A model generated the notes under the pieces. The model saw only the letters and a list, made by a program, of their open reading frames with translations, made no database searches and was not told the origin of the DNA. A stretch of DNA of 64,000 bases from a virus. Where the stretch lies: positions 1 to 64,000 of the IMG/VR virus record IMGVR_UViG_3300029362_000001, one strand, 5' to 3'. Both the position numbers and the translations under genes were made by a program. Shown piece by piece: positions 1-64,000 of the stretch (its first letter is position 1; the number at the start of each line of letters is the position of its first letter).

Positions 1-84
1 TCCCTACCAACAAAATTCAACTCCCTACCAACAAAATTCAACTCCCTACCAACAAAATTCAACTCCCTACCAACAAAATTCAAT
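1..84. repeat. Tandem direct repeat, 21-bp unit tccctaccaacaaaattcaac x4 (last copy ends in t); the array is cut by the window edge and may extend upstream
   Basis: Four contiguous, essentially identical 21-mers at 1-21, 22-42, 43-63 and 64-84. Confidence 0.9.
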
Positions 85-160
85 AGATAAGCGTTTTAAA
101 ACAGTGTTCTGTAGATCATTTCCACAAAATTCAATATGATAAGGGTTTAAAACAGCATTA
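70..160. repeat. Second-order imperfect direct repeat, two copies of a ~37-bp unit (CCAACAAAATTCAAT-AGATAAGCGTTTTAAAACAG and TCCACAAAATTCAAT-ATGATAAGGGTTTAAAACAG)
   Basis: Read directly; the unit shares the caaaattcaa core with the 21-mer array. Candidate iteron, origin or terminal-repeat region. Confidence 0.7.
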
Positions 161-244
161 TATAGGTTCCTTCCAACAGATTAAGGGTTGAGGACTGCAT
201 TATGTGAGTATTTTTTTTTAAGCGGGATGTTTAACAATTAAAAT

Positions 245-514
245 ATGGATGGTATGAACGTATATGACTTTGCGCCTGACTTAGATTTGAGTAAGGAGGT
301 AGAAGGTTCTATTTTCGGGGTAAAAGGAATAGAAGGCAGTGATGGAATAGTATATGCTAAGGTAGTTAGCTGTGTAGACGTTAAGGATTACAGTTGTGAT
401 AGGTGTATTTTTTATGATTGTTATAAGGATAAATGTTTATTATCGCGTAGTGATAGTTGTATAGATGGAGATTGGATTTGTAGGTACGAACAGGCTGCCA
501 TAGAGGGGGAGTAG
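245..514 (+). CDS. Hypothetical small Cys-rich protein (89 aa)
   Basis: ATG start; ORF runs in the direction of the + gene block; several C-x-x-C-like pairs. Confidence 0.5.
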   Translation: MDGMNVYDFAPDLDLSKEVEGSIFGVKGIEGSDGIVYAKVVSCVDVKDYSCDRCIFYDCYKDKCLLSRSDSCIDGDWICRYEQAAIEGE

Positions 515-621
515 GCGGCGCCTTGGGCTAAGGCCTGCGGTTGTAGGTGGAACGTAGGTCGGAGCAGAGCCGGAACAGTTTATTGTGGAACTAAAAAAAA
601 TAAAAAGGAGGAGATAGCGAT

Positions 622-702
622 ATGAAAAAGGCATTTAAGATATTTTCTATTATGTTTGTCATAGAAATAGTGCTGATAGCTATTTTAGATGTTATGGCGT
701 AA
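622..702 (+). CDS. Small hydrophobic peptide, 26 aa (MKKAFKIFSIMFVIEIVLIAILDVMA)
   Basis: Strong SD (aaaaaggaggag) 8-10 nt upstream of the ATG; a charged N-terminus followed by one TM-like helix. Below the 60-aa cutoff, so absent from the ORF track. Confidence 0.35.
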   Translation: MKKAFKIFSIMFVIEIVLIAILDVMA

Positions 703-781
703 GTGAGAAAAATTTCTTCATTAATTTTCTTATGCTTTAGACAGAATGCTCCCATCTGCGAAGATCGGAGCATTTGCTTTA

Positions 782-826
782 TGGGATTCATGGTGCAGCA
801 AGTCGGTTCGATTCCGGCGATCTCAC
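782..826 (+). ncRNA. tRNA-like element A: canonical T-arm (GTCGG-TTCGATT-CCGGC) closed by a 7-bp acceptor-like helix (tgggatt/gatctca, 2 G-U) plus discriminator C. A full cloverleaf could not be built
   Basis: The GGTTCGATTCC T-arm consensus is intergenic. The track ORF 703..1254 starts with GTG and the real ATG is at 850. A paralogous module lies at 2015-2075, and a 7-bp hairpin (ATGCTCC/GGAGCAT) lies just upstream at about 746-773. Confidence 0.35.
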
Positions 827-849
827 ACAACATTAAAATAGGGAAGAAC

Positions 850-1254
850 ATGTTAAAAGAAGAATTTGAAGAACTGATTAAAAGGGAGGTAAACGAAAAT
901 CAGTATAAAAACATAGAAACGGCATACGAGGCTTTGCCGGAGTATATGGATAAGATGTATTTAGCAAGTGCTATTTCAAATGATATTGGGAAAGCTATTA
1001 ATGTCTTATCGTTTTTAGGATCGCATATAAGCGAGTTAATGGGTTCGATAATAATCGAAAGGCAAAAGGTGGAATCATGTGCCTATGATTTAATAAACAA
1101 ATCGCATGAGGAGGATGACTTGAAAGCAAGAGAGATTGCCGTGCGATTAATAGGAGAGAGGGAAACAGTGGCATACACAGTAAAAGAAGGGCTGCCATTG
1201 TGGGAACAAGATAAAAAGTTTATAATAGAATTAATAAAGGAGGATAGAAAATGA
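850..1254 (+). CDS. Hypothetical protein (134 aa)
   Basis: The internal ATG (M50 of track ORF 703..1254) is the likely true start; the upstream part is a tRNA-like intergenic region. Confidence 0.55.
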   Translation: MLKEEFEELIKREVNENQYKNIETAYEALPEYMDKMYLASAISNDIGKAINVLSFLGSHISELMGSIIIERQKVESCAYDLINKSHEEDDLKAREIAVRLIGERETVAYTVKEGLPLWEQDKKFIIELIKEDRK

Positions 1255-1592
1255 AAGACGGTATTGTATTGCATCCAGAGCATGGGTTGAATCCATCCAT
1301 AGAACTATGCATAGTATGCGGTGAAGAGATGGGGATTGCTTTATTAGGGAATAACATCAAAGGGCAGGCGCCGCATCATATATGCACGGGAGAAATATGT
1401 GACAATTGCAAAAAGATAATAGATGACGGAGGTTGTTTTATTATCGAAGTTGAGGATGGATCAGATCAAAAGAATCCGTATCGTACAGGGAGATATTGCG
1501 CGATAAAGAAAGAAGCAGCAAAGAAAATACTTGGACAGGAGCATAGTATTGTGTACATGGAAAAGTCTGCGTACAGTCAAATAATACCATAA
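1251..1592 (+). CDS. Hypothetical zinc-ribbon protein (CxxC ... CxxC)
   Basis: ATGA overlap with the upstream gene; the Cys pairs CIVCG and CDNCKK. Confidence 0.55.
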   Translation: MKDGIVLHPEHGLNPSIELCIVCGEEMGIALLGNNIKGQAPHHICTGEICDNCKKIIDDGGCFIIEVEDGSDQKNPYRTGRYCAIKKEAAKKILGQEHSIVYMEKSAYSQIIP

Positions 1593-1654
1593 AAATAAAG
1601 AAAGATATATTTACAAAAGAAGAGCGATTATTCATATGGAAAAAGGTATATGAG

Positions 1655-1921
1655 ATGATTGATAGGTTAGAGGATGGGGAATACATATGTGTTGCGTTAA
1701 GAAATGTAGTGTTTATGTATTTCAAAACACATAAAAATATCTATGAGTTTCGTTCAGACGAAATGGTGAGAATATATTTCCCGGAATTGGAGGAGAAGAT
1801 AAGTATGGCCACAGAACCAGAGGAAACAAGAACGTTTTATGGGTGGTTTGGTTGTCTTAATCCAGAAACGAAGGAGGTAAGGCTGAATATTGTGAAAGAT
1901 ATTATAAAAGAATTAGAATAG
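1655..1921 (+). CDS. Hypothetical protein (88 aa)
   Basis: ORF in the + gene block. Confidence 0.45.
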   Translation: MIDRLEDGEYICVALRNVVFMYFKTHKNIYEFRSDEMVRIYFPELEEKISMATEPEETRTFYGWFGCLNPETKEVRLNIVKDIIKELE

Positions 1922-2014
1922 TATTTTTGTTAATCTATTTTATTCATCAAATTAAGTTTTGGGTTTTGGCATGTCGGTTCGTGAGGATAGGCATGCCTAT
2001 TTCTGCATCATAGA

Positions 2015-2075
2015 GGGGATGACGCGGCGTGCCGGTGCGTATGTGCCGGTCCTGGTTCGATTCTGGGCATCTCAC
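2015..2075 (+). ncRNA. tRNA-like element B: T-arm (CCTGG-TTCGATT-CTGGG) plus acceptor-like helix (ggggatg/catctca) plus C. Paralogue of element A with the same ATCTCACA tail
   Basis: The GGTTCGATTC motif lies in the 170-bp intergenic region between the ORFs ending at 1921 and starting at 2097. An upstream GGCATG...CATGCC hairpin lies at about 1968-1997. Confidence 0.35.
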
Positions 2076-2096
2076 AAACAATAAAACAAAAAAGTT

Positions 2097-2327
2097 ATGA
2101 GAATATATAAGAATGATATTATAAAGGCGTCAGCAATAAGCACCGGAGCCGACAGAGGCGTGTTGCTGTGTTCAATAACAGATTCAGGCTTTACGTCTAT
2201 AGCGGGCGTAATATCGGCTGTTAAGGATAGGTTACCAAACGAAGATCACAAGAAGATGGTTTTTGAAATACGGAATGATGGAAGAAACGAATATGGTAGA
2301 TATAATAATTGTGGAGGAAAAATATGA
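2097..2327 (+). CDS. Hypothetical protein (76 aa)
   Basis: ATG start after the tRNA-like region. Confidence 0.45.
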   Translation: MRIYKNDIIKASAISTGADRGVLLCSITDSGFTSIAGVISAVKDRLPNEDHKKMVFEIRNDGRNEYGRYNNCGGKI

Positions 2328-2536
2328 AATACAGAGGTCTGTTGCTCCCTATGATATTAGTTGCAATGTGCGGAGATGATGCCTTTGTGCTAAATACTAA
2401 AAGGGGAAAAGGAATGCAATCTACATATAGAAGAGAAAAGATTGTCAGAACAGAAAAAGAATTTGATATTAATGGCACTAAAGTAATGGCATACTCAAGA
2501 AAGGATGCCATTAAAAGATTAAAACATAAGAAGTAG
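2324..2536 (+). CDS. Hypothetical small secreted or membrane protein (N-terminal hydrophobic signal-like segment)
   Basis: In-frame ATG (M6 of the track ORF) preceded by a ggagga SD; begins MKYRGLLLPMILVAMCG. Confidence 0.45.
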   Translation: MKYRGLLLPMILVAMCGDDAFVLNTKRGKGMQSTYRREKIVRTEKEFDINGTKVMAYSRKDAIKRLKHKK

Positions 2537-2583
2537 AAAACGGATTTTTATGTTAATGTTAGTTTTTTCATTTTTATTGAAAG

Positions 2584-2620
2584 GAGCGCCGGCCTGTGAA
2601 GGTATGCGCTCTTTGTATTT
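2584..2620 (+). terminator. Hairpin (GAGCGC ... GCGCTC) followed by a T-rich tract, after the gene ending at 2536
   Basis: 6-bp GC stem, about 16-nt loop, then tttgtattt. Confidence 0.35.
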
Positions 2621-2645
2621 GTATAATGCATAAAACAATAATAAT

Positions 2646-2900
2646 ATGACAGAGAATAGTATAGACGTAAATATCGTACCTGTAAAGAATGGTATGAAAC
2701 GTGTTGTGGTATCATATTACCATTATTCACGCAAGGAGAAAGATCGCATGAGTTCCCAAACGGATTACGTTTGGGAAACAAAGAATGAAGAAATGTTTAA
2801 ATACTTTGAGGCCAGGAGGACAAAAGTATTTTATAGTCAGATTCGTGCCATGTGTAGATTCTATGGCAAGAAAAATGTACGTAAATACAAAAAGTTATGA
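2646..2900 (+). CDS. Hypothetical protein (84 aa)
   Basis: ATG start; dense + block. Confidence 0.45.
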   Translation: MTENSIDVNIVPVKNGMKRVVVSYYHYSRKEKDRMSSQTDYVWETKNEEMFKYFEARRTKVFYSQIRAMCRFYGKKNVRKYKKL

Positions 2901-3706
2901 TATTAAAAACGACAACCAACGAGTTTTGTTTCATTAACGTAAGTTTCTACGAAACAATAGCAGATCCTCGTCATTTCTTTGAACAGGATTATGAAGAGAT
3001 GCCAGAATATGAGGAGGAATCGGATTTTGATTTTGATTCTTATTACAATAAGTTTATTCCTTTTGTACAGGAATGGGCGAATGAGGTAAGTGAACGCCTT
3101 TACGGATATGGCGTGAATAGTATAAAGGTAACATCGGTCGGATATCCGAAAGAATATAATTATGGTACTGATTGGATGAACGTAGAGGTAGAGTTTTGTG
3201 ATGAATGGAGGCAAAAGATGTTATCTAACATTAGTAAGATTGTCAATGATGATAAATGCAAGAAGTATGCGGAGACTAATTACCGGTCGGTATCAGGATA
3301 CATCTTTTTAGGGCCTGAAGATTTAAAGGAATTTGAAAAGGAAATAATAGAAAGAAAGTCGGATTCCGGATATGATGTAACAATATTATTAAATATGTAT
3401 CTAACTTTGGCTTTTGTAAAAGAATTTGGATTTAAAGCCGGAGAAGCATGGAGTGAAATAACAGAATATGCTTACGGATGTTTATCGTATTCCGATTTTG
3501 CAACAACAGAGATGCTTATACCGGAAGGTTCGGAGCATTTATTCAAAGACATTTACACGGCAAAGGCCGACGAATTATATCATCATGTCCTGGATAAATT
3601 CGGATGGGCGTGGCGTGATCCGAAATATAAGTCAGAAACAGAATTATGCGCGATGCTAAAGTGGGCAAAAGAAAAAGGCTTGACCATTGAAGAGTTAAGT
3701 ATTTAA
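2897..3706 (+). CDS. Hypothetical protein (269 aa), acidic N-terminus
   Basis: Long ORF; ATGA overlap with the upstream gene. Confidence 0.6.
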   Translation: MILKTTTNEFCFINVSFYETIADPRHFFEQDYEEMPEYEEESDFDFDSYYNKFIPFVQEWANEVSERLYGYGVNSIKVTSVGYPKEYNYGTDWMNVEVEFCDEWRQKMLSNISKIVNDDKCKKYAETNYRSVSGYIFLGPEDLKEFEKEIIERKSDSGYDVTILLNMYLTLAFVKEFGFKAGEAWSEITEYAYGCLSYSDFATTEMLIPEGSEHLFKDIYTAKADELYHHVLDKFGWAWRDPKYKSETELCAMLKWAKEKGLTIEELSI

Positions 3707-3769
3707 TTGTTAAACATAAGGCAGTAGTGGTGCGTGAGTATAGGTGCTGCCGTTAAAATATTTTATAAG

Positions 3770-4018
3770 ATGAAAAAAGAAGAGATTCAAACTATTTTAT
3801 ACACAATCAAAGAAGGAGACAGTATTAAAATCAAAGTACAAGACAAAAGTGAAGAGATAAGACTGCGGGATCATGTAAGAAGAGTACAGAAATACGGATA
3901 CAGGTTTTGTTTGTCTCATTTACATGATGGAATTTTCTATCTGGAGAAGTTGAAAGAAGGGGATAAGGATAAATACTATAGAGTAATAAACAGAGGAAAT
4001 GGAAAGACCGGAGTATAA
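3770..4018 (+). CDS. Hypothetical protein (82 aa)
   Basis: Internal ATG (M13) of track ORF 3734..4018, which starts on GTG. Confidence 0.45.
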   Translation: MKKEEIQTILYTIKEGDSIKIKVQDKSEEIRLRDHVRRVQKYGYRFCLSHLHDGIFYLEKLKEGDKDKYYRVINRGNGKTGV

Positions 4019-4242
4019 TAAGCTACGCAAAATGGCTAAGACTACTCCAGGTCTGATAGTGGACGAGGTGCAAAACATGATGCGTGTATCGCTATACGAT
4101 AATGGGGAACTTAAGAAGGTGGTAGTAGTAATGAAATGCGATTCTTTTTTACAGTCAAAAAGTAACATAGAAAAGATAATGTTATTATCATCTTCTATAG
4201 AAGATAGAAAAAACAAAGAAAAAAATAAAACAAAATCAGAAA

Positions 4243-4626
4243 ATGAACAGAATAACAAAAATAAGAGAAGAAATAGGAGGAAAACAGGTTGATTTGACCT
4301 TTTACGGGCGCTTTTGCAGCCTTATCGAAGGTGATAGGAAGATAATACTAAGGGCAATAAAAAACGGTCGTAAAAAAGGCGTAATCGGAGCCATTCAGCC
4401 TGGGAGACATGATAGAATTTGGACCACATGGTCTATTGCTTTTGATGATCTGAAGGTAGGGGATACGGTAGAGTTCAGTACATCTGGAAAATACAATCCC
4501 GGATTTCATTCTACAGAAAAGTATGTAGGGTGTGTAGAATGGATAAAAGGATCGGAATGTGCGATAAAAACAGGTAAGGGGATGGCAGTAGTATTAATTA
4601 AACACATAGAAAGGGTAGTAAAATAA
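4243..4626 (+). CDS. Hypothetical protein (127 aa)
   Basis: ATG start; ATGA-type overlap with the downstream gene. Confidence 0.5.
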   Translation: MNRITKIREEIGGKQVDLTFYGRFCSLIEGDRKIILRAIKNGRKKGVIGAIQPGRHDRIWTTWSIAFDDLKVGDTVEFSTSGKYNPGFHSTEKYVGCVEWIKGSECAIKTGKGMAVVLIKHIERVVK

Positions 4627-4907
4627 TGGATTTAAGGATGTTTATAGACCTATTTCAGGAGATTGAGGTAGAAAACTTGTTTAAAGCGTTAGATTTATGT
4701 ATGGAATATGTAAGATTAGATTTACATGTGTTTAATGTAGGAGCTCATGTAACGTGTTCATACAGCAATGATCTTGAATCTCTTTCACAGGCAGAAGGTT
4801 GTAATGTGAATATGATAATAGAGGTACCCTACTTATTCGAAGCATTCATGGAATATGCTTCACCGGAAATGAAGTTGTATTATGAAAAACTAACAGAGAT
4901 AGTATAA
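4626..4907 (+). CDS. Hypothetical protein (93 aa)
   Basis: ORF in the operon-like array. Confidence 0.5.
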   Translation: MDLRMFIDLFQEIEVENLFKALDLCMEYVRLDLHVFNVGAHVTCSYSNDLESLSQAEGCNVNMIIEVPYLFEAFMEYASPEMKLYYEKLTEIV

Positions 4908-4908
4908 T

Positions 4909-5382
4909 ATGAAAGAAGAAGTAGAACGGATAAAGAAGTTGGTAGGCATAGATCATAACAGATGGGAGCAACCTTGTACATGTGATAAATGTAAAAACAT
5001 GTGTAAAGTTCCTTGTATTGGTACGCCAAAAGACATAGAGGCTATCATAGATGCCGGATACGCTGACAGGTTAAAAGAAACAATGTGGATGGTAGGGTAT
5101 CTTGCAGTGAAAGAAAAACCAATAGCGATGATCCAGCCAACAGAGAAAGACGGGTGGTGCGCATTCCGCCAGCCGGGCGGTCTCTGCGAGCTGCATGACC
5201 TCGGACTAAAGCCGACTGAAGGAGTTCTGGCTTCTTGTAAGGTGGTTGAAGAAGACGATATTCCGACATACGAAACATCCGTACTTAGAGCAGTAGCTCA
5301 CGAGTGGGTTAAGGTGGAGAACTTTGGAAATGTAATGAAGGTCGTTTTTAAATTTTTGCATGAAAATGAACGTAGAAAATAA
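4909..5382 (+). CDS. Hypothetical Cys-rich protein (157 aa); contains a local GC-rich patch
   Basis: CTCDKCKNMCKVPC cluster; the GC-rich island at about 5140-5230 is unusual for this genome. Confidence 0.5.
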   Translation: MKEEVERIKKLVGIDHNRWEQPCTCDKCKNMCKVPCIGTPKDIEAIIDAGYADRLKETMWMVGYLAVKEKPIAMIQPTEKDGWCAFRQPGGLCELHDLGLKPTEGVLASCKVVEEDDIPTYETSVLRAVAHEWVKVENFGNVMKVVFKFLHENERRK

Positions 5383-5770
5383 ATTAAATAAAGTGGTTAA
5401 GATCCTAAAAGAAAAAGGATTCGTAGTATATAGAAAGGGCGGGAAGGAGCCAGGTGTGTTTTACGCTAAAGAAGGTGACAGCCGAATAGGATTCGTTTAT
5501 CCCAACAACGGATATATATACGACAGGATAAAAATGTGGTCTTTTTCAAGGATATATAAACCGCATAAGAAAACAGGGTCTTCGTGTTTAATGTGTGTCA
5601 GCGACGAATTTACTATAGAAAATGCGATTAAGAGCATAGAAGATAGACTGTGGGTAAATTATATAAAAGACGGTAACAGAAAACGACCAGAAGAATATAA
5701 AGATATAAGAGAATTTGTTGGTAGCTTCACTAAATTCTACAGCTCTGTAGAATTAGTTGAGGTTAAGTAG
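5360..5770 (+). CDS. Hypothetical protein (136 aa)
   Basis: ATG start. Confidence 0.5.
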   Translation: MKMNVENKLNKVVKILKEKGFVVYRKGGKEPGVFYAKEGDSRIGFVYPNNGYIYDRIKMWSFSRIYKPHKKTGSSCLMCVSDEFTIENAIKSIEDRLWVNYIKDGNRKRPEEYKDIREFVGSFTKFYSSVELVEVK

Positions 5771-5791
5771 TTTTCCATGCGAGTTAGTTGC

Positions 5792-5828
5792 CGGCACTGG
5801 TCTGCGAAGATAGGTGCCGTTTTTTTAT
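5792..5828 (+). terminator. Rho-independent terminator: stem CGGCAC/GTGCCG (6 bp), about 15-nt loop, then an 8-T run
   Basis: Lies immediately after the stop at 5770 and before the SD plus ATG at 5848. Confidence 0.6.
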
Positions 5829-5847
5829 TCAAGAAAGGAGGACAAAG

Positions 5848-6099
5848 ATGGAGAAAAGAGACAAGAAGATACCTTACGAGGTAGTCATACAGGAAAGAAA
5901 AAGAGTGGATTTGTACGGTAACGTAGTGTATTATATCCATTGGTTTGATAAATATGGGTACAATATCACAAACGAATGGAAATTCTGGAGCAAGGGTCCG
6001 AAAAAGAAATACGATAGAGTTAATCGTTATCTAACGGATAGTTGGTTGAAGGAATACTGTGGGAATAACGATTTAAAGATAAGGAGAATAAAGGAATGA
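5848..6099 (+). CDS. Hypothetical protein (83 aa)
   Basis: Internal ATG (M21) with an aaaggagga SD; the track ORF begins at an upstream TTG inside the terminator. Confidence 0.5.
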   Translation: MEKRDKKIPYEVVIQERKRVDLYGNVVYYIHWFDKYGYNITNEWKFWSKGPKKKYDRVNRYLTDSWLKEYCGNNDLKIRRIKE

Positions 6100-6611
6100 A
6101 AAAGATAAAAGTAGACAAAGTGATATTATATTACATGGATCGGGTAGACCCTGACGGGAACCTATACCGGTTCTATGTATATAAAGACATGGCATCTGAA
6201 ATAGAATACTTTTGCACGGAAGAGACAGGTAATATGACTATACCAATCGGAGAAGGAGAGTATGTCAAGATCGTACCAAAAAAAATAGAGAAAATACCGG
6301 TAAGGGGATATAGGAAGCTTACTGGAATATGGAATCGTGAAACATGTAACGGGAAGGGATGGTATAGGCTTTTTAATTATTTCAAATACAAGCCGACCCT
6401 ATGTTATTTTAAAAAAGCGGGACATGATGAAAATGGGAACACAAGATACGAAATATCATTATTTAATAACATTATAAATGTGACAAGGTATTTCAATCTG
6501 TGGAGAATGAAGCCAGGAAAGTATGTTATGGTAACAAACGAGTGTGGTGCCTTGGATGTTATAAAAGAAAAATTTGACAACATAAATATAGTGGAATATG
6601 GATCTGAATGA
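6096..6611 (+). CDS. Hypothetical protein (171 aa)
   Basis: ATGA overlap with the upstream gene. Confidence 0.55.
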   Translation: MKKIKVDKVILYYMDRVDPDGNLYRFYVYKDMASEIEYFCTEETGNMTIPIGEGEYVKIVPKKIEKIPVRGYRKLTGIWNRETCNGKGWYRLFNYFKYKPTLCYFKKAGHDENGNTRYEISLFNNIINVTRYFNLWRMKPGKYVMVTNECGALDVIKEKFDNINIVEYGSE

Positions 6612-6966
6612 ATTGTACAAAGAAATAGAAAAAGCAGAGGTTGATCTGAATGCAAAAAGATTAAAGTACATCAAAGAGGCATTAGTGGAGAACGGTGGAA
6701 GTATAAAGCTAAAATTCAAAGAATTTAAAGAGTTTAAAGAAACTAATGATGCGTTTGACTTCGATGATCAGTTTCCGGTGATAATAGAAATTGCTGGGAT
6801 TCCTATGTATTTAACGGAAGTGTATGTCAAAAAAAACGATTTTCGTATAGTTCTGCTGGATTATGATGATATGACTTTAGGTGATTATGATAATACAGGG
6901 GAAAATGAACAGGTTGCTTATTTTATTAACTATTGTTTAAATCAAGACAAAGATGGGAAAGAGTAG
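6598..6966 (+). CDS. Hypothetical protein (122 aa)
   Basis: ATG start. Confidence 0.5.
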   Translation: MDLNELYKEIEKAEVDLNAKRLKYIKEALVENGGSIKLKFKEFKEFKETNDAFDFDDQFPVIIEIAGIPMYLTEVYVKKNDFRIVLLDYDDMTLGDYDNTGENEQVAYFINYCLNQDKDGKE

Positions 6967-7141
6967 AAAAGATTATGAGAAGTTTCTTAACTCCATATCT
7001 CCAGATAGAGACGATGAAGCATGGGTTATTGGAGGAAAGAACAGGTATTGCGGTAGAGAGAATTATGGCACTATGATCAAAAGGTATGATCCTATTGGTT
7101 TTAATGTAGGGTACAGGGAGTGGGTAGAACAGCCAGGGTAA
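6953..7141 (+). CDS. Hypothetical protein (62 aa)
   Basis: ATG start; followed by a GC-rich structured intergenic element at 7141-7200. Confidence 0.4.
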   Translation: MGKSRKDYEKFLNSISPDRDDEAWVIGGKNRYCGRENYGTMIKRYDPIGFNVGYREWVEQPG

Positions 7142-7224
7142 GGCGACGCCTGCCCTGCCATGAGGTCGGCCTGGCTGTTCGTGACCAGGACCGTACATTA
7201 GTCAGATAGTGAACAGCGAAAACA

Positions 7225-7515
7225 ATGCATAAAATGGGAAACGAATTAAAACTTAACAGCGCAGAAGAAGCAGAAGTAGTCTTAATAAGATTAACTCCAG
7301 AAGAGTATCCTATTGCGTACGCAAATAAGGTGAAATGTTTAATGCTTTCAGGTCTTAGCAAGAAAGAAGCTGAGAGGATGGCGATGGAGCCAATAGATCT
7401 TGAACTGTATTATGAAGTAGGTGTAGGACTGATGGCGGTAGAACCTGGAGCGGTGGAAGCCGGAACAATATACAGTCCATATTCAGGGGAATTATATGAC
7501 AATTCAAAAATTTAA
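7225..7515 (+). CDS. Hypothetical protein (96 aa)
   Basis: ATG start. Confidence 0.5.
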   Translation: MHKMGNELKLNSAEEAEVVLIRLTPEEYPIAYANKVKCLMLSGLSKKEAERMAMEPIDLELYYEVGVGLMAVEPGAVEAGTIYSPYSGELYDNSKI

Positions 7516-7546
7516 TGAGGTAATTATATACCTAAAATAATAGCTT

Positions 7547-7861
7547 ATGACATTCAAAGAATTTATGAAAGAAGTGGGCTATAACCTAATGACTACCTTT
7601 TGGGAAGATTTCAGCATAGCCGACAAGTATGGTATAGCAGGTGTCAAAGATACCTACAAACGTGCGTTTGATGAATGGAAAGGTAATTATAAGTTCTTCA
7701 CAGAATTGGTGATTGTGTTGAATCATAAAATATGGCAACATTATAAAAGCAATCGTGAACTGGCTGCATTGTATGACCGGTTATGGCAAGAAGCTGACGA
7801 GTATGCCATGAACAATTTTAAGGGAGAAGAACTTGATTATTATTACAGAATAACAGATTAG
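7547..7861 (+). CDS. Hypothetical protein (104 aa)
   Basis: ATG start. Confidence 0.5.
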   Translation: MTFKEFMKEVGYNLMTTFWEDFSIADKYGIAGVKDTYKRAFDEWKGNYKFFTELVIVLNHKIWQHYKSNRELAALYDRLWQEADEYAMNNFKGEELDYYYRITD

Positions 7862-7863
7862 CT

Positions 7864-8043
7864 ATGTTATATCCGTTTTCATTAACGCTTGATTTATATA
7901 TACAAGCCGAATCGTTTGAAGAAGCCAAGAAATTAGCGGAAGCATACGTTCAAGATGCTTCGTTAGATACGACTGACTATCCGGAAATAGTGCAGGATGT
8001 GTTGGAAGTAGCAGAGTATGGGATTATTGATGTAGAACAATAA
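7864..8043 (+). CDS. Small hypothetical protein (59 aa, MLYPFSLTLDLYIQAESFEEAKK...)
   Basis: Fills the gap between 7861 and 8050; below the track length cutoff. Confidence 0.35.
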   Translation: MLYPFSLTLDLYIQAESFEEAKKLAEAYVQDASLDTTDYPEIVQDVLEVAEYGIIDVEQ

Positions 8044-8049
8044 ACAATC

Positions 8050-8370
8050 ATGGAAGCGAAAATCAAAATAGCCGTATTATGTTTTGATGTCTCAGATATT
8101 GATATTATCAAGGTAAACAACAGATTAATGGAAACACTAAAACAGAATATAGATCTTCCAGAAAAAGAAAAGTTGAGAAGATTGAAGGAAGCCAAGGGAG
8201 GGACATGGTATGACGGATGGCGCCCATACTGTATGATGTGCAACAGAAGTGACAGGATGGTTAGTGAACCTTATGGTTTTAGGTGTCCACAGTGTGGGAA
8301 TATGATAGGATTTAATCTAAAGAGATTGAAGGAATCACCATTAAATAATGCTTCCAAGGAGGTTGTTTGA
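8050..8370 (+). CDS. Hypothetical zinc-ribbon protein (106 aa)
   Basis: CMMCN ... CPQCG motifs. Confidence 0.5.
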   Translation: MEAKIKIAVLCFDVSDIDIIKVNNRLMETLKQNIDLPEKEKLRRLKEAKGGTWYDGWRPYCMMCNRSDRMVSEPYGFRCPQCGNMIGFNLKRLKESPLNNASKEVV

Positions 8371-8408
8371 TACAAGATGTGAAATATAATAAACAAAAAA
8401 ATAGCGAA

Positions 8409-8726
8409 ATGAAAGAATTTATATTTGAAGTAGAAAGAAGGGTTTATGGATGGATGAAAGATAGATTATCCATTGAAGCAGAAACACCAGAAGAGGCTTT
8501 GGAAAAGCTTAAAGAAATGGCAGAGGATGGAACCAAAAATGGATGGGGTGAAGATAGGGTCGGATTAGAGAGCTCTGAATTTGACTATTATGAGGTAGAG
8601 TATCCTACTGTAGAAGAAAATAAGGGAGCTACAATTTTTATTTCACATTTAGATTCTTGTTTAGGATGGGATAATCCTATAGGGGAAGACAGCGGGAGAG
8701 AAAGAAAATATGATTCACAGTATTAA
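8409..8726 (+). CDS. Hypothetical acidic protein
   Basis: Internal ATG (M15) of the TTG-started track ORF 8367..8726. Confidence 0.45.
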   Translation: MKEFIFEVERRVYGWMKDRLSIEAETPEEALEKLKEMAEDGTKNGWGEDRVGLESSEFDYYEVEYPTVEENKGATIFISHLDSCLGWDNPIGEDSGRERKYDSQY

Positions 8727-8737
8727 ATGGGCATATC

Positions 8738-9592
8738 ATGAGCACAAGTAAAGAATACAGGGCAGTAAGGAACTGTATATTAAATGAACTTCACCTTACC
8801 AAAGAAGATATAATCAAAAACATAGAGCCGTTATTAGAGAAACACGTAAAACGGTACATGGTTAATACATATGGAGGTGACAACCAGATAGAAAACTGGA
8901 TCAGATGCATGGTGAATGATGAACTCAAACAAAGAGATCATGATTTTGTAAGAAGAGCATGCGAGAGCGTCATCAGGGATCATGTATTAAATGAGTTGAA
9001 TATAATCGTAAGATCCAAAAGTGAGAAATGTACATGTGAAAACAGAGTACCATCCGAAGAGGATAAGAAAGAGTCAACTGACGGACTGTATATAATCTAC
9101 AAAGATGGACATGCAGAGCCGTTTACCGGCGATAACTCCAAAGATTGTGTACGATACATTGGGTTGAAGCACAGATACATGTCATTTGCAATCTCACTGA
9201 CGGAACATGATATCGTACAATTGCTTGACGATGATAGCCGTGAAGAATCCGGAAGTGGAACATATTACGAACGTGAATGTGATGCGCTGTTTGACATTGA
9301 CGGACGCGGCAATACGGAACGCCTTGTAGCCAGAAATCCAAAATTGAGAAATCTGCTGGAAGATGGCGAGTATATACCATCTCTTGGTCAATTAAATTTA
9401 ATGGCCCATTATATGGACGAACTAAACAAAGCATTCACTTATGTTTCGGCATCTCCCCTCTCCTCGACGTGGTATTGGTCCAGTACTGAGAGCAGCCAGG
9501 CCGTCGCGTGGTACGTGGTCTTCTCCAGTGGCCTCACGGGCACCGGCAACAAGCACATCGGAGACATGGTTCGGGCGGTAATTGATTTTTAA
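8738..9592 (+). CDS. Hypothetical protein with a C-terminal DUF1566-like (Lcl C-terminal-type) domain
   Basis: The C-terminus WYWSSTESSQAVAWYVVFSSGLTGTGNKHIGDMVRAV resembles the DUF1566 consensus. The 3' 150 bp is markedly GC-rich relative to the genome. Confidence 0.4.
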   Translation: MSTSKEYRAVRNCILNELHLTKEDIIKNIEPLLEKHVKRYMVNTYGGDNQIENWIRCMVNDELKQRDHDFVRRACESVIRDHVLNELNIIVRSKSEKCTCENRVPSEEDKKESTDGLYIIYKDGHAEPFTGDNSKDCVRYIGLKHRYMSFAISLTEHDIVQLLDDDSREESGSGTYYERECDALFDIDGRGNTERLVARNPKLRNLLEDGEYIPSLGQLNLMAHYMDELNKAFTYVSASPLSSTWYWSSTESSQAVAWYVVFSSGLTGTGNKHIGDMVRAVIDF

Positions 9593-9603
9593 AAAGGATT
9601 ACA

Positions 9604-10125
9604 ATGATAACATCAGTAAAAATAAAAGACAATACAAAAACTCCTTTTGAATATGCTTCTGACATAGAAGCGTTTGAAAATAGTAGAGAATTTATTTTCA
9701 AGCCAGGAGTGAATGTGATTGTAGGTAAAAACGGTAGTGGAAAATCAACTTTGCTTAACATCATATCAATGTATGCGTTATGCGAGAAATCCATGTGCTC
9801 TGAAATACCGATCGAGGCACTGGATTTTCCACCTATATTTGATGATGATGACAAGGTTCTTGATGGGATTGACATATCATCCGATTATGCAGGGAAAGTA
9901 TTCCGTTTATTGCCATCGGCGGAGATGAATCGAGATAGTGTATTGAAAAACATCAGCAACTTAGATTTGTATGTGAATAATATTAGAAGATCTTATGGAG
10001 AGAAAGTGGTGTTATCATTGGAATCACTTTTCAATTTAATGTTCGGTCAATTTGAATCTTTTTTATTATCAAAAGACATATCTTTGTCCAAAAAAAAACA
10101 AACAGAATGGAAGAAAAAGAGATAA
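9604..10125 (+). CDS. P-loop ATPase fragment (AAA_15/AAA_21, ABC/SMC-like N-terminal half): Walker A GKNGSGKST and signature-like SYGEKVVLSL
   Basis: Motifs read directly. The ORF stops shortly after an A9 homopolymer at 10090-10098; the next ORF (10107..10361) is in the -1 frame. Confidence 0.55.
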   Translation: MITSVKIKDNTKTPFEYASDIEAFENSREFIFKPGVNVIVGKNGSGKSTLLNIISMYALCEKSMCSEIPIEALDFPPIFDDDDKVLDGIDISSDYAGKVFRLLPSAEMNRDSVLKNISNLDLYVNNIRRSYGEKVVLSLESLFNLMFGQFESFLLSKDISLSKKKQTEWKKKR

Positions 10126-10361
10126 AAGAAGCTATGATTGAAGCCCTGACGCACTTAGAGGGGTGTAAGTATTTCGTGGCTACGATAGTAAATGAAGAGG
10201 AAAGAAGATTTGATATGAGCCAAAGAATGTCACAGCATCAATTGGCGTTAGTTATAAAAGGTATCTTATCTAATAATGAGATGATGATGATGGACGTTTT
10301 GCAGTGGTGTTCTGAAAGATTTAAAAATAGTATAGAGAAAGGAAAGAAATCAACTAATTAA
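10107..10361 (+). CDS. Hypothetical protein (84 aa); possibly the C-terminal continuation of the ATPase via a -1 frameshift at the A9 tract
   Basis: The -1 frame is open upstream across the A9 run. Confidence 0.4.
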   Translation: MEEKEIKEAMIEALTHLEGCKYFVATIVNEEERRFDMSQRMSQHQLALVIKGILSNNEMMMMDVLQWCSERFKNSIEKGKKSTN

Positions 10362-10372
10362 ATATTAATACA

Positions 10373-10843
10373 ATGAATCGCTGGTTTGAAATTACGGTAA
10401 AAGCCGAGATTGATAATATCGAGAACGGCAAAAAAAAGAAAGTAACTGAAAAGTATTTGGTGGATGCCTTGTCTTACACAGAGGCAGAATCAAGATCGTT
10501 GGAGATCTTCAAGGATTTGTACAATTCTTTCGAGGTTGTAAAAATTAATCCTATTAAAGTGTCGGAAATCTTCTTCAACGGAGAAGCTGAGTACTGGTAT
10601 AAGTGTAAGGTGAATTACATTACACTGGATGAAAAGAAAGGTAAAGAAAAGAAAACTCCATGCTATATGTATATCCAGGCCGGAAATCCTAAGGATGCCG
10701 AAGCTGTGTTGACTAAAGGTATGCAGGGTACGTTAGGAGACTGGAATTGCGAGTCTATTGTGGAAACGAAAATCATTGAAGTGTTTAAATACGATCTTCA
10801 GAAGGGAGCTGAAAAATTAGGCGAGAAGAAGAGTGAAGAGTAA
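10373..10843 (+). CDS. Hypothetical protein (156 aa)
   Basis: ATG start. Confidence 0.5.
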   Translation: MNRWFEITVKAEIDNIENGKKKKVTEKYLVDALSYTEAESRSLEIFKDLYNSFEVVKINPIKVSEIFFNGEAEYWYKCKVNYITLDEKKGKEKKTPCYMYIQAGNPKDAEAVLTKGMQGTLGDWNCESIVETKIIEVFKYDLQKGAEKLGEKKSEE

Positions 10844-11072
10844 GGCTGATGTAGTTTCCAACATAGCGCTTGTTGTGGCGATAATATCATTGCTTTCAGC
10901 AGGCGCTTTCCTTCTGATAGTGATTAAGACAGACGAGGTATCTAAATTATTAATGAACGTACCTTATCTACTGGCTTCAGCGGGATTGTTCTTTTCAATA
11001 ATATCATTATTATTCGAATGGAAAGCAAGGAAAAGAAGCTATACGTCTGCGAACGATGTGGACGAAAAGTGA
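10833..11072 (+). CDS. Small membrane protein (two TM helices)
   Basis: Two hydrophobic segments; an apparent GTG start overlaps the upstream stop. Confidence 0.4.
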   Translation: MKSKADVVSNIALVVAIISLLSAGAFLLIVIKTDEVSKLLMNVPYLLASAGLFFSIISLLFEWKARKRSYTSANDVDEK

Positions 11073-11542
11073 TGATAAGAAGTCATGGCTTATGCCAGGC
11101 TTGCAGGAGTAAAGAGTTGACTCCGAAGAAAAAAGACAGAATTACATCCATTAAAAACAGCAGCAAGAAGAAAAAGTTAGAGAACCCGGATTTATCCGGG
11201 TTTTTTCGTCTTATGCTGGAAGAGTTAAATAATAGTCGGATGTCTATGACCGGTAAGGCTATTCATTTTCCTACAGTATGTAACGTCTGTCACATACTTC
11301 CGAAAAGGATATATAAGTCGGTTGCTACTTGCAGGGATAACATAGTTTTCCTACATGAATCGGAGCATACGATATTCGACATGTATCTCGACCGGATGGA
11401 ATTTGATAAACTTGAAACAGAATTTCCTTTTGTGTGGAAGTATGCGGTAAAGAAGGTGCTGGATATGGAAAGCAGGGGAATGATTAAAGAAAGAGGTAGA
11501 TTAATTATTGAAATAATTGACAGATATGAGAAAACTTTATAA
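11018..11542 (+). CDS. Hypothetical zinc-ribbon protein (174 aa)
   Basis: CERCG ... CQAC motif. Confidence 0.5.
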   Translation: MESKEKKLYVCERCGRKVMIRSHGLCQACRSKELTPKKKDRITSIKNSSKKKKLENPDLSGFFRLMLEELNNSRMSMTGKAIHFPTVCNVCHILPKRIYKSVATCRDNIVFLHESEHTIFDMYLDRMEFDKLETEFPFVWKYAVKKVLDMESRGMIKERGRLIIEIIDRYEKTL

Positions 11543-11702
11543 AATAAGAATAGAAGCTGACGATGAAACTATCTTTTATGCTCACATACAGAGAGAAAGT
11601 TATGGTAAGGATATAGCTATCGCAGTGAAAGATAGAGATAAAGATGAAGTGGAAACAGTGTTACATTGTATTAAAGAAGAATTGATTAGAGGAAGATCAT
11701 GA
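11526..11702 (+). CDS. Hypothetical small protein
   Basis: Internal ATG (M4) of the TTG-started track ORF. Confidence 0.4.
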   Translation: MRKLYKIRIEADDETIFYAHIQRESYGKDIAIAVKDRDKDEVETVLHCIKEELIRGRS

Positions 11703-13015
11703 AAGAGAAAATAAAAATATTGACAGATTTAGGATTTGTCCCTATGGTGGAAGGAGAAGGAAATACGTTGTTTAGAATGAACGATGTTGTGATGTCGGTG
11801 TCAGATCCTAACCAAACACCAGAGCAGTTGAAGAAGGAGGTTATGTCTTTAATAAAGAACAGAGACATAGCAGAAAGAGGCGGACAGGTTCCAGTAGTTG
11901 AAGAGCCGGCGCCTGAGACAGAGCAGGCCCAGAAGGAGGAACCGGAAGCTCCGGCGGAGGAAGCCGCTCCTAACCCTGGAGAAGAGGATTCGAATCCGTT
12001 TACAGAAAATCAGGAAACGTTAGAACCGTTTTATATCTGTGATGAGTTAAAGAAGATTGAGACTCCCAAATTCGTAAGATTGACATTAGACGACAATCGT
12101 TTTTATGTAAGGAAGATGGATGATGGGACAGCCAAGATATATGCTTCGGTAACGACCTTAATCAAAGACGGATATGTAGATGATAAGACAGCACTTCAGG
12201 AATGGAAGCAAGAGATAAAGATGCTTGGTCGCAATCCAGAAGAGATAGCGCAGTATGAAGCCGATAAGGGAACGATCATGCACTACCTATACGGATTGTA
12301 CTTGACAGGTAGAGATATGGTCTTAAATCGAAATTTTATAGTTAAGACAGTGCAAGAAGGTAAGCTGAAGATATCGAAGAAAAATCTTGACCGATTTTTT
12401 AACAGCATAGATGATCTTGACGATATGATTGTCAGGGTCATGAAGTTTGCCAAATTCTGTTCTGATTACAAGGTGAAACCGATGATGATAGAAAGAATCC
12501 TTTCTTTAGAGGATTACCTTGTAGCAACACCTATTGATGCGATGGTTAAAATGACATTCAAATACAAAGAAGAAGGTTATTTTGGAGCCGTATATCAAAG
12601 GGCTACAGGGCAGTTCAAAAAAGGCGATCCGAAGAAGGAAGTAAGAGAAGTGGAGAAGGAAGAAGTGGTCATTCTTGACTTTAAATCGGGAGGTATATGG
12701 GAATCATACGCATTCCAATTAGAAGCTGAAAGAAGAATGGTTAAAGCATGGTACGGAATTGACGCGCGTATTATGAACTTTTCTCCAAAAAGCACGAGCA
12801 GTAAAGGATATACGCTGAAAGAATGGACAGAAGATAGTGTAGCACTTGAAAAGGCGGACTGTGTGTTCCAACAAGGGATGTTGAATCACCTTAGAAAAGA
12901 CAAGAGGTTCAAAGTGAGAAAAGGAGTGCTGAATATCAATAAGCCTTACAATGAAGAGGATCATATTGTTGTATATGATATTGCTGAGGAAATGTCTAAA
13001 AGATTCGTAATATGA
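11699..13015 (+). CDS. Hypothetical protein (438 aa) with an acidic PE-rich linker; possible PD-(D/E)XK-type nuclease core (VILDFKSG ... E)
   Basis: Long ORF. The nuclease assignment is weak and rests only on a D-x-K-like motif. Confidence 0.5.
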   Translation: MKEKIKILTDLGFVPMVEGEGNTLFRMNDVVMSVSDPNQTPEQLKKEVMSLIKNRDIAERGGQVPVVEEPAPETEQAQKEEPEAPAEEAAPNPGEEDSNPFTENQETLEPFYICDELKKIETPKFVRLTLDDNRFYVRKMDDGTAKIYASVTTLIKDGYVDDKTALQEWKQEIKMLGRNPEEIAQYEADKGTIMHYLYGLYLTGRDMVLNRNFIVKTVQEGKLKISKKNLDRFFNSIDDLDDMIVRVMKFAKFCSDYKVKPMMIERILSLEDYLVATPIDAMVKMTFKYKEEGYFGAVYQRATGQFKKGDPKKEVREVEKEEVVILDFKSGGIWESYAFQLEAERRMVKAWYGIDARIMNFSPKSTSSKGYTLKEWTEDSVALEKADCVFQQGMLNHLRKDKRFKVRKGVLNINKPYNEEDHIVVYDIAEEMSKRFVI

Positions 13016-13245
13016 GTGATATTGTTATTCCTAAAGGAGATTATGTGGAAATCGTAAAACCGATATGTATCAATCCTTTTGGTGATTATTTTATTAACAT
13101 CAAAAGGGGTTCAAGATTAAGATTATCGAAAGATTTGAAAATAGGGGATAAGTATGCAATATGCATACTTACATCTTACGAGAAATATGGCAAGACTGTT
13201 AATGTGATAATGCCTATACTGGTTAGAAACACAAGAAGAGTATGA
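13012..13245 (+). CDS. Hypothetical protein (77 aa)
   Basis: ATGA overlap with the upstream gene. Confidence 0.45.
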   Translation: MSDIVIPKGDYVEIVKPICINPFGDYFINIKRGSRLRLSKDLKIGDKYAICILTSYEKYGKTVNVIMPILVRNTRRV

Positions 13246-13592
13246 AAAGAAAAATTAGAAGAACCGGGGAGATAATAGACATAATCACCTTCAGCGGCTC
13301 AACTACAAGAAGCGACTGTGACAAAATACAATTCTATGACAGCAAAGGAAGTGTGATAAATGAGAGTTTAAATTATTATCTCGATACCCTTCCTGTGGAT
13401 GATGAAAACAAAGACGTGGATTGGGAACAACGTAGATTCGATCTTGTTAAGGCTTATTCTATTGAGTTTATCAAAACACTGCATAGAAAAGGAGAGATAG
13501 ATTGCGGAGTATATGTACCAGATGTGGTGTCATGGTCTATAACTATAGCAGATAGAATCATAGAAGCAATGAGAGGAGTTCAAAATGCTTGA
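13242..13592 (+). CDS. Hypothetical protein (116 aa)
   Basis: ATGA overlap with the upstream gene. Confidence 0.5.
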   Translation: MKRKIRRTGEIIDIITFSGSTTRSDCDKIQFYDSKGSVINESLNYYLDTLPVDDENKDVDWEQRRFDLVKAYSIEFIKTLHRKGEIDCGVYVPDVVSWSITIADRIIEAMRGVQNA

Positions 13593-14598
13593 TTTCAGAA
13601 GATACGAAAACGTACCTCGGTTTCAACTTGACCGCAGGCCCGGAAGGAGCCGACTGAAGCTAACCTGCCCGGCTTGCGGAAAAAGCCGGTGCCTCACTCC
13701 TTATATTGATGTGGCAACAGGTCAGGTTGTTGGCAACGAGTTCGGAAGATGCGATCATGAACGGACTTGCGGTTACGATAAACGACCTACTGGTAAGGAT
13801 GTAGGTGACAAAGATCTTTGGATTTCAGGAAACAAGTGTATAAGAGCTTATCGCCCTCCTGTAAATCCTGACGTTGTAAATTACATACCTTTTAGCGAGT
13901 TTGAGAGGACTGTGGTTCCAGACGATAGAAACACTGTATTTAGATTTTTATCGTCTCTATGGGGAAAAGAAAGGGTGTCTGATGTATTCAGGAGGTATCA
14001 TGTAGGAACAATGGACTTATGGGGATGGAAAGGATGTTGTATATTCTGGCAGATAGACAAAGATTTTGTATGTAGAACCGGCAAGATCATGGACTTTTAT
14101 ATAAAAACCGACGGCCAGGGGAATGAGATTGATGTAAAAAGAGTGAAGGAAAAAGACGGTGACAATGAGCGGCCTCATGTTATGTTTTATCACTCGTTGC
14201 ATGCAAGAGACTTCTTGTTTAGACAATGCCTGTTCGGAGAGCATCTTCTAAGCCAGTATCCGGATAAGGTGGTTAATTTGGTGGAATCAGAAAAGACGGC
14301 TATTATATGCGCTGTGAATAAACCGGATGAGTTATTTGTAGCTACCGGTGGGTTGCAGAATCTAAGGCCGGAAGTGATAGATGTTTTAAAAGATAGAAAG
14401 ACCGTAGCTTTTCCGGACAAAGGACAAGCATTTGAGACATGGAGTAAAAAGATAGATGGGATGATGATGAAGTCAAGGATAAAAGTATCGGACTATCTTC
14501 AAAATGTTGAAAATGTAGGAGACGGAGATGATGTGGCAGATCTGATAATTAGTAACAAGGTAAAAGAAAAATATCATGAGCCTGGATGTTTATATTAA
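13585..14598 (+). CDS. Putative DNA primase (N-terminal zinc-binding CxxC ... C ... C motif plus TOPRIM-like region)
   Basis: CPACGKSRC ... GRCDHERTC zinc finger; a VESEKTAIIC glutamate motif and a downstream acidic motif; the genomic context is a replication module. Confidence 0.45.
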   Translation: MLDFRRYENVPRFQLDRRPGRSRLKLTCPACGKSRCLTPYIDVATGQVVGNEFGRCDHERTCGYDKRPTGKDVGDKDLWISGNKCIRAYRPPVNPDVVNYIPFSEFERTVVPDDRNTVFRFLSSLWGKERVSDVFRRYHVGTMDLWGWKGCCIFWQIDKDFVCRTGKIMDFYIKTDGQGNEIDVKRVKEKDGDNERPHVMFYHSLHARDFLFRQCLFGEHLLSQYPDKVVNLVESEKTAIICAVNKPDELFVATGGLQNLRPEVIDVLKDRKTVAFPDKGQAFETWSKKIDGMMMKSRIKVSDYLQNVENVGDGDDVADLIISNKVKEKYHEPGCLY

Positions 14599-14929
14599 GA
14601 ACAAGAAGAAAGAAGAGGATTGTAGATGGGTTGCAAACATCACCCACAACATGAACAAGATGGCACAAAGAATATTCGTATCAAAAAATAAAGAAACGCT
14701 GTACGATTATGTTTGGAGACCAGAAGAATTGTGTAGAGAAATATATACCAATGAGATGAAGAATGTACTTACAAAAGGTATATGTATTATGATCTCCAAG
14801 AGAAAAAGTCTTTTGAGATACGAGCCGGAAAACGGATGGGGGTCTTATGATTCATTTCTTAAGTTTCTTATCAAATACAAAGAGGCGTGTGAAGATCATC
14901 CGGGTTATATAATTAAAGCAAGTAGATAA
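14576..14929 (+). CDS. Hypothetical protein (117 aa)
   Basis: ATG start. Confidence 0.5.
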   Translation: MSLDVYIKNKKKEEDCRWVANITHNMNKMAQRIFVSKNKETLYDYVWRPEELCREIYTNEMKNVLTKGICIMISKRKSLLRYEPENGWGSYDSFLKFLIKYKEACEDHPGYIIKASR

Positions 14930-14930
14930 T

Positions 14931-15188
14931 ATGGAAAATTATAAAAACACTTTAAATGAGGTAGTGGTGATCGAATCATCACCAGAAACGTATTTTGTTT
15001 ACGCTATTCGTAATGCTATTCGTATCTCTAAATGTGCGTATCCGACAGCCAAGAAAGTAATTTTCAAAAGAGAGGACGTAGAGGTAGAGATTTCGGAAAT
15101 GGAAACTGAGAGCAGTTTGTATGAAAAGTTTAAAGAAAAACAAAAGAATAGGGTATGGAACTTAATGAGCGCCAACAACGGGTTTTAA
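14931..15188 (+). CDS. Hypothetical protein (85 aa)
   Basis: ATG start. Confidence 0.45.
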   Translation: MENYKNTLNEVVVIESSPETYFVYAIRNAIRISKCAYPTAKKVIFKREDVEVEISEMETESSLYEKFKEKQKNRVWNLMSANNGF

Positions 15189-15721
15189 GAGGCGAAATTT
15201 GTCCTTATTGTGGAAGAGAAACCGAGTTGGTCAATGCCGATAAAATATATAGCAGAAAAGGCTTAGGGATGGTTATGATGTGTAAACCATGCAATGCTTA
15301 TGTCGGTGTTCATGAATCAGGGCCGAATAAGGGAAAAGCTAAAGGCCGGCTTGCGGGGCCATCACTGAGGTCTCTTAAGATAAGAGTCCATGCCGAACTT
15401 GATAGACTATGGTCTACGCCGGAGGAACGGAAAAGGATGTATAAAGATTTATCTGAATTTCTCTCTATACCGGAAGAGTACACACATATAGGTATGTTTG
15501 GCGAGAAGACGATGGGAAAAGTCTTTCAGTTCTGTCATGTAAACAAAGAACGATCAGGTTCGAGAATAGAATGGCATAAACCTGGAGATAAGTGCCCTAA
15601 TAAAAACAATCAAATAGTGTCAGGCAGTAGCGCATGTAGAGGATGTCCTGAGTATCTTCATGATGAGAAAGACGGGTATGTCTGGTGTGATCCTGATATG
15701 AGCTACGGCAGGTTGAAATAG
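15155..15721 (+). CDS. Hypothetical zinc-ribbon protein (188 aa)
   Basis: CPYCG ... CKPCN and C-terminal CRGCPEY motifs. Confidence 0.5.
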   Translation: MELNERQQRVLRGEICPYCGRETELVNADKIYSRKGLGMVMMCKPCNAYVGVHESGPNKGKAKGRLAGPSLRSLKIRVHAELDRLWSTPEERKRMYKDLSEFLSIPEEYTHIGMFGEKTMGKVFQFCHVNKERSGSRIEWHKPGDKCPNKNNQIVSGSSACRGCPEYLHDEKDGYVWCDPDMSYGRLK

Positions 15722-15773
15722 GGCGTGAATTGCCTATCTTTGTGCTATTATTAATCAAAAAAAATATAAGCAC

Positions 15774-16052
15774 ATGGGTAGATCGACAGAGTACTACAGG
15801 ACTCATCCCGAAGCCAGGAAGAAAAAGGCTAAAAAGGACAAGGAGATAAATGCCAGACCGGAACAGAAAGCCAAACGCCGAGAGCTTGGTCGTAAAAACT
15901 ACGAAACGGACAAGAAGAAGGGTAAGGGCTGGAGAAAAGGAAAGGATTGTTCTCATACCAAGAACGGTCTTAGGTATAAATCAGTAAAAGCTAATAGGGG
16001 ATCCAAATCGGATACGAAAGGTGACAAAAATGCAAGAGGATCTGAAAAATAA
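15774..16052 (+). CDS. Highly basic Lys/Arg-rich small protein (92 aa); candidate DNA/RNA-binding protein
   Basis: Composition only. Confidence 0.45.
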   Translation: MGRSTEYYRTHPEARKKKAKKDKEINARPEQKAKRRELGRKNYETDKKKGKGWRKGKDCSHTKNGLRYKSVKANRGSKSDTKGDKNARGSEK

Positions 16053-17154
16053 AATAGATATAAGAAGGATATTCAAGACCTCTAAACAGGTTATGGAAGA
16101 GGCGTATGAGAATATCTTGAAATACAGGCGGGGAGAGCTTATCCCCGCTAAAACCGGATACGATTATATTGATGAGGCTTTGCTTGGAGGTATTTTTCCT
16201 CAGCACGCTATTGCCATAGGAGCCCGGCCATCTGTAGGTAAATCGTATGTGGCCCAAAAGATATTGGAAAATGTGATGAATCCGATGATCAACCCGCAAG
16301 CAGAAGATTATTTTCTTGTTAATTGCGAGTTCGAAATGAATCCTCAAGATCTTCTTCTTCGCAGAATGAGCCAGGATATGAAAAAGCGAGCTCCTGAAAT
16401 ATTAAGAAGGCAAGATTCTAATACAGTAGAAGAGATGAGGATGTTTGAAATCCTTCAAGGTGAAATCAGGAATAATATAATATACATCGATGCTCCGTGT
16501 ACGGTAAAAGAGTTTGAGGCGGCTGTGTATCATATAGCTACCAAACACAAAGACAAACGTCTTATAATATTTAAAGTCGATCATATTGCTTTGATAAAAA
16601 GAATGGGGTTAGATCCTAAGTCGGCTATAGATGATTTGGTGGCGGTTATGAACGAAGCTAAATTAGTATATAAAAACATATTTTTCCTCATCATATCCCA
16701 ATTCAACAGAGAAATAGAAGGAAGGATAAAAAGCCCACAAGAGCAGCCTCCGCGTCTTTCTGATTTTTACCAATCTGATACGCTGGGTCAGTTATGTACG
16801 TTAATGATAGGTTTGCACAATCCTCGTAGGTACGGGCTGGATAAGTATATGATATTTGGGAAAGATTGGTATCAGACTCTTGATAGGTTTAAAACTGAAA
16901 ACAAAACATCATTCAGGACAGCCGGACTTGTGTTTCATCATATACTGAAGGTAAGGCAAGTTAGTATGGAAGAGCTTACTAATACAATCCACCCAGAGAT
17001 CCTGCCGGGACATGGATGGATGTACGGGGAGGGCGGGACGAAGTTCGTGAACCCCAACCAGCCGCCGACGCCGCCCAAGCTCTATACTGTGGAAGATGTT
17101 ACGGACAATCAGGAACAAGAACAAGAGACAAAAGAAGAACAGTCATTGTATTAA
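16030..17154 (+). CDS. DnaB-like replicative (SF4) helicase, C-terminal RecA-like domain
   Basis: Walker A GARPSVGKS, Walker B-like IIFKVDH, and an SQFNRE motif matching the DnaB SQLNR/H4 motif. Confidence 0.7.
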   Translation: MQEDLKNKIDIRRIFKTSKQVMEEAYENILKYRRGELIPAKTGYDYIDEALLGGIFPQHAIAIGARPSVGKSYVAQKILENVMNPMINPQAEDYFLVNCEFEMNPQDLLLRRMSQDMKKRAPEILRRQDSNTVEEMRMFEILQGEIRNNIIYIDAPCTVKEFEAAVYHIATKHKDKRLIIFKVDHIALIKRMGLDPKSAIDDLVAVMNEAKLVYKNIFFLIISQFNREIEGRIKSPQEQPPRLSDFYQSDTLGQLCTLMIGLHNPRRYGLDKYMIFGKDWYQTLDRFKTENKTSFRTAGLVFHHILKVRQVSMEELTNTIHPEILPGHGWMYGEGGTKFVNPNQPPTPPKLYTVEDVTDNQEQEQETKEEQSLY

Positions 17155-17169
17155 AAAAAAATAAGAACC

Positions 17170-17772
17170 ATGAGACTAACAGTAGAAGAAAACGAATACC
17201 TGATAAGTAAGTTCCTTTTGGTTCTTACTGAATTTGCAGGGGATGAAAGAGAGATGTTTTTAATCAACTCCATACATGATAAGGCGGTGGCGGATATGAA
17301 TTATCGTCTTCCGTCTTTAATAAGCAGAGAACGTAAAAGACGAGTCATTGAGCTCCTTAAAGAAGGAACCAGAATAATCAAGGACTTTTCCGGCTATGCA
17401 GGTGATATGGGTATGATTAACGAATACGATCGTCTAAAGAAAGAAATAGGTACCGTCCAAGACCAGCTTGGTGACGTAGAAGGTCAACTTCGGGCAGCAG
17501 GAGAAGTTATTAAAAAAGAACTTGATATGATTGCTGACCGAATCAAAGAAGACCTTCTTGATCGAGAACTGGCTAAAAGTAATGCCGAGGCCGAAAGAAA
17601 AGCCAAAGTAGATCCGAGATACGAAGTAGCTTTAGGTGATTACAAGGAGATGCTGGAAGTGATTTTTACAACCAGAAACAAGTATTCTACGGTAGATTCT
17701 GTACATGACGATCTTCGACAGTCGGTATCTACCGGTAGAAATTCGATTATTAAAGAAGGGTACAACAGTTAA
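17170..17772 (+). CDS. Hypothetical coiled-coil protein (200 aa)
   Basis: Charged heptad-like sequence. Confidence 0.5.
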   Translation: MRLTVEENEYLISKFLLVLTEFAGDEREMFLINSIHDKAVADMNYRLPSLISRERKRRVIELLKEGTRIIKDFSGYAGDMGMINEYDRLKKEIGTVQDQLGDVEGQLRAAGEVIKKELDMIADRIKEDLLDRELAKSNAEAERKAKVDPRYEVALGDYKEMLEVIFTTRNKYSTVDSVHDDLRQSVSTGRNSIIKEGYNS

Positions 17773-17787
17773 AAACAAGGAGGGAAT

Positions 17788-17985
17788 ATGGAAAAGAAGG
17801 AATTTAAAGTAGGAGAAGTATTTACTGCCGGACTTGTAAGATTAAAATGTGTGGAAGGTGATACATGCGATGGATGTATATTCGAAGATTACGATTCTTG
17901 TTCATGTACAGACATAATTATTGGTCCATGTGGACATGTTGATAGACAAGATAACAAGAATGTTATTTTTATTAAAGCTGATTAA
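17788..17985 (+). CDS. Small Cys-rich protein (65 aa)
   Basis: SD caaggaggg; CDGC ... CSC ... C cluster. Confidence 0.45.
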   Translation: MEKKEFKVGEVFTAGLVRLKCVEGDTCDGCIFEDYDSCSCTDIIIGPCGHVDRQDNKNVIFIKAD

Positions 17986-17987
17986 GA

Positions 17988-18701
17988 ATGTACATCAATT
18001 TCAGACAACTTGCAGCATCAGACATGACTCCTAATGATCTTGCCAATCTTCTTGCCATAAGACAGAAGGATTCGGTTATGATCGAAGCCATGCCGGAAGA
18101 AGATGCTGGGAGGTATATAGAGCTTGGCCTGGTTGAGAAATTAAAATCAGGCGTGATGAGATTGACCAACAAGGGAACGTCTTTTGTGAATTATATAGAG
18201 ACACCGGAAATGACAGACGAGGTTCTGGAAACGTTGAAGATTATGATAGGAATGTACGAATCATATTCAAAAGACATAGGTGTCAGCAGAAAAGAAGCAG
18301 AATCCAGATTGTGTTGGTTTATGGGTAACACCTCATTCAAGAAAGAGGTCATACTTCAGGTAACGGAATCTTATATAGCAGAGTCAGGAGATTATACAAT
18401 GAGCTTATGTAACTTCATATGGAAACCGCCTTCTCAGACTTTTTCAGTTCATATGAACCTTAAAAATTCAAAGCTCTTTGACTTAATAGCTGAAAAATTT
18501 AAGATCGCTACCGAGCCTTATTTGGAGTCTAAGAAGAATAAGGAAATGGATTGGTTGTTTGCCGTATCTAAATTGCCTACGCCTCCGGCTAAAGGCAATC
18601 CGGATTATTTGTTTACCGGAAGTTCTGAAACAGACAAAGAGCGATTGAAAAACATAAAAACGTATTTATTTAACAAAATTAGAAAGCAATGGAAAAAGTA
18701 A
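17988..18701 (+). CDS. Hypothetical protein (237 aa)
   Basis: ATG start. Confidence 0.55.
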   Translation: MYINFRQLAASDMTPNDLANLLAIRQKDSVMIEAMPEEDAGRYIELGLVEKLKSGVMRLTNKGTSFVNYIETPEMTDEVLETLKIMIGMYESYSKDIGVSRKEAESRLCWFMGNTSFKKEVILQVTESYIAESGDYTMSLCNFIWKPPSQTFSVHMNLKNSKLFDLIAEKFKIATEPYLESKKNKEMDWLFAVSKLPTPPAKGNPDYLFTGSSETDKERLKNIKTYLFNKIRKQWKK

Positions 18702-18940
18702 GAATCAGAAAGATAATAGAGGATATAATTATTACTCAGTTTCTTAATTCGGAAATAGATATAATTCATGAAGAAGATGTGACGTTTAAAGAACTTGGAT
18801 TAGATTCTGTTGATCAAATTGAACTGGAAGTGATGGTGGAACAAAAATTCAATATTGTTATTATTGATTATGATATGGAGACCATCAAAGATATGACTGA
18901 TCTTGTTTACAAAATAATAACAGAAGGGTATGGGAAGTGA
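18689..18940 (+). CDS. Acyl carrier protein homologue (83 aa)
   Basis: FKELGLDSVDQIELEVMVEQKFNI matches the ACP phosphopantetheine-attachment motif (LGxDSLD ... ELVMxxEEEF); the size is typical of ACPs. Confidence 0.6.
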   Translation: MEKVRIRKIIEDIIITQFLNSEIDIIHEEDVTFKELGLDSVDQIELEVMVEQKFNIVIIDYDMETIKDMTDLVYKIITEGYGK

Positions 18941-19424
18941 CATAATTTTATGCATGGCTTTAATAGCGTCATTTGCTTTTGTTATACAGTTTTTGTTGTC
19001 GATATTAGGATCTGATCTGGATACGGATATTGACATTGACAGTGCTTCTGATTTAAGCATGTCTTTGTCGGATATCATATCATTCAAGGGCATAACACAT
19101 TTTATTCTTGGATATAGCTGGACTACCTACTTTTCGGGTTCCCATTTAGTAGGGGTTGTGATAGGGTCGTTTTTCTTTATCGTTTTGTTTTACGTATATA
19201 AGTTACTTCTTAAGTTAAAGCAAGAAATGGTATACGAATGTCCGGAAGATTTAAATGGAAGAGAAGTGGAGATAGTGTTTAGATCAGGGAAGAATCATTA
19301 TATGGTAAATATTTCAAAAAATGGAAGACAGGAGCAAATGAGAGTAAGATGCTTGTCTGGAAAAACCTACAAAAACGGTGACAAGGTGAATATAAAATAT
19401 GAAGAAGGAGAATTAGGTATCTAA
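18930..19424 (+). CDS. NfeD-like membrane protein (N-terminal TM helices plus C-terminal OB-fold-like beta domain)
   Basis: Two or three hydrophobic helices, then REVEIVFRSG ... VRCLSGKTYKNGDKVNIKYEEGE. It sits immediately upstream of an SPFH gene, the classic nfeD-flotillin pairing. Confidence 0.45.
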   Translation: MGSDIILCMALIASFAFVIQFLLSILGSDLDTDIDIDSASDLSMSLSDIISFKGITHFILGYSWTTYFSGSHLVGVVIGSFFFIVLFYVYKLLLKLKQEMVYECPEDLNGREVEIVFRSGKNHYMVNISKNGRQEQMRVRCLSGKTYKNGDKVNIKYEEGELGI

Positions 19425-19455
19425 TTTTTTTATCAACAATTAAATTTTAAAAGTT

Positions 19456-21156
19456 ATGACAACAATCATGTACGTGTCAGCTATCTTAGCTGTAGTGATT
19501 ATTTTGACAATCATCGGAGTCTTATCAAGGTATCGTAGATGTAAGCCTAATCAGGTCTTGGTCGTTTATGGTAAGACAGGTGGGGAAAAGAAATCGGCGA
19601 AATTATATCATGGTGGAGCGGCATTTGTCTTGCCTATTATTCAAAGCTATGATGTTTTGTCAATGGAGCCTATGCAAATAGATTGCAAGCTTACCGGTGC
19701 TTTATCATCTCAGAATATTAGAGTAGATGTACCTACGACCATTACAGTAGCTATCAGTACAAATCCCGAAATCATGCAAAATGCGGCAGAAAGACTTTTG
19801 GAGATGGATACCGAATCTACTGAAAATCTTATTACGGACATTGTTTACGGTCAGATGCGTTTGATTATTGCTGAAATGACAATCGAAAAACTTAATTCTG
19901 ACAGGGATGAGTTTTTGGATAAGGCAAGAAAGAACATTGACAACGAGCTTAACAAGTTAGGTCTTTACCTCCTGAACATCAACATCAGTGACATCAGAGA
20001 CGAAGCTGGTTATATTATGAACCTTGGTAAGGAGGCTGAAAGTAGGGCTCTGAACGAGGCACAGGCTAATATCGAAGAACAGGAGAAGCTGGGTGCTATT
20101 AAGATTGCTGTACAGCAGAAGGAGAAAGAAACGGCTGTGGCTAATACCAAAAAAGAGCAAGAGATTCAAATTGCTTGTACTGAAAAAGAAAAGGAAACGA
20201 TAGTAGCTGAAACGAAGAAAGAAAAAGAAATAGCCTTGGCTTTAACCGATAAAGAAAAACAGATCGGCGTAGCTCAAGCAGATAGAGACAGGGCTGCGGT
20301 TATCGCAAAAACTTTAACCGACAAGGAATCGGCGATTGTAAGATCTAAGGCAGAACTTGAAGTAAATAAAGCCGAGGCTGAAAGGATGGAAGAAGTCGGA
20401 AAGAATAAGGCTGAAGCTGACAAGGAAGCAGCTATAGCAATACAAGACTCTGAAGCTCAGATTAAGAAGGCTGAGGCTGAGAAAAATGCGTCTATAGGAT
20501 ACAACAATGCCCAGAAGGAGGTTGCTGTGTCAGTATCAGAACTACAGATCATCAAAGCTCAATCAGAGAAGAAGGCCGGAGAAGAAAAAGTTAAATCGGA
20601 AGCGGCTGTAAAAACAGCAAAAGAGCTTGCCGACAAAGAAGTGGAAGAAGCTAAGGCTAAGAAAGTTCAGGCTGCGCTTAAGGCTGAAAAGATTGTGCCG
20701 GCTGAAACCCAGAAGGAAGAGGCTATATTACAAGCTGATGCTGAGGCAGAGAAGATCAAACGCCGGGCTGAGGCAGAGGCAGCAGCACATTTGGCAAAAG
20801 CTGAGGCGGAGGCAAAAGCTATTCAGATGAAGCTGGAGGCAGAAGCCGAAGGTAAGAAAAAATCGTTGATGGCAGAAGCCGACGGATTTAAGGCTATGGT
20901 GGAAGCAGCAGAATCCAATCCTCAGATCGCCATCCAGTACAAGATGGTTAATCAGTGGAAAGAAATTGCCGGAGAACAGGTTAAGGCATTTGAGCACATT
21001 AACCTCGGAAATATCACGGTATTTGACGGCGGTCAGAACAGTACCGGTAATTTCCTTAACAATGTTGTCAAGACCGTCGCTCCGGCATTGGGAGTCATTG
21101 ATCAGCTTCCGATTGCAGATACTTTAAAGAAGTTAAAGGGAGATGACAAAAAATAA
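19456..21156 (+). CDS. SPFH/band-7 flotillin-like protein (566 aa) with an N-terminal TM helix and a long Ala/Glu/Lys-rich coiled coil
   Basis: N-terminal membrane anchor; SPFH-like region (VLVVYGKTGG ... GGAAFVLPIIQSYDVLSMEP); the extended EA-repeat coiled coil typical of flotillin/YqiK. Confidence 0.6.
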   Translation: MTTIMYVSAILAVVIILTIIGVLSRYRRCKPNQVLVVYGKTGGEKKSAKLYHGGAAFVLPIIQSYDVLSMEPMQIDCKLTGALSSQNIRVDVPTTITVAISTNPEIMQNAAERLLEMDTESTENLITDIVYGQMRLIIAEMTIEKLNSDRDEFLDKARKNIDNELNKLGLYLLNINISDIRDEAGYIMNLGKEAESRALNEAQANIEEQEKLGAIKIAVQQKEKETAVANTKKEQEIQIACTEKEKETIVAETKKEKEIALALTDKEKQIGVAQADRDRAAVIAKTLTDKESAIVRSKAELEVNKAEAERMEEVGKNKAEADKEAAIAIQDSEAQIKKAEAEKNASIGYNNAQKEVAVSVSELQIIKAQSEKKAGEEKVKSEAAVKTAKELADKEVEEAKAKKVQAALKAEKIVPAETQKEEAILQADAEAEKIKRRAEAEAAAHLAKAEAEAKAIQMKLEAEAEGKKKSLMAEADGFKAMVEAAESNPQIAIQYKMVNQWKEIAGEQVKAFEHINLGNITVFDGGQNSTGNFLNNVVKTVAPALGVIDQLPIADTLKKLKGDDKK

Positions 21157-21165
21157 ATACAATGG

Positions 21166-21187
21166 CCCAAGGTTACACTTGGGCCTA
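21166..21187 (+). terminator. Hairpin GGCCCAAG-gttaca-CTTGGGCC downstream of the flotillin gene
   Basis: 8-bp GC-rich perfect stem; no long T tract follows, so terminator function is uncertain. Confidence 0.35.
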
Positions 21188-21373
21188 ATTGAAGAAATAA
21201 AAGCAGCATTCATAGATTTCCTGCCGGCTGGGATAGTGCTTTTAAGTGCTTTACTAATTACGATATTTTTAACATGGATTTTGGACAAGATTTAGAACCA
21301 GAAGAACTGACCAAGCATTATGATCAGTGTTATGGAATTGATTTTGAAACAGAAGAAGAGGAGGATGAAGAGT

Positions 21374-21679
21374 ATGACTGATGAGGAATTTGTATTGGAT
21401 AATAAGAAAAAGGTTGTTGTAAGAAAAAGAATATCTTATTTAAACAAAGGGGATAAAGTATGGATTGTGTCTTCCGACGGGTATCTGCTACACACGGACG
21501 TAGTTAGAGCCGAACGCGGACGGTCTTATGTGGATATAGACGGGATTCTGTATTGGAAGCGAGGATTAGATGGCAAGCATCGTAATCGTAATAACTACAT
21601 GCAGTTTGCTATGACACCAGAAGACGGTAAAAAGTATGTCGTATATTACCCGGAAGGATTTAAAGACGATAGCTTATGA
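21374..21679 (+). CDS. Hypothetical protein (MTDEEF ..., about 101 aa)
   Basis: Internal ATG (M19) with a gaggagga SD. A short acidic ORF (about 21274-21381, 35 aa) overlaps the region upstream of this start. Confidence 0.45.
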   Translation: MTDEEFVLDNKKKVVVRKRISYLNKGDKVWIVSSDGYLLHTDVVRAERGRSYVDIDGILYWKRGLDGKHRNRNNYMQFAMTPEDGKKYVVYYPEGFKDDSL

Positions 21680-22695
21680 TGGTCCCAGAAACGCATTTGC
21701 TATATAAGGAGTTTAATGGTGTGAAACGTCTTGCCATATCTTATTCCCAGATAGATACGTTTCTTGCCTGTCCAATGAAATGGTATAAGACTTACGTAGA
21801 GGGCAAAAGGTCTACGGAAAAACAAGAAGCTACGTCTTATGGTACGGTTATCCATAAGACACTGGAATACTTCTTTAAGAACGGAAGACAGCCTTCTGGT
21901 AAAGACCTTGGAGAAGCAATAAGTTACTATGCTTACCAAGAAGACATACCTTGGCTATCACCGGAAAATATGATGATAGCCATGAAACAATCTGGGGAGC
22001 TTCTTGCTTGGATTGTGGATCTGTTTAAAAAAGACGGGAATAGGTTTATGATAGCTGATAGTGATCTTAATCCCTGTGAGAAACTTATCAGACACGGCGC
22101 TATAGTTGGAGTCGAAGAAGATTTTGTGCTGCCGTACCGTCTTCCTAAGCCTGTTGATATAAATGGTGACGTTCATACTCATGTGTACATAGTAGGATCG
22201 GTAGACCTTCATCTGGCTATAAAGAGCAAGAACGTAGTTCACCATTATGTCATAGATTGGAAATCAGGTAATAAGGTTTTTGATTCTAAGAAGTTGGAAA
22301 CGAATTTACAGCATCCTATATATTCGTTTTACATCTATAGAAAATATGGTGGAGTTCTGCCAGATATGAACATCTATTTCTTTACCAGGACCAGACAATA
22401 CCAAAAGGTTAAAGTTGATGAGGAACGTAAAACAAAATCTATAGAAATGCTAAATGACACTTTATCCAAAATGTATGATTTTGAAGATAATAGTGTAAAA
22501 ACATTTCAAGCGTACATCCAGGGGGCAGAAGGAGCCAGGTATAGCAAGCGGCGCGCCACCCTAAGCCAGCCTGTTCCGCAAAACAAGCTGCCCTGCCCGT
22601 CAGCACTGTGTTATTATTGTGACTTTGGATTACATAACAAAAACGAATGCCCTTTCTCTTCGGATTGGGATCCGTCTAAAAAGATAAAACGATGA
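21676..22695 (+). CDS. Cas4/RecB-like PD-(D/E)XK exonuclease with a 4-Cys (Fe-S-type) cluster
   Basis: N-terminal Cys (LACPMKWY), the core D ... IDWKSG ... QHPIY (QxxxY) and the C-terminal CPSALCYYC ... C arrangement characteristic of Cas4/AddB-type nucleases. Confidence 0.5.
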   Translation: MMVPETHLLYKEFNGVKRLAISYSQIDTFLACPMKWYKTYVEGKRSTEKQEATSYGTVIHKTLEYFFKNGRQPSGKDLGEAISYYAYQEDIPWLSPENMMIAMKQSGELLAWIVDLFKKDGNRFMIADSDLNPCEKLIRHGAIVGVEEDFVLPYRLPKPVDINGDVHTHVYIVGSVDLHLAIKSKNVVHHYVIDWKSGNKVFDSKKLETNLQHPIYSFYIYRKYGGVLPDMNIYFFTRTRQYQKVKVDEERKTKSIEMLNDTLSKMYDFEDNSVKTFQAYIQGAEGARYSKRRATLSQPVPQNKLPCPSALCYYCDFGLHNKNECPFSSDWDPSKKIKR

Positions 22696-22862
22696 AATAC
22701 GAGGATGTTCAAAAGTTAAGAACAAAATACCGGCAAGATCCGGAAGTTATAAACTTGACATACATGAGAGACGTTGCTGTACGATGCGGGAATTTCAAGA
22801 AAGCGTTTGAGATTCAGGAGAAGCTGGAGGATATATGGTTCAACTATTTAAAAGGAGTGTAA
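22692..22862 (+). CDS. Small hypothetical protein (56 aa)
   Basis: ATGA overlap with the upstream stop; fills a gap; below the track cutoff. Confidence 0.35.
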   Translation: MKYEDVQKLRTKYRQDPEVINLTYMRDVAVRCGNFKKAFEIQEKLEDIWFNYLKGV

Positions 22863-23185
22863 TGAAAGAAGATCTAATATGTGGAGTAGCGATCCTTTTG
22901 TATTTAGTTTTATTATACTTACTCACGACAGCTTTCATAAAAACAGGTAGAGCAGTAGAGCGTTATAAGATGAAGAAGAAAACTGACAAAATAAAAGTCG
23001 GTCAAAGATACGAACATAAGAACTACTTTGAGGATCCATTTGAAAGAGGCAAGCATGTGATTAAGATATTAGACATAAAAGAAGGGTACGCTCTATATGA
23101 GTACGAAGAAAAACTATATATACGTTCTTCTGAGAGTCTTGAATATATTGTTAAAAAATATATTTTAATTACTGATATAAAATAA
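22862..23185 (+). CDS. Hypothetical protein with an N-terminal TM helix
   Basis: Internal ATG (M10) preceded by an aaaaggag SD; TAATG overlap with the preceding small ORF. Confidence 0.45.
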   Translation: MKEDLICGVAILLYLVLLYLLTTAFIKTGRAVERYKMKKKTDKIKVGQRYEHKNYFEDPFERGKHVIKILDIKEGYALYEYEEKLYIRSSESLEYIVKKYILITDIK

Positions 23186-23191
23186 GGGGTT

Positions 23192-23578
23192 ATGGAAAAG
23201 AAAGTCACAATCAAAGAAGGGATGGATATTTTTTACAAAAATGCAGGGAAAGATATATGGGTCTATATTGGACTTTTTGGAAATAAAGTGCTATCCATTT
23301 TAAAAAACAAAGGTGTTATTGCATGTGAAAACGATGCTGAATATTGCGTGTTGATGGATGGAGAAGATCATTTTATAAGTATAGCAAAAGACATGAGTCA
23401 CGACTATTGTTGTGAATACGTTGTAGAAAGAGCAGAAGCCTACAGAGACTACCCCTCCAAAGGTGCTACATGCAGTGTATGTCTGTTTGAAGATAATGAG
23501 AATAAAGCGAGAGAAATGCTAAAGGAGGCGATAATAGAACTTTCAAAAAACAGTAAAATAGATTGCGATGGGCTTTGA
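23192..23578 (+). CDS. Hypothetical protein (128 aa)
   Basis: ATG start. Confidence 0.5.
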   Translation: MEKKVTIKEGMDIFYKNAGKDIWVYIGLFGNKVLSILKNKGVIACENDAEYCVLMDGEDHFISIAKDMSHDYCCEYVVERAEAYRDYPSKGATCSVCLFEDNENKAREMLKEAIIELSKNSKIDCDGL

Positions 23579-24989
23579 ACTTAGACCTTACCAAAAAGAG
23601 GCCGTAGATGCCGGGCTTAAGTTTCTTACAGGAAAATCTAAGAAGCCTGGCATAATAGTGGCCCCATGCGGAGCAGGTAAGAGCCTTCTGATATCCAAGA
23701 TAGCGCATGAGATAAATAGACCGACGTTAGTATTGCAGCCATCAAAAGAGATTCTGGAACAGAATTATGCGAAAGCCATATCATTTGGAGCTAAACCTAC
23801 CATATACTCTGCCTCATGTGGCGTAAAGGAATTATCGGCTATGACTTATGCTACACTTAAAAGCATAAAGAAAGACGTAGCAAGGTTGAAAGATATAGGG
23901 ATAGACACCTTATTGGTGGACGAATGCCACTCGGGGTATTCCCCTGAGGAAGGTTCTGAATTTATGGAGTTTATGAGCGAGTTTCCCGAGGCGAAGGTGC
24001 TGGGCTTCACCGCCACGCCCTGCCGCCTCCGGACCTACAGCTCCATGCTGGAAGGAAACTACAGCAAACTTAATATGCTGACGAAAGACGAACATAACTT
24101 CTTCAAGAAAATAGTTCATGTAATACAAATACAAGAGCTAACTTCTCAAGGTTTTTGGTGTCCACTTAAGTACGAACGATGGTCGTTTGATGAATCGGCT
24201 CTGATGTTAAACAGTACCGGAGCCGAATACACCAACGAATCTATCAAAGAAAGCATTGTACGAAACGGCTTAAACAACTCTATCTATAAGCGTCTTCTTC
24301 AGCTTATGAACGAGCGTAAGGCCATTTTGGTTTGCATGGATTCTATCGAATCATGTAATAGAATATCCGAGTTCATGAATGCCAGGATGGGAGCCATAAC
24401 AGGTGTCGTAACATCGCTAACAACCAAAAAGAAAAGAGAGCAAATCATATCCGATTTCAAAGAAGGTAAGTTAAAGGTCGTGTTTAATTATTCAACGCTT
24501 GCTACCGGATTTGATTTTCCTGAACTTGATTGTGTGATGTTTGGACGACCAACGTTCTCATATTCAGTATTTTACCAAATTGTAGGTCGAGCCGTCCGCA
24601 TCCATCCTGACAAGAAAGAGGCGCTGATAGTTGATTGCTGCGACAACATGAGGCGTTTCGGCCGGATAGAAGATTTAACGATCGAACAATTTCCTTCTAA
24701 GGGATGGTGTATGTTTGCCGGCGATCAACTTCTGTCCAATATAAGGATGGGTGATATTATTACCAAAGACGAAATCCTTCGCCGGGCAGCCTCGCTTAAA
24801 TCCGTAAATGGAGATGGTAGGAGAGAGGACGATCTTGACAGCATAATAATGTGGTTTGGAAAATATGAAGGAATTAGATTCAAAGACATACCGGTGTCGT
24901 ATTTTAGGTTCTTGGCTGAGAATATGGCAGTAAAACCGGGAGATAGGAAAGAAAAGATTATCGAATATTATAATAGGATAAAAGCATGA
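23568..24989 (+). CDS. SF2 helicase (DEAH/type III restriction res-subunit-like)
   Basis: Motif I APCGAGKS, motif II LLVDECH, motif III GFTATP and motif VI QIVGRAVR. Confidence 0.75.
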   Translation: MGFELRPYQKEAVDAGLKFLTGKSKKPGIIVAPCGAGKSLLISKIAHEINRPTLVLQPSKEILEQNYAKAISFGAKPTIYSASCGVKELSAMTYATLKSIKKDVARLKDIGIDTLLVDECHSGYSPEEGSEFMEFMSEFPEAKVLGFTATPCRLRTYSSMLEGNYSKLNMLTKDEHNFFKKIVHVIQIQELTSQGFWCPLKYERWSFDESALMLNSTGAEYTNESIKESIVRNGLNNSIYKRLLQLMNERKAILVCMDSIESCNRISEFMNARMGAITGVVTSLTTKKKREQIISDFKEGKLKVVFNYSTLATGFDFPELDCVMFGRPTFSYSVFYQIVGRAVRIHPDKKEALIVDCCDNMRRFGRIEDLTIEQFPSKGWCMFAGDQLLSNIRMGDIITKDEILRRAASLKSVNGDGRREDDLDSIIMWFGKYEGIRFKDIPVSYFRFLAENMAVKPGDRKEKIIEYYNRIKA

Positions 24990-25348
24990 ACAGCAAAAGA
25001 CGTAAGAAAATAGAGGATATTATTTCCAATTTGGAAAAGCATAAAACAGATCTTGAGTTTATCAAATCAAAGCTGTCAGAGGTCAGGCATAATCTGGATT
25101 CAGCCAAGGATGATGTTGATATGATTTTAGACGAGGAGACAGAAGCAAGAGACAATATGCCGGAGTCGTTACAAGATACAGAAAGATATTATCAATCAGA
25201 TGAGGCTGTAGCTAATATGGAGGCGGTTGTTGATGATATGGAAAGTATTGTAGGGGATTTAGAGAATGCGGTTTCAACCATTGATGATAAAATCGATGAG
25301 ATAGAAACTGATATTATAGGAAATTTAGAGGCAGCCATAGGCGCATAG
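24986..25348 (+). CDS. Acidic coiled-coil protein (120 aa)
   Basis: ATGA overlap with the upstream gene; D/E-rich. Confidence 0.5.
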   Translation: MNSKRRKKIEDIISNLEKHKTDLEFIKSKLSEVRHNLDSAKDDVDMILDEETEARDNMPESLQDTERYYQSDEAVANMEAVVDDMESIVGDLENAVSTIDDKIDEIETDIIGNLEAAIGA

Positions 25349-25397
25349 TATAAAAAATACAATAATAAAATTTAACACAGTATATTTGTATAGGTAT

Positions 25398-25425
25398 AAT
25401 ACGATACATATTTTTGTATCGTATT
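25398..25425. promoter_or_regulatory. Perfect 11-bp inverted repeat AATACGATACA-tatttt-TGTATCGTATT followed by a T-rich run; operator or terminator between the acidic-protein gene and the KilA-N gene
   Basis: Read directly; flanked by TATAAT-like AT-rich sequence. Confidence 0.5.
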
Positions 25426-25446
25426 ATTTTTTATGTGTTATATTTT

Positions 25447-26181
25447 ATGAAAACGAATGTCACAATGGTATCAAAAGACCGAGAATTATTTGGCGTAATA
25501 ATTAAGCAGGACACTAAAACTTCGTTTATGTCCTTAACAGACCTTCAGGAAGCCTACACGAAGAAGAGGGTTGAGATGGGGTGGAATGAAAAGAGAATAG
25601 AGAATATCCTATCTAATAAGGAGAGTGCGGAACGGGTTTACTATATCCTTGAAAAACAGGGATATAAGATAGAATCAGGATTTCCTGGTTTTATACAATC
25701 TGTTGAAAAAGAATCACTTATAAAAGTGATGAAAAAGATGGGAGCCTATAAAACAATGGGTAGAGGAGAGAATAGAAGGACTATGTGTAATCCATATATA
25801 TGGGTGCTTGTAGCTATGGAACTGAACCCTATGTTGTACGCTGAGGTTGTTACGTGGTTGACAGATAAGCTTATCTTAAACCGAATAGAGGCAGGTGATA
25901 AATACAATGTCTTATCAAGAGCTATATCAAGATTTCCGGATGCCGATTACTCCAAGATGGCTAAAGGCTTAAATTGGATTGTATTTAATGAGCATGAAAG
26001 CATGATAAGAAATAGGGCTACACAGGAGCAGTTGAAAGAACTTGAAACCCTACAGTCTAATCTTGCATTCTGCATAGAGATGGGAACCATCTCTTCTTTC
26101 TCTAATTTAATGAACATGATGAGATCTATATATGTAAAGAAATGGGGAGAAGAGGCTGTAACTTCTAAAAACGTAAAATAA
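25447..26181 (+). CDS. KilA-N domain protein
   Basis: NRRTMCNPYIWVLVAMELNPMLYAEVVTWLTDKL resembles the KilA-N C-terminal conserved block. The true ATG is M12 of the TTG-started track ORF. Confidence 0.5.
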   Translation: MKTNVTMVSKDRELFGVIIKQDTKTSFMSLTDLQEAYTKKRVEMGWNEKRIENILSNKESAERVYYILEKQGYKIESGFPGFIQSVEKESLIKVMKKMGAYKTMGRGENRRTMCNPYIWVLVAMELNPMLYAEVVTWLTDKLILNRIEAGDKYNVLSRAISRFPDADYSKMAKGLNWIVFNEHESMIRNRATQEQLKELETLQSNLAFCIEMGTISSFSNLMNMMRSIYVKKWGEEAVTSKNVK

Positions 26182-26182
26182 T

Positions 26183-26470
26183 ATGGGAGTAAAAGAAATA
26201 AGAGAACTACTTAGACTCTACAATCTCGAACATAGTGTCGTCCAAAACAAAAGCTCTGGGCGCTATTCTATTATTCTTCACAATAACATAATAGGAACGA
26301 ACGTAGACGGAGAGAAAGTAGTTGTATTCAGGACCATTCCGGAAGGAAGCAACACGTTCTCTATGGAACGAAATAGATTCTATGAGGAATTTGTAGAGGT
26401 TTTTGATGACGATAAGGCGATTGAAGCCGTAAGACAGTATTTTGAGAAAAACAGGAATGATAGGGTATAG
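26183..26470 (+). CDS. Hypothetical protein (95 aa)
   Basis: ATG start. Confidence 0.5.
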   Translation: MGVKEIRELLRLYNLEHSVVQNKSSGRYSIILHNNIIGTNVDGEKVVVFRTIPEGSNTFSMERNRFYEEFVEVFDDDKAIEAVRQYFEKNRNDRV

Positions 26471-26531
26471 GACGAAGATGAATTATATTACTATCTAAAT
26501 ATGGTAAAACAACGATAAAACAAAATAAAAG

Positions 26532-27077
26532 ATGGACGATATTATTATTAAAAAAGGAACCGATGTAGTTCTTAACAGAGATCTTAATGTTCGTGAAGTA
26601 ACAGTAGCCAGAAAAGGACTTAAGGTTGCATGTGAAAAGGATATCAAAAAAGGAGATACAGAAGTTACACTGTCATACGAAGGTCGTATGGAGTTCGATG
26701 TACCAGTTGAATATATATCTAAGAGTGATAATACTCTTTTTGAAAATAAAGAAAGTAAGTCGGTAAAGAATGACATCATTGACGACAAACTACGATGGGA
26801 TTTGCTTCCAATGGAAGAGATTGAGGATATTGTAAGAGTCTATCATGCTGGTGCAAAGAAGTACGGACCCAATAAATGGCAGAACCTTGACAACGGGTTT
26901 GAACGGTATCGTGCTGCGGCTGCCAGACACCTAATGGAATACATGAAAGGGGAAAGAATAGACTCAGATACAGGAGCTTTTCATCTTGCACAATGTGCAT
27001 GGAATTGTATAGCTATGCTGTGGTATGATAAGCACGGGAAAGGATTAATACCATTAAATAAGGAGGAAAAGAAATGA
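26532..27077 (+). CDS. dATP/dGTP pyrophosphohydrolase-like (phage dNTP diphosphohydrolase N-domain-like) protein
   Basis: The block LRWDLLPMEEIEDIVRVYHAGAKKYGPNKWQN ... RYRAAAARHLMEYMKGERIDSDTGAFHLAQCAWNCIAMLWY matches the conserved pattern of this phage domain family. Confidence 0.4.
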   Translation: MDDIIIKKGTDVVLNRDLNVREVTVARKGLKVACEKDIKKGDTEVTLSYEGRMEFDVPVEYISKSDNTLFENKESKSVKNDIIDDKLRWDLLPMEEIEDIVRVYHAGAKKYGPNKWQNLDNGFERYRAAAARHLMEYMKGERIDSDTGAFHLAQCAWNCIAMLWYDKHGKGLIPLNKEEKK

Positions 27078-27385
27078 CAATAGAACAACTAAATTATTTA
27101 TTAAGAAAAGAGCTTTATGCTATAAAAAACCATAAAGACAACATTGATAGAATCAAAAAAGAATATTTTGATTCCAATTATGGGTTAAAAGAAGGAGATA
27201 AGATCCGTATTTTACACGAAGCAGGAGATGAAATGATAGGCTTCTTGAAAAAAGTTGAAGTATGTGAAGACGGAGATCTGTACTTGACAATCCAAAAACA
27301 AAACGAAAAAGGTGACAGAGGCAGAGGGAAATGGAATATGTATCTATCATCAAAATTAATTAAAATAGAAAAATTATCAGATTAA
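27074..27385 (+). CDS. Hypothetical protein (103 aa)
   Basis: SD aggaggaaaa. Confidence 0.5.
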   Translation: MTIEQLNYLLRKELYAIKNHKDNIDRIKKEYFDSNYGLKEGDKIRILHEAGDEMIGFLKKVEVCEDGDLYLTIQKQNEKGDRGRGKWNMYLSSKLIKIEKLSD

Positions 27386-27392
27386 TAACGAT

Positions 27393-27935
27393 ATGATTAG
27401 AGCAAGATTTTACATTAAAAAATCCGACTGCGGTAACGACTACCGTCCAGTCAAATGGCCTATAAAATATCCATATTGGTGTAGTGGTGAATCCGATGAT
27501 TCATTCATACTTGTAGCGTATGCCGAAGACGAAGACAGCATAAAAGAGCTGTGGCCGGAAGCATACGATATTAATGTCTTAGAAAAAGATACTGAGGTTA
27601 AATTCACATTAAGATTTCCTAAGCCTAAATGGTATGAATTGCAAGAAGAGAGATCAGAAGAGTATGATAAATTATATGGTAAATTCGTATGGGTTACAGA
27701 CATGTGTCTAAAAGATGGGAAAATAAGAAAGGTAAAAGCCAGAATAGAAGATTGTGGTGGTCTTTTATTAGCCGACACTCCTGGTCGTTACACCCCTTAT
27801 CAGATAGGGGATTGTGCTTTTGAAAGCAAGGAAGAGGCTTTAAAACATGCAGAGGAACAGAGAACGGATTTAATTAAGTCTCTTAAGTTACAAATACATG
27901 AACTTGAAAATCTAAAATTTGAATGCGATGATTGA
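27393..27935 (+). CDS. Hypothetical protein (180 aa)
   Basis: ATG start. Confidence 0.5.
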   Translation: MIRARFYIKKSDCGNDYRPVKWPIKYPYWCSGESDDSFILVAYAEDEDSIKELWPEAYDINVLEKDTEVKFTLRFPKPKWYELQEERSEEYDKLYGKFVWVTDMCLKDGKIRKVKARIEDCGGLLLADTPGRYTPYQIGDCAFESKEEALKHAEEQRTDLIKSLKLQIHELENLKFECDD

Positions 27936-27988
27936 ATAATTTGATTATTTTACAAATAACGATTACATTTACGATATAAATCATTCAA

Positions 27989-29179
27989 ATGAGATTAGTT
28001 GAAAGGCATATAGTTAAAGACAACCGGTTTGAGGATATTTGCTTCAAATCCGGCTTGTTATATAATTATGTTCTTTACAACATTCGTCAAGGAATCTTTT
28101 CAGGTAACTATTTAAAGGAATTTGATTTATCAAACAAACTTTGCAAAGAAAACCAATTCGATTTCAGGAATTTACCTAATCATGTATCCCAACAGGTGAT
28201 TAAACAGGTATTTAAAAACATAAAATCCTGGATAAAACTCAAGAAGGATTTTGAAAAGAATCCTTCTAAATACGGAAATCATAGACCTCACCTTCCATCA
28301 TACAAACAAGGTAAGAAACAAAACATGGTTGTTTTCACCAACTGCAATTGTAGGGTAAAGGGTGATAATTGTATTTATTTTGTTAAAGATATAATCAAAC
28401 CTATCAAAACAAATGTAAAGAAAGACGAACTAAAACAAGTTAGAATAATCCCTCAAGCTACATGTTATGTAGTAGAGGTAGTTTATGAAAGAAAGGAAAC
28501 TGATCTTGGTTTAAACAAAGACAATTTTCTTTCGATTGATTTAGGATTGAATAATTTATGTTCATGTATTAGTAATGTAGAAACTAATTCTTTCATTATA
28601 AACGGACGGGTTATGAAATCAGTAAATCAGTGGTACAATAAGAAGAAAGCTAAGTTGATGTCTTTTGTTGGTAATAAGGGAACTTCAAATAGAATAAGAA
28701 AAATTACTTTGTTTAGAAATTGTTGGATAGAAGACAAATTGCATAAAATCAGTAGATACATTGTAGACTTTTGTAAATCTAACAATATAGGAACAATCAT
28801 CATTGGATTAAACAAAGAATGGAAAAACGAGATAAATATCGGTAAAAGGAATAACCAACATTTTGTTTCTATTCCTCATTCTAAATTGATTGATAAGATT
28901 GTTTACAAAGCAAATCTTTTAGGGATAGAGGTAATTACTCATGAGGAATCTTACACATCAAAGATTGACCATCTTGCTTTTGAACCTCTAAAGAAACAAG
29001 AATCCTATTTAGGGAAAAGAAAGAAACGTGGATTATTCCAAAGTTCCGTTGGAAAGCTAATTAATGCTGATATTAATGGAGCTATAGGAATAGCAAGAAA
29101 AGTAGTCGGTGATTCTTTCATTGGAAAGATAATCGATAGTGGATTTGTGTTTAATCCGGTTAGAATAAATATTTTGTGA
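27989..29179 (+). CDS. tnpB: TnpB-like (IS200/IS605 OrfB family) RNA-guided-nuclease homologue, 396 aa, with a degenerate C-terminal zinc finger and an apparent E-to-G change at RuvC-II
   Basis: RuvC-I SIDLGLNNL (D184) and RuvC-III NADINGAIGIARK (D361) are present. The expected hhhED RuvC-II block reads TIIIGLN (G273). The canonical YTSQxCSxCG ... FxCxxCG zinc finger is replaced by YTSKIDHLAFEP ... FQSSVG, with all four Cys lost. No IS-end hairpins lie upstream, and only 16 nt separate the stop from the next ATG. Confidence 0.75.
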   Translation: MRLVERHIVKDNRFEDICFKSGLLYNYVLYNIRQGIFSGNYLKEFDLSNKLCKENQFDFRNLPNHVSQQVIKQVFKNIKSWIKLKKDFEKNPSKYGNHRPHLPSYKQGKKQNMVVFTNCNCRVKGDNCIYFVKDIIKPIKTNVKKDELKQVRIIPQATCYVVEVVYERKETDLGLNKDNFLSIDLGLNNLCSCISNVETNSFIINGRVMKSVNQWYNKKKAKLMSFVGNKGTSNRIRKITLFRNCWIEDKLHKISRYIVDFCKSNNIGTIIIGLNKEWKNEINIGKRNNQHFVSIPHSKLIDKIVYKANLLGIEVITHEESYTSKIDHLAFEPLKKQESYLGKRKKRGLFQSSVGKLINADINGAIGIARKVVGDSFIGKIIDSGFVFNPVRINIL

Positions 29180-29195
29180 TATAAGGTTGAATCTA

Positions 29196-29933
29196 ATGAA
29201 TAAAATGAATAATTTTAATAACATTAACTACGCAGCAAAAGCCAGAAGAGCTTATTTGATAAACAATTTCGATAAGATTCTTAACAGCCTCAACACGCTT
29301 CATTCGACGGTTGAAACCATGACGTTGTTCGTAAACGACCAGGCTTATAATTACATTCTTAAGCTGAAGGAAGTGATTAAGGGTGGTCCTATGTACAAAC
29401 ATAATGTCAAACGATTTTTGAATGATATGGACAAAGAGATAAAGAGGTACAATGCTTCTATCTACTACATAAATAAAGAGCGTAGTGAGGTTATAGCTGA
29501 TATAACACAAGCGATGGAAGATTGCCTCATGCCATACATAGACGACCTGGCCGGCGCTATAAGGGCAGCCGTGTGGTCGAGGGGTGTGTCCGAGGAGCGG
29601 ACGGAAGCGGCGGTACTGTCCCTAATCGTATCCTCCTTGGCTACGACATCAGGCAGACTTATCTCAGGTGGATATCAGATCATGAAAGAAATGGGTGGAG
29701 GTCAAGGTGGTAATCCATTTACGTTTATGAGCATTGATAAGATAAGACACTTATCTACATCATTGTCTGATGCTATTACCGGTGGAGAAATAGCTCTTGA
29801 AGAAAAAGAAGCCAATAACATAACTAAGGCAATGGATGTTTTTATTGAGAAAATGTCTGATTCGGATATTGTCGATAAGGTAATTAGCATACTCGAAGAA
29901 TCAGAATCTAAAAATAAGGAGGAGCGATCATGA
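29196..29933 (+). CDS. Hypothetical protein (about 245 aa) immediately downstream of the TnpB-like gene; contains a GC-rich island
   Basis: In-frame ATG (M4) of the TTG-started track ORF; function unknown. Confidence 0.5.
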   Translation: MNKMNNFNNINYAAKARRAYLINNFDKILNSLNTLHSTVETMTLFVNDQAYNYILKLKEVIKGGPMYKHNVKRFLNDMDKEIKRYNASIYYINKERSEVIADITQAMEDCLMPYIDDLAGAIRAAVWSRGVSEERTEAAVLSLIVSSLATTSGRLISGGYQIMKEMGGGQGGNPFTFMSIDKIRHLSTSLSDAITGGEIALEEKEANNITKAMDVFIEKMSDSDIVDKVISILEESESKNKEERS

Positions 29934-30121
29934 ATTATTTGGATGGGTATGTAGAAGAAGTTCTTTCTGAGCCGTACTATGATGATTATGGCTCTGGGAT
30001 TTTTAGGTGGTGGGTGGAAGTATCTTACATTTGTGAAGGTACAGAATCAACTACTACATTAATGTTTGATACGAGAGAAGAAGCAGAGGCAGTAAAACCA
30101 GGTTATAAATTTTTATGTTGA
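29930..30121 (+). CDS. Hypothetical small protein (63 aa)
   Basis: SD aaggaggagc; ATGA overlap with the upstream gene. Confidence 0.45.
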   Translation: MNYLDGYVEEVLSEPYYDDYGSGIFRWWVEVSYICEGTESTTTLMFDTREEAEAVKPGYKFLC

Positions 30122-30128
30122 AAATAAC

Positions 30129-30365
30129 ATGAGGTATTTTGTTTTATTGATGGCACTTGTGTTATCATCATGTTCGCATGATGATAGTCAGGTTAATAAC
30201 GGATGGGTTATATATGATTTACGTCCTTTAGAAGATGGATGTATAATGTATTATGGTGAAGACGAAAGAATTTCAATATTTTATAATAATAGGCTTATAA
30301 AATTCGTTGGATACCAAGGGGAATACAATATAGGAGATTCTATTAAAATCGTAAAAGTGAAATAA
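30129..30365 (+). CDS. Small lipoprotein (signal peptide plus lipobox LSSC)
   Basis: Begins MRYFVLLMALVLSSCSHDD. Confidence 0.5.
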   Translation: MRYFVLLMALVLSSCSHDDSQVNNGWVIYDLRPLEDGCIMYYGEDERISIFYNNRLIKFVGYQGEYNIGDSIKIVKVK

Positions 30366-30366
30366 T

Positions 30367-30855
30367 ATGAAAAATAATTTGAAACTCGTATGTCCAAAAT
30401 GTGGCACCCCTCACCAGCCTCATTCTCCGCACACGATGGATGCAGATGGATTTGAAAGGTGTGAGATAAGAACGGTCATGGAAGACAGGGGATGGTGCTA
30501 CGAATGCTCTTTTTGGCAAAATATGTACGACAAGCACAAAGACGATCCTGGATGGGTTAGGATAGACGGTAAAAGCTGGGTGCTTAAGCCTATGGTGAAA
30601 AACGTACCGAGCGGATGGAACAGCCTTGGATGCGGTGGAAGAAAGATGTATATCAATATCGAAGGGAAAGGCATTGTTGTATCAAATAACTGCTGGTGCC
30701 AAGGTGATGTTTCGGACGCATTTAAGGATCTGATGCCTGATAATGCTACCTGGGCTACGAAGGAGGAATTTGACAAAGCTCCTGTAGTAGGATATATCAT
30801 AGAAGGTATTGGTTTAGTTTTCACAGATAGGGAAGGTCATGAAGTTAATGCTTAG
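30367..30855 (+). CDS. Hypothetical zinc-ribbon protein (162 aa)
   Basis: CPKCG ... H ... C ... C motifs. Confidence 0.5.
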   Translation: MKNNLKLVCPKCGTPHQPHSPHTMDADGFERCEIRTVMEDRGWCYECSFWQNMYDKHKDDPGWVRIDGKSWVLKPMVKNVPSGWNSLGCGGRKMYINIEGKGIVVSNNCWCQGDVSDAFKDLMPDNATWATKEEFDKAPVVGYIIEGIGLVFTDREGHEVNA

Positions 30856-30896
30856 AGACTTAGGTAATTATATACCTTTTTTTCATAACAAAAGAA

Positions 30897-30930
30897 ACCG
30901 GTTCTCTATCATCTCTGACTGAGAACCGGT
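30897..30930. terminator. Bidirectional hairpin terminator between the convergent + and - gene blocks (ACCGGTTCTC ... GAGAACCGGT, 10-bp stem)
   Basis: Perfect 10-bp inverted repeat in the 210-bp convergent intergenic region, flanked by A/T runs. Confidence 0.6.
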
Positions 30931-31066
30931 AGGAAAACAATTTCAGAAAAAATTAAACCTACATAATCTTTCAAGTAAGAACAAAAAACGTACAATCTAC
31001 TCTTTGACGATGCTAATATAACATATTGGAATCATACAAAAACAATGCAAGTCCGATATTCTTCGT

Positions 31067-34000
31067 CTACTTGTAGCTAACATCATCGTCCCCTTCCGAA
31101 TCAGGAGTAGCGCCGATGAAGAACATCATTGACTTGTTGTTCGTCTGCTGCCACCAATTATAGGCGCGCGCTACGTCTTCCGGCGTCTTGATATTATACC
31201 ATTGTTTGATAAACGTCTGTTTGGCGAGTTGCCTAAATAACTTAGACTCTCCCTTGTATGTACCGGATGTTACTTTATCAAGTGAATAATTCCTAAGATC
31301 GGTAAGATCCTTCAGTTTTCGCCCCATAACAAACGGATCGTTAATGATATCTACCACGTTAAGCTCCATAATAAACGGCATCTGTGAAGCTATTTCGTTT
31401 ATGGTTCTGAATCCGACATAGGATCCAAATTGAGTAAGCCAACTTTCTTCGTTTTCATCATCATCACGCCATCCGGCAAGAAGCATAGATACGGCCTGCA
31501 TGATAAGGAACGTGCCGGCATAGACACTGAGACGTTTGAGATTGGTTTTTTCTACCTCATTCATATTGTCTTTATTTTCATTCCAGGCATCTATGATGTT
31601 TTTCATACCAGACTCGGAAGCCAGGCTAAATGTTTTGGCTATCATATTCTTTAACGTAATTGACAACCCTTCCTCTTCTTGCATTGTCTGGAAATTGAAG
31701 CCACGTCTTTTCCACAGACGTTGAGCCGACAGCACCAACCATCCTCGGTGGGCGGTCATGAACCTGGCTATCCAGTTGCGCGATGCGGCAGTTCGGTTTT
31801 CTTCATTCAAAGATCCGTTGCATATCTGCGACAAGCTACGAACTTGATTTCTGGTTATAGCCATCTGGGTTTCTACTTCCTCAACAGTAACACCCGATCC
31901 TGGCTTTACAACCACCTTCCCATCCACGACGTCTACCATACTCCATAAAGTACGATCTTTTAATGCGTTCCATTCTCTTTTTATGGTACTCTGTTCTTTA
32001 TTGCGTTCTTTTTCCATCTTGAAATCTTGGAACGTGTAGAACCGGCCTTTGTAATAACGAACATTGTCCATAGTAGCAATCATAACCTGCGGATCAAGAG
32101 GGTAGTTCAGGATTTCCATAAAAGCATACATAGGCGAACGCATTAAGGTCCTGGCCGCTCTATTGTATCCGGCACCATACATACGATTTCGGATATTGAA
32201 TATCCCCATTCTCTCACCTATGACATATAATTTGCTTTTCCTATCTATGTCTCCGGTTTCTGCTATACAAGATGGCGCAAGACGTGAAAACTCAGCCGAT
32301 GCGTATTTAAGGGAGTCTTTGCTTATATACTGTCCTACGGCAGATTCCATGATGAGGTTGATATGACCTGTCAGGGCGCCGGTAGCTGCCACAAACGGAG
32401 ACAGTGCCAGGTTCATAACCGACATAAATCTTTCAACAGCCATCATAATTCTTGTAAGGTCTACCGTATATCCTCCGATGTTCACCGTAAGTTTTTTGGT
32501 GTTCATCCTAATGCCATAATAATGATCGTTGAAGAAGTCCCTGAACATCTGATATGCTTGGGTTGCTTCAGCCTTCTTACCGCCTTCAAATTGTTTATTC
32601 AGTAACATCTGCTCCAGTCCTTGGGCAAGCTCTATAGACTTCTGCTTTTCGTTATATAACGATGACTGCATCATAAGCATCGAATAAGAGTAGCCAAAAT
32701 CGTGAGATACATCATCTTGGTTCTCCAACTCATATATGTAGTATTTAGGTATAGACCTAAGTCTGTCTTCCGGATCATATACTTCCCCTTGCCTGGTCTT
32801 ACCATATAGAGAATCGTCTACTCTGTCCAGGCACAGATCTGATACAAAATTACGAACCGTATTTTTGAAGTTAATACCCAATCCTTCTACACGTTCTATG
32901 TCTTGTTTTGATATCTGTGGAATAGCATACAGATTAGGACTCTGCTCTTTGTATAGATCAAGCGATTGTCTTTTTATTTCCTTGAGTTTTTGAATCATAT
33001 TCCACTGCTCTACGTTTTTAGTAGCAACTTCATTACCGTCAGCATCATACTTGATACCAAAGTCATTGAAATACGATTCATCACGATACAGGCTTTTCTT
33101 AGGCATTCGATGACCATACCCATGATCTTTTACATAATCAGGATTACGGCCGCTATTTTCGGCTTCAGATTCAGCCACCCATGCCCTTGCAGGATCGAAA
33201 GACAGGTACGATATGTCCATGCCATAATCTTGGGTGGATGTACCGTTTTGTACGTCCTTAACCATCTGCGCCACATCTATCTCACCTCGACCTATTTTGT
33301 CGATCATGGCCGCATATCCGGTAGGCGCCATGCGTTTATAGTACGAAAAGACCTGGCTCCTGGCAAATTCATTAACAATAGCATTGGTCTCTTCTATGCC
33401 CTCTTCTCTTGTATTATTTAAAAACAAGCTGGCCATCTTAGCATTAACAGCATTCCTGAAATCTCTACCGTCTAATTCTTTGCTTATACCAAGCTTTTCT
33501 GACAGGTAGTTGGTTTCAGATACGGTAAACAGATATCGGTTATCAGCAGCCTTAAACAGCTTATCCCTTAAAGCCTGAATCCTTTTTGCTTTCTTCGCCG
33601 TAGTATGACGTTGTACGAACTTCCATTCCACTTCCTTGGAGTCAGCAAGAGCATTTAAATAAGACTGATTTACTTCGTTTTCGGCCTTACTGCTTTTAGT
33701 AAGGTACTTATCAATATCTTCAAGACCCACCATCTTAGCATAATCTATTAAGATAGCGTAATCAGCTTCAATAGCTTCAGATGCGGCCCTAAAAGCATCT
33801 CTTTCAGATGAGGTAAATGTCGCTTCGTTAATTTCTCCGATATCAGCCACATCTCGGTTGTTTCCGATTATTTCCTTGATAATGGCCTTATTTTTTTCTA
33901 TATCTTTCACAATCGAATCCACGTCAGTCGCATCTCTATCACTTGTCGTAGAACTAATGATATCATGCGCCATTTTAAGATACGAAGCCTTGTTATTTGA

Positions 34001-37000
34001 TTCGGTACGCGCCGACTGTTCCGATTCTACTTCATTCCAAAACCGATCATTGAACGACAGGTGACCTCCCAACATAAGTGTCTTCAGCGCAGCTTCTCCT
34101 CCCGACTCGCTCTGAATCGTTCTTAATTTTTGCAAAAACGATTCTGATACGGCATTGGTAACATTATTTGATTCCTTTCTCCAAACTTCATTTATAGCTT
34201 GTATTTCTTTAGCCATCTTAAGTTGGTCGCCGGTTTTTTCCACTCTCCTGGTTCCTACATATATGTATTCTGAAGCTGCTTCCTTACGTTGTTTACGAAG
34301 CAGTCCTTCTTCTTCGTAATTGCTGCTTTTAAAATAGGCAACCTCATCAAAATTACCACCGCTATCAATAAAAGGCTGCCTCAATATCCGTTTTTGCCTG
34401 GATAGAGCATTAAGGTATTCTTTGGTTGTTTGAGAAACCGGATGCCCTAATTCTTCTTCAGCCTTTTTGTATATGGATTCCATTCTTGTGGCATAACTTT
34501 CGCTAAATTCCAGTTCCGAATTTTCAGCATCCCACTTTTCCATCTGCTCTGTATAGATCTTTTCCTGCTCGATGGTAAAAATATCGGTATTAACTCTATC
34601 AGACGATGGTTTGAATTTAGCGTTTTCAGTAACCGTATTTCCATCCTTGTCAACTACTTCTCTTTTAAATACGTAATTACGGTTATTGTCAACCACATCA
34701 CCAATTTCTTCTTCTGATATCTCTATGTTCATGGCAGTCGCAAACGCTCGCATCTGCGCCAGCTTCTTATTACGATCGTATTTAGCCATATCAAGAGCAC
34801 TACGAAGGTAATTAGAAGTTTTGCCATCTACTTTCTGAAGCAGTTTTTCAAATTCAGATTTGTTAAAACCATGCTTTTTCGCATATGCCAGGAAATCGGA
34901 TATGGCGGGCTGGGCATTCACCATCGCATTGTAATTGTCTTTGGCAATCATAGCTCCAAGAGCGTTATTGAACGGACTGGAAGAATGCTCTAATATACCA
35001 AACCACCTACTTATCCAAGAAACATCGTGTTGAACCTTGTCGAAAAATTCTTTTACTCTCTTTACCTTATCTGCCGGCACATGAAGTTCGTTCATTAACT
35101 TATCAAGCAACGTGCTTTCATCAAGGTCTTGTACTGATTTAATATCAGACTGAATACCATTGATGTCGGCAATGACGGTATTGATCCTATTTGTATAATC
35201 CTGCTTTTCACGTTCATCAAATTCGGTACTTCTGTTACGGATATATCCTCGAAGATCGTTCATGATCGGAAGAACCTGATTGTTGATAATATCTACGTTC
35301 TTTCGATCATTGGTATTGAAATGAAGCTTGCCGTCTTTGGTATCACCATGAAGGATGGTGTTCACCACATTGCTTAAGTATCTGACCTGAGCTTCGGCTG
35401 TAGAGATCATGCTGTTCATGGCAGCCGCCATCTCATTCTTGTCTATTTCGGTCTCTACCTTATTTATCTTATCTTCTATGGTCTTAAGCTGCGCAAGGGT
35501 CATAGACGTAGTTACAGCCCTATCAGAGCTTATCTGACGTAAGTCTCTTAATGTTTTTCTTAGCGATCTGATCTTAGACTCAAGAAACTTGTTCTTGTTC
35601 ATAGAAGAAAGGGAGTATAATGTAAAGTCATTATCCTTTAACAGAGAGGTGTCAAATCCTTTATCTATGTCAGTAATGGCAAGATCACGAATGTTTTTAA
35701 TAACGTTATTCAAATCTTGTCTTTGGGTTGATAAAGCTGATTTAAGCCAGCTTACGATTCCAGAGAGAAGCTGCCGGACGCGCCCCAGGAAGGAGGTGGG
35801 CTCTACCGACGCCTGCGCTGTGCCGGTCTGCATCTCCCTGGCGAGGATCTTTCCAAGAATTTCTCTCCTAACGGCATTATCAAGCTCAGATCCTTCATAT
35901 ACCTTACCGTATGTATTATAATACTGACCTGCATACTGGTTCCACTCTTCCGTACCTTCTACATCTTGCAGAACAGCCTCAACAGCATTCTGATCTCTGT
36001 ATGCCTCTACAAGGAAGTGGGCTGTTTCTTCTACTAAATCGGATAAAGTAGCATCTTCACCAACTGCTATTACGTTATTGGCAATATCCGCCAATGCCTT
36101 AGCAGAAGGTTCATGCCCGTATTTGGTTTGGTACTTCTCTATATAGTCGGTCATACCTATGACACTAACGCCAAGAGTTTTCAGTATCTCGACAATAGAA
36201 TTTCGTTGGTCACGTTCCTGCCTGCTATAATCCGATACGATCTTAGCTTTAGTATCAGCATAAAGATCGTTGTCTTCTAATATGAATGAAACTACAAGCG
36301 CATCAAAATGATCGTACTTGGCGTCCAATTCATTGTATCTTCCTGACTTAAGATCGTTCTTTATCTGCTCTTTGCTAACCCTTTCCGTTCCTCCGGTGGC
36401 GAGTCTCATCGTTACCTTACTGTTATCCAACGAGCTTATGGTTATCATACCTTGGTCGTTCATGGAAACATCGGAACCAAAATGATTACGGAGCTCAGTG
36501 TAGGATAAGGCTGAATTGAAAAGTCTAATTTGTCCTGTATGACCTTCTCCTGTAAGATAATAGCTTCTTGTTTCAGGATCGAATATCTTAGATCCGGACA
36601 AAAGACCTTTCTTTATAAGGTAGTTAATTATACCACCTTTTGTTGATAAAGAAGTGGAAGCAGAAGCGGTCATGACCGGTATAAAAGATTTTGGATTATT
36701 AAGAACATACTTTCCAGCCTTGTAAGTAATGTCTGCCACGCCATCCCAGGCAGATTCTTGAACGGTGCCTGACAAGAATCCTATTCTAATATCATTCCCG
36801 CCAGAGCGAAGAGCTTCTCCGTAATCTTCAAATAATTGATTACGATCGTTCATGAAAAACAAACGAGGCTCTCCGGTCTGATACGTTACACCCACAGGAT
36901 TAGAATCTGTCTGTGGTAACTCTTCTGGGCTAAATATCTTAAGACCGTCTTTTATAACCATATAATTAACACCCTTATCCTGTACCATAGATACGGGGGT

Positions 37001-37489
37001 GAAGTCCGAAGATATAGTATCTTGTAGATACTGACCGGCGTCTATTCCAGGTCCTTCCGGTACGGAAATACTTGACGGAACCATAGCATCCACCAACATA
37101 ATATTATCACCCAGATCTTGGCTGTAGAATCCAAAGCCCGATTCTCGGATTTCATAAGGTGCATCTGATTTTGACACAAGAACAGGATTACTCATCTTAG
37201 AAGCCTTATCCAGCACCCTTTCTCTATAGGCTTCCGGAATAAGATCGATGTTGGATTTTACCTTATTATAAGCCGGTTTGTTGATAGGCACTCTCTTTCT
37301 CCAGTCGCCAAAAGCCTTTAAGAACTTATTAGAAAATACGGTTTTAAAAACAGTAGTAGCCCGCTCCCTATTTTCCATAAGAGGAATAGATGCTATTTTA
37401 TCAAACAACATAGACCTGTCCCCTGATCTGGTAGAGACAGAAACAACTTTCTTTTTATTATCTCTTTTAATAATACACGTTGACGCCAT
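31067..37489 (-). CDS. Giant hypothetical protein (2140 aa), probably a virion, ejected or structural protein
   Basis: Uninterrupted 6.4-kb ORF with an ATG start; no confident catalytic motif was found. A weak RNAP-like YDADGNE motif was considered and rejected. Confidence 0.6.
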   Translation of the reverse strand: MASTCIIKRDNKKKVVSVSTRSGDRSMLFDKIASIPLMENRERATTVFKTVFSNKFLKAFGDWRKRVPINKPAYNKVKSNIDLIPEAYRERVLDKASKMSNPVLVSKSDAPYEIRESGFGFYSQDLGDNIMLVDAMVPSSISVPEGPGIDAGQYLQDTISSDFTPVSMVQDKGVNYMVIKDGLKIFSPEELPQTDSNPVGVTYQTGEPRLFFMNDRNQLFEDYGEALRSGGNDIRIGFLSGTVQESAWDGVADITYKAGKYVLNNPKSFIPVMTASASTSLSTKGGIINYLIKKGLLSGSKIFDPETRSYYLTGEGHTGQIRLFNSALSYTELRNHFGSDVSMNDQGMITISSLDNSKVTMRLATGGTERVSKEQIKNDLKSGRYNELDAKYDHFDALVVSFILEDNDLYADTKAKIVSDYSRQERDQRNSIVEILKTLGVSVIGMTDYIEKYQTKYGHEPSAKALADIANNVIAVGEDATLSDLVEETAHFLVEAYRDQNAVEAVLQDVEGTEEWNQYAGQYYNTYGKVYEGSELDNAVRREILGKILAREMQTGTAQASVEPTSFLGRVRQLLSGIVSWLKSALSTQRQDLNNVIKNIRDLAITDIDKGFDTSLLKDNDFTLYSLSSMNKNKFLESKIRSLRKTLRDLRQISSDRAVTTSMTLAQLKTIEDKINKVETEIDKNEMAAAMNSMISTAEAQVRYLSNVVNTILHGDTKDGKLHFNTNDRKNVDIINNQVLPIMNDLRGYIRNRSTEFDEREKQDYTNRINTVIADINGIQSDIKSVQDLDESTLLDKLMNELHVPADKVKRVKEFFDKVQHDVSWISRWFGILEHSSSPFNNALGAMIAKDNYNAMVNAQPAISDFLAYAKKHGFNKSEFEKLLQKVDGKTSNYLRSALDMAKYDRNKKLAQMRAFATAMNIEISEEEIGDVVDNNRNYVFKREVVDKDGNTVTENAKFKPSSDRVNTDIFTIEQEKIYTEQMEKWDAENSELEFSESYATRMESIYKKAEEELGHPVSQTTKEYLNALSRQKRILRQPFIDSGGNFDEVAYFKSSNYEEEGLLRKQRKEAASEYIYVGTRRVEKTGDQLKMAKEIQAINEVWRKESNNVTNAVSESFLQKLRTIQSESGGEAALKTLMLGGHLSFNDRFWNEVESEQSARTESNNKASYLKMAHDIISSTTSDRDATDVDSIVKDIEKNKAIIKEIIGNNRDVADIGEINEATFTSSERDAFRAASEAIEADYAILIDYAKMVGLEDIDKYLTKSSKAENEVNQSYLNALADSKEVEWKFVQRHTTAKKAKRIQALRDKLFKAADNRYLFTVSETNYLSEKLGISKELDGRDFRNAVNAKMASLFLNNTREEGIEETNAIVNEFARSQVFSYYKRMAPTGYAAMIDKIGRGEIDVAQMVKDVQNGTSTQDYGMDISYLSFDPARAWVAESEAENSGRNPDYVKDHGYGHRMPKKSLYRDESYFNDFGIKYDADGNEVATKNVEQWNMIQKLKEIKRQSLDLYKEQSPNLYAIPQISKQDIERVEGLGINFKNTVRNFVSDLCLDRVDDSLYGKTRQGEVYDPEDRLRSIPKYYIYELENQDDVSHDFGYSYSMLMMQSSLYNEKQKSIELAQGLEQMLLNKQFEGGKKAEATQAYQMFRDFFNDHYYGIRMNTKKLTVNIGGYTVDLTRIMMAVERFMSVMNLALSPFVAATGALTGHINLIMESAVGQYISKDSLKYASAEFSRLAPSCIAETGDIDRKSKLYVIGERMGIFNIRNRMYGAGYNRAARTLMRSPMYAFMEILNYPLDPQVMIATMDNVRYYKGRFYTFQDFKMEKERNKEQSTIKREWNALKDRTLWSMVDVVDGKVVVKPGSGVTVEEVETQMAITRNQVRSLSQICNGSLNEENRTAASRNWIARFMTAHRGWLVLSAQRLWKRRGFNFQTMQEEEGLSITLKNMIAKTFSLASESGMKNIIDAWNENKDNMNEVEKTNLKRLSVYAGTFLIMQAVSMLLAGWRDDDENEESWLTQFGSYVGFRTINEIASQMPFIMELNVVDIINDPFVMGRKLKDLTDLRNYSLDKVTSGTYKGESKLFRQLAKQTFIKQWYNIKTPEDVARAYNWWQQTNNKSMMFFIGATPDSEGDDDVSYK

Positions 37490-37629
37490 AAGAATTTATT
37501 TTGTTTTGACACAAAGGTAATTAAAAATCAGGCACATGATAAAAACAAAGCCGTCTAACTTCCCAGTCTGACGGCTTAATATACATATGAAAAAATAATT
37601 ATAATCTGACGTAAATCGTCAAGTTACGC

Positions 37630-37986
37630 TTACGCATTATATTTGTACCCATTTCTATGAATAAACCTTCCTGATTCGAACCTTTCCACATCATCCGGTC
37701 CAATAGGTCCGCAGTCTTCCCTCCTTGCCTCATACCACAGCCCCGGCTTACGGAGCCGGCAGGTTATGACGTATTTAAAGCAGTTGTGAGTAAAATGGAA
37801 TACGGAGCCTACTGGGAAATACCTGGTAGTTTGAAACACTATTCTTTTTCGTTTAGTATCAAACACTATATCTCCTACTACCTTAGTCACGTAATAGCTT
37901 ATGCCATTTAACGTTTCATCTGTTTGTGGTATCCAATAATAACCTTTTGCCATGCCACAAATATACGAAAAAGTCGGATAACTCAC
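37630..37986 (-). CDS. Hypothetical protein (118 aa)
   Basis: ORF in the - block. Confidence 0.45.
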   Translation of the reverse strand: MSYPTFSYICGMAKGYYWIPQTDETLNGISYYVTKVVGDIVFDTKRKRIVFQTTRYFPVGSVFHFTHNCFKYVITCRLRKPGLWYEARREDCGPIGPDDVERFESGRFIHRNGYKYNA

Positions 37987-38216
37987 GTACCCGACTTCAT
38001 TATTTGTTTAAACATACCAATTCCGTTTATTACAATATGACCGCTTCGCATACGACCATTATTATGATTGTGTAGAAAATTGAAACCACTTTCTTTTTCC
38101 TGTCTTTCAAAAGAACTAATATCCTTTCCTCTACGAGCTCTTCCAAAAGCTTTCTTGAACAACTTGCCTCTAAAGGTCTTGACGAGGATCTTGGTAGCGT
38201 TAGATGTATTTCCCAA
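37983..38216 (-). CDS. Hypothetical basic protein (77 aa)
   Basis: ATGA overlap with the downstream gene. Confidence 0.4.
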   Translation of the reverse strand: MGNTSNATKILVKTFRGKLFKKAFGRARRGKDISSFERQEKESGFNFLHNHNNGRMRSGHIVINGIGMFKQIMKSGT

Positions 38217-38441
38217 ACAGTTTGTAATATCTACGTTGTAGAGCTAAAGCATGATTCCATACAAAACAGCATTCGCGAAGCATCTTATCAAGATACTTCG
38301 TTTTCTTTGAATGATAGATGTTGTATTTGTATGAAATCATTTTTAACCACATTTATAATACAAATATAATAATAACTTTTTGGCATATATCAGAATCAAT
38401 TATTAAAGAATACATATATGAATAAAAGAATCATTGATCTC

Positions 38442-38873
38442 CTACTTAAAAGCAGGGGCTTTGTTAAAGATAGTAAATTGAAACCGCTCCTTGTTAGTAG
38501 GCGGATCTTGATTCAATTTACCAGTCGCAAGCCATTCTCCATCATGATACAATTCGGCAAGTTTCTTTACCTTATTTTTAAGAAAAGAATACTCTTGTAT
38601 AACTTCCATAAAGTCAGTTTCGTTAGCTTTACCCTCTATGAAGATAACGGTTTTGCTTCCAGGTCTATGATCGTCTAAGCTTGCCGGGATTCCTAATATC
38701 GTCCATCCTTTAAACTCAGCTATCTTAAAACGCATAACGTCAAACACCTTATAGAAATCATCACAATCTACAGATTCTATTACCTTAATATCCTCTTCTG
38801 TGAATTTACCTCGTATCGGAATAGCGTAATGACCAGGACGGCCATCGGTTCCGAAATATGCGATTCTAACCAC
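38442..38873 (-). CDS. Hypothetical protein (143 aa)
   Basis: ORF in the - block. Confidence 0.5.
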   Translation of the reverse strand: MVRIAYFGTDGRPGHYAIPIRGKFTEEDIKVIESVDCDDFYKVFDVMRFKIAEFKGWTILGIPASLDDHRPGSKTVIFIEGKANETDFMEVIQEYSFLKNKVKKLAELYHDGEWLATGKLNQDPPTNKERFQFTIFNKAPAFK

Positions 38874-38893
38874 GATATTTACAATATTTTAAT

Positions 38894-39109
38894 TTATTTT
38901 GCTAAAACATTCGTATAACATGGCACATCTACCACATCTCTTCTACGAAGTCCCTTATCAAAATAGGAAACCATATAAGTATTTTTACCTTCGTGATCAG
39001 GTCTGGGATCAAAACATTCAAAAACGAATCTTGTTATACCTTCCAAATGACCAAGCATGAAAACAAATTCGCCACTGTATCTTTTATTAGCCAATTCTTC
39101 TACAGTCAT
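38894..39109 (-). CDS. Hypothetical protein (71 aa)
   Basis: ATG start; overlaps the upstream stop. Confidence 0.45.
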   Translation of the reverse strand: MTVEELANKRYSGEFVFMLGHLEGITRFVFECFDPRPDHEGKNTYMVSYFDKGLRRRDVVDVPCYTNVLAK

Positions 39110-39333
39110 AATCTGTCCCCTCCTAATCCTGAATTGATGCTAACGTACTTAACACGGACATCATTTCCACGTCCAAGCTGACCCCAGCCGGGCGATGGCG
39201 TTCCCTTGGCCGGAGCAGGGACAGCCCTAAGCCGAGACCAGTCCTGCTTTTGCCTCATGGCTTCAGCCTCTTTGTAATACCGGTTACACAGTTCTTGATC
39301 TTCGTAACCAACGTAATCTTCCTTATTTTCCAT
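39106..39333 (-). CDS. Hypothetical protein (75 aa)
   Basis: ATG start. Confidence 0.45.
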   Translation of the reverse strand: MENKEDYVGYEDQELCNRYYKEAEAMRQKQDWSRLRAVPAPAKGTPSPGWGQLGRGNDVRVKYVSINSGLGGDRL

Positions 39334-39411
39334 AAAAAATACTTTTTCAACAAAAGTACGACATTTATGAATTAATTAGATTTAAAATAAAACAATATGA
39401 ATTAAAATAAA

Positions 39412-39440
39412 AACCCGATACGTTAAAATCGCATCGGGCC
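39412..39440 (-). terminator. Minus-strand hairpin (CCCGATGCG ... CGTATCGGG) followed by TTTTT
   Basis: A stem plus T-run read on the reverse strand, downstream of the - gene ending at 39802. Confidence 0.45.
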
Positions 39441-39801
39441 TGGTATTGAAAAAAAATAGGTTCAGATCTTGGGTAAAGATTCGAGCCAATTTTTAACATC
39501 TTTATATTTAGGGTCTTTGTCTATTCTATCTTTCAGTTCATGCAATGCTGAGTCCATAACCGTATTCGGTACGCCAATCAACTCTCCTATTAAATACAAT
39601 GGGGTTTTATTCGATTTAGATTCGTGTGCTATATTCATGTCAAAAAAAAAGTTATGTGAAACAAACCGGCCACGGGTATTCTATTGCCCGCCGACCGGTA
39701 TAACATTTTTATTCTTTTTTTCCAAACGGGAAAAACGGGAATGCGGGAATCATATTTTTTACTATGGCTCCCGCACCACCGGAAGGACCTGGATCTGGAT
39801 C

Positions 39802-40095
39802 TCAGGTCAGATCCTTCCAGTTTATTTTTTCGCCGAGGTAATCTTGCACGGCAAGCCATCTTATAAAGGCTACTCCTTCGGGAGCATCCGGATCATCCAA
39901 ATACATTAACGTAGCTTTCACCAACTCGTTCTCACATTTGAAGACCTTCGGAAAACCATCCGAATAGTACATTGCAAAGACATATTGGACATCGCCCCAT
40001 GTCGCTTTATCCGGCTTCTTCGCTCCGCACTTTTCAAAAATATCTTTTATTTTCGGCTGCTTCCAGATCCTCTTGGATCCATCGACGTTGACCAT
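39802..40095 (-). CDS. Hypothetical protein (at least 97 aa)
   Basis: ORF in the - block; the start is uncertain. Confidence 0.4.
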   Translation of the reverse strand: MVNVDGSKRIWKQPKIKDIFEKCGAKKPDKATWGDVQYVFAMYYSDGFPKVFKCENELVKATLMYLDDPDAPEGVAFIRWLAVQDYLGEKINWKDLT

Positions 40096-40188
40096 CTTCT
40101 TTACCGCCTCATCAGCGAGAGCATTAGAAAAATGGTAGCCGTAAGTATCTACATATTTCTGATAAGCTGGATCCTCTGCGTCTGCTCC

Positions 40189-40557
40189 TCAATAAGAACG
40201 ACCTCTGCCACGTCCGCGACCTCTGCGCATCTGAGGCCCGTCACCGTAGTATCTGTCGTCTCCATAGTAATCTATCGGGTAGGATTCGTAACCCATCCTC
40301 CGGTATTCCCGGTCCTCCATTTCATGACGACGTTCGCGCTCTTCGAGCCTTCTTTCCCTTTCTTCCAGCTCGTTTTCGCGTTCTTCCATTTCCTTCATCT
40401 TCTCATGCATACCGTAATGGTCGTAAATACCACCACCGTACCCCATGTACGTCCCATCAGAACGGCGGCTTCTGCCTCTGCCTCCACCTCGTCTGTCTTC
40501 TATCTCGTCATATCCAGGATATTCTCTGTGTCCTGAATTTAAATCATATACTATCAT
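40189..40557 (-). CDS. Highly charged Arg/Glu-repeat and GRGRGR-containing protein (122 aa); candidate nucleic-acid-binding or disordered protein
   Basis: EERERRLEERERR repeat block plus GRGRGRGR and Tyr/Gly-rich segments. Confidence 0.5.
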   Translation of the reverse strand: MIVYDLNSGHREYPGYDEIEDRRGGGRGRSRRSDGTYMGYGGGIYDHYGMHEKMKEMEERENELEERERRLEERERRHEMEDREYRRMGYESYPIDYYGDDRYYGDGPQMRRGRGRGRGRSY

Positions 40558-40564
40558 ATTATAC

Positions 40565-41053
40565 TTATTTCAAACGTTCTACAATTAACTTCTTTAAATC
40601 TTCGAATGAATCAGTAAGGTCATTCACCTTATTTTCTATACCAGCTATTTTACGATCCTGCTCTCTCGTTTGTTTGAATGCCGGATTGATGTCTTCTAAT
40701 ATAGATTCACAAGCCTCTATCTTGGCACGATGGGCATCTACGCTGTCTATTATTTCCTGACTGGTGCTTTTTATGGCATTCAGTTCGTTCATAATCGGAT
40801 CTATGCTGGTAGATAATGTTATGCCCATAGCCTTAGCCACATTCTGGGATTCCGGAACCGTGTAGGTCTTGGTTTCGCCAGTGAGCTCTACCGTCAGATC
40901 CACCACGCGGGTCTGCATCGCCTGATACTGACCTGGCTGAGGAGGAAGATACCTGGGTTCGGATACGGCTACTACCTTTCCCAATTCGTATTTAGGTACT
41001 GTATTAGTATCAAGGGTATGTACCTGAAACCCTTTCTTCAAATCTGAAAACAT
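40565..41053 (-). CDS. Hypothetical protein (about 162 aa)
   Basis: Internal ATG (M3) of the TTG-started track ORF. Confidence 0.5.
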   Translation of the reverse strand: MFSDLKKGFQVHTLDTNTVPKYELGKVVAVSEPRYLPPQPGQYQAMQTRVVDLTVELTGETKTYTVPESQNVAKAMGITLSTSIDPIMNELNAIKSTSQEIIDSVDAHRAKIEACESILEDINPAFKQTREQDRKIAGIENKVNDLTDSFEDLKKLIVERLK

Positions 41054-41109
41054 GATCAAAATATTAGTTAGGTGAAAATAGGGTGATGATCTCCATCACC
41101 CTACTGAAA

Positions 41110-41523
41110 TCATTTACCTGCTTTAACTTCAGACGCCTGGGCTGTTGTTGTTGGAACACAACAATCCATTAATCTTAACACGCCACGAACTTTATTGAAG
41201 TACAGAAGGCGTTCTGTGCCATTTACCATAGCAGCACCCGTGACAGCTACGTTAATAGGGTTCACGACATTCACTCCCGTAACCGGGCAACAGGTGTCGG
41301 CTCCTACTGTTGAAACTGTGCTGTTTGCCGGGACCGCAATCTGTACCGGTAGAGCACTTCCGACTGTGGGGACTACTTGCCTTATCTTAAGAAGGATAAG
41401 ACCCTCACACGGAAGGGCGATCCAAGCCCGTGGGTTAATACCGAAGACTGTATTTGTCGTACTGACAATAACATTCTTCGTAACCATCTCATACAACGAT
41501 CCTATTTTAGAAACACAAGCCAT
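41110..41523 (-). CDS. Hypothetical Val/Thr-rich protein with CC pairs (137 aa)
   Basis: ATG start. Confidence 0.5.
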   Translation of the reverse strand: MACVSKIGSLYEMVTKNVIVSTTNTVFGINPRAWIALPCEGLILLKIRQVVPTVGSALPVQIAVPANSTVSTVGADTCCPVTGVNVVNPINVAVTGAAMVNGTERLLYFNKVRGVLRLMDCCVPTTTAQASEVKAGK

Positions 41524-41546
41524 ATTAGCCTCCTTTCTTAATAAAA

Positions 41547-42554
41547 TCAGACAGCAGCGTTGTTATTGCAACATCCGTTGTTACATCCGCATCCGTTATT
41601 ACAGCAACCTCCTCCGAATACCTGTCCCCAAGTATAAGCCTGGTAAGGAGAACAAGAGGGGTAGGCCGGGACGGCCGTCGGGCGTAATTGACCAACGATA
41701 TTCTGGGTTTGTTGCTGAGATAATGCCGAAGCTGTCAAAGCCGCTTTTTCTTCACGAAGTTGAGCAATAGTGTTCTGCATCTCCCTCATTTCCAACTGAC
41801 AGAATTTGTCGTTGATCATAACGGTTTGGGCGTCAAGTTTCGCAGACAAGATATTGAATTGGCTTGTAGCTTGCTCACGATTGTTAGCCAGACCTTGGTT
41901 GAGACCATTCTGCAAGATATTGGTTTGTTCCAACGTGCGAAGCTGGTTATCAAAACCTTGCTGAGTAATCATTCCCTGAGTCTGGCAAGTGCTTTGATTG
42001 ATCAACGAACTCAGATTGCAGCAGCAAGAGCTGATTTGATTTCCTATTTCACAACCTTGTTGTTGAACTGCGTTGATAACAGCCTGAGAAGTCATACCTA
42101 CCTGACCAGCTACTTTATCAATAGCACCCTGTACGTTGCAGATAGCGTTCTGAAGTTGAGTAGTAGAACAGTTCAAAGCAGAAGCAATCTGATCTATGGC
42201 GCTACGATTACCTTGAATTGCCTGCATCAAAAGTTCACGACCGTAATCGTTATTCAACTGAGCCGGCAAACCATTGGCGCAACAATCACCGCCATTTCCA
42301 AAACCGTTACCGAAGCCGCGTCCACCCCACAGCCAGAACAAAACAATTATCCAGAGCCACCAACCGTTAGCCCCACCGAAACCGTCCTGGTTGTTACGAC
42401 CGTTCATCAAAGCCGCCACCAGATTCGGATCCATTTTATTACCACCTATCAAATTAGCAAACATGCCGGGAATCATTGAAAGAAGACCGTTAGTGGCTGC
42501 ACCACCACCGTTAGCCCCGGCTCCATCTAAAAGGACGATTTTATCACCACCCAT
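41547..42554 (-). CDS. Gly/Asn/Gln-rich membrane-associated protein with a Trp-rich TM helix and a Cys-rich tail (GGGCCNNGCGCNNGCCNNN)
   Basis: The likely ATG is M26 of the track ORF, which places the palindrome at 42583-42599 in the 5' leader. Has a hydrophobic WWLWIIVLFWLW segment, a Gln-rich coiled coil and a repetitive Cys tail. Confidence 0.5.
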   Translation of the reverse strand: MGGDKIVLLDGAGANGGGAATNGLLSMIPGMFANLIGGNKMDPNLVAALMNGRNNQDGFGGANGWWLWIIVLFWLWGGRGFGNGFGNGGDCCANGLPAQLNNDYGRELLMQAIQGNRSAIDQIASALNCSTTQLQNAICNVQGAIDKVAGQVGMTSQAVINAVQQQGCEIGNQISSCCCNLSSLINQSTCQTQGMITQQGFDNQLRTLEQTNILQNGLNQGLANNREQATSQFNILSAKLDAQTVMINDKFCQLEMREMQNTIAQLREEKAALTASALSQQQTQNIVGQLRPTAVPAYPSCSPYQAYTWGQVFGGGCCNNGCGCNNGCCNNNAAV

Positions 42555-42582
42555 AATTTTATAGTATTTAATTGTTAAACAT

Positions 42583-42599
42583 ACGTGCATGAAGCACGT
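42583..42599. promoter_or_regulatory. Palindrome ACGTGC-atgaa-GCACGT in the leader of the Gly/Cys-rich gene
   Basis: Perfect 6-bp inverted repeat. Confidence 0.35.
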
Positions 42600-42698
42600 A
42601 ACAAAGATCATGATTGCAGGGTGGAACAAGGCTGAGTTTGTTTCCGATAAAATGGAAGGATTTTCAGTAAAAACGGAAATATAATATACAACGAGTAG

Positions 42699-42720
42699 TT
42701 TTCCCCATTTATGGGGAAAA
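42699..42720. promoter_or_regulatory. Perfect 10-bp palindrome TTTTCCCCAT-tt-ATGGGGAAAA
   Basis: Read directly; not followed by a T-run on either strand, so more likely a protein-binding site or recombination site than a terminator. Confidence 0.45.
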
Positions 42721-42778
42721 ATTGATAATCAGCAACTTTCGCTTTTCCTTTTTTGGGTAAAGCGCTGTAAATCAAAAC

Positions 42779-42802
42779 AGGATCCGCATCACTGCGAATC
42801 CT
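42779..42802 (-). terminator. Minus-strand hairpin (AGGATTCGCA ... TGCGGATCCT) followed by a U-rich tract; terminator for the small HTH-like gene
   Basis: 9-bp stem with one bulge; gttttgattt follows on the - strand. Confidence 0.4.
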
Positions 42803-42889
42803 GCCTCAACTAATCTAAACTAAAATACCATGAAAAACTTTTCCCTACTAAAACTAAAGAACGAACAAATGTATGAAAATACATGCTTT

Positions 42890-43087
42890 TCACAAAGAAT
42901 CCGTATCCTGTTCTTTGGTATGGTTAAGTACATGGGATATAGTTCTGATACTTAATCCGGTTTGATTTTGTATCAGATTATAAATATAGGATTTTGAAAC
43001 TACAGTTCTTAATTGACCTAAATCATTCATAATGTTTTTATACATAAGATGAATGCTGTTGTTACGTTTGATGGTACTGATTCTCAT
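42890..43087 (-). CDS. Small putative helix-turn-helix protein (65 aa) inside a 750-bp non-coding-rich region
   Basis: The segment GLSIRTISHVL resembles an HTH recognition helix; the gene has its own putative terminator. Confidence 0.35.
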   Translation of the reverse strand: MRISTIKRNNSIHLMYKNIMNDLGQLRTVVSKSYIYNLIQNQTGLSIRTISHVLNHTKEQDTDSL

Positions 43088-43309
43088 TTCCTACTGTTAT
43101 TAGTTACGTTCGGTTCTTACTTTTTCCTTATTTCCATAATCCCTTCCTGAAACTAATATTGCAAACTTAACAAAAATAATTCATAAACAATGAAAATCTA
43201 ACTTTTCTTGTATGTTATTGATATACGTGCATATATAAGAAAAGTGAGACTTTCACAAGCCTCACTTCCCAAATTATAACTATGAAAAAACTATGTGTAT
43301 ATACAAAAA

Positions 43310-45568
43310 TTACCTGCATTCCAATTTGTTAAGATCATCCAATTCAGACTTGCTTACGGTCATATCTTGCGTCAAGCCAGATCTGTTTTGGTATGGAGCG
43401 TAATCAGTTTCTACCGTCTTAGCCTTCTGAGTAGAATCGTATTTCACCTCCGATTCGGTTCCTGTCAGATTTTGGTAGATAGAGCCGGAACTACTCTCGC
43501 TTACTTTAGACCATATCTTATTACCTACTCTTATAAAATTATCATAAATACCTTCTGCTGTTATAACACCATCTTGCTCTACGATATTAGGGCCCGATTT
43601 TTCTTTTAACAGATACGGGTGCCTGGTGTAAAAATAGTGTTCAAAATCATTCCCAGCATACGAAGGGTCATACCTCTCCAAATAAAACAATTCTGATAAA
43701 GAAGGGTCGGTACTGGTCATGCTATAATCAAACAACATCAACCTGTCTTTTCCAGATAAAGATAATTCTATTGATTTCAAAATATCAGGATCATCAGAAA
43801 TAAGGCCCAAAGATGGACCAGGTTTGAAGTCAAGATACTTATAGGCATTATCATATAATTTTGTTTTATGGAGTTTGTTGTCAAGGTAAGATTGGTATAA
43901 ATCGAATAAGGATAATGGGTTTTCGCTATCTTGTTTTTTGTTCATGTATCGACTATACTCCCGATCCACATCCACGTAAGGAACGTCAAGTACCGCCGGG
44001 TGTCCAAACGCCATCCTGGTCATTATCATGTCCTCCGTGTTCTGAGAATCCATGAACGATCTGACGTGTTTTTTAATGGAAGCCATGAGCGTATTATTAT
44101 CTACGTTCCGTACTTTCTCTTTATCCAAAACGCCGTTCTTAAAACAAGATTCAGGATATATTTTAGTAGAAAAATGAGTTAGGTTGTCCTTGGCTAACAC
44201 TGTTGATATTTGATACATCTCGTTAATATCATCTTTGCTGATCCTTTGATATAGATTATCTCCTACCTTAAGCAATGAATGTTTCTCAAACGCTTCTACT
44301 GGGTCTATATTGGATTCAGAATAAACGATATTCAAATTATCCATATACTCCGGCAATAATTCAGAATAATAATCTGTGCTATCACCAAGAACATCATCTA
44401 TAGAAGATGCCAGCGTTGGAGCATAATTTACATCATTATGCCTGGCCACATAAATATCAAGATCCAGCATCAAATTATCTATCTTATTCAAAGATTCTTC
44501 TGTGCCATCATAAGTTTCCGATGTCCCTATTATATCTATGCCAAACCACGTACAAGCCTCTTCTATATCCCATATCATGCTTCTTAAATCGGATTCGGTG
44601 TCGGCATTAGCCCTATGTAAATAAGCTGATATACGAGCTCTTAGGAACTCTATTTTGCCAGGATTGTAATAAGACAGATCTTGTAACTTAGACAAGGATC
44701 TTCTCTTGCCTTCTACCACATCATCCCCTTCTATGTTTATTACCGGAATCTTATTCGTAGATGAGAACTCATCAAACATAGATTCGGCAAATTCTTTATC
44801 AGAAACGAATTTCTCAACCAGTTCAGGATAGGAATTTCTCAACGATTCAAAAGCAGATGAAAATTCAGAAAAGTTTTTTATGCCGGCTACTGTTTTACGC
44901 ATAGCATAATAAAGCTCAGAAGGATTATATGGTACCTTTTTACCAAATTGGTTAAACACTCCCTCCTTGTAAACAATAGGACCATACTGATAGTCAATAG
45001 ACATAAAATAATTATCTTTTTCCCTATCATGTTCGTTAATAGAAGAATCTATTAACTTTCTCATGGAAGTCAAAACCTCGTTTAAAACAGAAGGATCGGA
45101 TAAAATACGACTTATCTCTGTTTCATCATACAAACCGGATCTCCTTAATTTCTGCTCATTCAGTATCAAACTGCCATCTACATAAAAATCGAAGAGGATA
45201 GCATTAGACAATGAAGACGCATTGAAAAAATAATGAGTAGACAAAAGGAAATCCCTTACATCCTTAATGTCCTGAGCCGTTAAAGGATCAGCAAAATAAG
45301 TCTGACGCTTCATATACGACAGCACGTCTTCTAAAAGAGGTTCGCCATTGGGATCGGTATTAAACATCTCCCCTGGAGCCGGGTTGTTCCAATGACCGTA
45401 ATACGACAAAAAACCAGGAGTGTAAGCCTTAGCCCATACCTGAAGAGCTCGTTCGCTATTTCCTAATAATTTTAAGGCACTTTCGTAAAGAACGGAAGGC
45501 TCACCGTTAGGAGCCTCAACCCGTTCTATTTTATTTTCCTTCTTTTCTATCTGACATTTGACACCCAT
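43310..45568 (-). CDS. Large hypothetical protein (752 aa)
   Basis: ATG start; a 7-bp hairpin (AAGTGAG ... CTCACTT) lies downstream at about 43237-43263. Confidence 0.6.
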   Translation of the reverse strand: MGVKCQIEKKENKIERVEAPNGEPSVLYESALKLLGNSERALQVWAKAYTPGFLSYYGHWNNPAPGEMFNTDPNGEPLLEDVLSYMKRQTYFADPLTAQDIKDVRDFLLSTHYFFNASSLSNAILFDFYVDGSLILNEQKLRRSGLYDETEISRILSDPSVLNEVLTSMRKLIDSSINEHDREKDNYFMSIDYQYGPIVYKEGVFNQFGKKVPYNPSELYYAMRKTVAGIKNFSEFSSAFESLRNSYPELVEKFVSDKEFAESMFDEFSSTNKIPVINIEGDDVVEGKRRSLSKLQDLSYYNPGKIEFLRARISAYLHRANADTESDLRSMIWDIEEACTWFGIDIIGTSETYDGTEESLNKIDNLMLDLDIYVARHNDVNYAPTLASSIDDVLGDSTDYYSELLPEYMDNLNIVYSESNIDPVEAFEKHSLLKVGDNLYQRISKDDINEMYQISTVLAKDNLTHFSTKIYPESCFKNGVLDKEKVRNVDNNTLMASIKKHVRSFMDSQNTEDMIMTRMAFGHPAVLDVPYVDVDREYSRYMNKKQDSENPLSLFDLYQSYLDNKLHKTKLYDNAYKYLDFKPGPSLGLISDDPDILKSIELSLSGKDRLMLFDYSMTSTDPSLSELFYLERYDPSYAGNDFEHYFYTRHPYLLKEKSGPNIVEQDGVITAEGIYDNFIRVGNKIWSKVSESSSGSIYQNLTGTESEVKYDSTQKAKTVETDYAPYQNRSGLTQDMTVSKSELDDLNKLECR

Positions 45569-45594
45569 TGTAATTAACTTTTTTGCAAAGTTAA

Positions 45595-46125
45595 TTATAA
45601 AATCGACTTATACAATGACGGATCCCAAACTCCTTCTATATAAATCTCTGGAAAACTCAAACTGCCATCACGAAGAGTGGTAACCTTCAAACTGGGAATG
45701 TTAAAAACAGTGCTAACATCACCAAACTCACCATTCAACTTAATAGCATTTCCACTATTATCAGCTTCATAATAATAATAACAATAATTTTCATTAAGAC
45801 TCGGATCATATTCGTACCAATATGTTAGATCTTGCATATGGTCTTCTATATTACCAATTTTATTTCCACCTAATATAAAAATACCATTATTGCTATGATT
45901 ATAAACCATAGATTCATAATTACCATAATTCCAATCACTATTAAACATTATGTAACTAACATCAGAATCATGATCTTTTAATACAGGTCCTATATGTATA
46001 TGAATTTTATTAAACTGACATACATAAGGTCTTTTTCCTCCAAGCCTTTTTATATCTTCATTGGATAACTTATTATAACATCCTCCCACGAAATTATCCG
46101 CAGCATTAAAAAATCTCCTTCTCAT
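45595..46125 (-). CDS. Hypothetical Tyr/Asn-rich protein (about 176 aa)
   Basis: The in-frame ATG (M4) lies 2 nt after the upstream stop; the track start is GTG. Confidence 0.5.
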   Translation of the reverse strand: MRRRFFNAADNFVGGCYNKLSNEDIKRLGGKRPYVCQFNKIHIHIGPVLKDHDSDVSYIMFNSDWNYGNYESMVYNHSNNGIFILGGNKIGNIEDHMQDLTYWYEYDPSLNENYCYYYYEADNSGNAIKLNGEFGDVSTVFNIPSLKVTTLRDGSLSFPEIYIEGVWDPSLYKSIL

Positions 46126-46127
46126 AC

Positions 46128-49100
46128 TCAACACTCTTTATTTAACTCATTTATCGAATCCGAATTATCAGAACCTTCTACGAGATTCTTATTCCTGTCT
46201 ATCTCTTCCTGGCTCATATTACTCATCATATTTTGTATTTTTCTACCAGATTGAGATAAAGAGCGGATGAATGCACTGGAACTTATCTTAACTCCAAGAT
46301 TCGGTTTTGCCCTAAACGCTTCACCGGTACTGATATTATACAAATCATACACACCTGAGTTCATATAGAATTTATATATCCAGTTTCCACCAGCTTTTTT
46401 GTACCCTAATTTGGTTAACTCGACTACACTCATACCAAATTTAATGCCATTACGACCCATTATCTTCTCCGGTATAGGTTCTACCTTAGCCGGAACAGAT
46501 GTATATGCTTCATCGCCGCCGTACAGGAAATAAGGGGTTGTCACCCTTGATATGTGAATAAGCGACTCTTCGGATATACGAGGTTCGTCTTTTTCTATTT
46601 CTCCTTTTGTAGATCCAGGTAATTCGACATTTCCTTTAACTTCGACATTTGTTCTGGATTGTCCTTTGCCTTCTCCATCTCCCTTTTTATCGCCATCTTC
46701 CTCAGCGCGTACTGCACCGCCTTCTGCACTTCCTTCTTTTTCATCATTTAAAATATTATCTGATTCTGACTCTATAGACTCCACAACAGCATCATACTCT
46801 GGTATGCCGCTAAGGAAATCTGCTACGTTATTCAAAAACTCTATTTTTTCCTCGTTTGTCATATCAAGGCTTTCCACGGGCTCCCATATGGCAGGCAAGT
46901 TGTTTGATTTTATTGCAGTAGAAACATCTTCTACAGTTTTATTATCCACCATAGGCAAAACTTTAGAAACCAAACTATTGATATCAGATTCCATTTTTTC
47001 TACTTCCTCTTTTGTGCCATATTCTTTTAGGGTATCCATGCCATTGACTCTAAGAGAATAATTCAAAGCCTTACTTGGAACAAAATTAATATATTTCAAA
47101 AAGTTTTTCAACTCTGATATAATTTGTTCGTTGTTGCCATTTCTACTATTTAAATAATCTACAACTACTTGCTCTTTGCTTCTCTTTAGGTAATCAACGT
47201 ATTCATCCATAGTCAAACCCTTACTGTAAGATATTCTATCACCTACAGTACCCTTAGGGTCTAACCCCATTTCAGACTTAAGATCTTTAGGATTACCTCT
47301 TTGTCTTAAAAACCTAATATCTCCACCTACAATCTTTCTTGCTATAAAATCATAGATATTAGCAAAAGGAGGTAAGTTGTTTTCCTTTATATAAGATTCT
47401 ATATCCTCTAACCTTGCAGCAAAAGACTTCCTTGTAGTCCTGGTTGTTCCAGTAGAAGAAACTGACGAGCCGCTCGTGGCTGTAGGCTGCTGTACTGGGG
47501 CAGTCTTGCCGGCAGCCGGCTGCTGTTCTTCCTCTGGCATTTCCTCTTCATAAACATCCACGTATTCTTTAGAAGTAACGGTCTTACCCTCATCAGAGAA
47601 AGGAAGATCATCCTCTATAAGCGACTTAGGGCTGGAAGATGATTTACCAAACTGAATCCTGATCTTAGGAGCGACAAACATCTCACCTTCAAAATCTATT
47701 CCAGATTCTACTTCAGACGTCACAATGTCTTTCACATTCCTGCTTTCATCTTCTACCCACTTAACAACATCAGGAACTGTAGATAATTTTTCTATAGCCT
47801 CACGAGCTTTTCTAAGCCCTGAAATAGGATTCAAATACGATACTTGATACGAAGCCGGATCAAGACCTAACTTGGTTAGATACGCATTAAGATCTTGTAT
47901 ATCATCTTGACCCATCTGTAGCAATTCAGAATCACCGGATTCAAGCAGCATATCTATAAAAGACATCCATTTCCGCCCTTCCTCTGATTCCACAGAACGT
48001 AGGCTAACTGGAAAAAGATAATTAAGACCGTTTTTACCTTTGATGACAACTACCGGAACTCTTACATTTTTGTAATTATTCCCCTTGTCATTTAATATAG
48101 AATAAGCAAATGGGAAGCCTGTGTATTTAGATCCGTTCTTAAGCACGACTTTGCCATTTAATACATATCCGACATCAGATACTTTTTCAGCACCTTTTTC
48201 GGTAATAGGGAGATTTTCTACCTGGCCATATCCTTGACCGTTCACCTTCATGTTAAACACCGGTCTTCCGGGAAGGGTCTGGGCAACAACATGCGTGCCG
48301 ACGCCGATGGTAGCCGACCGACCGGCGTCCTTCTTCCACTTGTTGAAAGCCGTTCTTCTTATCTTACTTATACCATCTATGCCTCCTGTATCAGCTTTTA
48401 CAACAGAAACGAATCTGTTCCCACTCATGACCTTGATAACCATATTGGATACCAGTTTATTCTCAGCAGATTCTATTCTTTTTTTATCGCCGGACTGAAC
48501 AGCGTCATTGTATTCGGCAAAAAGAGACTGATTATAGGTATCATTTACATCTATTTCGAGATTAACCTTATCTCCTTTTTTCAAAGAAGATAATGCTTCC
48601 TGATCTATTTTATCTACCTCATTCTCTCCGAATCCGACACCTGTTCTGTACGGAACCAATTCATCTGAATCAAGACGCTTATAAACCAAAGAATAGGAAT
48701 TACCCACGTCCTGAATAGACACGTCTGTGTAACGGTTAAGAACACGAGCCGATTCTTTGTCTATAGACCATCTCGCATGATAAGGCAATTCAATTATAGT
48801 AGCCGTTTCTCCACCTATATTAAGAGAATACCTTTTAGTGCCATTAGCGTTCGTTTCAGAGCTTATTTGAATAGGAACCAATGATTTTATAGAAGATATA
48901 AATTTATCGGCTCTAAGACCTGCAATTTCATACCTTTCGTTGCCATCGTTGGATATTCTTCTAACCATCAACGTCTCTGGATTCTGGGCGCTATCTATGT
49001 TAGCTCCAGGCGTATTATCGGATTCATCTAACTCATTTACAAGAGAATCTATATTGGTATCATCCTCCCCAAAATTACTTAACGTAGATTCGGAAATACG

Positions 49101-52100
49101 ACCTTTATCAATAATCCTGTTTTGTTCGATATAAGGAAGGAGATCCGTGATGTTTCCAACCTGGCCAAGATCTTCTATGGTAAATACCGAATCGGCAAGC
49201 TTATCTTCGTCAACCTTCTCCCCTTTATCCCGTCTGTTCATTATATCAACATACGAAGAAATAGCATCATCAAGTTCCTTCCTTTGATCTGGTTCCAAAT
49301 TGGATTTAGCCATATCAATAATAGCTTTATTATCCTCATACACAGATCGAGGCTCAGTAAGTCTCCTAACTTTATCTGATAAATCTTTTATCATCTTAGC
49401 CGGACTGTCTCCAAGAAATGATATGTAATCATCAATATCCTGCTTGTATTTATCATATATCTCCTTCTCTCTTGGAGATAAAAGATCTTGATTACCTGTA
49501 TATATCTTGTCTACTATACGTTCTCTAACCTCTATAGGTGCAGACAAAAGATCTTCCATAGCCAACTCATAATCAAAATCAGACAATATATCCTCTTTCG
49601 GTTTCTGAGTTATACCATCATTTAAATGACCAAATACTTTCATTGTAAATGCCTCATCTGAATCTATTTCACCATTGTTCAGGAGTTCATTTATTTTTTC
49701 ATCTAAACTGATATTGTCTCCTTCCTGGTTCTGATAAAAACGATCACTTTCTATAGGCTTGGTATCAGATGACACCATATCATTTAAGAACTTAGAGAAT
49801 AAAGAAAAATCGTGTCTCATAAATTTCTTATCCTGCATGGAGTTCATGAATGACCGTAGAACCTTATATTGGGTAATAGCTTGCTGGTATTTTACCACCA
49901 TCTTTCTTAAATCCTCTGCTTCTTTCTTCCCCTTATTGTTCTCGATATAAGTGCTTAAAGAAGCAACAGAATCATAAGCTTTTAATATATCTTCAGCAGT
50001 TATCGTTTCGGATTTAAACAACTCAAGAGCTGATACTCCAGGATCAAAAGAATAAAATACTTCTTTATAACTACTAAGAAGATCTTCTGACAACCTTCTA
50101 TATTCCTTATTAAGATTATCGTATTTAATAGTTTTTTGTTTTATAGCCTCTGCTTCGGTATCATTACCGTCCTCTACTCTTCTCGGAGTTGTAGCCAACC
50201 TCTCTATTTCAGCATTCAGATCATTGATCTCATTACGCAATTCCCTTAACTGATTAGCTGTATCAAAAGCTTGACTTGATAATGAATAAAACGTATTTAT
50301 ATCATCAAACAAATTATTGTCATTTACATAATCAGCAATATCATTTGATGCTTCCATTGCTATATCCTCTGCATCCAACCCCTTAAACACAGCATTAGCA
50401 ACATTAGATCGATAAAGATCGGATGAAGTCTCAGCAGTAATAGCCTCAGCAAAAGAAGAAGCTTTTTTATAATTGGCTAACTTCTTATCAAAATCTTTTA
50501 TAATATCTTCCTTGTATTTTTTAACAGTTTCTTCATCTACTTTCATTTCAGAAGCCAACTCACTTTCGTCAAGGCTTTTAACCATTGACCTGAAATTGTT
50601 AGCCGTATCCTCTAACATTCCCATTCTGTCAGATAATTCAAATTTAGAATAATAATCTGATTCAGGATCATTCATTTGAGCATTAAATTCGGCTAAATTT
50701 CGCATAGAGTCTTTTACAGATTGAGAAGTAAAAGCATTATTACTATTAAATTTCTCAACATCAGTATTAATAGTACGCTCTTTATTTCTCCTTTCATATA
50801 AACCAAAAGCACCATTTCTGGCTCCAAATAAACCACCAATCAGGGCTCCTATGCCAATCTCTTTCAATCCTTCTTTGGTTGTAAATTGTTCAGCTATGGC
50901 CTTAGAAAAAGAATCAACTATAGAAGACGTAGCATCAAGATACGTCTTATCATATCTTGATCTAATAAAATCTTCCCCCATGCGCTGAGCAACACCTTGC
51001 ATGCCTTCCTCCCATACACCTTCAGATATGGGTCTTTTAGATACATTCCAAACAGTAGCTAAGGATTTCTGGAATAAATTTGCTTTTATCGTCTGTAATC
51101 TTCCAGCATCACCCGCTACCTTCTTAGTCCCTAATCCAAACAAATAGCGATCTACAAAACTCTTTGATCCCCTATATGTGTTTGATACACCCTTTAATCC
51201 AGGTATGTATTTAGAAGCAAAACCAGTGTCTACTCCAAGATATTTTCCCAGAAGAAAATAATTGGATAATCCAACTATACCCATATTAGCTAAAAATATG
51301 CTATTTGCCGTATCGGAAATAGAACTCTTAAATTCAGCCATCTCAGACTGATTAGGATTCCGACCATACATATTTTTAAAATATTCCTTGTATTTACTTT
51401 CAGAGTCTTTCATGAAGGACTGAGCCTCCACGGCAGACTCCCAGCCGGCGCCCACGAACGTATTTACTCCTACCTTGGCCATATTACCTATAGCCCTGCC
51501 GTACATCGCTCCTGCTCTATACGCTCCAAAAGCTGATTTTACAGCACTTGCCGCAATCTTAGACGCCGCCATCTTTCCGGCCACTCTCATCCCTACTTTA
51601 GCGCCAACAGCTCCAAGACTTGACACGCCCATCCCACCTGTAAGGTAGGCAGACAGAATAGCTCCTGTCGTAAACGATAGACCATTTCCAATAACATCAT
51701 TAAAAATAAAATTTGCAGTTCCAAGACTCTGCAAAAATCCCATATCACGCTCTTCTCTTGTATAATAATGAGGAAGAGAGTGGTTTATTCTTTCATCTAT
51801 ATCATTTATGGTCCGTGTAAAATCATTGTCAAATGCAGAAGATAACGTACCAGTCTTTATAAGATTATACGCAGCCGGGATAATACCTACTACTCCTGAT
51901 ACACCATATAATGCTGTTTTTGTGACAAGTTTCCCTATACCATTAACAGCCTTATTCCAAGTAGTTTGCCTTCTTCCGTAATAATCTTCATTATCCCTTC
52001 CTGGCATATAACTTTTAAACTTTGCAAGACCGATGTTCCCATCGGATAAAAAGTCATATGCTTCATCTAACTTAATAGTTCTTCCTTTACCAAATACACC

Positions 52101-52538
52101 AAAATCAACAGCAGATGACTGTTGATTACCAGCTATAACCTCACCATAAGACGTTTGTTTACCAGAATAAGTATTCCTTGATTTATCTTGAATAGATTTT
52201 ATCATGGAATTTAACTTATTATAAGACTCCTCTTTCTTCTTTCTTGGATCATCTCCACCATTCAGAGCCGATTTTAGTCCAGAAAAAGATGTGTCTACAT
52301 CAAAAGAAGTATCTATTCCGCTAATATCATATCCTTTTTCTGAATCATCATCAGGATTTATGGCTGATACCGGGGGAGTATATGAACCTACTTTCATCCT
52401 CTCCATCTCTCTTTTTGCTCCCTCAATAAGAGAAGATTCTTCTTCATATCGCGTAGGAACTCCGGCATTATACCCTCTCAATCCAGTAGATGGTAAGAAA
52501 CCTGATTTCTCTACCAATGTCTGTTCCTTATTTTCCAT
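46128..52538 (-). CDS. Giant hypothetical protein (2136 aa) with an N-terminal glycine-zipper-rich hydrophobic region and a long central coiled coil; tape-measure-like, ejected or internal-virion-type protein
   Basis: Composition and architecture only (GxxxG/A-rich segments between about aa 280 and 420, and extended charged coiled coils). Confidence 0.55.
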   Translation of the reverse strand: MENKEQTLVEKSGFLPSTGLRGYNAGVPTRYEEESSLIEGAKREMERMKVGSYTPPVSAINPDDDSEKGYDISGIDTSFDVDTSFSGLKSALNGGDDPRKKKEESYNKLNSMIKSIQDKSRNTYSGKQTSYGEVIAGNQQSSAVDFGVFGKGRTIKLDEAYDFLSDGNIGLAKFKSYMPGRDNEDYYGRRQTTWNKAVNGIGKLVTKTALYGVSGVVGIIPAAYNLIKTGTLSSAFDNDFTRTINDIDERINHSLPHYYTREERDMGFLQSLGTANFIFNDVIGNGLSFTTGAILSAYLTGGMGVSSLGAVGAKVGMRVAGKMAASKIAASAVKSAFGAYRAGAMYGRAIGNMAKVGVNTFVGAGWESAVEAQSFMKDSESKYKEYFKNMYGRNPNQSEMAEFKSSISDTANSIFLANMGIVGLSNYFLLGKYLGVDTGFASKYIPGLKGVSNTYRGSKSFVDRYLFGLGTKKVAGDAGRLQTIKANLFQKSLATVWNVSKRPISEGVWEEGMQGVAQRMGEDFIRSRYDKTYLDATSSIVDSFSKAIAEQFTTKEGLKEIGIGALIGGLFGARNGAFGLYERRNKERTINTDVEKFNSNNAFTSQSVKDSMRNLAEFNAQMNDPESDYYSKFELSDRMGMLEDTANNFRSMVKSLDESELASEMKVDEETVKKYKEDIIKDFDKKLANYKKASSFAEAITAETSSDLYRSNVANAVFKGLDAEDIAMEASNDIADYVNDNNLFDDINTFYSLSSQAFDTANQLRELRNEINDLNAEIERLATTPRRVEDGNDTEAEAIKQKTIKYDNLNKEYRRLSEDLLSSYKEVFYSFDPGVSALELFKSETITAEDILKAYDSVASLSTYIENNKGKKEAEDLRKMVVKYQQAITQYKVLRSFMNSMQDKKFMRHDFSLFSKFLNDMVSSDTKPIESDRFYQNQEGDNISLDEKINELLNNGEIDSDEAFTMKVFGHLNDGITQKPKEDILSDFDYELAMEDLLSAPIEVRERIVDKIYTGNQDLLSPREKEIYDKYKQDIDDYISFLGDSPAKMIKDLSDKVRRLTEPRSVYEDNKAIIDMAKSNLEPDQRKELDDAISSYVDIMNRRDKGEKVDEDKLADSVFTIEDLGQVGNITDLLPYIEQNRIIDKGRISESTLSNFGEDDTNIDSLVNELDESDNTPGANIDSAQNPETLMVRRISNDGNERYEIAGLRADKFISSIKSLVPIQISSETNANGTKRYSLNIGGETATIIELPYHARWSIDKESARVLNRYTDVSIQDVGNSYSLVYKRLDSDELVPYRTGVGFGENEVDKIDQEALSSLKKGDKVNLEIDVNDTYNQSLFAEYNDAVQSGDKKRIESAENKLVSNMVIKVMSGNRFVSVVKADTGGIDGISKIRRTAFNKWKKDAGRSATIGVGTHVVAQTLPGRPVFNMKVNGQGYGQVENLPITEKGAEKVSDVGYVLNGKVVLKNGSKYTGFPFAYSILNDKGNNYKNVRVPVVVIKGKNGLNYLFPVSLRSVESEEGRKWMSFIDMLLESGDSELLQMGQDDIQDLNAYLTKLGLDPASYQVSYLNPISGLRKAREAIEKLSTVPDVVKWVEDESRNVKDIVTSEVESGIDFEGEMFVAPKIRIQFGKSSSSPKSLIEDDLPFSDEGKTVTSKEYVDVYEEEMPEEEQQPAAGKTAPVQQPTATSGSSVSSTGTTRTTRKSFAARLEDIESYIKENNLPPFANIYDFIARKIVGGDIRFLRQRGNPKDLKSEMGLDPKGTVGDRISYSKGLTMDEYVDYLKRSKEQVVVDYLNSRNGNNEQIISELKNFLKYINFVPSKALNYSLRVNGMDTLKEYGTKEEVEKMESDINSLVSKVLPMVDNKTVEDVSTAIKSNNLPAIWEPVESLDMTNEEKIEFLNNVADFLSGIPEYDAVVESIESESDNILNDEKEGSAEGGAVRAEEDGDKKGDGEGKGQSRTNVEVKGNVELPGSTKGEIEKDEPRISEESLIHISRVTTPYFLYGGDEAYTSVPAKVEPIPEKIMGRNGIKFGMSVVELTKLGYKKAGGNWIYKFYMNSGVYDLYNISTGEAFRAKPNLGVKISSSAFIRSLSQSGRKIQNMMSNMSQEEIDRNKNLVEGSDNSDSINELNKEC

Positions 52539-52541
52539 ATA

Positions 52542-55500
52542 TTATTCCCTATTTACACTATTCAACAACTTCATCAACTTGCCGTTTTTATTCAAAGACG
52601 TAGGCAAATTACCTCCTTCTTTTGCTGCCACCATATCCTTAATCTCTTCTGTTATGGCTGCCACAACAAAATCAACTATTTTTTTCTGAGGCGCAACAGC
52701 AAGTTCTTTAGACACATTATCCGCAAACCATACATTAGGAGTATCAAACGAATCTATTAACTCAGGTTTACCATTCTCCATAAGATAAAGCCTTGTCTCA
52801 TATCCATAACCGTAACTTGTCTTAGGATCATAACCTTCAACCTTTACACCAAGCTTTCCACTGTTATCCAATATATCTTTAGCTGCATTAAGAAGCCAAA
52901 CCTTTTGTTCTGGCATATCATCTAAATTATTACCAGATTTATTTATCATATCCGATAACACTTTCATCATTGAAGATACAGAAGCATAAGCGGGTGATAT
53001 ATCTGAATTTTCAAGCATCTTCGGATACCACATATTGGTATCACTTCCAAATGTAGGTCTTATAATACCACTTTCATATCCACCTATATCGACGGAAGGA
53101 GTATTAATACCAGGATCTATGCCATTATTTATCAACTCTGTTTCAGATACCTCAACAATATCTATTTCCTCTCTTTCACCAGTATGATTAGCAACCAAAC
53201 TGTAAGTCTTCTCTCCATTGTCGGCTATTCCCGATTCTGTCAAAGAAAATGATTCAATAGTTGCCGATGATGATTTCGATTTACCAACAGGATACTCTGC
53301 CATTTTCTCAGTAAATAGATCCCTGAGACCCCCCATCTCTCTATAACCAGCCTCCTTGGAGGTTAATTTGGTTGAATACGTTACTGTGTTAGGTGAATAC
53401 AGTTCGAGATATTCTTTACGTATCTCATTTATACCATCATCTTGAACCTTAGTTATTTGATCAGCTATATTAATATCACTTACTGCATAGTTTCCAACGC
53501 CCTCCATTCCACTAATAGAATACAGTGCATTAAAAAACACCTTTTCTTCACCATCCGAGAAACTATTTTTTACATCATCGTATTTTTTTAAGAAATACCT
53601 GCCACTTTCGCTATCCCTCTCAAATACTTTAGATAAATCAATGCCATCATTTTTCACCCTCTTTCTTATAGTAGCTATATCAGCAGGCGAGAATCCTTTT
53701 TCATAATATCTTACTCCAGATTCTACATCGCCGACTGTACCTCTATTTTTTCTTAAAATATCATTAAGGGATAACGCTGTAGCATAGGCTATATATTCTT
53801 CGGGTTTACCTCCTTCCTTCTGCGCGATCGCATTTGCTATTTCAGATACAATATTATCATAAATCTTATTCTCCTTCTTAATTCTATCATTCTCTATATC
53901 CATCTTGTCTACAGCGCTATTAAGCTGCATATAAGCATCTGTGGCAGCTTTTCTCTCTGCCATAGGTAGCTTATCAAACATATCATTAGAAAGACCTCCA
54001 TTGTCCTTTATATACTTAAGAAGTTTTTCTTCATCCATAAGATACTTGTATCCTGATGTTTCATCCGTCATATTTCTTGATATGGCAGCTTGAATATTTT
54101 TCATGTTTTCAGCACCAAGGGCCGTAGATAGTCTACTTCCGGATGTTACAAGATCTGTATATGCCTTATTAAACTTCTTATGAGTTTCTTCTGATATGCT
54201 AATATTTTTAGTTTCGATAGGATTAGCTGAAATAGTTCCACCAGAGTTTGTGCCAACGCCCACCTGCATGGCTCGGCTTCCAGCTCTGCCGCCTGCCGCT
54301 CCTGCACCAGAGGACATAAGTTTTGCTATTCTGGCTTCATTAAGCCTATTCTGCATCTTCAGACGTTCTTCGTCTAATCCAAATCTGGCTTCATCCTTAT
54401 TCTTACCATATTCAAACTCTGCAATATCCCTATTTCTTTCATATTCAAATTCTATCTTCCATTTTTCGAAATTCAAATTAGCTAATCTTTCCCTCTGATT
54501 ATATTCTTTGGTTTTCCAGTAAAGCTCGTCGGCTTTGATTATGAAAGACGAATTATCATAAGCATATGAAGCAGCAGCATTATTAATAAAATTATTTTCA
54601 ATAACCTTCATCGCTCCAAGATACGGATCGTAAGTCCTTTCATCCATTCTGCTAAATTCAGATTTCATGGAAGCTATTTCAGATTTGGCTCTCTTTATTT
54701 CATTTTCAACCATTTCTTTCTTTGCAGGATCAGAACCCAAACCGGAAAGATCGGCAGTAAGAGCATCAACATACCTCTGCTTATCACTTATCTGCTTATT
54801 CATAAAACCAAGAACAGAATCATACGAATATAAAGAGGGATTAGAGTCTACCATGTAAATAGCCTCCACCTGCATCTGCTGCCTTGCTTTATCTGATAAC
54901 CCTGACAATGCGAAAGAAGCTATCTGTTCAGGAGTAAGCATATCCTTAGTTACTTCTTGTACTGCCCCGGTAGGATGACCATCCTTGTCAAGAATAGGAA
55001 TCTGAACTTTAGCTCCTTTATGAAGCTTGCTTATAAAATCTATCCTATCTTTTAATTCCTTATTATAATCAGTATAAGGAGTATATTGAAGAGGAGCAAG
55101 ACGGGAACCAGCCTTTCCATCATTCACCCATTCATTATACGGCTTTAAAGCCGCATAAGCATTCGCAGCAGAATAAAGTTCTGGATTATTTATTTGTAAA
55201 TCAGATAGCATTTTATGCATTCTCCTGCCTTCTTTTGTGCCGGCAATCGCGTTAATGACCGTATCATCCAACACTGAACTGATCTCTCCTTGTATAGCTC
55301 TCGTAACACCATCAGAAGAAAGATCCACGCCTTTGAATTTTTGATTGATGTTAGCAATCACACCTGACATCTTATCTTCCATATAAGCGCGGGCTTCAGG
55401 CTTATCTATCTCTTGACCCATAAGATAATCTACCTGGGTATAGATCTTTTCACGAGCAGCATCAACCTTCTGCTGTTTGTACATCATGACGTCCTTAACA

Positions 55501-55565
55501 AGATCTATGTTGTAAGGACTAACATACGGGGCATATTGCCTTAAAATACTATATTGTGAAGCCAT
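52542..55565 (-). CDS. Large hypothetical protein (1007 aa)
   Basis: ATG start; the stop is 4 nt before the upstream gene's start region; function unresolved. Confidence 0.6.
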   Translation of the reverse strand: MASQYSILRQYAPYVSPYNIDLVKDVMMYKQQKVDAAREKIYTQVDYLMGQEIDKPEARAYMEDKMSGVIANINQKFKGVDLSSDGVTRAIQGEISSVLDDTVINAIAGTKEGRRMHKMLSDLQINNPELYSAANAYAALKPYNEWVNDGKAGSRLAPLQYTPYTDYNKELKDRIDFISKLHKGAKVQIPILDKDGHPTGAVQEVTKDMLTPEQIASFALSGLSDKARQQMQVEAIYMVDSNPSLYSYDSVLGFMNKQISDKQRYVDALTADLSGLGSDPAKKEMVENEIKRAKSEIASMKSEFSRMDERTYDPYLGAMKVIENNFINNAAASYAYDNSSFIIKADELYWKTKEYNQRERLANLNFEKWKIEFEYERNRDIAEFEYGKNKDEARFGLDEERLKMQNRLNEARIAKLMSSGAGAAGGRAGSRAMQVGVGTNSGGTISANPIETKNISISEETHKKFNKAYTDLVTSGSRLSTALGAENMKNIQAAISRNMTDETSGYKYLMDEEKLLKYIKDNGGLSNDMFDKLPMAERKAATDAYMQLNSAVDKMDIENDRIKKENKIYDNIVSEIANAIAQKEGGKPEEYIAYATALSLNDILRKNRGTVGDVESGVRYYEKGFSPADIATIRKRVKNDGIDLSKVFERDSESGRYFLKKYDDVKNSFSDGEEKVFFNALYSISGMEGVGNYAVSDINIADQITKVQDDGINEIRKEYLELYSPNTVTYSTKLTSKEAGYREMGGLRDLFTEKMAEYPVGKSKSSSATIESFSLTESGIADNGEKTYSLVANHTGEREEIDIVEVSETELINNGIDPGINTPSVDIGGYESGIIRPTFGSDTNMWYPKMLENSDISPAYASVSSMMKVLSDMINKSGNNLDDMPEQKVWLLNAAKDILDNSGKLGVKVEGYDPKTSYGYGYETRLYLMENGKPELIDSFDTPNVWFADNVSKELAVAPQKKIVDFVVAAITEEIKDMVAAKEGGNLPTSLNKNGKLMKLLNSVNRE

Positions 55566-58408
55566 CAGCTATTTCTCCTTCTCTTTTTATATTTATCTTC
55601 TTCATCATCCTCCAAGCTCTTCAAATAAGGTGTAGAATAATCACCCATATTCATCACATCCTGATTGCCTTGAACGTAAATAATTTGACCACTTGGAAGC
55701 ATTCTCATATTCGGAGCTATGGATGCTATGGTATTTAATGAAGTTCGAACATTAAACTTATTCTGTATCTCGCTGTTTATACTGTCATAATAACGAGCAA
55801 GATTTTCATCCCTTATAGCCATAGCTTTCAACAACCCAGATTCATAACGTTGCCTTTCTGCTATGTTCTTATCATCTGTCTGAACATAAGCCATTTCATT
55901 GAATCTATCAGCTTCGTTTATTTGCCTTGCGTTATTGAAATTTACTTCATTAACGTACTTGGCTATATTGCTTCCAGCTATGGCGTTCATATTAGCCAGA
56001 ATAGCAGCCCGCTGGGAGTCGGGCACGTCACCTACTGCGTCTAACTGAGCCGATGTCGCGCGGTTGAGCTCGTTGATATACTGATCAGCAGATTGCAGAA
56101 CCGGATCTATTCTCGGAGCCTGATGCCTTTCCAATCCCTCTATCTCCAAGCCTGTATCGAGCGTTCTCAGCATCTCCGGGAAGATAGGACCGAACGCCGC
56201 CGGTCTGTCCTGTCCTTTAGGTCCGTTGTCTTCAACCACCTCCTCTGTATCGGTGTCGGTTGCAGTCGTAGGCGTACTTGCTTTCGGTTTTACCTCTATC
56301 CTTCCAGGAGATCCAATCTTAGGCGGTGTAAGGCCTGGTGCTATGGGACCGGCCTCAATAGGCTTCATTTCTGGTTTAACAGACTCAAGAACGAAGTCTA
56401 TTTCCGGCATTAACCCACTATCTCTTAAAGCAACAAACTTATTATAATCGGAGCCCAGAATCTTCTTAGCGGCATCAGATTTATCACCAAATAAGTCAAC
56501 ATAATTCTTTATCCCTTTTTCGTTTAACAATCTTTTTTGCTCTGCCGAAACAACGTCCAACCCATAATAAGAACGAGTAGCTGTTGTCTGACCAAACTTA
56601 TCATCTACGGCAAATGAATTATAAGCCTGATTCCCTCCGTAGCTTCCGGCGTCCTGGCCCCAGAATCCGTACTCATCTCTGAATTTCTTGGCTGCATCAG
56701 CATTCGTGATAGCGCCTACATCAGCTAACGCCCACAATGCATTTAATTGCCTGTTATATCCTTTCTGAAAACCTTCTGTATCAAAATCACCATCCGTATT
56801 GTACTTGTTAGCCCATCGGTTTACATCAAGCAAATTAGATACCGCCTTATCATTTACCCTTCCGTATCCTAAATTGCTTCTATGTTGTAGATTCTGATTG
56901 GCATTGACACTGGAATCGGGATTAAGAATCTGCTCACGACCACTAACATCAGATACAGTCATATTAAGAGTTCGTCCAAATAACTGATTGATAAGCTTAT
57001 TGTAGCCGATAGCATTCTTTCTAAGTTCCTCCAGCTCCTTCTGAGTAGGTCCACCTTCAGCCATTTTTCTGGTTTGCTTAACATACTCGTCATATATCCA
57101 GTTCTTAGCATCTGATTCTGCAATATTAAAAGCCTTAGCTTGTTTCTTTACCTGATTCAGATCAACAACCCCGCCATCCCTGAAAAAAGCATCCATCTTC
57201 TCGTTACGCTTAGATTCTTCCTGTTTGCCATAAACGATTTCAGCGAAAGAACGAAATTGTGCTTCAAGCTCGTCTATCTCTTTCTGGTTTTCATTGACGT
57301 ACTTGGAAAGAATAGAAGCATTAAGATTAGATGTGTTTTTGTCTTTTACATCTTCATTTTTCTCTAATCTCTTATATACACGCTCCTGATCTTCGTACTT
57401 ATCAGACAAACCAATCTTCTTCTTATATCGATCAAGGAGTGTAGCATACGTATCTTTTGACGTTGCCTTAATACCATAATTTTCTCTAACGTAAGAGGCA
57501 AACTCATCATCTATCTTACGATAATCGGAAACAATATAAGCCTCTGGCAAATCAACCGGAGTGCCACCATTTTCATGTCTGTTCCCTTTGGCTTCCATAG
57601 GCCCTACGGAGTCAGGAGTCAGCACGTACTCGCCTTTCTCTATCTCTACATTCGCAGCATCTTCCATAGACTTGGGAAGAGGATAAATATATTCGCCGGT
57701 CATATCAGACGTATCCATCTTCCGACCGTTACCTAAATTCACGCCACCACCTTCACGTTCCCACTTGATGAATTGCTGACGACGCTCCTTGGCAAGTTTT
57801 TCCCTCGCTGCCTGCTCGTCTCTGCTGGCTGCATACGCAGCAGATGAAGCTCCCATGATATTACGGGTAAGACCTAATCCTAAACTAACACCAGACAAGG
57901 CAGCTTGAGCCACATTAGCACCGACCTTATTACCGGCTCTTATCCGGCCAAGACTTGTACCGAACATTTGAGCTCTGCCGGTTAGATCGGGTGAATAATA
58001 TGGGGTAGTCATAGGATCAAGAGGATTACCATCTTGGGAACGTTTTTCTTTAGAGGAATCAGCATCAACACCACCTACATTCATTGCATTATCAACGACT
58101 GATTTCTCTACGTTTTTAACCATACCCCTATTATCAGCGAGATATCCTGCATATCCTGCATCATTATTTTCAAAAAACGGATCGGATGTAGGCATACTAC
58201 TAAATGGATTTATCTCCCCCTCCTCTGTTTCTAAAGTCACATCAGAAGGCATATATATATTCTGAATATCAGATTCACCCCATTTATTAACAGGCGTTCC
58301 ATAATCAAGAATAGGCTGAGTAGAGGATACATTAATATCCTGTTTCTTATCCTGAACACTACCGCCAGGAGCGAATATCGGACGATTTTTTATGATTCGT
58401 AATTTCAT
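55565..58408 (-). CDS. Large hypothetical protein (about 947 aa)
   Basis: The in-frame ATG (M6) is preferred over the GTG at 58423. ATGA overlap with the downstream 1007-aa gene; contains a 300-bp GC-rich island. Confidence 0.55.
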   Translation of the reverse strand: MKLRIIKNRPIFAPGGSVQDKKQDINVSSTQPILDYGTPVNKWGESDIQNIYMPSDVTLETEEGEINPFSSMPTSDPFFENNDAGYAGYLADNRGMVKNVEKSVVDNAMNVGGVDADSSKEKRSQDGNPLDPMTTPYYSPDLTGRAQMFGTSLGRIRAGNKVGANVAQAALSGVSLGLGLTRNIMGASSAAYAASRDEQAAREKLAKERRQQFIKWEREGGGVNLGNGRKMDTSDMTGEYIYPLPKSMEDAANVEIEKGEYVLTPDSVGPMEAKGNRHENGGTPVDLPEAYIVSDYRKIDDEFASYVRENYGIKATSKDTYATLLDRYKKKIGLSDKYEDQERVYKRLEKNEDVKDKNTSNLNASILSKYVNENQKEIDELEAQFRSFAEIVYGKQEESKRNEKMDAFFRDGGVVDLNQVKKQAKAFNIAESDAKNWIYDEYVKQTRKMAEGGPTQKELEELRKNAIGYNKLINQLFGRTLNMTVSDVSGREQILNPDSSVNANQNLQHRSNLGYGRVNDKAVSNLLDVNRWANKYNTDGDFDTEGFQKGYNRQLNALWALADVGAITNADAAKKFRDEYGFWGQDAGSYGGNQAYNSFAVDDKFGQTTATRSYYGLDVVSAEQKRLLNEKGIKNYVDLFGDKSDAAKKILGSDYNKFVALRDSGLMPEIDFVLESVKPEMKPIEAGPIAPGLTPPKIGSPGRIEVKPKASTPTTATDTDTEEVVEDNGPKGQDRPAAFGPIFPEMLRTLDTGLEIEGLERHQAPRIDPVLQSADQYINELNRATSAQLDAVGDVPDSQRAAILANMNAIAGSNIAKYVNEVNFNNARQINEADRFNEMAYVQTDDKNIAERQRYESGLLKAMAIRDENLARYYDSINSEIQNKFNVRTSLNTIASIAPNMRMLPSGQIIYVQGNQDVMNMGDYSTPYLKSLEDDEEDKYKKRRRNS

Positions 58409-58476
58409 ACTATCTTTTTTCACAAAGATAAGAGAAACGAACGAGAAAATCCAACGTTATGGGATACGTTTAAAAA

Positions 58477-59496
58477 TCAATCATGTACGGCAGACAAACC
58501 GCCCGAATCAGGGTCGTACTTAAGACCGCATGCCCGGCGATAGTTCTTAAGCGCTCTCTTGTACAAAAACAGCACTGTCTTGGAAACTATTTTCTTCATA
58601 GATTTGGTTAAAACCTCTTCTGTTGAAACAGACATCAGACAGCTATTCAAAAACGACCTGACATTGGAACCGAACAAGATCTTCACCATTTTTCTAAACG
58701 TTCTAAAAAGATATGATGCCGAAAGAGCCTTTAATCCATTGCGAGCCAGTCTCTTATTCAAATACGAAACAGCCTTTTCAGATAGACAGAGCCTATTCTT
58801 TCCTTCGCTATCTACCTCTGATGAAAACCACGAATATAAAGTGGTAGGATGTTTCTTAAGGTGATTGATGAAGGAAGTCATTATCCCTTCTTTTAAAGCC
58901 CTTTTGTGGGCTACGCATGCAGCAATCTTCTCTTCTCTTTTTAAAGAGCTGTCAAGGCATCTAAACACCGTCCTATCGTCTCCGATGAAATACTGAGGAC
59001 GTTCTTCCTTAAACTTAGCCCGATATGCGGCATATCCTTCCTTACGGAGCATATCTATCTGAGACCGGATATAGAACCTTACACACTTTTCTTCAGCTTC
59101 TTGCACGCTTTTAAGATAAGGAACTGACTTTCTACCATATCGGAGATAATCATAAACCATAGCCTCAATAAAGTCATTGTACGGAAAGAATCTTCCAAAT
59201 CCAAAGTTCCAAACTATGAAACATCGCACTCTATCTTTCCAGTAATCAGATATGAGAAAGTTGCTACAATATCTCAACTTCCTGTCTTTCTGATAGAAAT
59301 GATGAGTATGTTTGTCATAAAATAGATCAAAATATCTCAAATTGCCTAAACACTGACCGGCTGGACGGCGTACTACATTGTACCCTAAGTTGCTGAAGCT
59401 ATTGTATATAACTTCTATCGGAGAGACCTGCTCTTTCTTAAAGAGCTTATCGTGTAACTTGTGAGGATCTATTATTTCTTTTAACTTTGTGTCCAT
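58477..59496 (-). CDS. Basic, aromatic-rich hypothetical protein (339 aa)
   Basis: ATG start. An HxHH-type motif was noted but the motif order does not fit an HUH Rep protein. Confidence 0.5.
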   Translation of the reverse strand: MDTKLKEIIDPHKLHDKLFKKEQVSPIEVIYNSFSNLGYNVVRRPAGQCLGNLRYFDLFYDKHTHHFYQKDRKLRYCSNFLISDYWKDRVRCFIVWNFGFGRFFPYNDFIEAMVYDYLRYGRKSVPYLKSVQEAEEKCVRFYIRSQIDMLRKEGYAAYRAKFKEERPQYFIGDDRTVFRCLDSSLKREEKIAACVAHKRALKEGIMTSFINHLKKHPTTLYSWFSSEVDSEGKNRLCLSEKAVSYLNKRLARNGLKALSASYLFRTFRKMVKILFGSNVRSFLNSCLMSVSTEEVLTKSMKKIVSKTVLFLYKRALKNYRRACGLKYDPDSGGLSAVHD

Positions 59497-59825
59497 ATTG
59501 ATGTTGTTTTAGTGCAAAGATATGGTTTTTCATCATACGTTCAAAGAAGAAAATGCACGGCCTTGTATCCGGTTTGAGAGAAATAGGATACAAGGTTTTT
59601 TGTTTTATGACGGTTTGGATAAGAGACGGGAAAACGGTTCTGAACGTAACCGCCTGACCTTCAGGGGTGGGACAACAAATCTTGAATTAAAACTACGCCT
59701 ATGAATAGTCTCCGTTTTCCTTAATATTAAGACCATTTTCAATGATCTTACCCATTATATCATTTATATTATTTTATATACTTTACCATTTATTCATATA
59801 ATTGTTTACAGTGAATGAACTTAAC

Positions 59826-59985
59826 GACCGAAGGGAGTTAAGTGAGTGAACGGATTGACAAATTACTTTTTCCGTCATTGTATTGTTAGCCTAATTGTGT
59901 TAAAAGATTGAGTATCGTGACCGAAGGGAACGATGCGAAAGAACATATAATATTTAAAAACGACTGAACCTATCGACTGAAGGGA
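59826..59985. repeat. Three direct copies of GAC(C/T)GAAGGGA (about 59826, 59928, 59975) within a 650-bp non-coding region, plus an inverted core copy (ACCTTCGGT) at about 60182
   Basis: Read directly; the spacing is about 100 and about 47 bp. Confidence 0.55.
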
Positions 59986-60055
59986 GATAGGTGATGGAGT
60001 GACGTTAATAATTATATTAGGTAGCCAGTGGAGAATTAGGCAGGTTTGTAGGCGA

Positions 60056-60075
60056 GACGGGCGTCCATGCCCGTC
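60056..60075. promoter_or_regulatory. GC-rich hairpin GACGGGC-gtccat-GCCCGTC
   Basis: 7-bp perfect stem; no T-run on either strand. Confidence 0.4.
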
Positions 60076-60153
60076 AGGACAGTAGAGGTACGTAGGTCTG
60101 TTCTGTTAAACCAAGGCGATGATAGTTCCATCCTTCACGAAATTGCACAAAAA

Positions 60154-60219
60154 AGCCGGATTATCTTGATATCGTTCTTCAACCTTCGGTATCCGTGTAA
60201 CGAGTCTCAAATCCGGCTT
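60154..60219 (-). terminator. Long-range inverted repeat AGCCGGATT ... AATCCGGCT followed by a T5 run on the minus strand; terminator of the 806-aa gene
   Basis: 9-bp arms about 48 nt apart; on the - strand the structure is followed by tttttgtgc. Confidence 0.4.
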
Positions 60220-60254
60220 CGATTTATTAATGAAGAAAAAAAATACCTCTTGTT

Positions 60255-62675
60255 CTAATTTTCGGTGACGCCTTTAATGCGAAGCTGTATATTGGGAAGC
60301 ACGGCATTAATCAAAGCCATTTTCTTATCCTCTTCGCTTTCTTTTTCATGCTGTCTATACATCATGCTGTAATCACTGTCATCACCATCCTTTTTCCCGT
60401 CTAACGTCAGTAAATGATTTATGATGTCCTTACCATACGTTTCAGTCCATGTACGGAATCTCTCTTCCTCGGACTGTCTCTCCCGGGACGGAGCTTCCGG
60501 GTTAGGGAGGGCGGCTGCCACTTCTACCTCTGGAAGTGTTACCGATGCTGCTATTTCTCCATCATCTCCGAATCCCATTTGACCATACGAAGATACGGAA
60601 TTTTCTTCAATATCCAAACCAAGATTTTTAGCAACTTCCATAGCATAGTTATAACGGTCATCGTTTCGTATCACACTTTTATGAGGGCGTCCTGCCCCTT
60701 GGTTCCAAGCTACTACAGCATCCTTAAGGTTATCGGCGTTCATAAAATCCTGCCGGCTGTAGTTGTAATACCCTGGTCCTTTTTTTCCTTTTCTTGTGTA
60801 TAAGAAATTAGAATATCCGGTTTTCCCTTCGTATTCGTCAGCTAAGAACTCAAGTTGGTCTTTGAATGTTGGTGTAGAATGACCTTTCTTTTTGGCGTGC
60901 TTGAATAGCTTATCCATGCGCTCATTATGCCATTGCTGTATGCCGTATGATGTTCTGTTGTCTCCGTATATGTCATCTTTAAGACCGGATTCAGCCATGA
61001 GATTACCTATGATAGCAAGCGCCTGTATCTTAGACATGCCTCTTTTATTAGTAAAATATTCATATGCTTCACGCTGTTTACCAACCACGCCACCTTCTTT
61101 CTTGATATTGGTATTGTATCTCTTTCCATTCCACGTAAATTCCTTAAGACCTCTTTTCCTGGCTTCTTTAAAGGCTTCGCCTCTTGTAGTGGAAATCGGG
61201 TCTTGTAATTCAAGATCGTTTTTTATACCAAGAATGGCATTAATAATATTATCATCCTTTTTATCATCATCATCTAATTTATCAACATTATTCGAAACGT
61301 AAGATTGGCTTATTAAATTTGATACGCTTTTTCTATTTTTATAAGTTCCTTCTTTATCTGATGGAGCTTCAAAAGCATACACAAGTGGATACGAATAATC
61401 CGTATCTGGATCTTCTGACATAAATTCGCTTACTGCATGAATGGCTTTATTGTATTTAGTATCCTTTATACTATACATCCCAGCATCTTGAACATGATCA
61501 TAAAATCTGTCTATCATGTAATTGATATATCCACGCTTATCCCCCTTAAATCGCTCTTTATCTTTCTCAAACTCTTTGGGTGGATATCTTTTATCGGATT
61601 CTTGGAAAAGTCCCTTAAACCCTCCATAATCAGATACGGCATAGGGATTACCACCAGATTCTTCAATAATATTTCCAAGTACGGCTTCTATCTGGCGTTG
61701 ATTGAAACCTTTATCATATAAAGCATCATAGATCATATTCATTCCATCTACGTCCATAGTGCGGTGCGTACCCTTACCCACGCGCTTCATATTTTCATAT
61801 TTGGATTTGAATAAATCCCAATCTATTTCCGGCTTAGAAGAATCCCCTCCTTGTTTTTTAGATCTTATCTTCATTTTTTTATCCAGATCATTCTTGGAAT
61901 CAATGGCGGATTTCAACAAAACCTTGTTTGGATCATTCTCTTCATATGGATTCTTATCTTCTACATAATCCAGAATATCAAACGGGTATCCTATTGTATC
62001 AAGAATCTTAGTAACAATCCCTACACCAAGAGGTTGATCGCTTCTATAAAAATCATACTTATCTTTTACGACCATCCTACCTCTATCATCACGGTACATA
62101 GTGAAACTTGATAAGCCTGATAAATCATTTAAATCGCCGTAAGCATCTGGTATAAAATTGTATTCGTTAAATACCTGATGTTCTCCAGTTCTGGCTTTTT
62201 TTAAGAGATCTATTCCCTCTTCCACCATTCCAAGTTTCCTACTTGTTACATCCCTTAACTCCTCCAAATCAGATACGTCCTTGCCTGCAACTTTTCCATC
62301 AATTATCTTATTATCTAAGGAATCAAGCTCCCTTCCATATTTTTTAGTCATTTTCTCCCACCCACCATTTATCCTGTCAGATATAATGGATTTGATATTG
62401 TCTGGTATTCTGACAATCCCATTTTCTTCTTTCAGATTATTTGGTTGGTTTAAGAATCTAAACCAAAGATTCTGACTAAAATCATCTACATTGGCTTTCG
62501 GAACATCTTGACCAAAAAATTCCATTATTTTGGTTTTTAATCCTCTTTCATCAGCATACACGTCAGGTGTTATATTAGATGCCAGATATTCTCTAAGTTT
62601 TACAAACGGACCAATTTTACTCCATAATGTTTTTGGTTGTTTGTCTCTTACATAATTTTTAGTCTTCTTTGCCAT
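60255..62675 (-). CDS. Large protein (806 aa) with two lytic-transglycosylase (SLT/lysozyme-like) domains; probable virion-associated peptidoglycan hydrolase
   Basis: EESGGNPYAVSDYGGFKGLFQ and AESGLKDDIYGDNRTSYGIQQW match the SLT catalytic Glu-Ser ... GLMQ pattern twice; gaggaag SD. Confidence 0.6.
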   Translation of the reverse strand: MAKKTKNYVRDKQPKTLWSKIGPFVKLREYLASNITPDVYADERGLKTKIMEFFGQDVPKANVDDFSQNLWFRFLNQPNNLKEENGIVRIPDNIKSIISDRINGGWEKMTKKYGRELDSLDNKIIDGKVAGKDVSDLEELRDVTSRKLGMVEEGIDLLKKARTGEHQVFNEYNFIPDAYGDLNDLSGLSSFTMYRDDRGRMVVKDKYDFYRSDQPLGVGIVTKILDTIGYPFDILDYVEDKNPYEENDPNKVLLKSAIDSKNDLDKKMKIRSKKQGGDSSKPEIDWDLFKSKYENMKRVGKGTHRTMDVDGMNMIYDALYDKGFNQRQIEAVLGNIIEESGGNPYAVSDYGGFKGLFQESDKRYPPKEFEKDKERFKGDKRGYINYMIDRFYDHVQDAGMYSIKDTKYNKAIHAVSEFMSEDPDTDYSYPLVYAFEAPSDKEGTYKNRKSVSNLISQSYVSNNVDKLDDDDKKDDNIINAILGIKNDLELQDPISTTRGEAFKEARKRGLKEFTWNGKRYNTNIKKEGGVVGKQREAYEYFTNKRGMSKIQALAIIGNLMAESGLKDDIYGDNRTSYGIQQWHNERMDKLFKHAKKKGHSTPTFKDQLEFLADEYEGKTGYSNFLYTRKGKKGPGYYNYSRQDFMNADNLKDAVVAWNQGAGRPHKSVIRNDDRYNYAMEVAKNLGLDIEENSVSSYGQMGFGDDGEIAASVTLPEVEVAAALPNPEAPSRERQSEEERFRTWTETYGKDIINHLLTLDGKKDGDDSDYSMMYRQHEKESEEDKKMALINAVLPNIQLRIKGVTEN

Positions 62676-63078
62676 TTTTTTCTTCCTCTAAGAATCCAAA
62701 CATTTCACCTGCGCAGTTACCAACAAATCCAGCTATGTAAGCTGCGTGTTCATCTTCTCCCACCTTAAAACCAAGAGACATATTACAATGTTGGCATACC
62801 GACATAGCTGCATGAAATGATTCATGACATATGTTTTGTATAGTCATATCATTCTCACTTTGAAAATTCCATAATAACTTAAAAGCTCTATCATCTCCCT
62901 TATCACGAACAAGATTCATAAAAGAGACTTCTGAATCTAAATCGCCTTCATCTCCCCATTCTCCTTCATGATCCAATTCTGCATTCTCAAAACGATCACA
63001 CAATGTTTTGTAATCTAACCCTATGGTGATAATCAACTTTAGTGGATATATCACAAAATCAAATTCTTTTTCTTTCAT
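62659..63078 (-). CDS. Small HExxH-motif protein (139 aa); putative zinc metallopeptidase-like
   Basis: The sequence CHESFHAAM gives HEXXH; strong aaggagga SD; overlaps the start of the 806-aa gene. Confidence 0.45.
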   Translation of the reverse strand: MKEKEFDFVIYPLKLIITIGLDYKTLCDRFENAELDHEGEWGDEGDLDSEVSFMNLVRDKGDDRAFKLLWNFQSENDMTIQNICHESFHAAMSVCQHCNMSLGFKVGEDEHAAYIAGFVGNCAGEMFGFLEEEKNGKED

Positions 63079-63194
63079 TTTTCTTCCTCCTTCTTAAATT
63101 TGTGGTAAGCATCACAAACCTTGTCAACTAACCATCCCATCAGATAGGCGGCATGCTCATCTTCTCCGGCGTAAAAACTGTAATTTATGATTAT
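63075..63194 (-). pseudogene. Truncated 3' fragment (39 codons, no start codon) of a paralogue of the adjacent HExxH gene: ... FYAGEDEHAAYLMGWLVDKVCDAYHKFKKEEEK*
   Basis: The translated fragment aligns with the C-terminus of the 139-aa protein (FKVGEDEHAAYIAGFVGNCAGEMFGFLEEE). It is preceded by an in-frame stop, and its own stop overlaps the ATG at 63078. Confidence 0.5.
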
Positions 63195-63207
63195 TTAACC
63201 AATAAAA

Positions 63208-63228
63208 CCACCATACTTTAGAAGGTGG
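63208..63228. mobile_element. Subterminal hairpin CCACC-atactttagaa-GGTGG, about 45 nt upstream of the second tnpB; candidate IS200/IS605-family left-end structure. It is bracketed by a 9-bp inverted repeat CTGTAATTT ... AAATTACAG
   Basis: Read directly; lies exactly where the homology of the truncated paralogue ends. Confidence 0.4.
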
Positions 63229-63271
63229 ATGAATTGGTTTGATTAATTTTGAATCAAAATTACAGATAAAA

Positions 63272-64000
63272 ATGATTTCATACAAATACAACATATACCA
63301 TTCAAAGAAAACGAAATATCTCGATAAGATGCTTCGTGAGTGTTGTTTTGTATGGAATCATGCGTTAGCTTTACAGAGAAGGTATTATGGGATGTTTGGG
63401 AAATACATACCGGTTGGTAAGATGAAGAAACATTTTACCAAAAGAATTAAAAGAAATCTTCTTCATTCCCAAACAACACAAGAGATACTTGAACGTCTTG
63501 ACGAATCTTATAATCGTTTCTTTAAGAAATTAGCCAAACGACCATCTGAGTTTAAATCACCAGAGAAATTCAATTCTTTTGTATTCAAACAAGGCGGCTT
63601 TACTTTGAATGGTAATTGTCTAACAATCAACAAAGGAAAGAAACGATTTAGATTCTCATACAGTAGGGCGTACAAAGGCAACATTAAACAAATAAGGATA
63701 GTAAGAGAGACCTGCTCACGTTTCAGTTTGATTATAGTTGCAGATTATAATCCTTTTTCATCCAACAGAAAGACACATGATGGTGCATCTGTTGGATTGG
63801 ATTTTGGGCTGAAAACTTATCTTACTGCAAGTGACGGTAGCAAAATCGATTCTCCATTATTCTTCAAACAATATCAAAACAAGATCAAGAAATGCAATAG
63901 ATGTATTTCGAGATCGAAAATTGGATCTAATAATAGAAAAAGGAGACGTTTTGAACTTCAACAAACGTACAGGGAAATTGAAAATCTACGTAATGATTTC
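63272..64000 (+). CDS. tnpB: TnpB (IS200/IS605 OrfB) N-terminal 243 aa, partial because it runs off the window end; not in the ORF track because it has no stop in the window
   Basis: Translation MISYKYNIYHSKKTKYLDKMLRECCFVWNHALALQRRYY ... ASVGLDFGLKTYLTASDG shows the canonical TnpB N-terminal fold motifs and the RuvC-I GLDFG Asp. Confidence 0.75.
   Translation, partial: MISYKYNIYHSKKTKYLDKMLRECCFVWNHALALQRRYYGMFGKYIPVGKMKKHFTKRIKRNLLHSQTTQEILERLDESYNRFFKKLAKRPSEFKSPEKFNSFVFKQGGFTLNGNCLTINKGKKRFRFSYSRAYKGNIKQIRIVRETCSRFSLIIVADYNPFSSNRKTHDGASVGLDFGLKTYLTASDGSKIDSPLFFKQYQNKIKKCNRCISRSKIGSNNRKRRRFELQQTYREIENLRNDF

Follow-up and report, generated by a model that had tools for sequence, protein, structure and literature searches.

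Reduced tRNA-Like Elements at Gene Boundaries of an Epsilon crAss-Like Gut Phage as Candidate Transcript Processing Signals

RESULTS AND DISCUSSION

Occurrence of the elements

Two short intergenic elements in a human gut phage, here called A and B, resemble the top half of a tRNA. With a confidence just short of even, we suggest that they are sense-strand processing signals derived from phage tRNA genes and placed at gene boundaries, in the manner of "t-elements," where RNase P and RNase Z would cleave the transcript.

The 64,000-nucleotide stretch of DNA analyzed (the window) is from an epsilon crAss-like phage of the human gut and is ~94% identical to crAssE-Sib. Members of the epsilon crAss-like group are common in the human gut and as yet uncultured. 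Elements A and B have homologs in at least 170 IMG/VR contigs. Together with an upstream copy, paralog C, they form a family of three, spread over consecutive intergenic regions within an extended module of same-strand genes in epsilon crAss-like gut phages, with paralog C located ~1.8 kb upstream in related genomes, just beyond the edge of the window. Existing annotation leaves the intergenic regions of A and B empty, and in crAssE-Sib a spurious "hypothetical protein" extends across element B.

Searching GenBank phages with blastn in distant mode, we identified crAssE-Sib as the sole match and no divergent relatives, and retrieval anchored on a neighboring protein returned only relatives at 93 to 100% identity. 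More distant homologs of that protein, in BS162P1, cr271_1, and one unverified phage, have no such element nearby. A scan of viral contigs with T-loop variants (GGTTCRAVTC..ATCTCAC) yielded stemless chance matches and one known locus.

Sequence and structure

The initial annotation of this DNA, made from its letters alone, described two elements with a common T-arm consensus and tail (Table 1), and pattern searches bear out this description. The window contains exactly two copies of the motif GGTTCGATTC-N5-ATCTCACA, at 805-827 and 2054-2076, both on the plus strand, and the joint pattern GGTTCGATTCNNNNNATCTCACA was observed 2 times against 0.03 expected, a count that none of 100 shuffles reached. 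The 10-mer GGTTCGATTC alone is unremarkable (3 matches at ≤1 mismatch versus 3.7 expected), and a loose structural descriptor (T-arm plus ≥6/7 closing pairs) is nonsignificant by itself (2 observed, 1.0 expected, P(≥2) = 0.3). The likeness of A to B goes beyond the short T-arm motif: it comprises 33 nt at 79% identity and extends into the tail, and a covariance model built from type-B homologs only detects element A with a score of 21.7 bits (E = 0.0025, 253 kb searched) and yields no further match in the window. Element B scores 93.9 bits against covariance model R1.

Table 1. Positions of elements A and B and of the features that surround them in the window
Feature	Position	Strand	Description	Basis
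Intergenic region of A	702-849		148 nt	
AT-rich segment	702-743	+	highly conserved, between upstream stop codon and hairpin 1	pi = 0.007
Upstream hairpin 1	745-774	+	8 bp, 1x1 internal loop, 4 bp, GCGA tetraloop; then UUGCUUUA	fold
Element A	782-826	+	tRNA-like top half	sequence, pattern match, covariance model
A, 5' helix strand	782-788	+	UGGGAUU	
A, linker	789-801	+	13 nt, CAUGGUGCAGCAA	
A, T-arm	802-818	+	GUCGG-UUCGAUU-CCGGC; loop UUCGAUU at 807-813	
A, 3' helix strand	819-825	+	GAUCUCA	
A, discriminator position	826	+	C	
A, tail and leader	827-849	+	A/C-rich, unstructured, ACAACAUUAAAAUAGGGAAGAAC; to ATG at 850	
Intergenic region of B	1922-2096		175 nt	
AT-rich segment	1922-1967	+	highly conserved, between upstream stop codon and hairpin 2	pi = 0.004
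Upstream hairpin 2	1968-1997	+	8 bp, 1x1 internal loop, 4 bp, GUGA loop; then UAUUUCUGC	fold, alignment of both intergenic regions
Element B	2015-2075	+	tRNA-like top half with inserted hairpin	sequence, covariance model
B, 5' strand	2015-2021	+	GGGGAUG; 2015 unpaired	
B, linker	2022-2030	+	9 nt	
B, extra hairpin	2031-2050	+	8 bp, GUAU loop	
B, T-arm	2051-2067	+	CCUGG-UUCGAUU-CUGGG	
B, 3' strand	2068-2074	+	CAUCUCA	
B, discriminator position	2075	+	C	
B, tail and leader	2076-2096	+	A-rich, AAACAAUAAAACAAAAAAGUU; to ATG at 2097; no Shine-Dalgarno sequence	

Both elements possess the T-arm of a tRNA (5-bp stem, 7-nt loop UUCRANY, G53-C61), and the closing helix abuts the T-stem without a gap, with 7/7 pairs in A, 6/7 in B, and 6 in paralog C as counted from the predicted ends. 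Two of the seven pairs in A are G-U. The helix of B is one pair short because position 1:72 is G·A, and in C six contiguous pairs likewise leave 1:72 unpaired. The proposed folds lie within 0.6 (A) and 1.7 (B) kcal/mol of the minimum free energy. An alternative closing helix of A (GUG.AG with CU.CAC), which belongs to the minimum-free-energy fold, is broken in several natural variants and was rejected. In nature, B varies by the loss of 14 nt from the hairpin and by a GGG/GGGG indel, and such indels of 1 and 14 nt mark the site as noncoding. Each intergenic region (148 and 175 nt long, respectively) contains a strong extra hairpin upstream of the element, as had been noted.

Relation to tRNA and tmRNA genes

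ARAGORN predicted no genes and Rfam in gathering mode returned no matches in the whole window. In E-value mode, Rfam gave a local T-arm match only (posterior probability of 1.0), the tRNA model had no match in the window at E ≤ 10, and the tmRNA models matched nothing past the T-arm; the same tools do detect the tmRNA of phage phi14:2. A D arm and an anticodon arm are absent at both sites, as the initial annotation had recognized in failing to build a standard cloverleaf, and elements A and B have no anticodon and cannot decode. Its suggestion of an unusual phage tRNA, intron containing or type II, finds no support: the four-arm cloverleaf is missing, as are the D arm and an anticodon loop of 7 nt, both ARAGORN and Rfam are negative, and the linkers are short (13 nt in A and 9 nt plus a tetraloop hairpin in B). 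The silence of these tools, which had been named as counting against the whole proposal, bears on the true-tRNA reading only.

A host origin, as attP-like remnants of host tRNA 3' ends, had also been put forward. We scanned one genome for each of 185,579 species for exact matches to 18 specified bases, looking for host tRNAs that share this 3' half, and obtained 10 matches, none in a tRNA gene; one of the 10 is a mis-binned fragment of this phage. Paralog C instead resembles the phage's own tRNA-Cys (alignment z = 6.0, versus ≤2.4 for the other five tRNAs), and the attP reading was discarded. The real tRNAs of the phage are also without an encoded CCA.

The architecture of the elements further recalls the tRNA-like domain (TLD) of tmRNA, in which an acceptor helix and a T-arm likewise occur without an anticodon arm and a GG-containing single-stranded linker replaces the D arm; the hairpin of B is placed where helix 2 of tmRNA exits the TLD, so that acceptor, linker, optional hairpin, and T-arm follow the same layout. 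The elements could be trans-acting tRNA mimics, stable CCA-tailed minihelices that bind or soak up a host factor specific for the acceptor/T-arm half of tRNA and for which the gene-boundary position would be secondary, a reading that we consider unlikely. Candidate targets would be AlaRS, EF-Tu, and SmpB for a TLD-like decoy or, alternatively, a defense toxin directed at tRNA ends. Most copies of A and B carry G3·U70 with G2-C71 and G4-C69, the acceptor signature of tRNA-Ala and tmRNA, and the acceptor of B (GGGGAUG/CAUCUC) matches that of a flavobacterial tmRNA. The retention of GGGAU/AUCUC, including the G-U at 3:70, by both A and B is not accounted for by a pure processing signal. A related crAss-like phage, phi14:2, has a full tmRNA that is abundantly expressed from an early intergenic region and to which such a decoy would be akin, and the genome of the relative crAssE-Sib has genes for a CCA-adding-type nucleotidyltransferase, Ro60, and PNK. 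However, G3:U70, although present in the window copies and most homologs of A and B, is replaced in seven type-B copies (A3-U70 with G4·U69), in the L014 lineage (G3-C70), and in a few single-copy variants (L008 and L060) and is missing from paralog C, which rules it out as a universal feature. Further, position 73 is C instead of the A of tRNA-Ala and tmRNA, pair 1:72 of B is open, neither element has a terminator of its own, the window contains no homolog of the nucleotidyltransferase, Ro60, or PNK, and the Rfam tmRNA models are negative as described above. An mRNA-like tag reading frame and pseudoknots are absent, and 45 to 61 nt leaves no room for them. The narrower proposal that A and B are TLD-only "mini-tmRNAs" or decoys, CCA tailed early in infection and titrating SmpB, EF-Tu, or AlaRS or absorbing a toxin that attacks tRNA 3' ends, appears quite unlikely. 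If it were true, no natural tRNA mimic acting in trans would be smaller than A and B, which would amount to an RNA-based takeover or antidefense device in one of the commonest human gut phage groups.

Conservation and strand

All homologs are closely related, and average diversity inside the elements (pi of 0.035 to 0.054) does not fall below that of third codon positions. In a set of loci anchored on the neighboring protein, and hence chosen independently of the motif, T-loops and helix strands had 0/42 segregating sites, versus 58/334 (17%) at codon position 3 (p = 0.001), which shows purifying selection on the T-loops and closing-helix strands; the helix strands and T-loop of A are among those free of segregating sites in this set. 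Variation in the linkers and in the hairpin of B is close to neutral. T-loop variation among homologs is confined to positions 59/60, as in real tRNAs.

Pairing is maintained in 97.6% of cells in element A (n = 14 distinct variants) and in 98.3% in element B (n = 28 variants), where every change goes through G-U; taken separately, types A and B show no double-sided covariation, and their shuffle controls are nonsignificant. In paralog C, 99.7% of cells are paired, three pairs have changed on both sides, none of 500 shuffles reaches the observed score, and compensatory changes keep the T-stem and the inner hairpin paired. Among the paralogs, the T-stems differ and are all paired (GUCGG/CCGGC in A, CCUGG/CUGGG in B, and UCCGG/CCGGA in C), as are the closing helices (GGGAUU/GAUCUC, GGGAUG/CAUCUC, and GGUUGU/GCAACC, respectively). 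The alignments support covariation in paralog C and in the comparison between paralogs only, and we make no such claim within A or B.

A and B might instead be tRNA pseudogenes in decay, or linkers for recombination, that do nothing as RNA; they would be left over from duplicated phage tRNA genes and preserved by their place at module boundaries, across which homologous recombination shuffles the adjoining genes. Several observations are in keeping with this idea, namely, the resemblance of paralog C to tRNA-Cys, another truncated tRNA-like remnant that adjoins tRNA-Tyr and tRNA-Lys in crAssE-Sib, alternative genes directly after the tails (in other genomes, a different gene directly follows ..CATTAAAA in the tail of A), an A/B chimera (L096), a deletion between direct repeats, and an overall element diversity similar to that of synonymous sites. 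Nevertheless, the depletion of segregating sites in T-loops and helix strands, the compensatory changes in C, and the retention by three independently diverged copies of exactly the half that matters to RNase P and RNase Z make decay distinctly improbable.

Complete helix pairing is found on the plus strand only; on the minus strand, 4/5 pairs form in the T-stem of A, 3/5 in the T-stem of B, and 5/8 in the hairpin of B. The G-U pairs of the helices can form on the sense strand only. This weighs on a signal at the DNA level, either a promoter or an N4-style hairpin promoter recognized by the crAss virion RNA polymerase, to which we would give little chance. Such a signal would fit the block of T-loop sequence, 17 nt, and a -10-like hexamer (TAAAAT/TAAAAC), which has equal spacing in A, B, and C; the order of terminator-like hairpin, element, ~22 nt, and ATG, which resembles promoter placement; and, at the corresponding site of the third intergenic region, an extended -10 sequence (TGTATAAT, 2620-2627). 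Single-stranded templates are also favored by the crAss virion RNA polymerase. An N4-type hairpin promoter is a template-strand hairpin with a 5- to 7-bp stem and a 3-nt loop, whereas here the stems form on the nontemplate strand only (3 to 4 of 5 pairs on the template strand) and the loop has 7 nt and tRNA-type variability. Moreover, neither the compensatory changes in the 5' strand of the T-stem nor a closing helix 13 to 39 nt upstream has any function in a promoter, there is no match to the sigma-70 -35 consensus, and a simple promoter scan was empty at both sites.

A proposed processing model

The preferred reading, that of a processing signal, takes up the proposal of a top-half minihelix as a substrate for RNase P or the CCA-adding enzyme, which the T-arm stacked on a helix, the sense-strand G-U pairs, the purifying selection, and the compensatory changes in paralog C favor over the other initial suggestions. 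A and B would descend from phage tRNA genes of which the top half alone was retained, that is, a canonical T-arm on a 6- to 7-bp acceptor-like helix with a short GG-containing linker and, in B, an extra hairpin. Each would follow a leaky hairpin terminator and directly precede the A-rich leader of the gene downstream. A multigene transcript would pass the leaky hairpin, host RNase P would cut 5' of the minihelix (~781/782 and 2014-2016), and an RNase Z-type enzyme would cut after the discriminator position (~826 and 2075). The upstream mRNA would thereby gain a protective 3' hairpin (745-774 and 1968-1997, respectively), and the downstream mRNA would begin at a fixed point, with an unstructured leader rich in A. 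As a by-product, CCA might be added to the excised piece of 45 to 61 nt. We infer both cuts solely from the known substrate rules of the two enzymes. RNase P measures a 12-bp stack, and the 6-bp helices of B and C, with position 1:72 unpaired, leave them one pair under this length.

The upstream hairpins are central to this model. Hairpin 745-774 is predicted to be terminator-like, and its loop sequence, TCTGCGAAGAT, recurs at 5801-5811, where it belongs to a canonical terminator that has a U7 tail; hairpin 1968-1997 has the same architecture with an entirely different stem sequence. If efficient, such terminators would let little transcript reach A and B, which counts against processing. A sister hairpin (5791-5828) has a Shine-Dalgarno sequence and an ATG in the 20 nt after it, and such hairpins must therefore be read through. 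Downstream, the first ~12 nt of the tail of A are common to the tail of B, and the latter has 1/22 segregating sites. The most conserved intergenic parts are the AT-rich upstream segments, with 1/42 segregating sites at 702-743 (versus 17% at codon position 3, p = 0.007) and 1/46 at 1922-1967 (p = 0.004). The processing model does not account for them; the segment at 702-743 is possibly a promoter, an operator, or an RNA.

Comparison with known systems

Hanic-Joyce reportedly described plant-mitochondrial t-elements in 1990 as tRNA-derived, nondecoding structures at mRNA ends. T-elements carrying the motif GGTTCRANYCC set mRNA ends via RNase P and RNase Z (Forner et al. 2007, PMC1920247), and they receive CCA without being aminoacylated (bioRxiv 10.1101/2024.09.09.612099). 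The motif is complete in A, and in B its last base is U (GGTTCGATTCT), giving a G·U pair in the T-stem. Elements A and B share with t-elements the origin from tRNA genes, the T-arm and acceptor-like helix, the sense-strand site at gene boundaries, the lack of an encoded CCA, and the proposed action, in which mRNA ends are defined by RNase P cutting 5' of the element and RNase Z cutting 3' of it. They differ in belonging to a Bacteroidales bacteriophage instead of an organelle, in that their cleavage is predicted, and in being far more reduced (45 to 61 nt, no D or anticodon arm) and paired with an upstream GNRA-capped hairpin.

MALAT1 and its mascRNA provide a second parallel: a tRNA-like fold lies in a longer transcript, RNase P cleavage forms the upstream 3' end, which a structure protects, and a small tRNA-like piece is released and CCA tailed; yet this system is eukaryotic, with a full cloverleaf-like fold and a triple helix instead of a hairpin as protector. 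Early genes of phage T7 are separated by intergenic hairpins that RNase III processes. There too, an intergenic RNA structure in an early multigene transcript lets a host endonuclease separate cistrons and leave stable ends, but it is a long double-stranded hairpin cut by RNase III rather than a tRNA mimic.

Bacterial YrlA RNAs are nondecoding tRNA mimics with a canonical T-arm that are sometimes phage encoded, and some are cut by RNase P and tailed by the CCA-adding enzyme (PMC4201824). As crAssE-Sib encodes a Ro60-related protein, A and B could by analogy be Y-RNA-like partners of a phage Ro60 (Rsr), to which we assign hardly any chance. In crAssE-Sib, rsr lies at 73 to 74.7 kb and the elements lie at ~148 to 150 kb, ~75 kb apart, and tblastn finds no rsr homolog in the window. 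The Ro60-binding motif, defined as GNCGAAN0-1G (PMC4201824), is absent from either strand of both intergenic regions by regular-expression search, and Rfam has no match in the window. A and B also have no Ro-binding terminal stem and no D arm, and their strand topology differs from that of YrlA.

Conclusions

If A and B are indeed RNase P and RNase Z punctuation marks, they would be a counterpart, in a bacteriophage, of organellar t-elements and tRNA punctuation, and they would offer concrete candidate cleavage sites for the mapping of early transcripts. They also illustrate a route by which duplicated phage tRNA genes may shrink to the half that processing enzymes recognize, and a small covariance model could annotate such elements across hundreds of gut virome contigs.

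Two paralogous tRNA-like elements

The sequences of elements A and B were confirmed as first annotated (see the table). The closing helix of element A has 7 bp, two of them G-U, and runs without a gap into a 5-bp/7-nt T-arm that fits the tRNA consensus; where a tRNA has its D arm, anticodon arm, and variable region, there is a 13-nt linker (CAUGGUGCAGCAA). Element B follows the same plan, with an additional 8-bp tetraloop hairpin (GCCGGUGC-GUAU-GUGCCGGU). The 7-bp acceptor-like helix claimed for each is present in A; in B the G.A at position 1:72 leaves only six pairs. The proposed folds lie 0.3 to 1.7 kcal/mol from the minimum free energy.

Features of the window and of related genomes (L numbers are handles of compared loci or genome pieces)
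Feature	Location	Strand	Description
Element A	782-826	+	UGGGAUU, CAUGGUGCAGCAA, GUCGG-UUCGAUU-CCGGC, GAUCUCA, C
Element B	2015-2075	+	GGGGAUG, ACGCGGCGU, GCCGGUGC-GUAU-GUGCCGGU, CCUGG-UUCGAUU-CUGGG, CAUCUCA, C
Paralog C	crAssE-Sib OR575929 (L121) about 575-505	-	..UGGUUGU AGCAU AAA AUUC-GUACA-GGAU AGGA AUGC GUG UCCGG-UUCGAUU-CCGGA GCAACC U C U AAAUUAUAAACAAUA..AUG; also L001 (about 7.86 kb), L002, and about 90 other loci
Tandem array	1-83		four copies of 21-nt TCCCTACCAACAAAATTCAAC
Diverged repeats	73-174		two 51-nt units
IGR1	702-849		AT-rich segment, 702-743
134-aa gene	850-1254		directly after tail of A
IGR2	1922-2096		AT-rich segment, 1922-1967
IGR3	2537-2645		compare 2537-2582; hairpin, 2584-2611; extended -10 box TGTATAAT, 2620-2627
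Sister hairpin	5791-5828		U7 tail
WOZ57404.1	crAssE-Sib (L120) 2541-2699		52-aa "hypothetical protein"
Further T-arm	crAssE-Sib (L122, record about 72.6 kb) 22571-22648	+	ACAGG-UUCGAGU-CCUGU with closing helix
tmRNA	phi14:2 NC_021806 (L124) 4031-4502	+	predicted tag GSSVQKLAMVA*

The 10-mer GGTTCGATTC by itself is not unusual in 64 kb; GGTTCGATTC-N5-ATCTCACA occurs twice in the window versus 0.03 expected. The likeness of the two sites does extend past the T-arm into the tail, as initially described, for 33 nt, and a covariance model built from B homologs alone recovered A at an E value of 0.0025 (253 kb searched), with the window otherwise empty. When a loose descriptor demanded no more than a T-arm closed by six or more of seven pairs, it matched twice versus 1.0 expected, and structure alone is therefore unconvincing.

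The initial annotation had offered unusual phage tRNAs and attP-like remnants of host tRNAs as readings. ARAGORN detected no tRNA or tmRNA in the whole window; Rfam at gathering thresholds gave no match there, and at E values of up to 10 its sole match was a 17-nt local one to the T-arm of A. As neither element has a 7-nt anticodon loop, they are not decoding tRNAs. Exact matches to the pattern were also sought in the genomes of 185,579 prokaryotic species, one per species; none of the ten matches was a tRNA gene (one was a mis-binned fragment of this phage), and hence there is no sign of an attP remnant of a host tRNA.

Distribution and origin of the family

Over its first 6 kb, the window shares 94.5% identity with crAssE-Sib (OR575929, deposited as csAssE-Sib), a 151-kb epsilon crAss-like phage of the human gut whose description reports six tRNAs and is silent on the regions of the elements. 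The pattern occurs in at least 119 IMG/VR contigs, the neighboring protein is encoded by about 170, and in nearly all contigs both elements lie on the gene strand, 0.85 to 1.25 kb apart. In crAssE-Sib, the annotated CDS WOZ57404.1 spans element B; natural indels in B among homologs (1 nt, GGG versus GGGG, and a 14-nt deletion) break the frame, indicating that the site is noncoding and the annotation spurious.

Related genomes carry a third member, paralog C, on the same strand about 1.8 kb upstream of A, just beyond the window. It is tRNA sized (about 63 to 70 nt) and comprises a T-arm, a 6-bp closing helix, and an inner hairpin with compensatory changes; an A-rich leader joins it to the next ATG, and the 3' end of an annotated CDS overlaps it. 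Of the six tRNAs of the phage itself, paralog C aligns best with tRNA-Cys (z = 6.0, versus at most 2.4 for the remaining five). Based on this likeness, the family looks like duplicated phage tRNA genes of which only the top half was kept.

A further T-arm in crAssE-Sib, called by no tool, closely precedes tRNA-Tyr, tRNA-Lys, and a Ro60-related gene and could represent either a truncated tRNA or a putative partner resembling a Y RNA; an approximately 25-nt leader motif, (A/G)TGGTGA(T/G)G..TACTTCG, is repeated ahead of all three L122 loci. crAssE-Sib (L121 to L123) also encodes several proteins for tRNA and RNA handling, namely Ro60, a 220-aa CCA-adding/poly(A)-polymerase-type nucleotidyltransferase, a polynucleotide kinase/3'-phosphatase, and an NrnA-like phosphodiesterase, homologs of which were not found in the 64-kb window by tblastn. 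That the elements themselves are Y RNAs for the phage Ro60 is extremely improbable, as this reading fails on adjacency, motif, and topology.

A full tmRNA is encoded by the crAss-like Cellulophaga phage phi14:2. It scores 46.0 bits against the Rfam tmRNA model (gathering score, 47; E = 2.3e-16), its acceptor is GGGGUCG/CGACUCC with G3:U70 and A73, and its tag was predicted by ARAGORN. It sits within the long early intergenic region from which a very abundant, stable early noncoding RNA of unknown function was described (Drobysheva et al., bioRxiv 10.1101/2020.03.07.982082).

RNA structure and selection

Full helix pairing is specific to the sense strand; on the complement, G-U pairs cost each helix one to three of its pairs. 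Stems diverge between paralogs with pairing preserved: T-stem pair 1 is G-C in A, C-G in B, and U-A in C, and the closing helices (GGGAUU/GAUCUC, GGGAUG/CAUCUC, and GGUUGU/GCAACC, respectively) show three double-sided changes. In paralog C, the proportion of paired cells is 99.7% and both-sided changes affect three pairs; the covariation score was reached by 0 of 500 shuffles, and slid controls dropped to 38 to 53%. Within A and B, variation is all one-sided through G-U and shuffle controls were not significant. The homologs compared, for whichever element, are all close relatives. T-loop variants are limited to positions 59/60 (GAUU, GAGU, GAGC, and GAAU), as in real tRNAs.

A first selection test was biased because its loci had been fetched with the motif itself, and the repeat used loci retrieved via the neighboring protein (35 distinct sequences). 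Relative to third codon positions (58/334 segregating sites, 17%), the T-loops and closing-helix strands (0/42, p = 0.001), the whole acceptor and T-arm core (4/62, p = 0.035), and the AT-rich segments of IGR1 and IGR2 (2/88, p = 0.007 and 0.004) vary less, and variation in the linkers and B hairpin is close to the synonymous level. Therefore, the half recognized by tRNA-processing enzymes is constrained and the remainder is not. We consider it highly probable that the elements are sense-strand tRNA-like RNA structures.

Their position would also suit promoters, and the promoters of the crAss virion RNA polymerase are not known, which is compatible with this reading; however, the strand asymmetry, 7-nt tRNA-type loop, and distant closing helix make it improbable. 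tRNA pseudogenes or recombination linkers are only slightly less doubtful: a tRNA origin, gene swaps straight after the tails, and an A/B chimera would fit, but the selection test and compensatory changes are at odds with them. The elements mark mosaic boundaries across loci L001 to L232, with junctions right behind their tails; the 134-aa gene is present or absent straight after the tail of A, two alternative genes occur downstream of B, and the chimera (contig L096) has its joint in the T-loop. In contigs such as L038 and L071, the B hairpin is deleted between GCCGGT direct repeats.

Intergenic organization and putative processing

IGR1 and IGR2 share one order: stop codon, conserved AT-rich segment, hairpin (8 bp, 1x1 internal loop, 4 bp, GNGA loop, and U-rich tail), 7- to 17-nt spacer, tRNA-like element, A-rich leader of about 22 nt, and ATG. 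IGR3 follows this layout too, with an extended -10 box replacing the element. The hairpins belong to a terminator-like family recurring between genes; in the sister hairpin, a Shine-Dalgarno sequence and ATG follow within 20 nt, so downstream genes must be reached by read-through. Unexpectedly, conservation within IGR1 and IGR2 is strongest in the AT-rich segments of approximately 45 nt that precede the hairpins, which could not be matched to any promoter consensus. TTTTT(A)TGTTAAT..TTCAT is common to the segments of IGR2 and IGR3. The repeats at the window start are candidates for iterons, an origin, a packaging signal, or a promoter array; in crAssE-Sib, PhageTerm places the genome end about 600 nt beyond the point where the window starts.

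For RNase P, RNase Z, and the CCA-adding enzyme alike, the minimal substrate consists of an acceptor helix with a T-arm stacked on it; the true tRNAs of the phage likewise lack an encoded CCA. The most economical mechanism, which we favor tentatively at somewhat below even odds, is cis-acting punctuation by a putative RNA processing signal. RNase P would cut on the 5' side of the minihelix, and the upstream mRNA would retain a hairpin that protects its 3' end; RNase Z-type cleavage behind position 73 would release a downstream mRNA that begins with a defined leader, A rich and unstructured. The tRNA-derived t-elements of plant mitochondria act in the same manner (PMC1920247); they receive CCA but are not aminoacylated (bioRxiv 10.1101/2024.09.09.612099).

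It is unlikely, if less so than the promoter and pseudogene readings, that the elements act in trans as tRNA mimics. A and B share G2-C71, G3.U70, and G4-C69 (an AlaRS/tmRNA signature), B is laid out like a tmRNA tRNA-like domain with helix 2 truncated, and its acceptor is that of a flavobacterial tmRNA except at position 72. However, G3:U70 is substituted in some copies and missing from C, position 73 is C, and the elements lack their own terminator.

The family is small, real, conserved, unannotated, and missing from Rfam: tRNA-derived, anticodon-less elements of epsilon crAss-like phages, best classed nearest to t-element or mascRNA-type processing modules.

Follow-up and report, generated by a model that had tools for sequence, protein, structure and literature searches.

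An epsilon crAss-like phage of the human gut carries a pair of genes, encoding an NfeD-like membrane protein and a flotillin, that an ancestor of the phage lineage captured as a two-gene operon from a Bacteroidaceae host. The pair is an accessory membrane-scaffold module, and the acyl carrier protein (ACP) gene that precedes it is an independent orphan; the three genes are not a functional trio. We put the probability at about 0.6 that the captured pair gives the phage a conditional membrane-scaffold benefit and that the ACP stands outside the flotillin module. The locus is an interesting accessory module and not a new kind of system.

The phage and the locus

The window (the whole stretch of 64,000 nucleotides that we analyzed) belongs to a strain of crAssE-Sib (GenBank accession no. 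OR575929.1), an epsilon crAss-like gut phage, and shares 97.7% nucleotide identity with it. An earlier note on this DNA had placed the locus in a phage and had described three consecutive plus-strand open reading frames (ORFs); both statements are borne out, and the ORFs are present exactly as described (Table 1). The genes are already labeled in the GenBank record of crAssE-Sib and go unmentioned in the crAssE-Sib genome paper. Replication genes on the same strand lie on both sides of them. The ACP ORF shares 13 nt with the upstream gene and 11 nt with the NfeD-like gene, and overlaps between adjacent ORFs are the usual pattern across the whole gene block.

Phages of the crAssE-Sib type are very abundant in the human gut. 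The crAssE-Sib and window strains are mosaic with respect to each other, and a linear match of coordinates holds only from about 13.5 to 25 kb. No further close relative of the window phage was found in the phage collection, and the sister phage species was not found in IMG/VR. Variants of this same species filled the protein searches, and the synteny comparison covers two phage species.

Table 1. Genes and main polymorphism of the locus, in window coordinates
Feature	Position	Strand	Basis or content
ACP, 83 aa, net charge about -11	18689-18940	+	Pfam PF00550, phrog_5934 and PDB matches
Divergent short NfeD-like (YuaF/NfeD2-type) membrane protein, 164 aa	18930-19424	+	Fold, family profile and operon position
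Flotillin, 566 aa	19456-21156	+	PF01145 and PF15975
Type A presence/absence polymorphism (commonest)	19428-21267		Flotillin and most of the overlapping ORF 21143-21295 cleanly missing

A flotillin and a divergent NfeD-like protein of host origin

The assignment of the longest protein as a flotillin-like SPFH protein held up in HMM tests, which detected both the Band_7 domain (PF01145; residues 30-211, E 7.9e-26) and the Flot domain (PF15975; residues 450-559, E 2.1e-9). Its translation contains an N-terminal membrane anchor (hydrophobic residues 5-27) and a coiled-coil stretch rich in E, A and K at about residues 200-450, the length of which differs between flotillin alleles (proteins of 404-659 aa). 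Against the NCBIfam FloT model (NF058507), it scored 140 bits (E 1.1e-40). Because the equivalog cutoff of this model is 700, we regard the protein, from its sequence, as a Bacteroidaceae-type member of the flotillin family and not as a FloT equivalog or orthologue.

The homologous pair is adjacent in all 29 Bacteroidales chromosomal loci examined (mostly Bacteroides and Phocaeicola), where it sits amid housekeeping genes, and the phage flotillins branch among Bacteroidaceae flotillins. The phage and Bacteroides/Phocaeicola chromosomal flotillins are 62-66% identical overall, with 77-81% identity to the Bacteroides-type flotillins compared in the conserved SPFH and Flot domains; the NfeD-like partner is 32-42% identical to its Bacteroidales chromosomal counterparts. 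Chromosomal pairs such as those of B. xylanisolvens XB1A (CBK68331.1 and its neighbor) and P. vulgatus ATCC 8482 resemble the phage pair in gene order, in spacing and in the makeup of the partner, which combines transmembrane (TM) helices, an acidic loop and an OB domain. The surroundings differ. The chromosomal pair has housekeeping flanks and no ACP nearby (31 cellular loci contained no ACP-like ORF out to about 6 kb from the pair), whereas the phage pair lies among replication genes, directly follows the ACP gene, and is present or absent between strains.

The identity of the middle protein, which the earlier note had called NfeD-like, failed in one test and was rescued by other evidence. 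The window protein itself has no match to Pfam PF01957 (E ≤ 1), to PHROG or to an NCBIfam NfeD model, and searches of the PDB with phmmer and a small profile returned only noise. Only two of 84 representatives of its family match PF01957 (best E 6e-5). A profile of 84 sequences ranked YuaF (2k14) first of 177,635 PDB sequences over the OB domain, with a marginal E value of 0.0089. UniProt gives the name "NfeD-like C-terminal domain-containing protein" to a viral homologue with 36% identity, and for the B. xylanisolvens partner one source uses [quoted passage not shown] the phrase by which COG1585 NfeD is described. The architecture agrees with the note's description of a membrane protein with a C-terminal OB-like domain: three predicted N-terminal TM helices (at about residues 2-26, 52-69 and 72-99), with an acidic DxDxD loop at residues 29-47, and a predicted C-terminal five-stranded OB-like β-barrel (residues 112-163) that resembles solved NfeD C-domains. 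The top PDB match of the full-length model in Foldseek was YbbJ, a weak hit (E 0.022, TM 0.29-0.32). Flotillin is the next gene downstream in the phage, and so it is in each of the 29 Bacteroidales loci. Fold, architecture, family-profile and operon evidence mark this protein as a probable divergent YuaF-type NfeD.

Loss and constraint in natural genomes

We examined 101 related contigs, picked regardless of the three genes and anchored on the upstream gene. Flotillin was intact in 65 of these, deleted in 26 and truncated in 10; that is, a working flotillin is missing from about a third of genomes within the species (36/101). The co-conservation expected by the earlier note is seen in the synteny of the two phage species and breaks down among genomes of the same species. 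The commonest polymorphism, type A (Table 1), joins window position 19427/19429 to 21265/21268 (contigs L138, L139, L145, L159, L167, L169, L170, L173 and L209), with A/T-rich microhomology at the junction right after the NfeD-like stop codon. At least six other types of flotillin deletion or replacement were found. Eight nonsense events occurred in about 48,800 codons of ACP and flotillin, versus none in about 132,500 codons of seven neighboring genes. We considered whether recoded stop codons account for the in-frame TAG codons in flotillin and rejected this idea: the ACP stop codons are TAA or TGA, a complete relative encodes no suppressor tRNA, in-frame stops are absent from the same neighboring genes, and CAG is the commoner Gln codon.

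Intact flotillin alleles have a pN/pS of 0.040. Between species, where dS is saturated, dN is 0.12 for flotillin, below that of the replicative helicase DnaB (0.147), and is 0.27 for the NfeD-like gene and 0.58 for ACP, which evolves about five times faster than flotillin. Flotillin is thus a gene under strong constraint where present, yet it is recurrently deleted or truncated. The NfeD-like gene (pN/pS 0.058) is intact in 98 of the 101 contigs. Its retention in genomes from which flotillin has been deleted does not fit a strict two-protein machine well and suggests that the protein works with something else, for example host flotillin, or has a different role. ACP was truncated in 7 of the 101 contigs. 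Because the joint table of ACP and flotillin states was 60/34/5/2 (101 IMG/VR contigs, which are not fully independent samples), losses of the two genes are statistically independent.

An orphan ACP

The earlier note had called the first protein an ACP homologue with an intact phosphopantetheine-site motif, and the searches agreed. The protein scored 27.0 bits against PF00550 (gathering threshold 20.8; E 5.5e-6), matched phrog_5934 "acyl carrier protein" (E 1.7e-8) and matched 65 type-II ACP sequences in the PDB at E ≤ 0.01. Ser40, the predicted phosphopantetheine site, lies in the motif LGLDSV and aligns with Ser36 (in DSL) of E. coli AcpP. Since scores against all NCBIfam ACP models fall far under their equivalog cutoffs, the window protein is, by this measure, not an AcpP orthologue.

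Ser40 is replaced by Pro, Phe or Tyr in 20 of 123 distinct ACP variants, which come from long contigs and many samples. The gene has a pN/pS of 0.40, and its polymorphic states (41 nonsynonymous to 16 synonymous) are near neutral. The ACPs of the two phage species are 38% identical, and both keep an open frame, HMM matches and the DSL motif. Variable sites of high frequency (40, 41, 45 and 48) cluster in helix II. We rejected diversifying selection on this helix: the ratio of nonsynonymous to synonymous changes shows no difference between codons 39-49 and the other codons (Fisher p = 1), and relaxed constraint over the whole gene is the safer reading. Targeting by a DGR was set aside by reasoning, as the changes in the Ser codon are not adenine specific.

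A phosphopantetheinyl transferase (PPTase) or acyltransferase elsewhere in the genome, which the earlier note had proposed looking for, was not found. No PPTase, acyltransferase, ligase, KS or thioesterase appeared in the annotation of the 151-kb genome of a relative or in Pfam scans of 70 of its "hypothetical" coding sequences and of 18 window-specific ORFs. The upstream 237-aa protein was considered as a hidden PPTase or acyltransferase and dismissed; apart from a weak winged-helix hint it gave no Pfam, PHROG or PDB signal, and its AF2 model (pLDDT 40.7) was unusable. The ACP is an orphan carrier protein specific to the phage, under weak constraint and separate from the flotillin module. To work as a carrier, it would need AcpS and other enzymes from the host. 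Like the phage ACPs of phrog_5934 (e.g., Vi01-like gp186), it is small, acidic and stand-alone, a PP-binding protein of a large phage for which no pathway is obvious; unlike them, it has an active-site Ser that is polymorphic in the population, and it is frequently truncated.

What the captured pair might do

Cellular SPFH-NfeD pairs, namely, the QmcA-YbbJ cage, FloA-NfeD and FloT-YuaF, serve as our models (PMC13086221); from them we infer the assembly of a cage, the role of the NfeD-like protein, the timing of expression and what the phage gains. The pair would be expressed alongside the flanking replication genes on the same strand. Flotillin oligomers would form a cage or microdomain attached to the inner membrane of the host, with the NfeD-like protein anchored by its three TM helices and its OB domain binding flotillin and promoting its assembly. 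The benefit might be stabilization of the membrane or of membrane complexes during a long infection, or modulation of membrane proteolysis. We consider the benefit conditional because flotillin is constrained where present yet lost in about a third of wild genomes. This frequent loss could instead mean that the gene is of almost no use to the phage, conditional or otherwise.

That the three proteins cooperate, for example with ACP supplying acyl groups to lipids or proteins in a phage-built microdomain, is quite unlikely, although the genes are adjacent and overlapping and keep their synteny in the window species and its sister species despite saturated synonymous divergence. Overlaps with neighbors are routine in this block, and ACP overlaps an unrelated upstream gene as well. 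In the loci examined, ACP is never part of the cellular source operon; no PPTase, acyltransferase, ligase or thioesterase turned up in the phage; the losses of ACP and flotillin are independent in the unbiased sample; and the evolutionary rates differ about fivefold. These observations do not support the single functional unit proposed by the earlier note. Flotillin is disrupted or deleted in five of six contigs with a Ser40-to-Pro ACP, an association that may be clonal (the break is identical in L126 and L127); flotillin is intact in five of six Ser-to-Phe contigs. A second alternative, that the cassette and ACP are hitchhiking morons of no current benefit that are being lost, is unlikely. 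In its favor, at least seven different events have deleted or truncated flotillin, ACP is truncated in some contigs, lacks the active-site Ser in other alleles and is near neutral, and nonsense mutations, compared with the seven neighboring genes, are confined to ACP and flotillin. Against it, intact flotillin combines a low pN/pS with a between-species dN under that of the replicative helicase despite saturated dS, a span over which a neutral gene would not last; the NfeD-like gene is almost always intact and constrained; and ACP has kept its frame, HMM matches and motif in both species despite their divergence. Decay is most plausible for ACP alone.

Conflict or accessory genes typically show this mix of strong constraint and recurrent loss. 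The pair might act in superinfection exclusion, counter the abortive-infection effectors that disrupt membranes, or control lysis versus lysogeny through an FtsH-like protease, with presence and absence maintained by fluctuating selection. FtsH and lambda CII are regulated by the SPFH proteins HflK/C, and B. subtilis flotillins interact with FtsH. Epsilonunoviruses encode a repressor and anti-repressors and are suspected of a temperate lifestyle (PMC11054128), and the closest GenBank relative encodes a Tad2-like anti-defense domain. PADLOC, however, returned no match for any of the three proteins and only insignificant ones for two flanking proteins (E 0.01-0.015); the flanks are replication genes, with no defense or anti-defense gene among the neighbors; and the idea is wholly inferential. 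We consider it quite unlikely. A broader version that joins several of these readings is doubtful. In it, the stolen pair would be a conditional device for host takeover or conflict, the NfeD-like protein would plug into a host flotillin cage, and ACP, in an apo-like, non-carrier role, would regulate host lipid enzymes or act as their decoy. The device might keep the Bacteroides inner membrane and its complexes intact when a crAss-type infection is prolonged or persistent, or once abortive-infection effectors attack the membrane; or it might shift the activity of an FtsH-type membrane protease on which the choice between lysis and lysogeny depends. Plugging into a host cage would explain why the NfeD-like gene is retained when phage flotillin is deleted, and a non-carrier ACP would explain the circulating alleles without the active-site serine.

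The locus is a clean, datable case of the capture of a membrane-scaffold operon from a host. Flotillin-plus and flotillin-minus strains cocirculate in public metagenomes and provide a natural presence/absence experiment, and the pair could be used to probe the roles of bacterial flotillin and NfeD, which are unclear even in model bacteria. Its origin also gives independent support for a Bacteroides-type host of the uncultured epsilon crAss-like phages. If the pair merely duplicates a host housekeeping function, it is an ordinary auxiliary gene set.

Relation to other SPFH systems

The mechanistic template is E. coli QmcA-YbbJ, an SPFH-NfeD pair and the source of the top Foldseek match, although QmcA is a stomatin-type SPFH protein, unlike the phage flotillin. 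As Tan et al. (2024) are cited in PMC13086221, NfeD lies within or under the SPFH cage in this complex, which comprises 26 heterodimers (PDB 8Z5G). B. subtilis yuaF(nfeD2)-floT(yuaG) and E. coli yqiJ-yqiK stand apart from the phage pair in that similarity to the phage partner is marginal (E 0.009) and PF01957 misses it.

The earlier note's statement that SPFH proteins are uncommon in phages was overstated for SPFH proteins in general, which occur in phrog_200 and in T4-like and Vi01-like phages, and is fair for full-length flotillins, found in 11 of 50,697 phage records. Other phage-borne SPFH/Band-7 proteins and flotillins (phrog_200; T4-like 44RR, Aeh1 and RB43; Vi01-like phages; KIT04; MT835492.1) are at most 31% identical to the window flotillin and are independent acquisitions; none has been demonstrated to derive from a host operon pair, unlike the window pair. 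The gut phage scaffold MT835492.1 differs from the window in having no NfeD-like neighbor. In Vibrio phage KIT04, an annotated flotillin follows a small protein with three TM helices and an acidic loop, a partner that, unlike that of the window, is without an OB domain.

Identification of the three gene products

The earlier note had placed genes for an acyl carrier protein (ACP), an NfeD-like membrane protein, and a flotillin side by side, and the three consecutive open reading frames (ORFs) lie exactly where it put them. The first product scored 27 bits against Pfam PF00550 (gathering score, 20.8), hit PHROGs family phrog_5934, "acyl carrier protein" (E = 1.7e-8), and was matched by 65 ACP sequences in the PDB. 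In an alignment with E. coli AcpP, Ser40 of the motif LGLDSV falls on the attachment serine. Sequence comparison therefore identifies the product as a bona fide member of the PP-binding/ACP family. The third product, as proposed, is a flotillin (SPFH protein), matching Band_7 (E = 7.9e-26) and a C-terminal Flot domain (E = 2.1e-9); its score is far under the FloT equivalog cutoff. Flotillin length ranges from 404 to 659 aa across alleles and hosts through in-frame indels in a Glu/Ala/Lys-rich coiled coil, in whose coding region Tandem Repeats Finder detected no regular DNA repeat.

Positions of features in the window and in related loci (L-numbers)
Feature	Sequence	Positions	Strand	Remark
ACP gene	window	18689-18940	+	first ORF, 83 aa
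ACP serine codon	window	18806-18808		TCT
NfeD-like gene	window	18930-19424	+	second ORF, 164 aa
Acidic loop	window	19017-19070		residues 29-47
Commonest flotillin deletion	window	19428-21267		
Flotillin gene	window	19456-21156	+	third ORF, 566 aa
Site of extra segment	window	21331-21333		about 360 nt
MazZ-like protein gene	window	26532-27077	+	
Window-specific ORF	window	27989-29179	+	396 aa
GC skew flip	window	about 30000-32000		
ACP genes with replaced serine	L125-L136	3501-3752 each		
DUF2829 protein gene	OR575929.1	100391-101146		L120 391-1146
KIT04 flotillin gene	LC487410.1	L122 3680-5350		473 aa
Flotillin-like gene	MT835492.1	L216 2929-4482		517 aa

The NfeD identity of the middle protein stood on fold, architecture, and operon position, whereas the simple HMM test with PF01957 suggested in the earlier note failed: the protein had no matches, NfeD or other, in Pfam, PHROGs, NCBIfam, or PADLOC. 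An AlphaFold2 model (mean pLDDT, 76; C-terminal domain, 83 to 89) predicts three N-terminal transmembrane (TM) helices, a disordered acidic loop, and a C-terminal β-barrel, in agreement with the domain that had been proposed there; the top PDB match in Foldseek was YbbJ of the E. coli QmcA-YbbJ SPFH-NfeD complex. An exhaustive profile search revealed a large family (881 representatives at 50% identity). The top PDB sequence match of a profile from 84 full-length members was YuaF (E = 0.009), the NfeD partner of the B. subtilis flotillin, and two of the 84 matched PF01957 individually. A viral protein 36% identical to the middle protein carries an NfeD-like name in UniProt, and one source gives the B. 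xylanisolvens homologue COG1585 NfeD wording. Because of its fold, architecture, and operon position, we accept the protein, by modest margins, as a short, divergent YuaF-type NfeD. The D-x-D-x-D-x-D loop between TM1 and TM2, described by no Pfam model, might bind cations; both it and the nearly invariant S-F-K-G..H-F..G motif directly after it are kept across the 84 representatives (≤50% identity).

Host origin of the NfeD-like and flotillin pair

Chromosomal flotillins of Bacteroides and Phocaeicola share 62 to 66% identity with the phage flotillin; for the Bacteroides-type flotillins in the comparison, the value is 77 to 81% within the SPFH and Flot domains. A homologue of the middle protein of about 165 aa (32 to 42% identity) lies directly upstream of the flotillin gene in 29 of 29 Bacteroidales loci, where housekeeping genes flank the pair, and in a neighbor-joining tree the two phage flotillins formed one clade among Bacteroidaceae sequences. 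The flotillin identity, the adjacent homologues, and the tree placement together indicate that the phage lineage acquired the pair, as an operon, from a host. The ACP, judged by gene content, is not part of that operon: none occurred among Pfam-labeled neighbors of the cellular pair, and an ACP profile found none in 3,180 ORFs of 31 cellular loci, with phage ACPs recovered as positive controls.

Evidence on whether the three genes form a unit

The earlier note had read the three genes as a trio suggesting manipulation of the host membrane or lipids. All three are syntenic in the window species and a sister species (identities: flotillin, 82%; NfeD-like protein, 63%; ACP, only 38%); co-conservation held to this extent but failed within the species, as flotillin was deleted or truncated in 36 of 101 contigs. 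These IMG/VR contigs, which are not independent draws, were anchored on the gene for a 237-aa protein just upstream of the ACP gene and are unbiased regarding the three genes. Flotillin was intact in 65, deleted in 26, and truncated in 10, with at least seven different deletion junctions, the commonest at A/T microhomology; ACP was truncated in 7, and the NfeD-like gene was intact in 98. ACP and flotillin states showed no association (joint table, 60/34/5/2), which argues against a functional unit.

The sharply unequal rates of the three genes argue the same way. Population pN/pS was 0.040 (flotillin), 0.058 (NfeD-like gene), and 0.40 (ACP); between species, where synonymous sites were saturated, dN was 0.12, 0.27, and 0.58 in the same order. 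Nonsynonymous and synonymous polymorphic states numbered 41:16 in ACP versus 38:69 and 51:90 in its neighbors, and over long times flotillin is constrained on par with the replicative helicase. Also against a unit are circulating ACP alleles in which the attachment serine is replaced by Pro (CCT), Phe (TTT), or Tyr (TAT), found in 20 of 123 distinct variants, on long contigs (up to 151 kb), in many samples and several sequence backgrounds; all 94 intact ACPs of the IMG/VR sample retain Ser. Finally, the annotation of the 151-kb OR575929.1 genome names no phosphopantetheinyl transferase, acyltransferase, ligase, ketosynthase, or thioesterase, and Pfam scans covering 70 of its hypothetical proteins and 18 ORFs specific to the window found none. 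A functional trio is thus unlikely, and the pattern in the ACP is that of an orphan gene, weakly constrained and independent.

Deletion variants include L138, L139, L145, L159, L167, L169, L170, L173, L209, and others; flotillin-less L150, L156, and L164 have a segment of about 425 nt between the flanks at its place, and some genomes (e.g., L140, L143, L151, and L187) have an extra segment just 3′ of the gene. Eight nonsense substitutions fell in ACP and flotillin (about 48,800 codons) and none in seven neighboring genes (about 132,500 codons); stop-codon recoding was rejected as their cause.

Possible function and relation to other phages

Long-term constraint combined with recurrent present-day loss is the signature of an accessory flotillin gene under conditional or fluctuating selection. 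Retention of the NfeD-like gene without the phage flotillin suggests that its product can work with another partner, most obviously the host's own flotillin. NfeD proteins have been proposed to promote SPFH oligomerization, QmcA-YbbJ is a cage of 26 heterodimers, and in S. aureus FloA-NfeD stabilizes unfolded proteins under stress (PMC13086221). By analogy, the phage pair may act like these cellular systems; candidate gains would be membrane or protein-complex stabilization in long infection, membrane protease control, exclusion of other phages, or counter-defense.

SPFH/Band-7 genes have been reported in phages since 2006, in T4-like 44RR, Aeh1, and RB43 (PMC1524935), and noted in Vi01-like phages (PMC10892097); phrog_200 is a further example. 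Full-length flotillins are rare (11 of 50,697 records matched). That annotated in T5-like Vibrio phage KIT04 is 29% identical; the 82-aa product of the gene immediately before it, with three TM segments and an acidic DLDD loop, resembles the NfeD membrane part but, unlike the window protein, has no OB domain. MT835492.1, a 121-kb human fecal phage scaffold, encodes a flotillin-like protein (TM, SPFH, and E/A coiled coil) without an NfeD-like neighbor; gut phages therefore appear to have captured flotillin more than once. The window case is a previously undiscussed member of known families rather than a new kind of system. The gut phage that carries it is very abundant, and the case combines a clear origin from a host with informative population genetics.

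Phage identity and strain mosaicism

The region shares 97.7% identity with GenBank OR575929.1, the record of phage crAssE-Sib, a 151-kb epsilon crAss-like phage of the human gut, where the three genes are labeled "acyl carrier protein," "transmembrane protein," and "flotillin family protein." The words "flotillin," "acyl carrier," and "membrane" do not occur in the genome paper (Viruses 2024;16:513, PMC11054128), and no paper in the literature collection searched pairs "flotillin" with "crAss-like." The window represents another strain of this species, with a mosaic genome: its 396-aa ORF is TnpB-like by OrfB_IS605 and Cas12f1-like TNB Pfam matches (placed on it by size, the batch scan not being per ORF), and OR575929.1 has a C5 cytosine methyltransferase in the same neighborhood. 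A DUF2829 protein of OR575929.1, whose gene is absent from the window strain, probably accounts for a Tad2-like (Thoeris anti-defense 2-like) Pfam match (E = 8.7e-13; scan not per ORF). The MazZ-like protein, with a dATP/dGTP diphosphohydrolase N-terminal domain (PF18909; E = 4.6e-26), is a hint of a pathway for non-canonical nucleotides or DNA modification, but we noticed no PurZ-like gene among the annotated ones. Near 31 kb, GC skew flips from positive to negative, coinciding with a switch from plus-strand early/replication genes to minus-strand genes.

Follow-up and report, generated by a model that had tools for sequence, protein, structure and literature searches.

The window analysed here is a stretch of 64,000 nucleotides (positions 1 to 64,000 of the IMG/VR record IMGVR_UViG_3300029362_000001) from the genome of a gut epsilon crAss-like phage, and close to its right-hand edge a tnpB gene lies beside two small genes of the opposite strand. 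One of these is an intact gene for a 139-aa HExxH protein (p139-type; 62659–63078, minus strand), which is an open reading frame matching PHROG 1365 (E = 4e-8); the other is the 3′ remnant of a p137-type paralogue (63075–63188, minus strand), which is composed of 37 native codons (INYSFYAGEDEHAAY...KKEEEK) and a stop codon that overlaps the ATG of p139. On the plus strand are found the target or transposon-adjacent motif (TAM) TTAT (63185–63188), which abuts the left end and is the counterpart of CL in IS608, then the left end itself (LE, 63189–63271), conserved from GATTATTTAACC onwards in about 60 loci with differing left flanks, and then the first 243 of the 379 codons of tnpB (63272–64000).

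The sequence past 64000 was taken from metagenome contig L002, which is 100% identical to window 52659–64000 (11,342 bases). The TnpB N-terminus that the earlier note had seen running off the window from about 63272 is confirmed as an open reading frame, and in L002 it is completed to 379 aa with its stop at 64411. The right end, which that note had proposed to look for together with an omega-RNA, was also found: in L002-extended coordinates, omega-RNA-like stem-loops with covariation lie at 64314–64393, GAAT (64394–64397) stands 5′ of the right-end (RE) hairpin (64398–64418), and the terminal TCAA (64425–64428) is followed by a flank predicted to encode the guide (64429–64448). That is to say, an IS200/IS605-family element is complete at 63189–64428 (1,240 bp), and its junctions are identical across five IMG/VR contigs as well as the JGI and Logan contigs of this lineage.

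Ends, protein and predicted RNA of the element

The CCACC/GGTGG hairpin noticed earlier upstream of tnpB is indeed present at 63208–63228, 44 nt ahead of the ATG, and its two arms (63208–63212 and 63224–63228) make up the inner stem within a larger imperfect palindrome (63197–63239). Folded as DNA, the LE gives −8.3 kcal/mol (z = −3.6), and some 60 of the 80 related loci have kept the hairpin; 18 loci that were first taken as lacking an LE carry either a second LE variant (variant B, TTTAC followed by GATCTTTAACAAAG, with a CCCCTGC hairpin) or decayed forms. In every variant-A copy that bears a left end, TTAT stands directly before GATTATTTAACC. The motif CTTTAG occurs in the loops of both the LE and the RE hairpins, and a small palindrome, TTTGATTAATTTTGAATCAAAATTA, is located at 63238–63262 ahead of the tnpB ATG. 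The 9-nt inverted repeat CTGTAATTT/AAATTACAG, which had been read as bracketing the IS, does exist; its left arm consists of host-gene DNA plus the target and is absent from all other copies, and it is therefore a coincidence and not a terminal repeat.

The TnpB of 379 aa has an intact RuvC D-E-D triad and matches Pfam OrfB_IS605 and HTH_OrfB_IS605, PHROG 506 'transposase' (E = 1e-43) and, over the full protein, the NCBIfam models guided_TnpB (228 bits) and IS200_TnpB (215 bits). The TAM of ISDra2 is TTGAT, and the one predicted here is TTTAT. With ISDra2 TnpB (PDB 8EXA / 8H1J) there is a full-length alignment (residues 11–352 with 8EXA, E = 1e-28), in which GLDFG, LETL and NDRD occupy the positions of the catalytic D, E and D; the two proteins differ in length (408 aa in ISDra2) and in the first zinc-ribbon motif, which is C-x-C here and C-x2-C in ISDra2.

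The last 115 nt of the element are filled by three stem-loops, with compensatory changes at 9 of 36 pairs. Paired cells make up 98.7%, compared with 38–53% when the partners are slid, and the covariation score of the predicted structure was reached by none of 500 shuffles. The RE hairpin (z = −4.8) is conserved across loci and likewise has compensatory changes in its stem. Judged from these sequences, the predicted omega-RNA would overlap the 3′ end of tnpB and finish at the right end. An Rfam scan of the element and its flanks matched no omega-RNA family. A sub-threshold Rfam match to 'Transposase-1' (25 bits against 42.8) lies inside the neighbouring Ro60 gene and was judged to be chance. 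The compact TnpB, the predicted T-rich TAM and the natural series of diverged, putative omega-RNAs offer a candidate set for biochemistry.

IS608 of Helicobacter pylori ends in AGTATGTCAA. Its cleavage sites are TTAC (CL), 19 nt 5′ of the left palindrome IPL, and TCAA (CR), 10 nt 3′ of the right palindrome IPR, with the guides AAAG (GL) and GAAT (GR) (PMC3201880; PMC5934647). The element at 63 kb likewise possesses a subterminal imperfect palindrome at each end, both on the same strand, lacks terminal inverted repeats, and is inserted 3′ of a tetranucleotide without duplication; GAAT and TCAA are identical, TCAA ends 10 nt past the RE hairpin, and the left cleavage site TTAT lies 19 nt from the foot of CCACC. 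The differences are that TTAT is combined here with AAAA before the hairpin foot instead of TTAC with AAAG, that tnpA is missing, and that the copy resides in a phage genome. In the variant-B siblings, TTTAC is combined with AAAG, in agreement with the TTAC/AAAG pair of IS608.

The interrupted gene and its tandem paralogue

The element is located inside the p137-type gene in the opposite orientation. The earlier note had described a start-less fragment of 39 codons resembling the C-terminus of the HExxH protein; it is a C-terminal piece of a paralogue, of which 37 codons are native and the other two (Ile) belong to the IS. The resemblance holds in proper alignments: the remnant matches positions 96–125 of PHROG 1365, i.e., its C-terminus (E = 4.6e-5), and its DNA is 92.5% identical to the 3′ end of the one gene that crAssE-Sib has at this locus (L001 4678–4784) and 95.6% identical to the intact gene of L076. 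No family was found for the HExxH proteins in Pfam and NCBIfam.

The idea of a tandem pair with one disrupted member is borne out by the relatives L067, L075 and L076, in which a p137-type gene is followed by a p139-type gene and both are intact; the event was not a simple insertion, as about 270 bp of p137 are gone. While the last 37 codons are retained at 63075–63188, only 16 nt of the p137 5′ end (64429–64444) remain beyond the right end, and what lay between the two remnants is missing; a loss to the left and a loss to the right of the IS both fit. The same three relatives read cattttTAT followed by ATAATACTTGTTTCATAACAAAC, that is, the TAM and a 23/23 match to the right flank of the window, and the predicted target, TTTAT plus ATAATACTTGTTTCATAACA, is present in the IS-free L075 and L076. 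In crAssE-Sib there is one uninterrupted gene at this position, and its homology to the window ends at 63184 and restarts at 64431. The p139-type gene is missing there and is 96–99% identical in many relatives. On sequence grounds, the disrupted copy is the orthologue of the crAssE-Sib single gene, and the 139-aa gene is an extra copy that crAssE-Sib lacks. The spot is variable in general: some relatives have just p137 or just p139, others have both genes or truncated forms, and a repeated CATTTTTTTCTTCCTC junction delimits the p139 cassette. The case shows IS activity to be one way in which these abundant gut phages lose accessory genes.

Relatives, mobility and origin

Relatives of this TnpB are encoded in 296 IMG/VR stretches (about 300), of which 80 were fetched and compared. 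In these 80 loci, the boundaries (TTAT before GATTATTTAACC on the left, and the end of GGGAGTATGTCAA on the right) recur with more than 25 different combinations of flanks. At empty sites in relatives, the right-flank sequence is immediately preceded by TTTAT or, in fewer cases, by TTTAC, ATTAT or CTTAT, and the comparison of occupied with empty sites shows insertion 3′ of TTTAT/TTAY with no target duplication. A clean pair is given by the junction of CCAGTATTTAT and GTTAAAAG, which is empty in L013 and L021 and occupied in L024 and L036. All TnpB copies of 99–100% identity sit at the single site of the window, and the nearest copy elsewhere is only 85% identical; the insertion at 63 kb is therefore not recent. 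As an observation apart, deletions that adjoin the right end terminate at TTAY motifs throughout the family.

No tnpA is present in the 83 nt between the LE and tnpB or anywhere across the window, except for a vestige of about 20 codons at 38 kb. Without this Y1 (HUH) transposase gene, the 63-kb copy is non-autonomous, a condition that is recognised in the family, in which about 75% of tnpB genes have no tnpA nearby (PMC10055086). An autonomous sibling of 1,650 bp was found in L019, whose tnpA (Pfam Y1_Tnp, E = 1e-38) diverges from tnpB; it is cleanly inserted at TTTAC, and the window has the same site in its empty form, at 15538/15539. Divergent tnpA and tnpB genes constitute the IS605 arrangement. 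The L019 type of tnpA occurs in 22 related viral contigs, one of which also bears a non-autonomous copy, and the five IMG/VR contigs of the window lineage are all outside this set of 22. Since neither the window nor the lineage contigs contain tnpA, the present mobility of the 63-kb copy is unproven. The 'active IS' of the earlier note is plausible for the family, while the copy itself is without tnpA.

We consider, with a probability of about 0.82, that 63189–64428 is a complete non-autonomous element of the IS608 type in the IS200/IS605 family, with tnpB and a predicted omega-RNA and without tnpA. Among the members of this known transposon family it is an ordinary one, though its documentation is unusually good.

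As for its origin, a TnpA acting in trans, from a co-infecting or ancestral phage copy or from the host, may have delivered the 63-kb copy by single-strand 'peel and paste', and an IS-adjacent deletion may have removed the missing p137 segment. TnpB and its omega-RNA, with the right-flank guide ATAATACTTGTTTCATAACA, could then cut IS-free alleles, where, at the beginning of the intact gene, TTTAT is followed by the same sequence, and recombinational repair during co-infection would copy the element together with its deletion into the cut alleles, i.e., homing. If such homing between co-infecting phages is true, it would be a natural RNA-guided gene drive in viruses. A close counterpart is ISGst of Geobacillus stearothermophilus, where TTTAT is the TAM of GstTnpB2 and TnpB cleaves the donor joints made of TAM plus flank (Meers et al., PMC10055086); in the published assay, HpyTnpB of IS608 itself was inactive (PMC10055086). 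To judge by its features, the present element resembles ISGst in the predicted TTTAT TAM, in the many tnpA-less copies with conserved ends that are presumably mobilised in trans, and in the predicted omega-RNA that overlaps the tnpB 3′ end, with a right-flank guide and a homing model. The ISGst copies are in one bacterial chromosome, whereas those described here are spread across a population of phage genomes.

Three other accounts of the locus were weighed. If TnpB were domesticated, immobile and fixed in the lineage as an RNA-guided nuclease, e.g., against related phages with an intact p137, the identical junctions in all contigs of the lineage, the lack of tnpA there and the match of the predicted guide and TAM to the intact allele of sister phages would be accounted for. 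However, all that TnpA needs for recognition is retained at both ends (TTAT, the hairpins and GAAT/TCAA), more than 25 sites are occupied by the family, which has autonomous members in the same phage group, and a guide matching the empty site is the automatic result of insertion and no sign of exaptation, which leaves domestication improbable. It is considerably less probable still that the tnpB cassette was acquired without transposition, by homologous or illegitimate recombination between phages (mosaic exchange), with the gene fragment as a scar. Such exchange would suit the variable spot, the repeated junction around the p139 cassette and the missing 270 bp, which simple insertion does not explain, and it may well carry the occupied allele from phage to phage. 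How the junctions arose is left unexplained by it: they are precise to the base, are the same in more than 25 unrelated contexts and always lie at TTAY and TCAA, and empty sites that match them exist. A chimeric assembly, in which a bacterial IS was joined to a phage contig, comes to mind because assemblies classically break at IS copies and the window stops within the element, and yet it can hardly be credited: independent JGI, Logan and IMG/VR assemblies agree on both junctions, and a scan of 185,579 bacterial species genomes, which reaches close relatives only, gave a single relative, 55% identical and in a phage-like context. Within that reach, no host source of the element was identified.

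Beyond the non-autonomous IS608-type element itself, it is speculated that an IS608-like family has radiated in epsilon crAss-like phages (about 300 tnpB genes, about 7% with tnpA, and almost none detected in bacterial genomes), that its right end was re-joined after a downstream TTAY with deletion of 12–300 nt and a fixed left junction, e.g., by a TnpA 'half-integration' in cis, and that homing by TnpB and omega-RNA would drive the occupied and deleted alleles in the manner of a gene drive. This combined picture is tentative, and we regard it as rather doubtful as a whole. A second insertion followed by recombination may also lead to the adjacent deletions, although its intermediates, solo ends or tandem IS copies, were not found among all fetched loci. 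In the papers searched, there was nothing relevant on adjacent deletions made by IS200/IS605 elements. If the TAM-bounded deletions next to the right end are made by the transposase, a new reaction would be added to the IS200/IS605 repertoire.

Other TnpB loci in the window and in crAssE-Sib

The IS family of the 63-kb element is represented a second time, by a truncated copy with LE variant B at 38204–38477 on the minus strand, which comprises a left end, the tnpA vestige and the first 45 codons of tnpB. It is 96.7% identical to L023 2364–2637, and by tblastn 38375–38434 gives a weak match to the C-terminus of TnpA.

According to the passages of Babkin et al. 2024 (PMC11054128) that deal with them, crAssE-Sib has two TnpB genes of 18% mutual identity, which occur only in some Epsilonunovirus genomes, i.e., in the same group of epsilon crAss-like phages; those passages name them 'transposases' and define no ends, target motif, RNA, insertion polymorphism or tnpA partners. 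One of the two genes has 74% DNA identity to the 63-kb element, and crAssE-Sib is empty at both window sites (63 kb and 28 kb). What had been two 'transposase' annotations of epsilon crAss-like phages now leads to a delimited element with ends, the target/TAM TTTAT, a predicted omega-RNA scaffold, a predicted guide and an autonomous partner.

The element at 28 kb (27933–29224, plus strand) is a separate one of unrelated lineage. Its TnpB of 396 aa (27989–29179), which had been called degenerate, is full-length and reaches 158 bits with NCBIfam guided_TnpB against a cutoff of 100; aligned with the 63-kb TnpB, it displays no relationship (BLASTP E = 0.02). Of the motif thought to be common to both tnpB loci, the 13-mer TTTGATTAWTTTT occurs only at 63238 and is absent at 28 kb, while the 12-mer TTTGATTAWTTT within the same comparison is also found at 27940, with two matches against 0.2 expected and 2 of 100 shuffles reaching two. 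Because the two elements and their proteins are unrelated, the 12-mer is at most a common promoter-like AT-rich box. Comparison with crAssE-Sib shows that the 28-kb element sits cleanly between two overlapping genes, and its right end is common to MT835500.

The tnpB gene and the limits of its element

The open reading frame from 63272 encodes, on translation, a TnpB N-terminus of 243 codons inside the window and continues past the window end; its matches to Pfam OrfB_IS605 and HTH_OrfB_IS605 and to PHROG 506 (E=1e-43) agree with the earlier note, which had read a TnpB start here. The exact sequence of the neighbouring 139-aa HExxH protein is present on 12 public contigs, and JGI Ga0243849_1000721 (L002), which is identical to window 52659-64000 with zero mismatches and reaches beyond 64000, serves as the extension of the window coordinates. 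In L002, tnpB is completed at 379 aa with its end at 64411, and the protein aligns over its whole length with ISDra2 TnpB, has all of the RuvC residues D, E and D, and exceeds the NCBIfam guided_TnpB cutoff. A hairpin, CCCACGC-ACTTTAG-GCGTGGG (64398-64418), has the stop codon in its loop and is directly followed by AGTATGTCAA; the right end and the omega-RNA-like region that the earlier note proposed to look for past 64000 are both present.

A total of 296 IMG/VR contig stretches, mostly phage contigs of 80-155 kb, code for TnpBs that share 80-100% identity with the one in the window, and 80 of these loci were fetched. Five (99-100% TnpB identity) share the junctions of the window, while the remainder lie in many other contexts, with 38 distinct flank combinations. 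Left-side conservation starts at TTATGATTATTTAACC... in about 60 loci, and right-side conservation stops at ...GGGAGTATGTCA(A) in all loci. Searching the window and the remaining loci for every right flank recovered empty sites for 24 junctions, the bases before the flank being mostly TTTAT, otherwise TTTAC, ATTAT or CTTAT/CTTAC, and rarely GATAT or CTAC. A simple insertion is seen between the occupied loci L024/L036 and the empty loci L013/L021, CCAGTATTTAT^GTTAAAAG; comparison of occupied with empty sites revealed no target duplication at the junctions with recovered empty sites. Together, the conserved end points and the empty sites place the limits at 63189-64428, that is to say, by sequence comparison the element is the 1,240-bp segment GATTATTTAACC...GTATGTCAA, inserted 3′ of TTAT. 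It is a well-delimited member of an already known type of element, and the finding of the earlier note is real and, in its main claim, correctly interpreted.

Other empty sites of family members lie near window positions 3390, 5767, 7136, 23074, 30346 and 43169. In a small sample, the transposon-adjacent motif (TAM) at empty sites looks unusually polymorphic among relatives (TTTAT versus TTTGT, TTTAC, TTTAA or GTTAT at one and the same site), a pattern that could mean that such sites evade insertion or TnpB cleavage. The element usually ends in A (TCAA), with T or C instead in L028, L030 and L080 (also the L022 group and L057/L058); in the three cases with an empty site the atypical base is the last TAM base of the same site, and cleavage and joining may be offset by one base in these copies.

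Likeness to IS608, mobility and the predicted guide

Compared with the published IS608 parameters (PMC3201880, PMC5934647), the left cleavage site is TTAT instead of TTAC, each 19 nt from the hairpin foot (5′ of it in IS608; from the CCACC foot in the element, whose left hairpin is two-tiered, so that this distance varies with the foot chosen), and the left guide ahead of the foot is AAAA instead of AAAG. On the right, both share the guide GAAT, immediately ahead of the right hairpin in the element, and the cleavage site TCAA, 10 nt 3′ of the hairpin foot in IS608 and ending 10 nt past the hairpin here. A second left-end variant in 18 loci, TTTAC|GATCTTTAACAAAG-CCCCTGC..., has the same AAAG/TTAC pair as IS608.

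No tnpA was found in the 63-kb copy or across the 64-kb window. A complete 1,650-bp tnpA-tnpB sibling (L019), in which a Y1 transposase of 132 aa (Pfam Y1_Tnp, E=1e-38) is encoded divergently from tnpB, is inserted cleanly at TTTAC; the window has this site unoccupied, at 15538/15539. This target occupies window 15534-15539 on the minus strand, and the L019 flanks there are 95% identical. This type of tnpA is found on 22 viral contigs, of which one (contig 113423) also has a non-autonomous copy; the lineage of the window is absent among the 22. A scan of bacterial genomes (185,579 species), which catches close relatives only, returned a single relative, 55% identical. The most likely history would be mobilisation of the window copy in trans, which is usual for tnpA-less copies (PMC10055086), and the copy may then have been retained and spread via TnpB-guided homing.

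The last 115 nt of the element fold into three stem-loops. Among 22 distinct aligned sequences, compensatory double changes affect 9 of the 36 pairs, paired cells amount to 98.7% versus 38-53% in slid controls, and the covariation score was matched by no shuffle; the same region also codes for the TnpB C-terminus. Its position and form are as expected for an omega-RNA scaffold, and the predicted guide would be the flank ATAATACTTGTTTCATAACA. In the IS-free loci L075 and L076, TTTAT is followed by exactly ATAATACTTGTTTCATAACA, where the intact p137 gene has its start codon.

The disrupted HExxH gene and deletions at the right end

The intact 139-aa gene (62659-63078, minus strand) has an HESFH motif and belongs to PHROG 1365. 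Between it and tnpB, a start-less frame IIINYSFYAGEDEHAAY...KKEEEK* on the minus strand by itself matches the C-terminal part of PHROG 1365 (E=4.6e-5). The only close relative in the phage collection is crAssE-Sib (OR575929), an epsilon crAss-like phage whose neighbouring genes are 96-97% identical; its one HExxH gene, of 137 aa, is flanked by those for the tail lysozyme and Ro60. Since the fragment (63078-63184) matches the 3′ end of this 137-aa gene at 92.5% identity and homology restarts at 64431, 14 nt ahead of its ATG, about 270 bp of the gene interior has been replaced by 1.25 kb of foreign DNA. The p137-type and p139-type proteins are paralogues, 30% identical; both genes are intact in tandem in L067, L075 and L076, while further relatives have p137 only, p139 only, or truncated p137-type copies beside an IS. 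The comparison with crAssE-Sib and these tandem relatives therefore confirm the proposed tandem pair with one disrupted member, as well as the alignment of the fragment with the HExxH C-terminus, and by sequence the disrupted copy is the p137-type gene. Relative to crAssE-Sib, the 139-aa gene is an additional 390 bp with a repeated CATTTTTTTCTTCCTC junction at its borders. The repeated junction CAT-TTTTT(T)CTTCCTC lies at window 62672-62689 and 63066-63091, and the presence/absence polymorphism of p139 suggests a cassette gained or lost by recombination at this repeat.

As for the ~270 bp lost from the gene, the IS in the window has its right junction at a validated TAM site and CTGTAAT-TTAT at its left junction. 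With a crAssE-Sib-like ancestor (GTAAT|CCAT), the deletion would lie on the left-end side; given an L076-like ancestor, whose codons ATT AAC TAC are synonymous with ATA AAT TAC (I-N-Y) of the window, TTTAT could be native, which would put the deletion on the right-end side. Seven locus pairs show a striking regularity: they are collinear over the entire IS and a left flank of thousands of bases, and differ solely in a deletion of 12-296 nt beginning exactly at the right end. In five pairs the last bases of the deleted segment are TTTAT, TTTAT, TTTAC, GTTAT and CTTAC; the two shortest deletions finish with GATAT and CTCAC. TTAY occupies 1.4% of positions, and 6 of 8 deletions (window included) end there (P ~2e-10). 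Such deletions might arise by a second insertion nearby followed by recombination between both copies, or by TnpA acting in cis, with the cleaved right end joined to a target further downstream. Neither tandem IS copies nor solo ends were seen in the fetched loci, and a search of the available literature found no description of right-end-adjacent IS200/IS605 deletions. For a specialist, the points of possible interest are this deletion pattern across the family and the radiation restricted to phages.

Beyond the right end, a short spacer that contains a terminator-like hairpin leads to a Ro60/TROVE gene and then to tRNA genes (extension 64560-66700; L002 6888-8522 and beyond; crAssE-Sib L001 5199-7168), the latter annotated as tRNA-Lys and tRNA-Tyr in crAssE-Sib. 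Within the 3′ end of Ro60 there is an Rfam "Transposase-1 RNA" match below threshold, and in the L017 group of relatives this Ro60 gene is cut to its last ~37 codons, beside an IS copy.

Other tnpB loci in the window

TnpB genes are on record in other phages too, and Babkin et al. 2024 (PMC11054128) describe a pair of TnpB "transposases" with 18% identity to each other, present in some genomes of Epsilonunovirus. Relative to crAssE-Sib, the 28-kb element (27933-29224) has inserted cleanly between two genes that overlap. Its TnpB, which the earlier note took to be degenerate, turned out to be a full-length family member without zinc-ribbon cysteines, and BLASTP gave no similarity to the 63-kb TnpB. 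A 1,128-bp DNA (cytosine-5)-methyltransferase gene of crAssE-Sib (L004 888-2015) is absent from the window at 27374-27393. The 63-kb family also has a truncated copy with left-end variant B in the window (38204-38477, minus strand); this copy is 96.7% identical to the locus L023, keeps the left end with hairpin, a tnpA vestige of ~20 codons and the first 45 tnpB codons, and is the third TnpB-related relic of the window. The right end of the 28-kb element is common to another phage record (MT835500); in the window (29180-29240) it provides the gene downstream, whose own start was split off by the insertion, with an ATG in frame (ATGAATAAAATGAATAATTTTAATAACATT) that restores the reading frame, and in MT835500 the same end runs into a stop.
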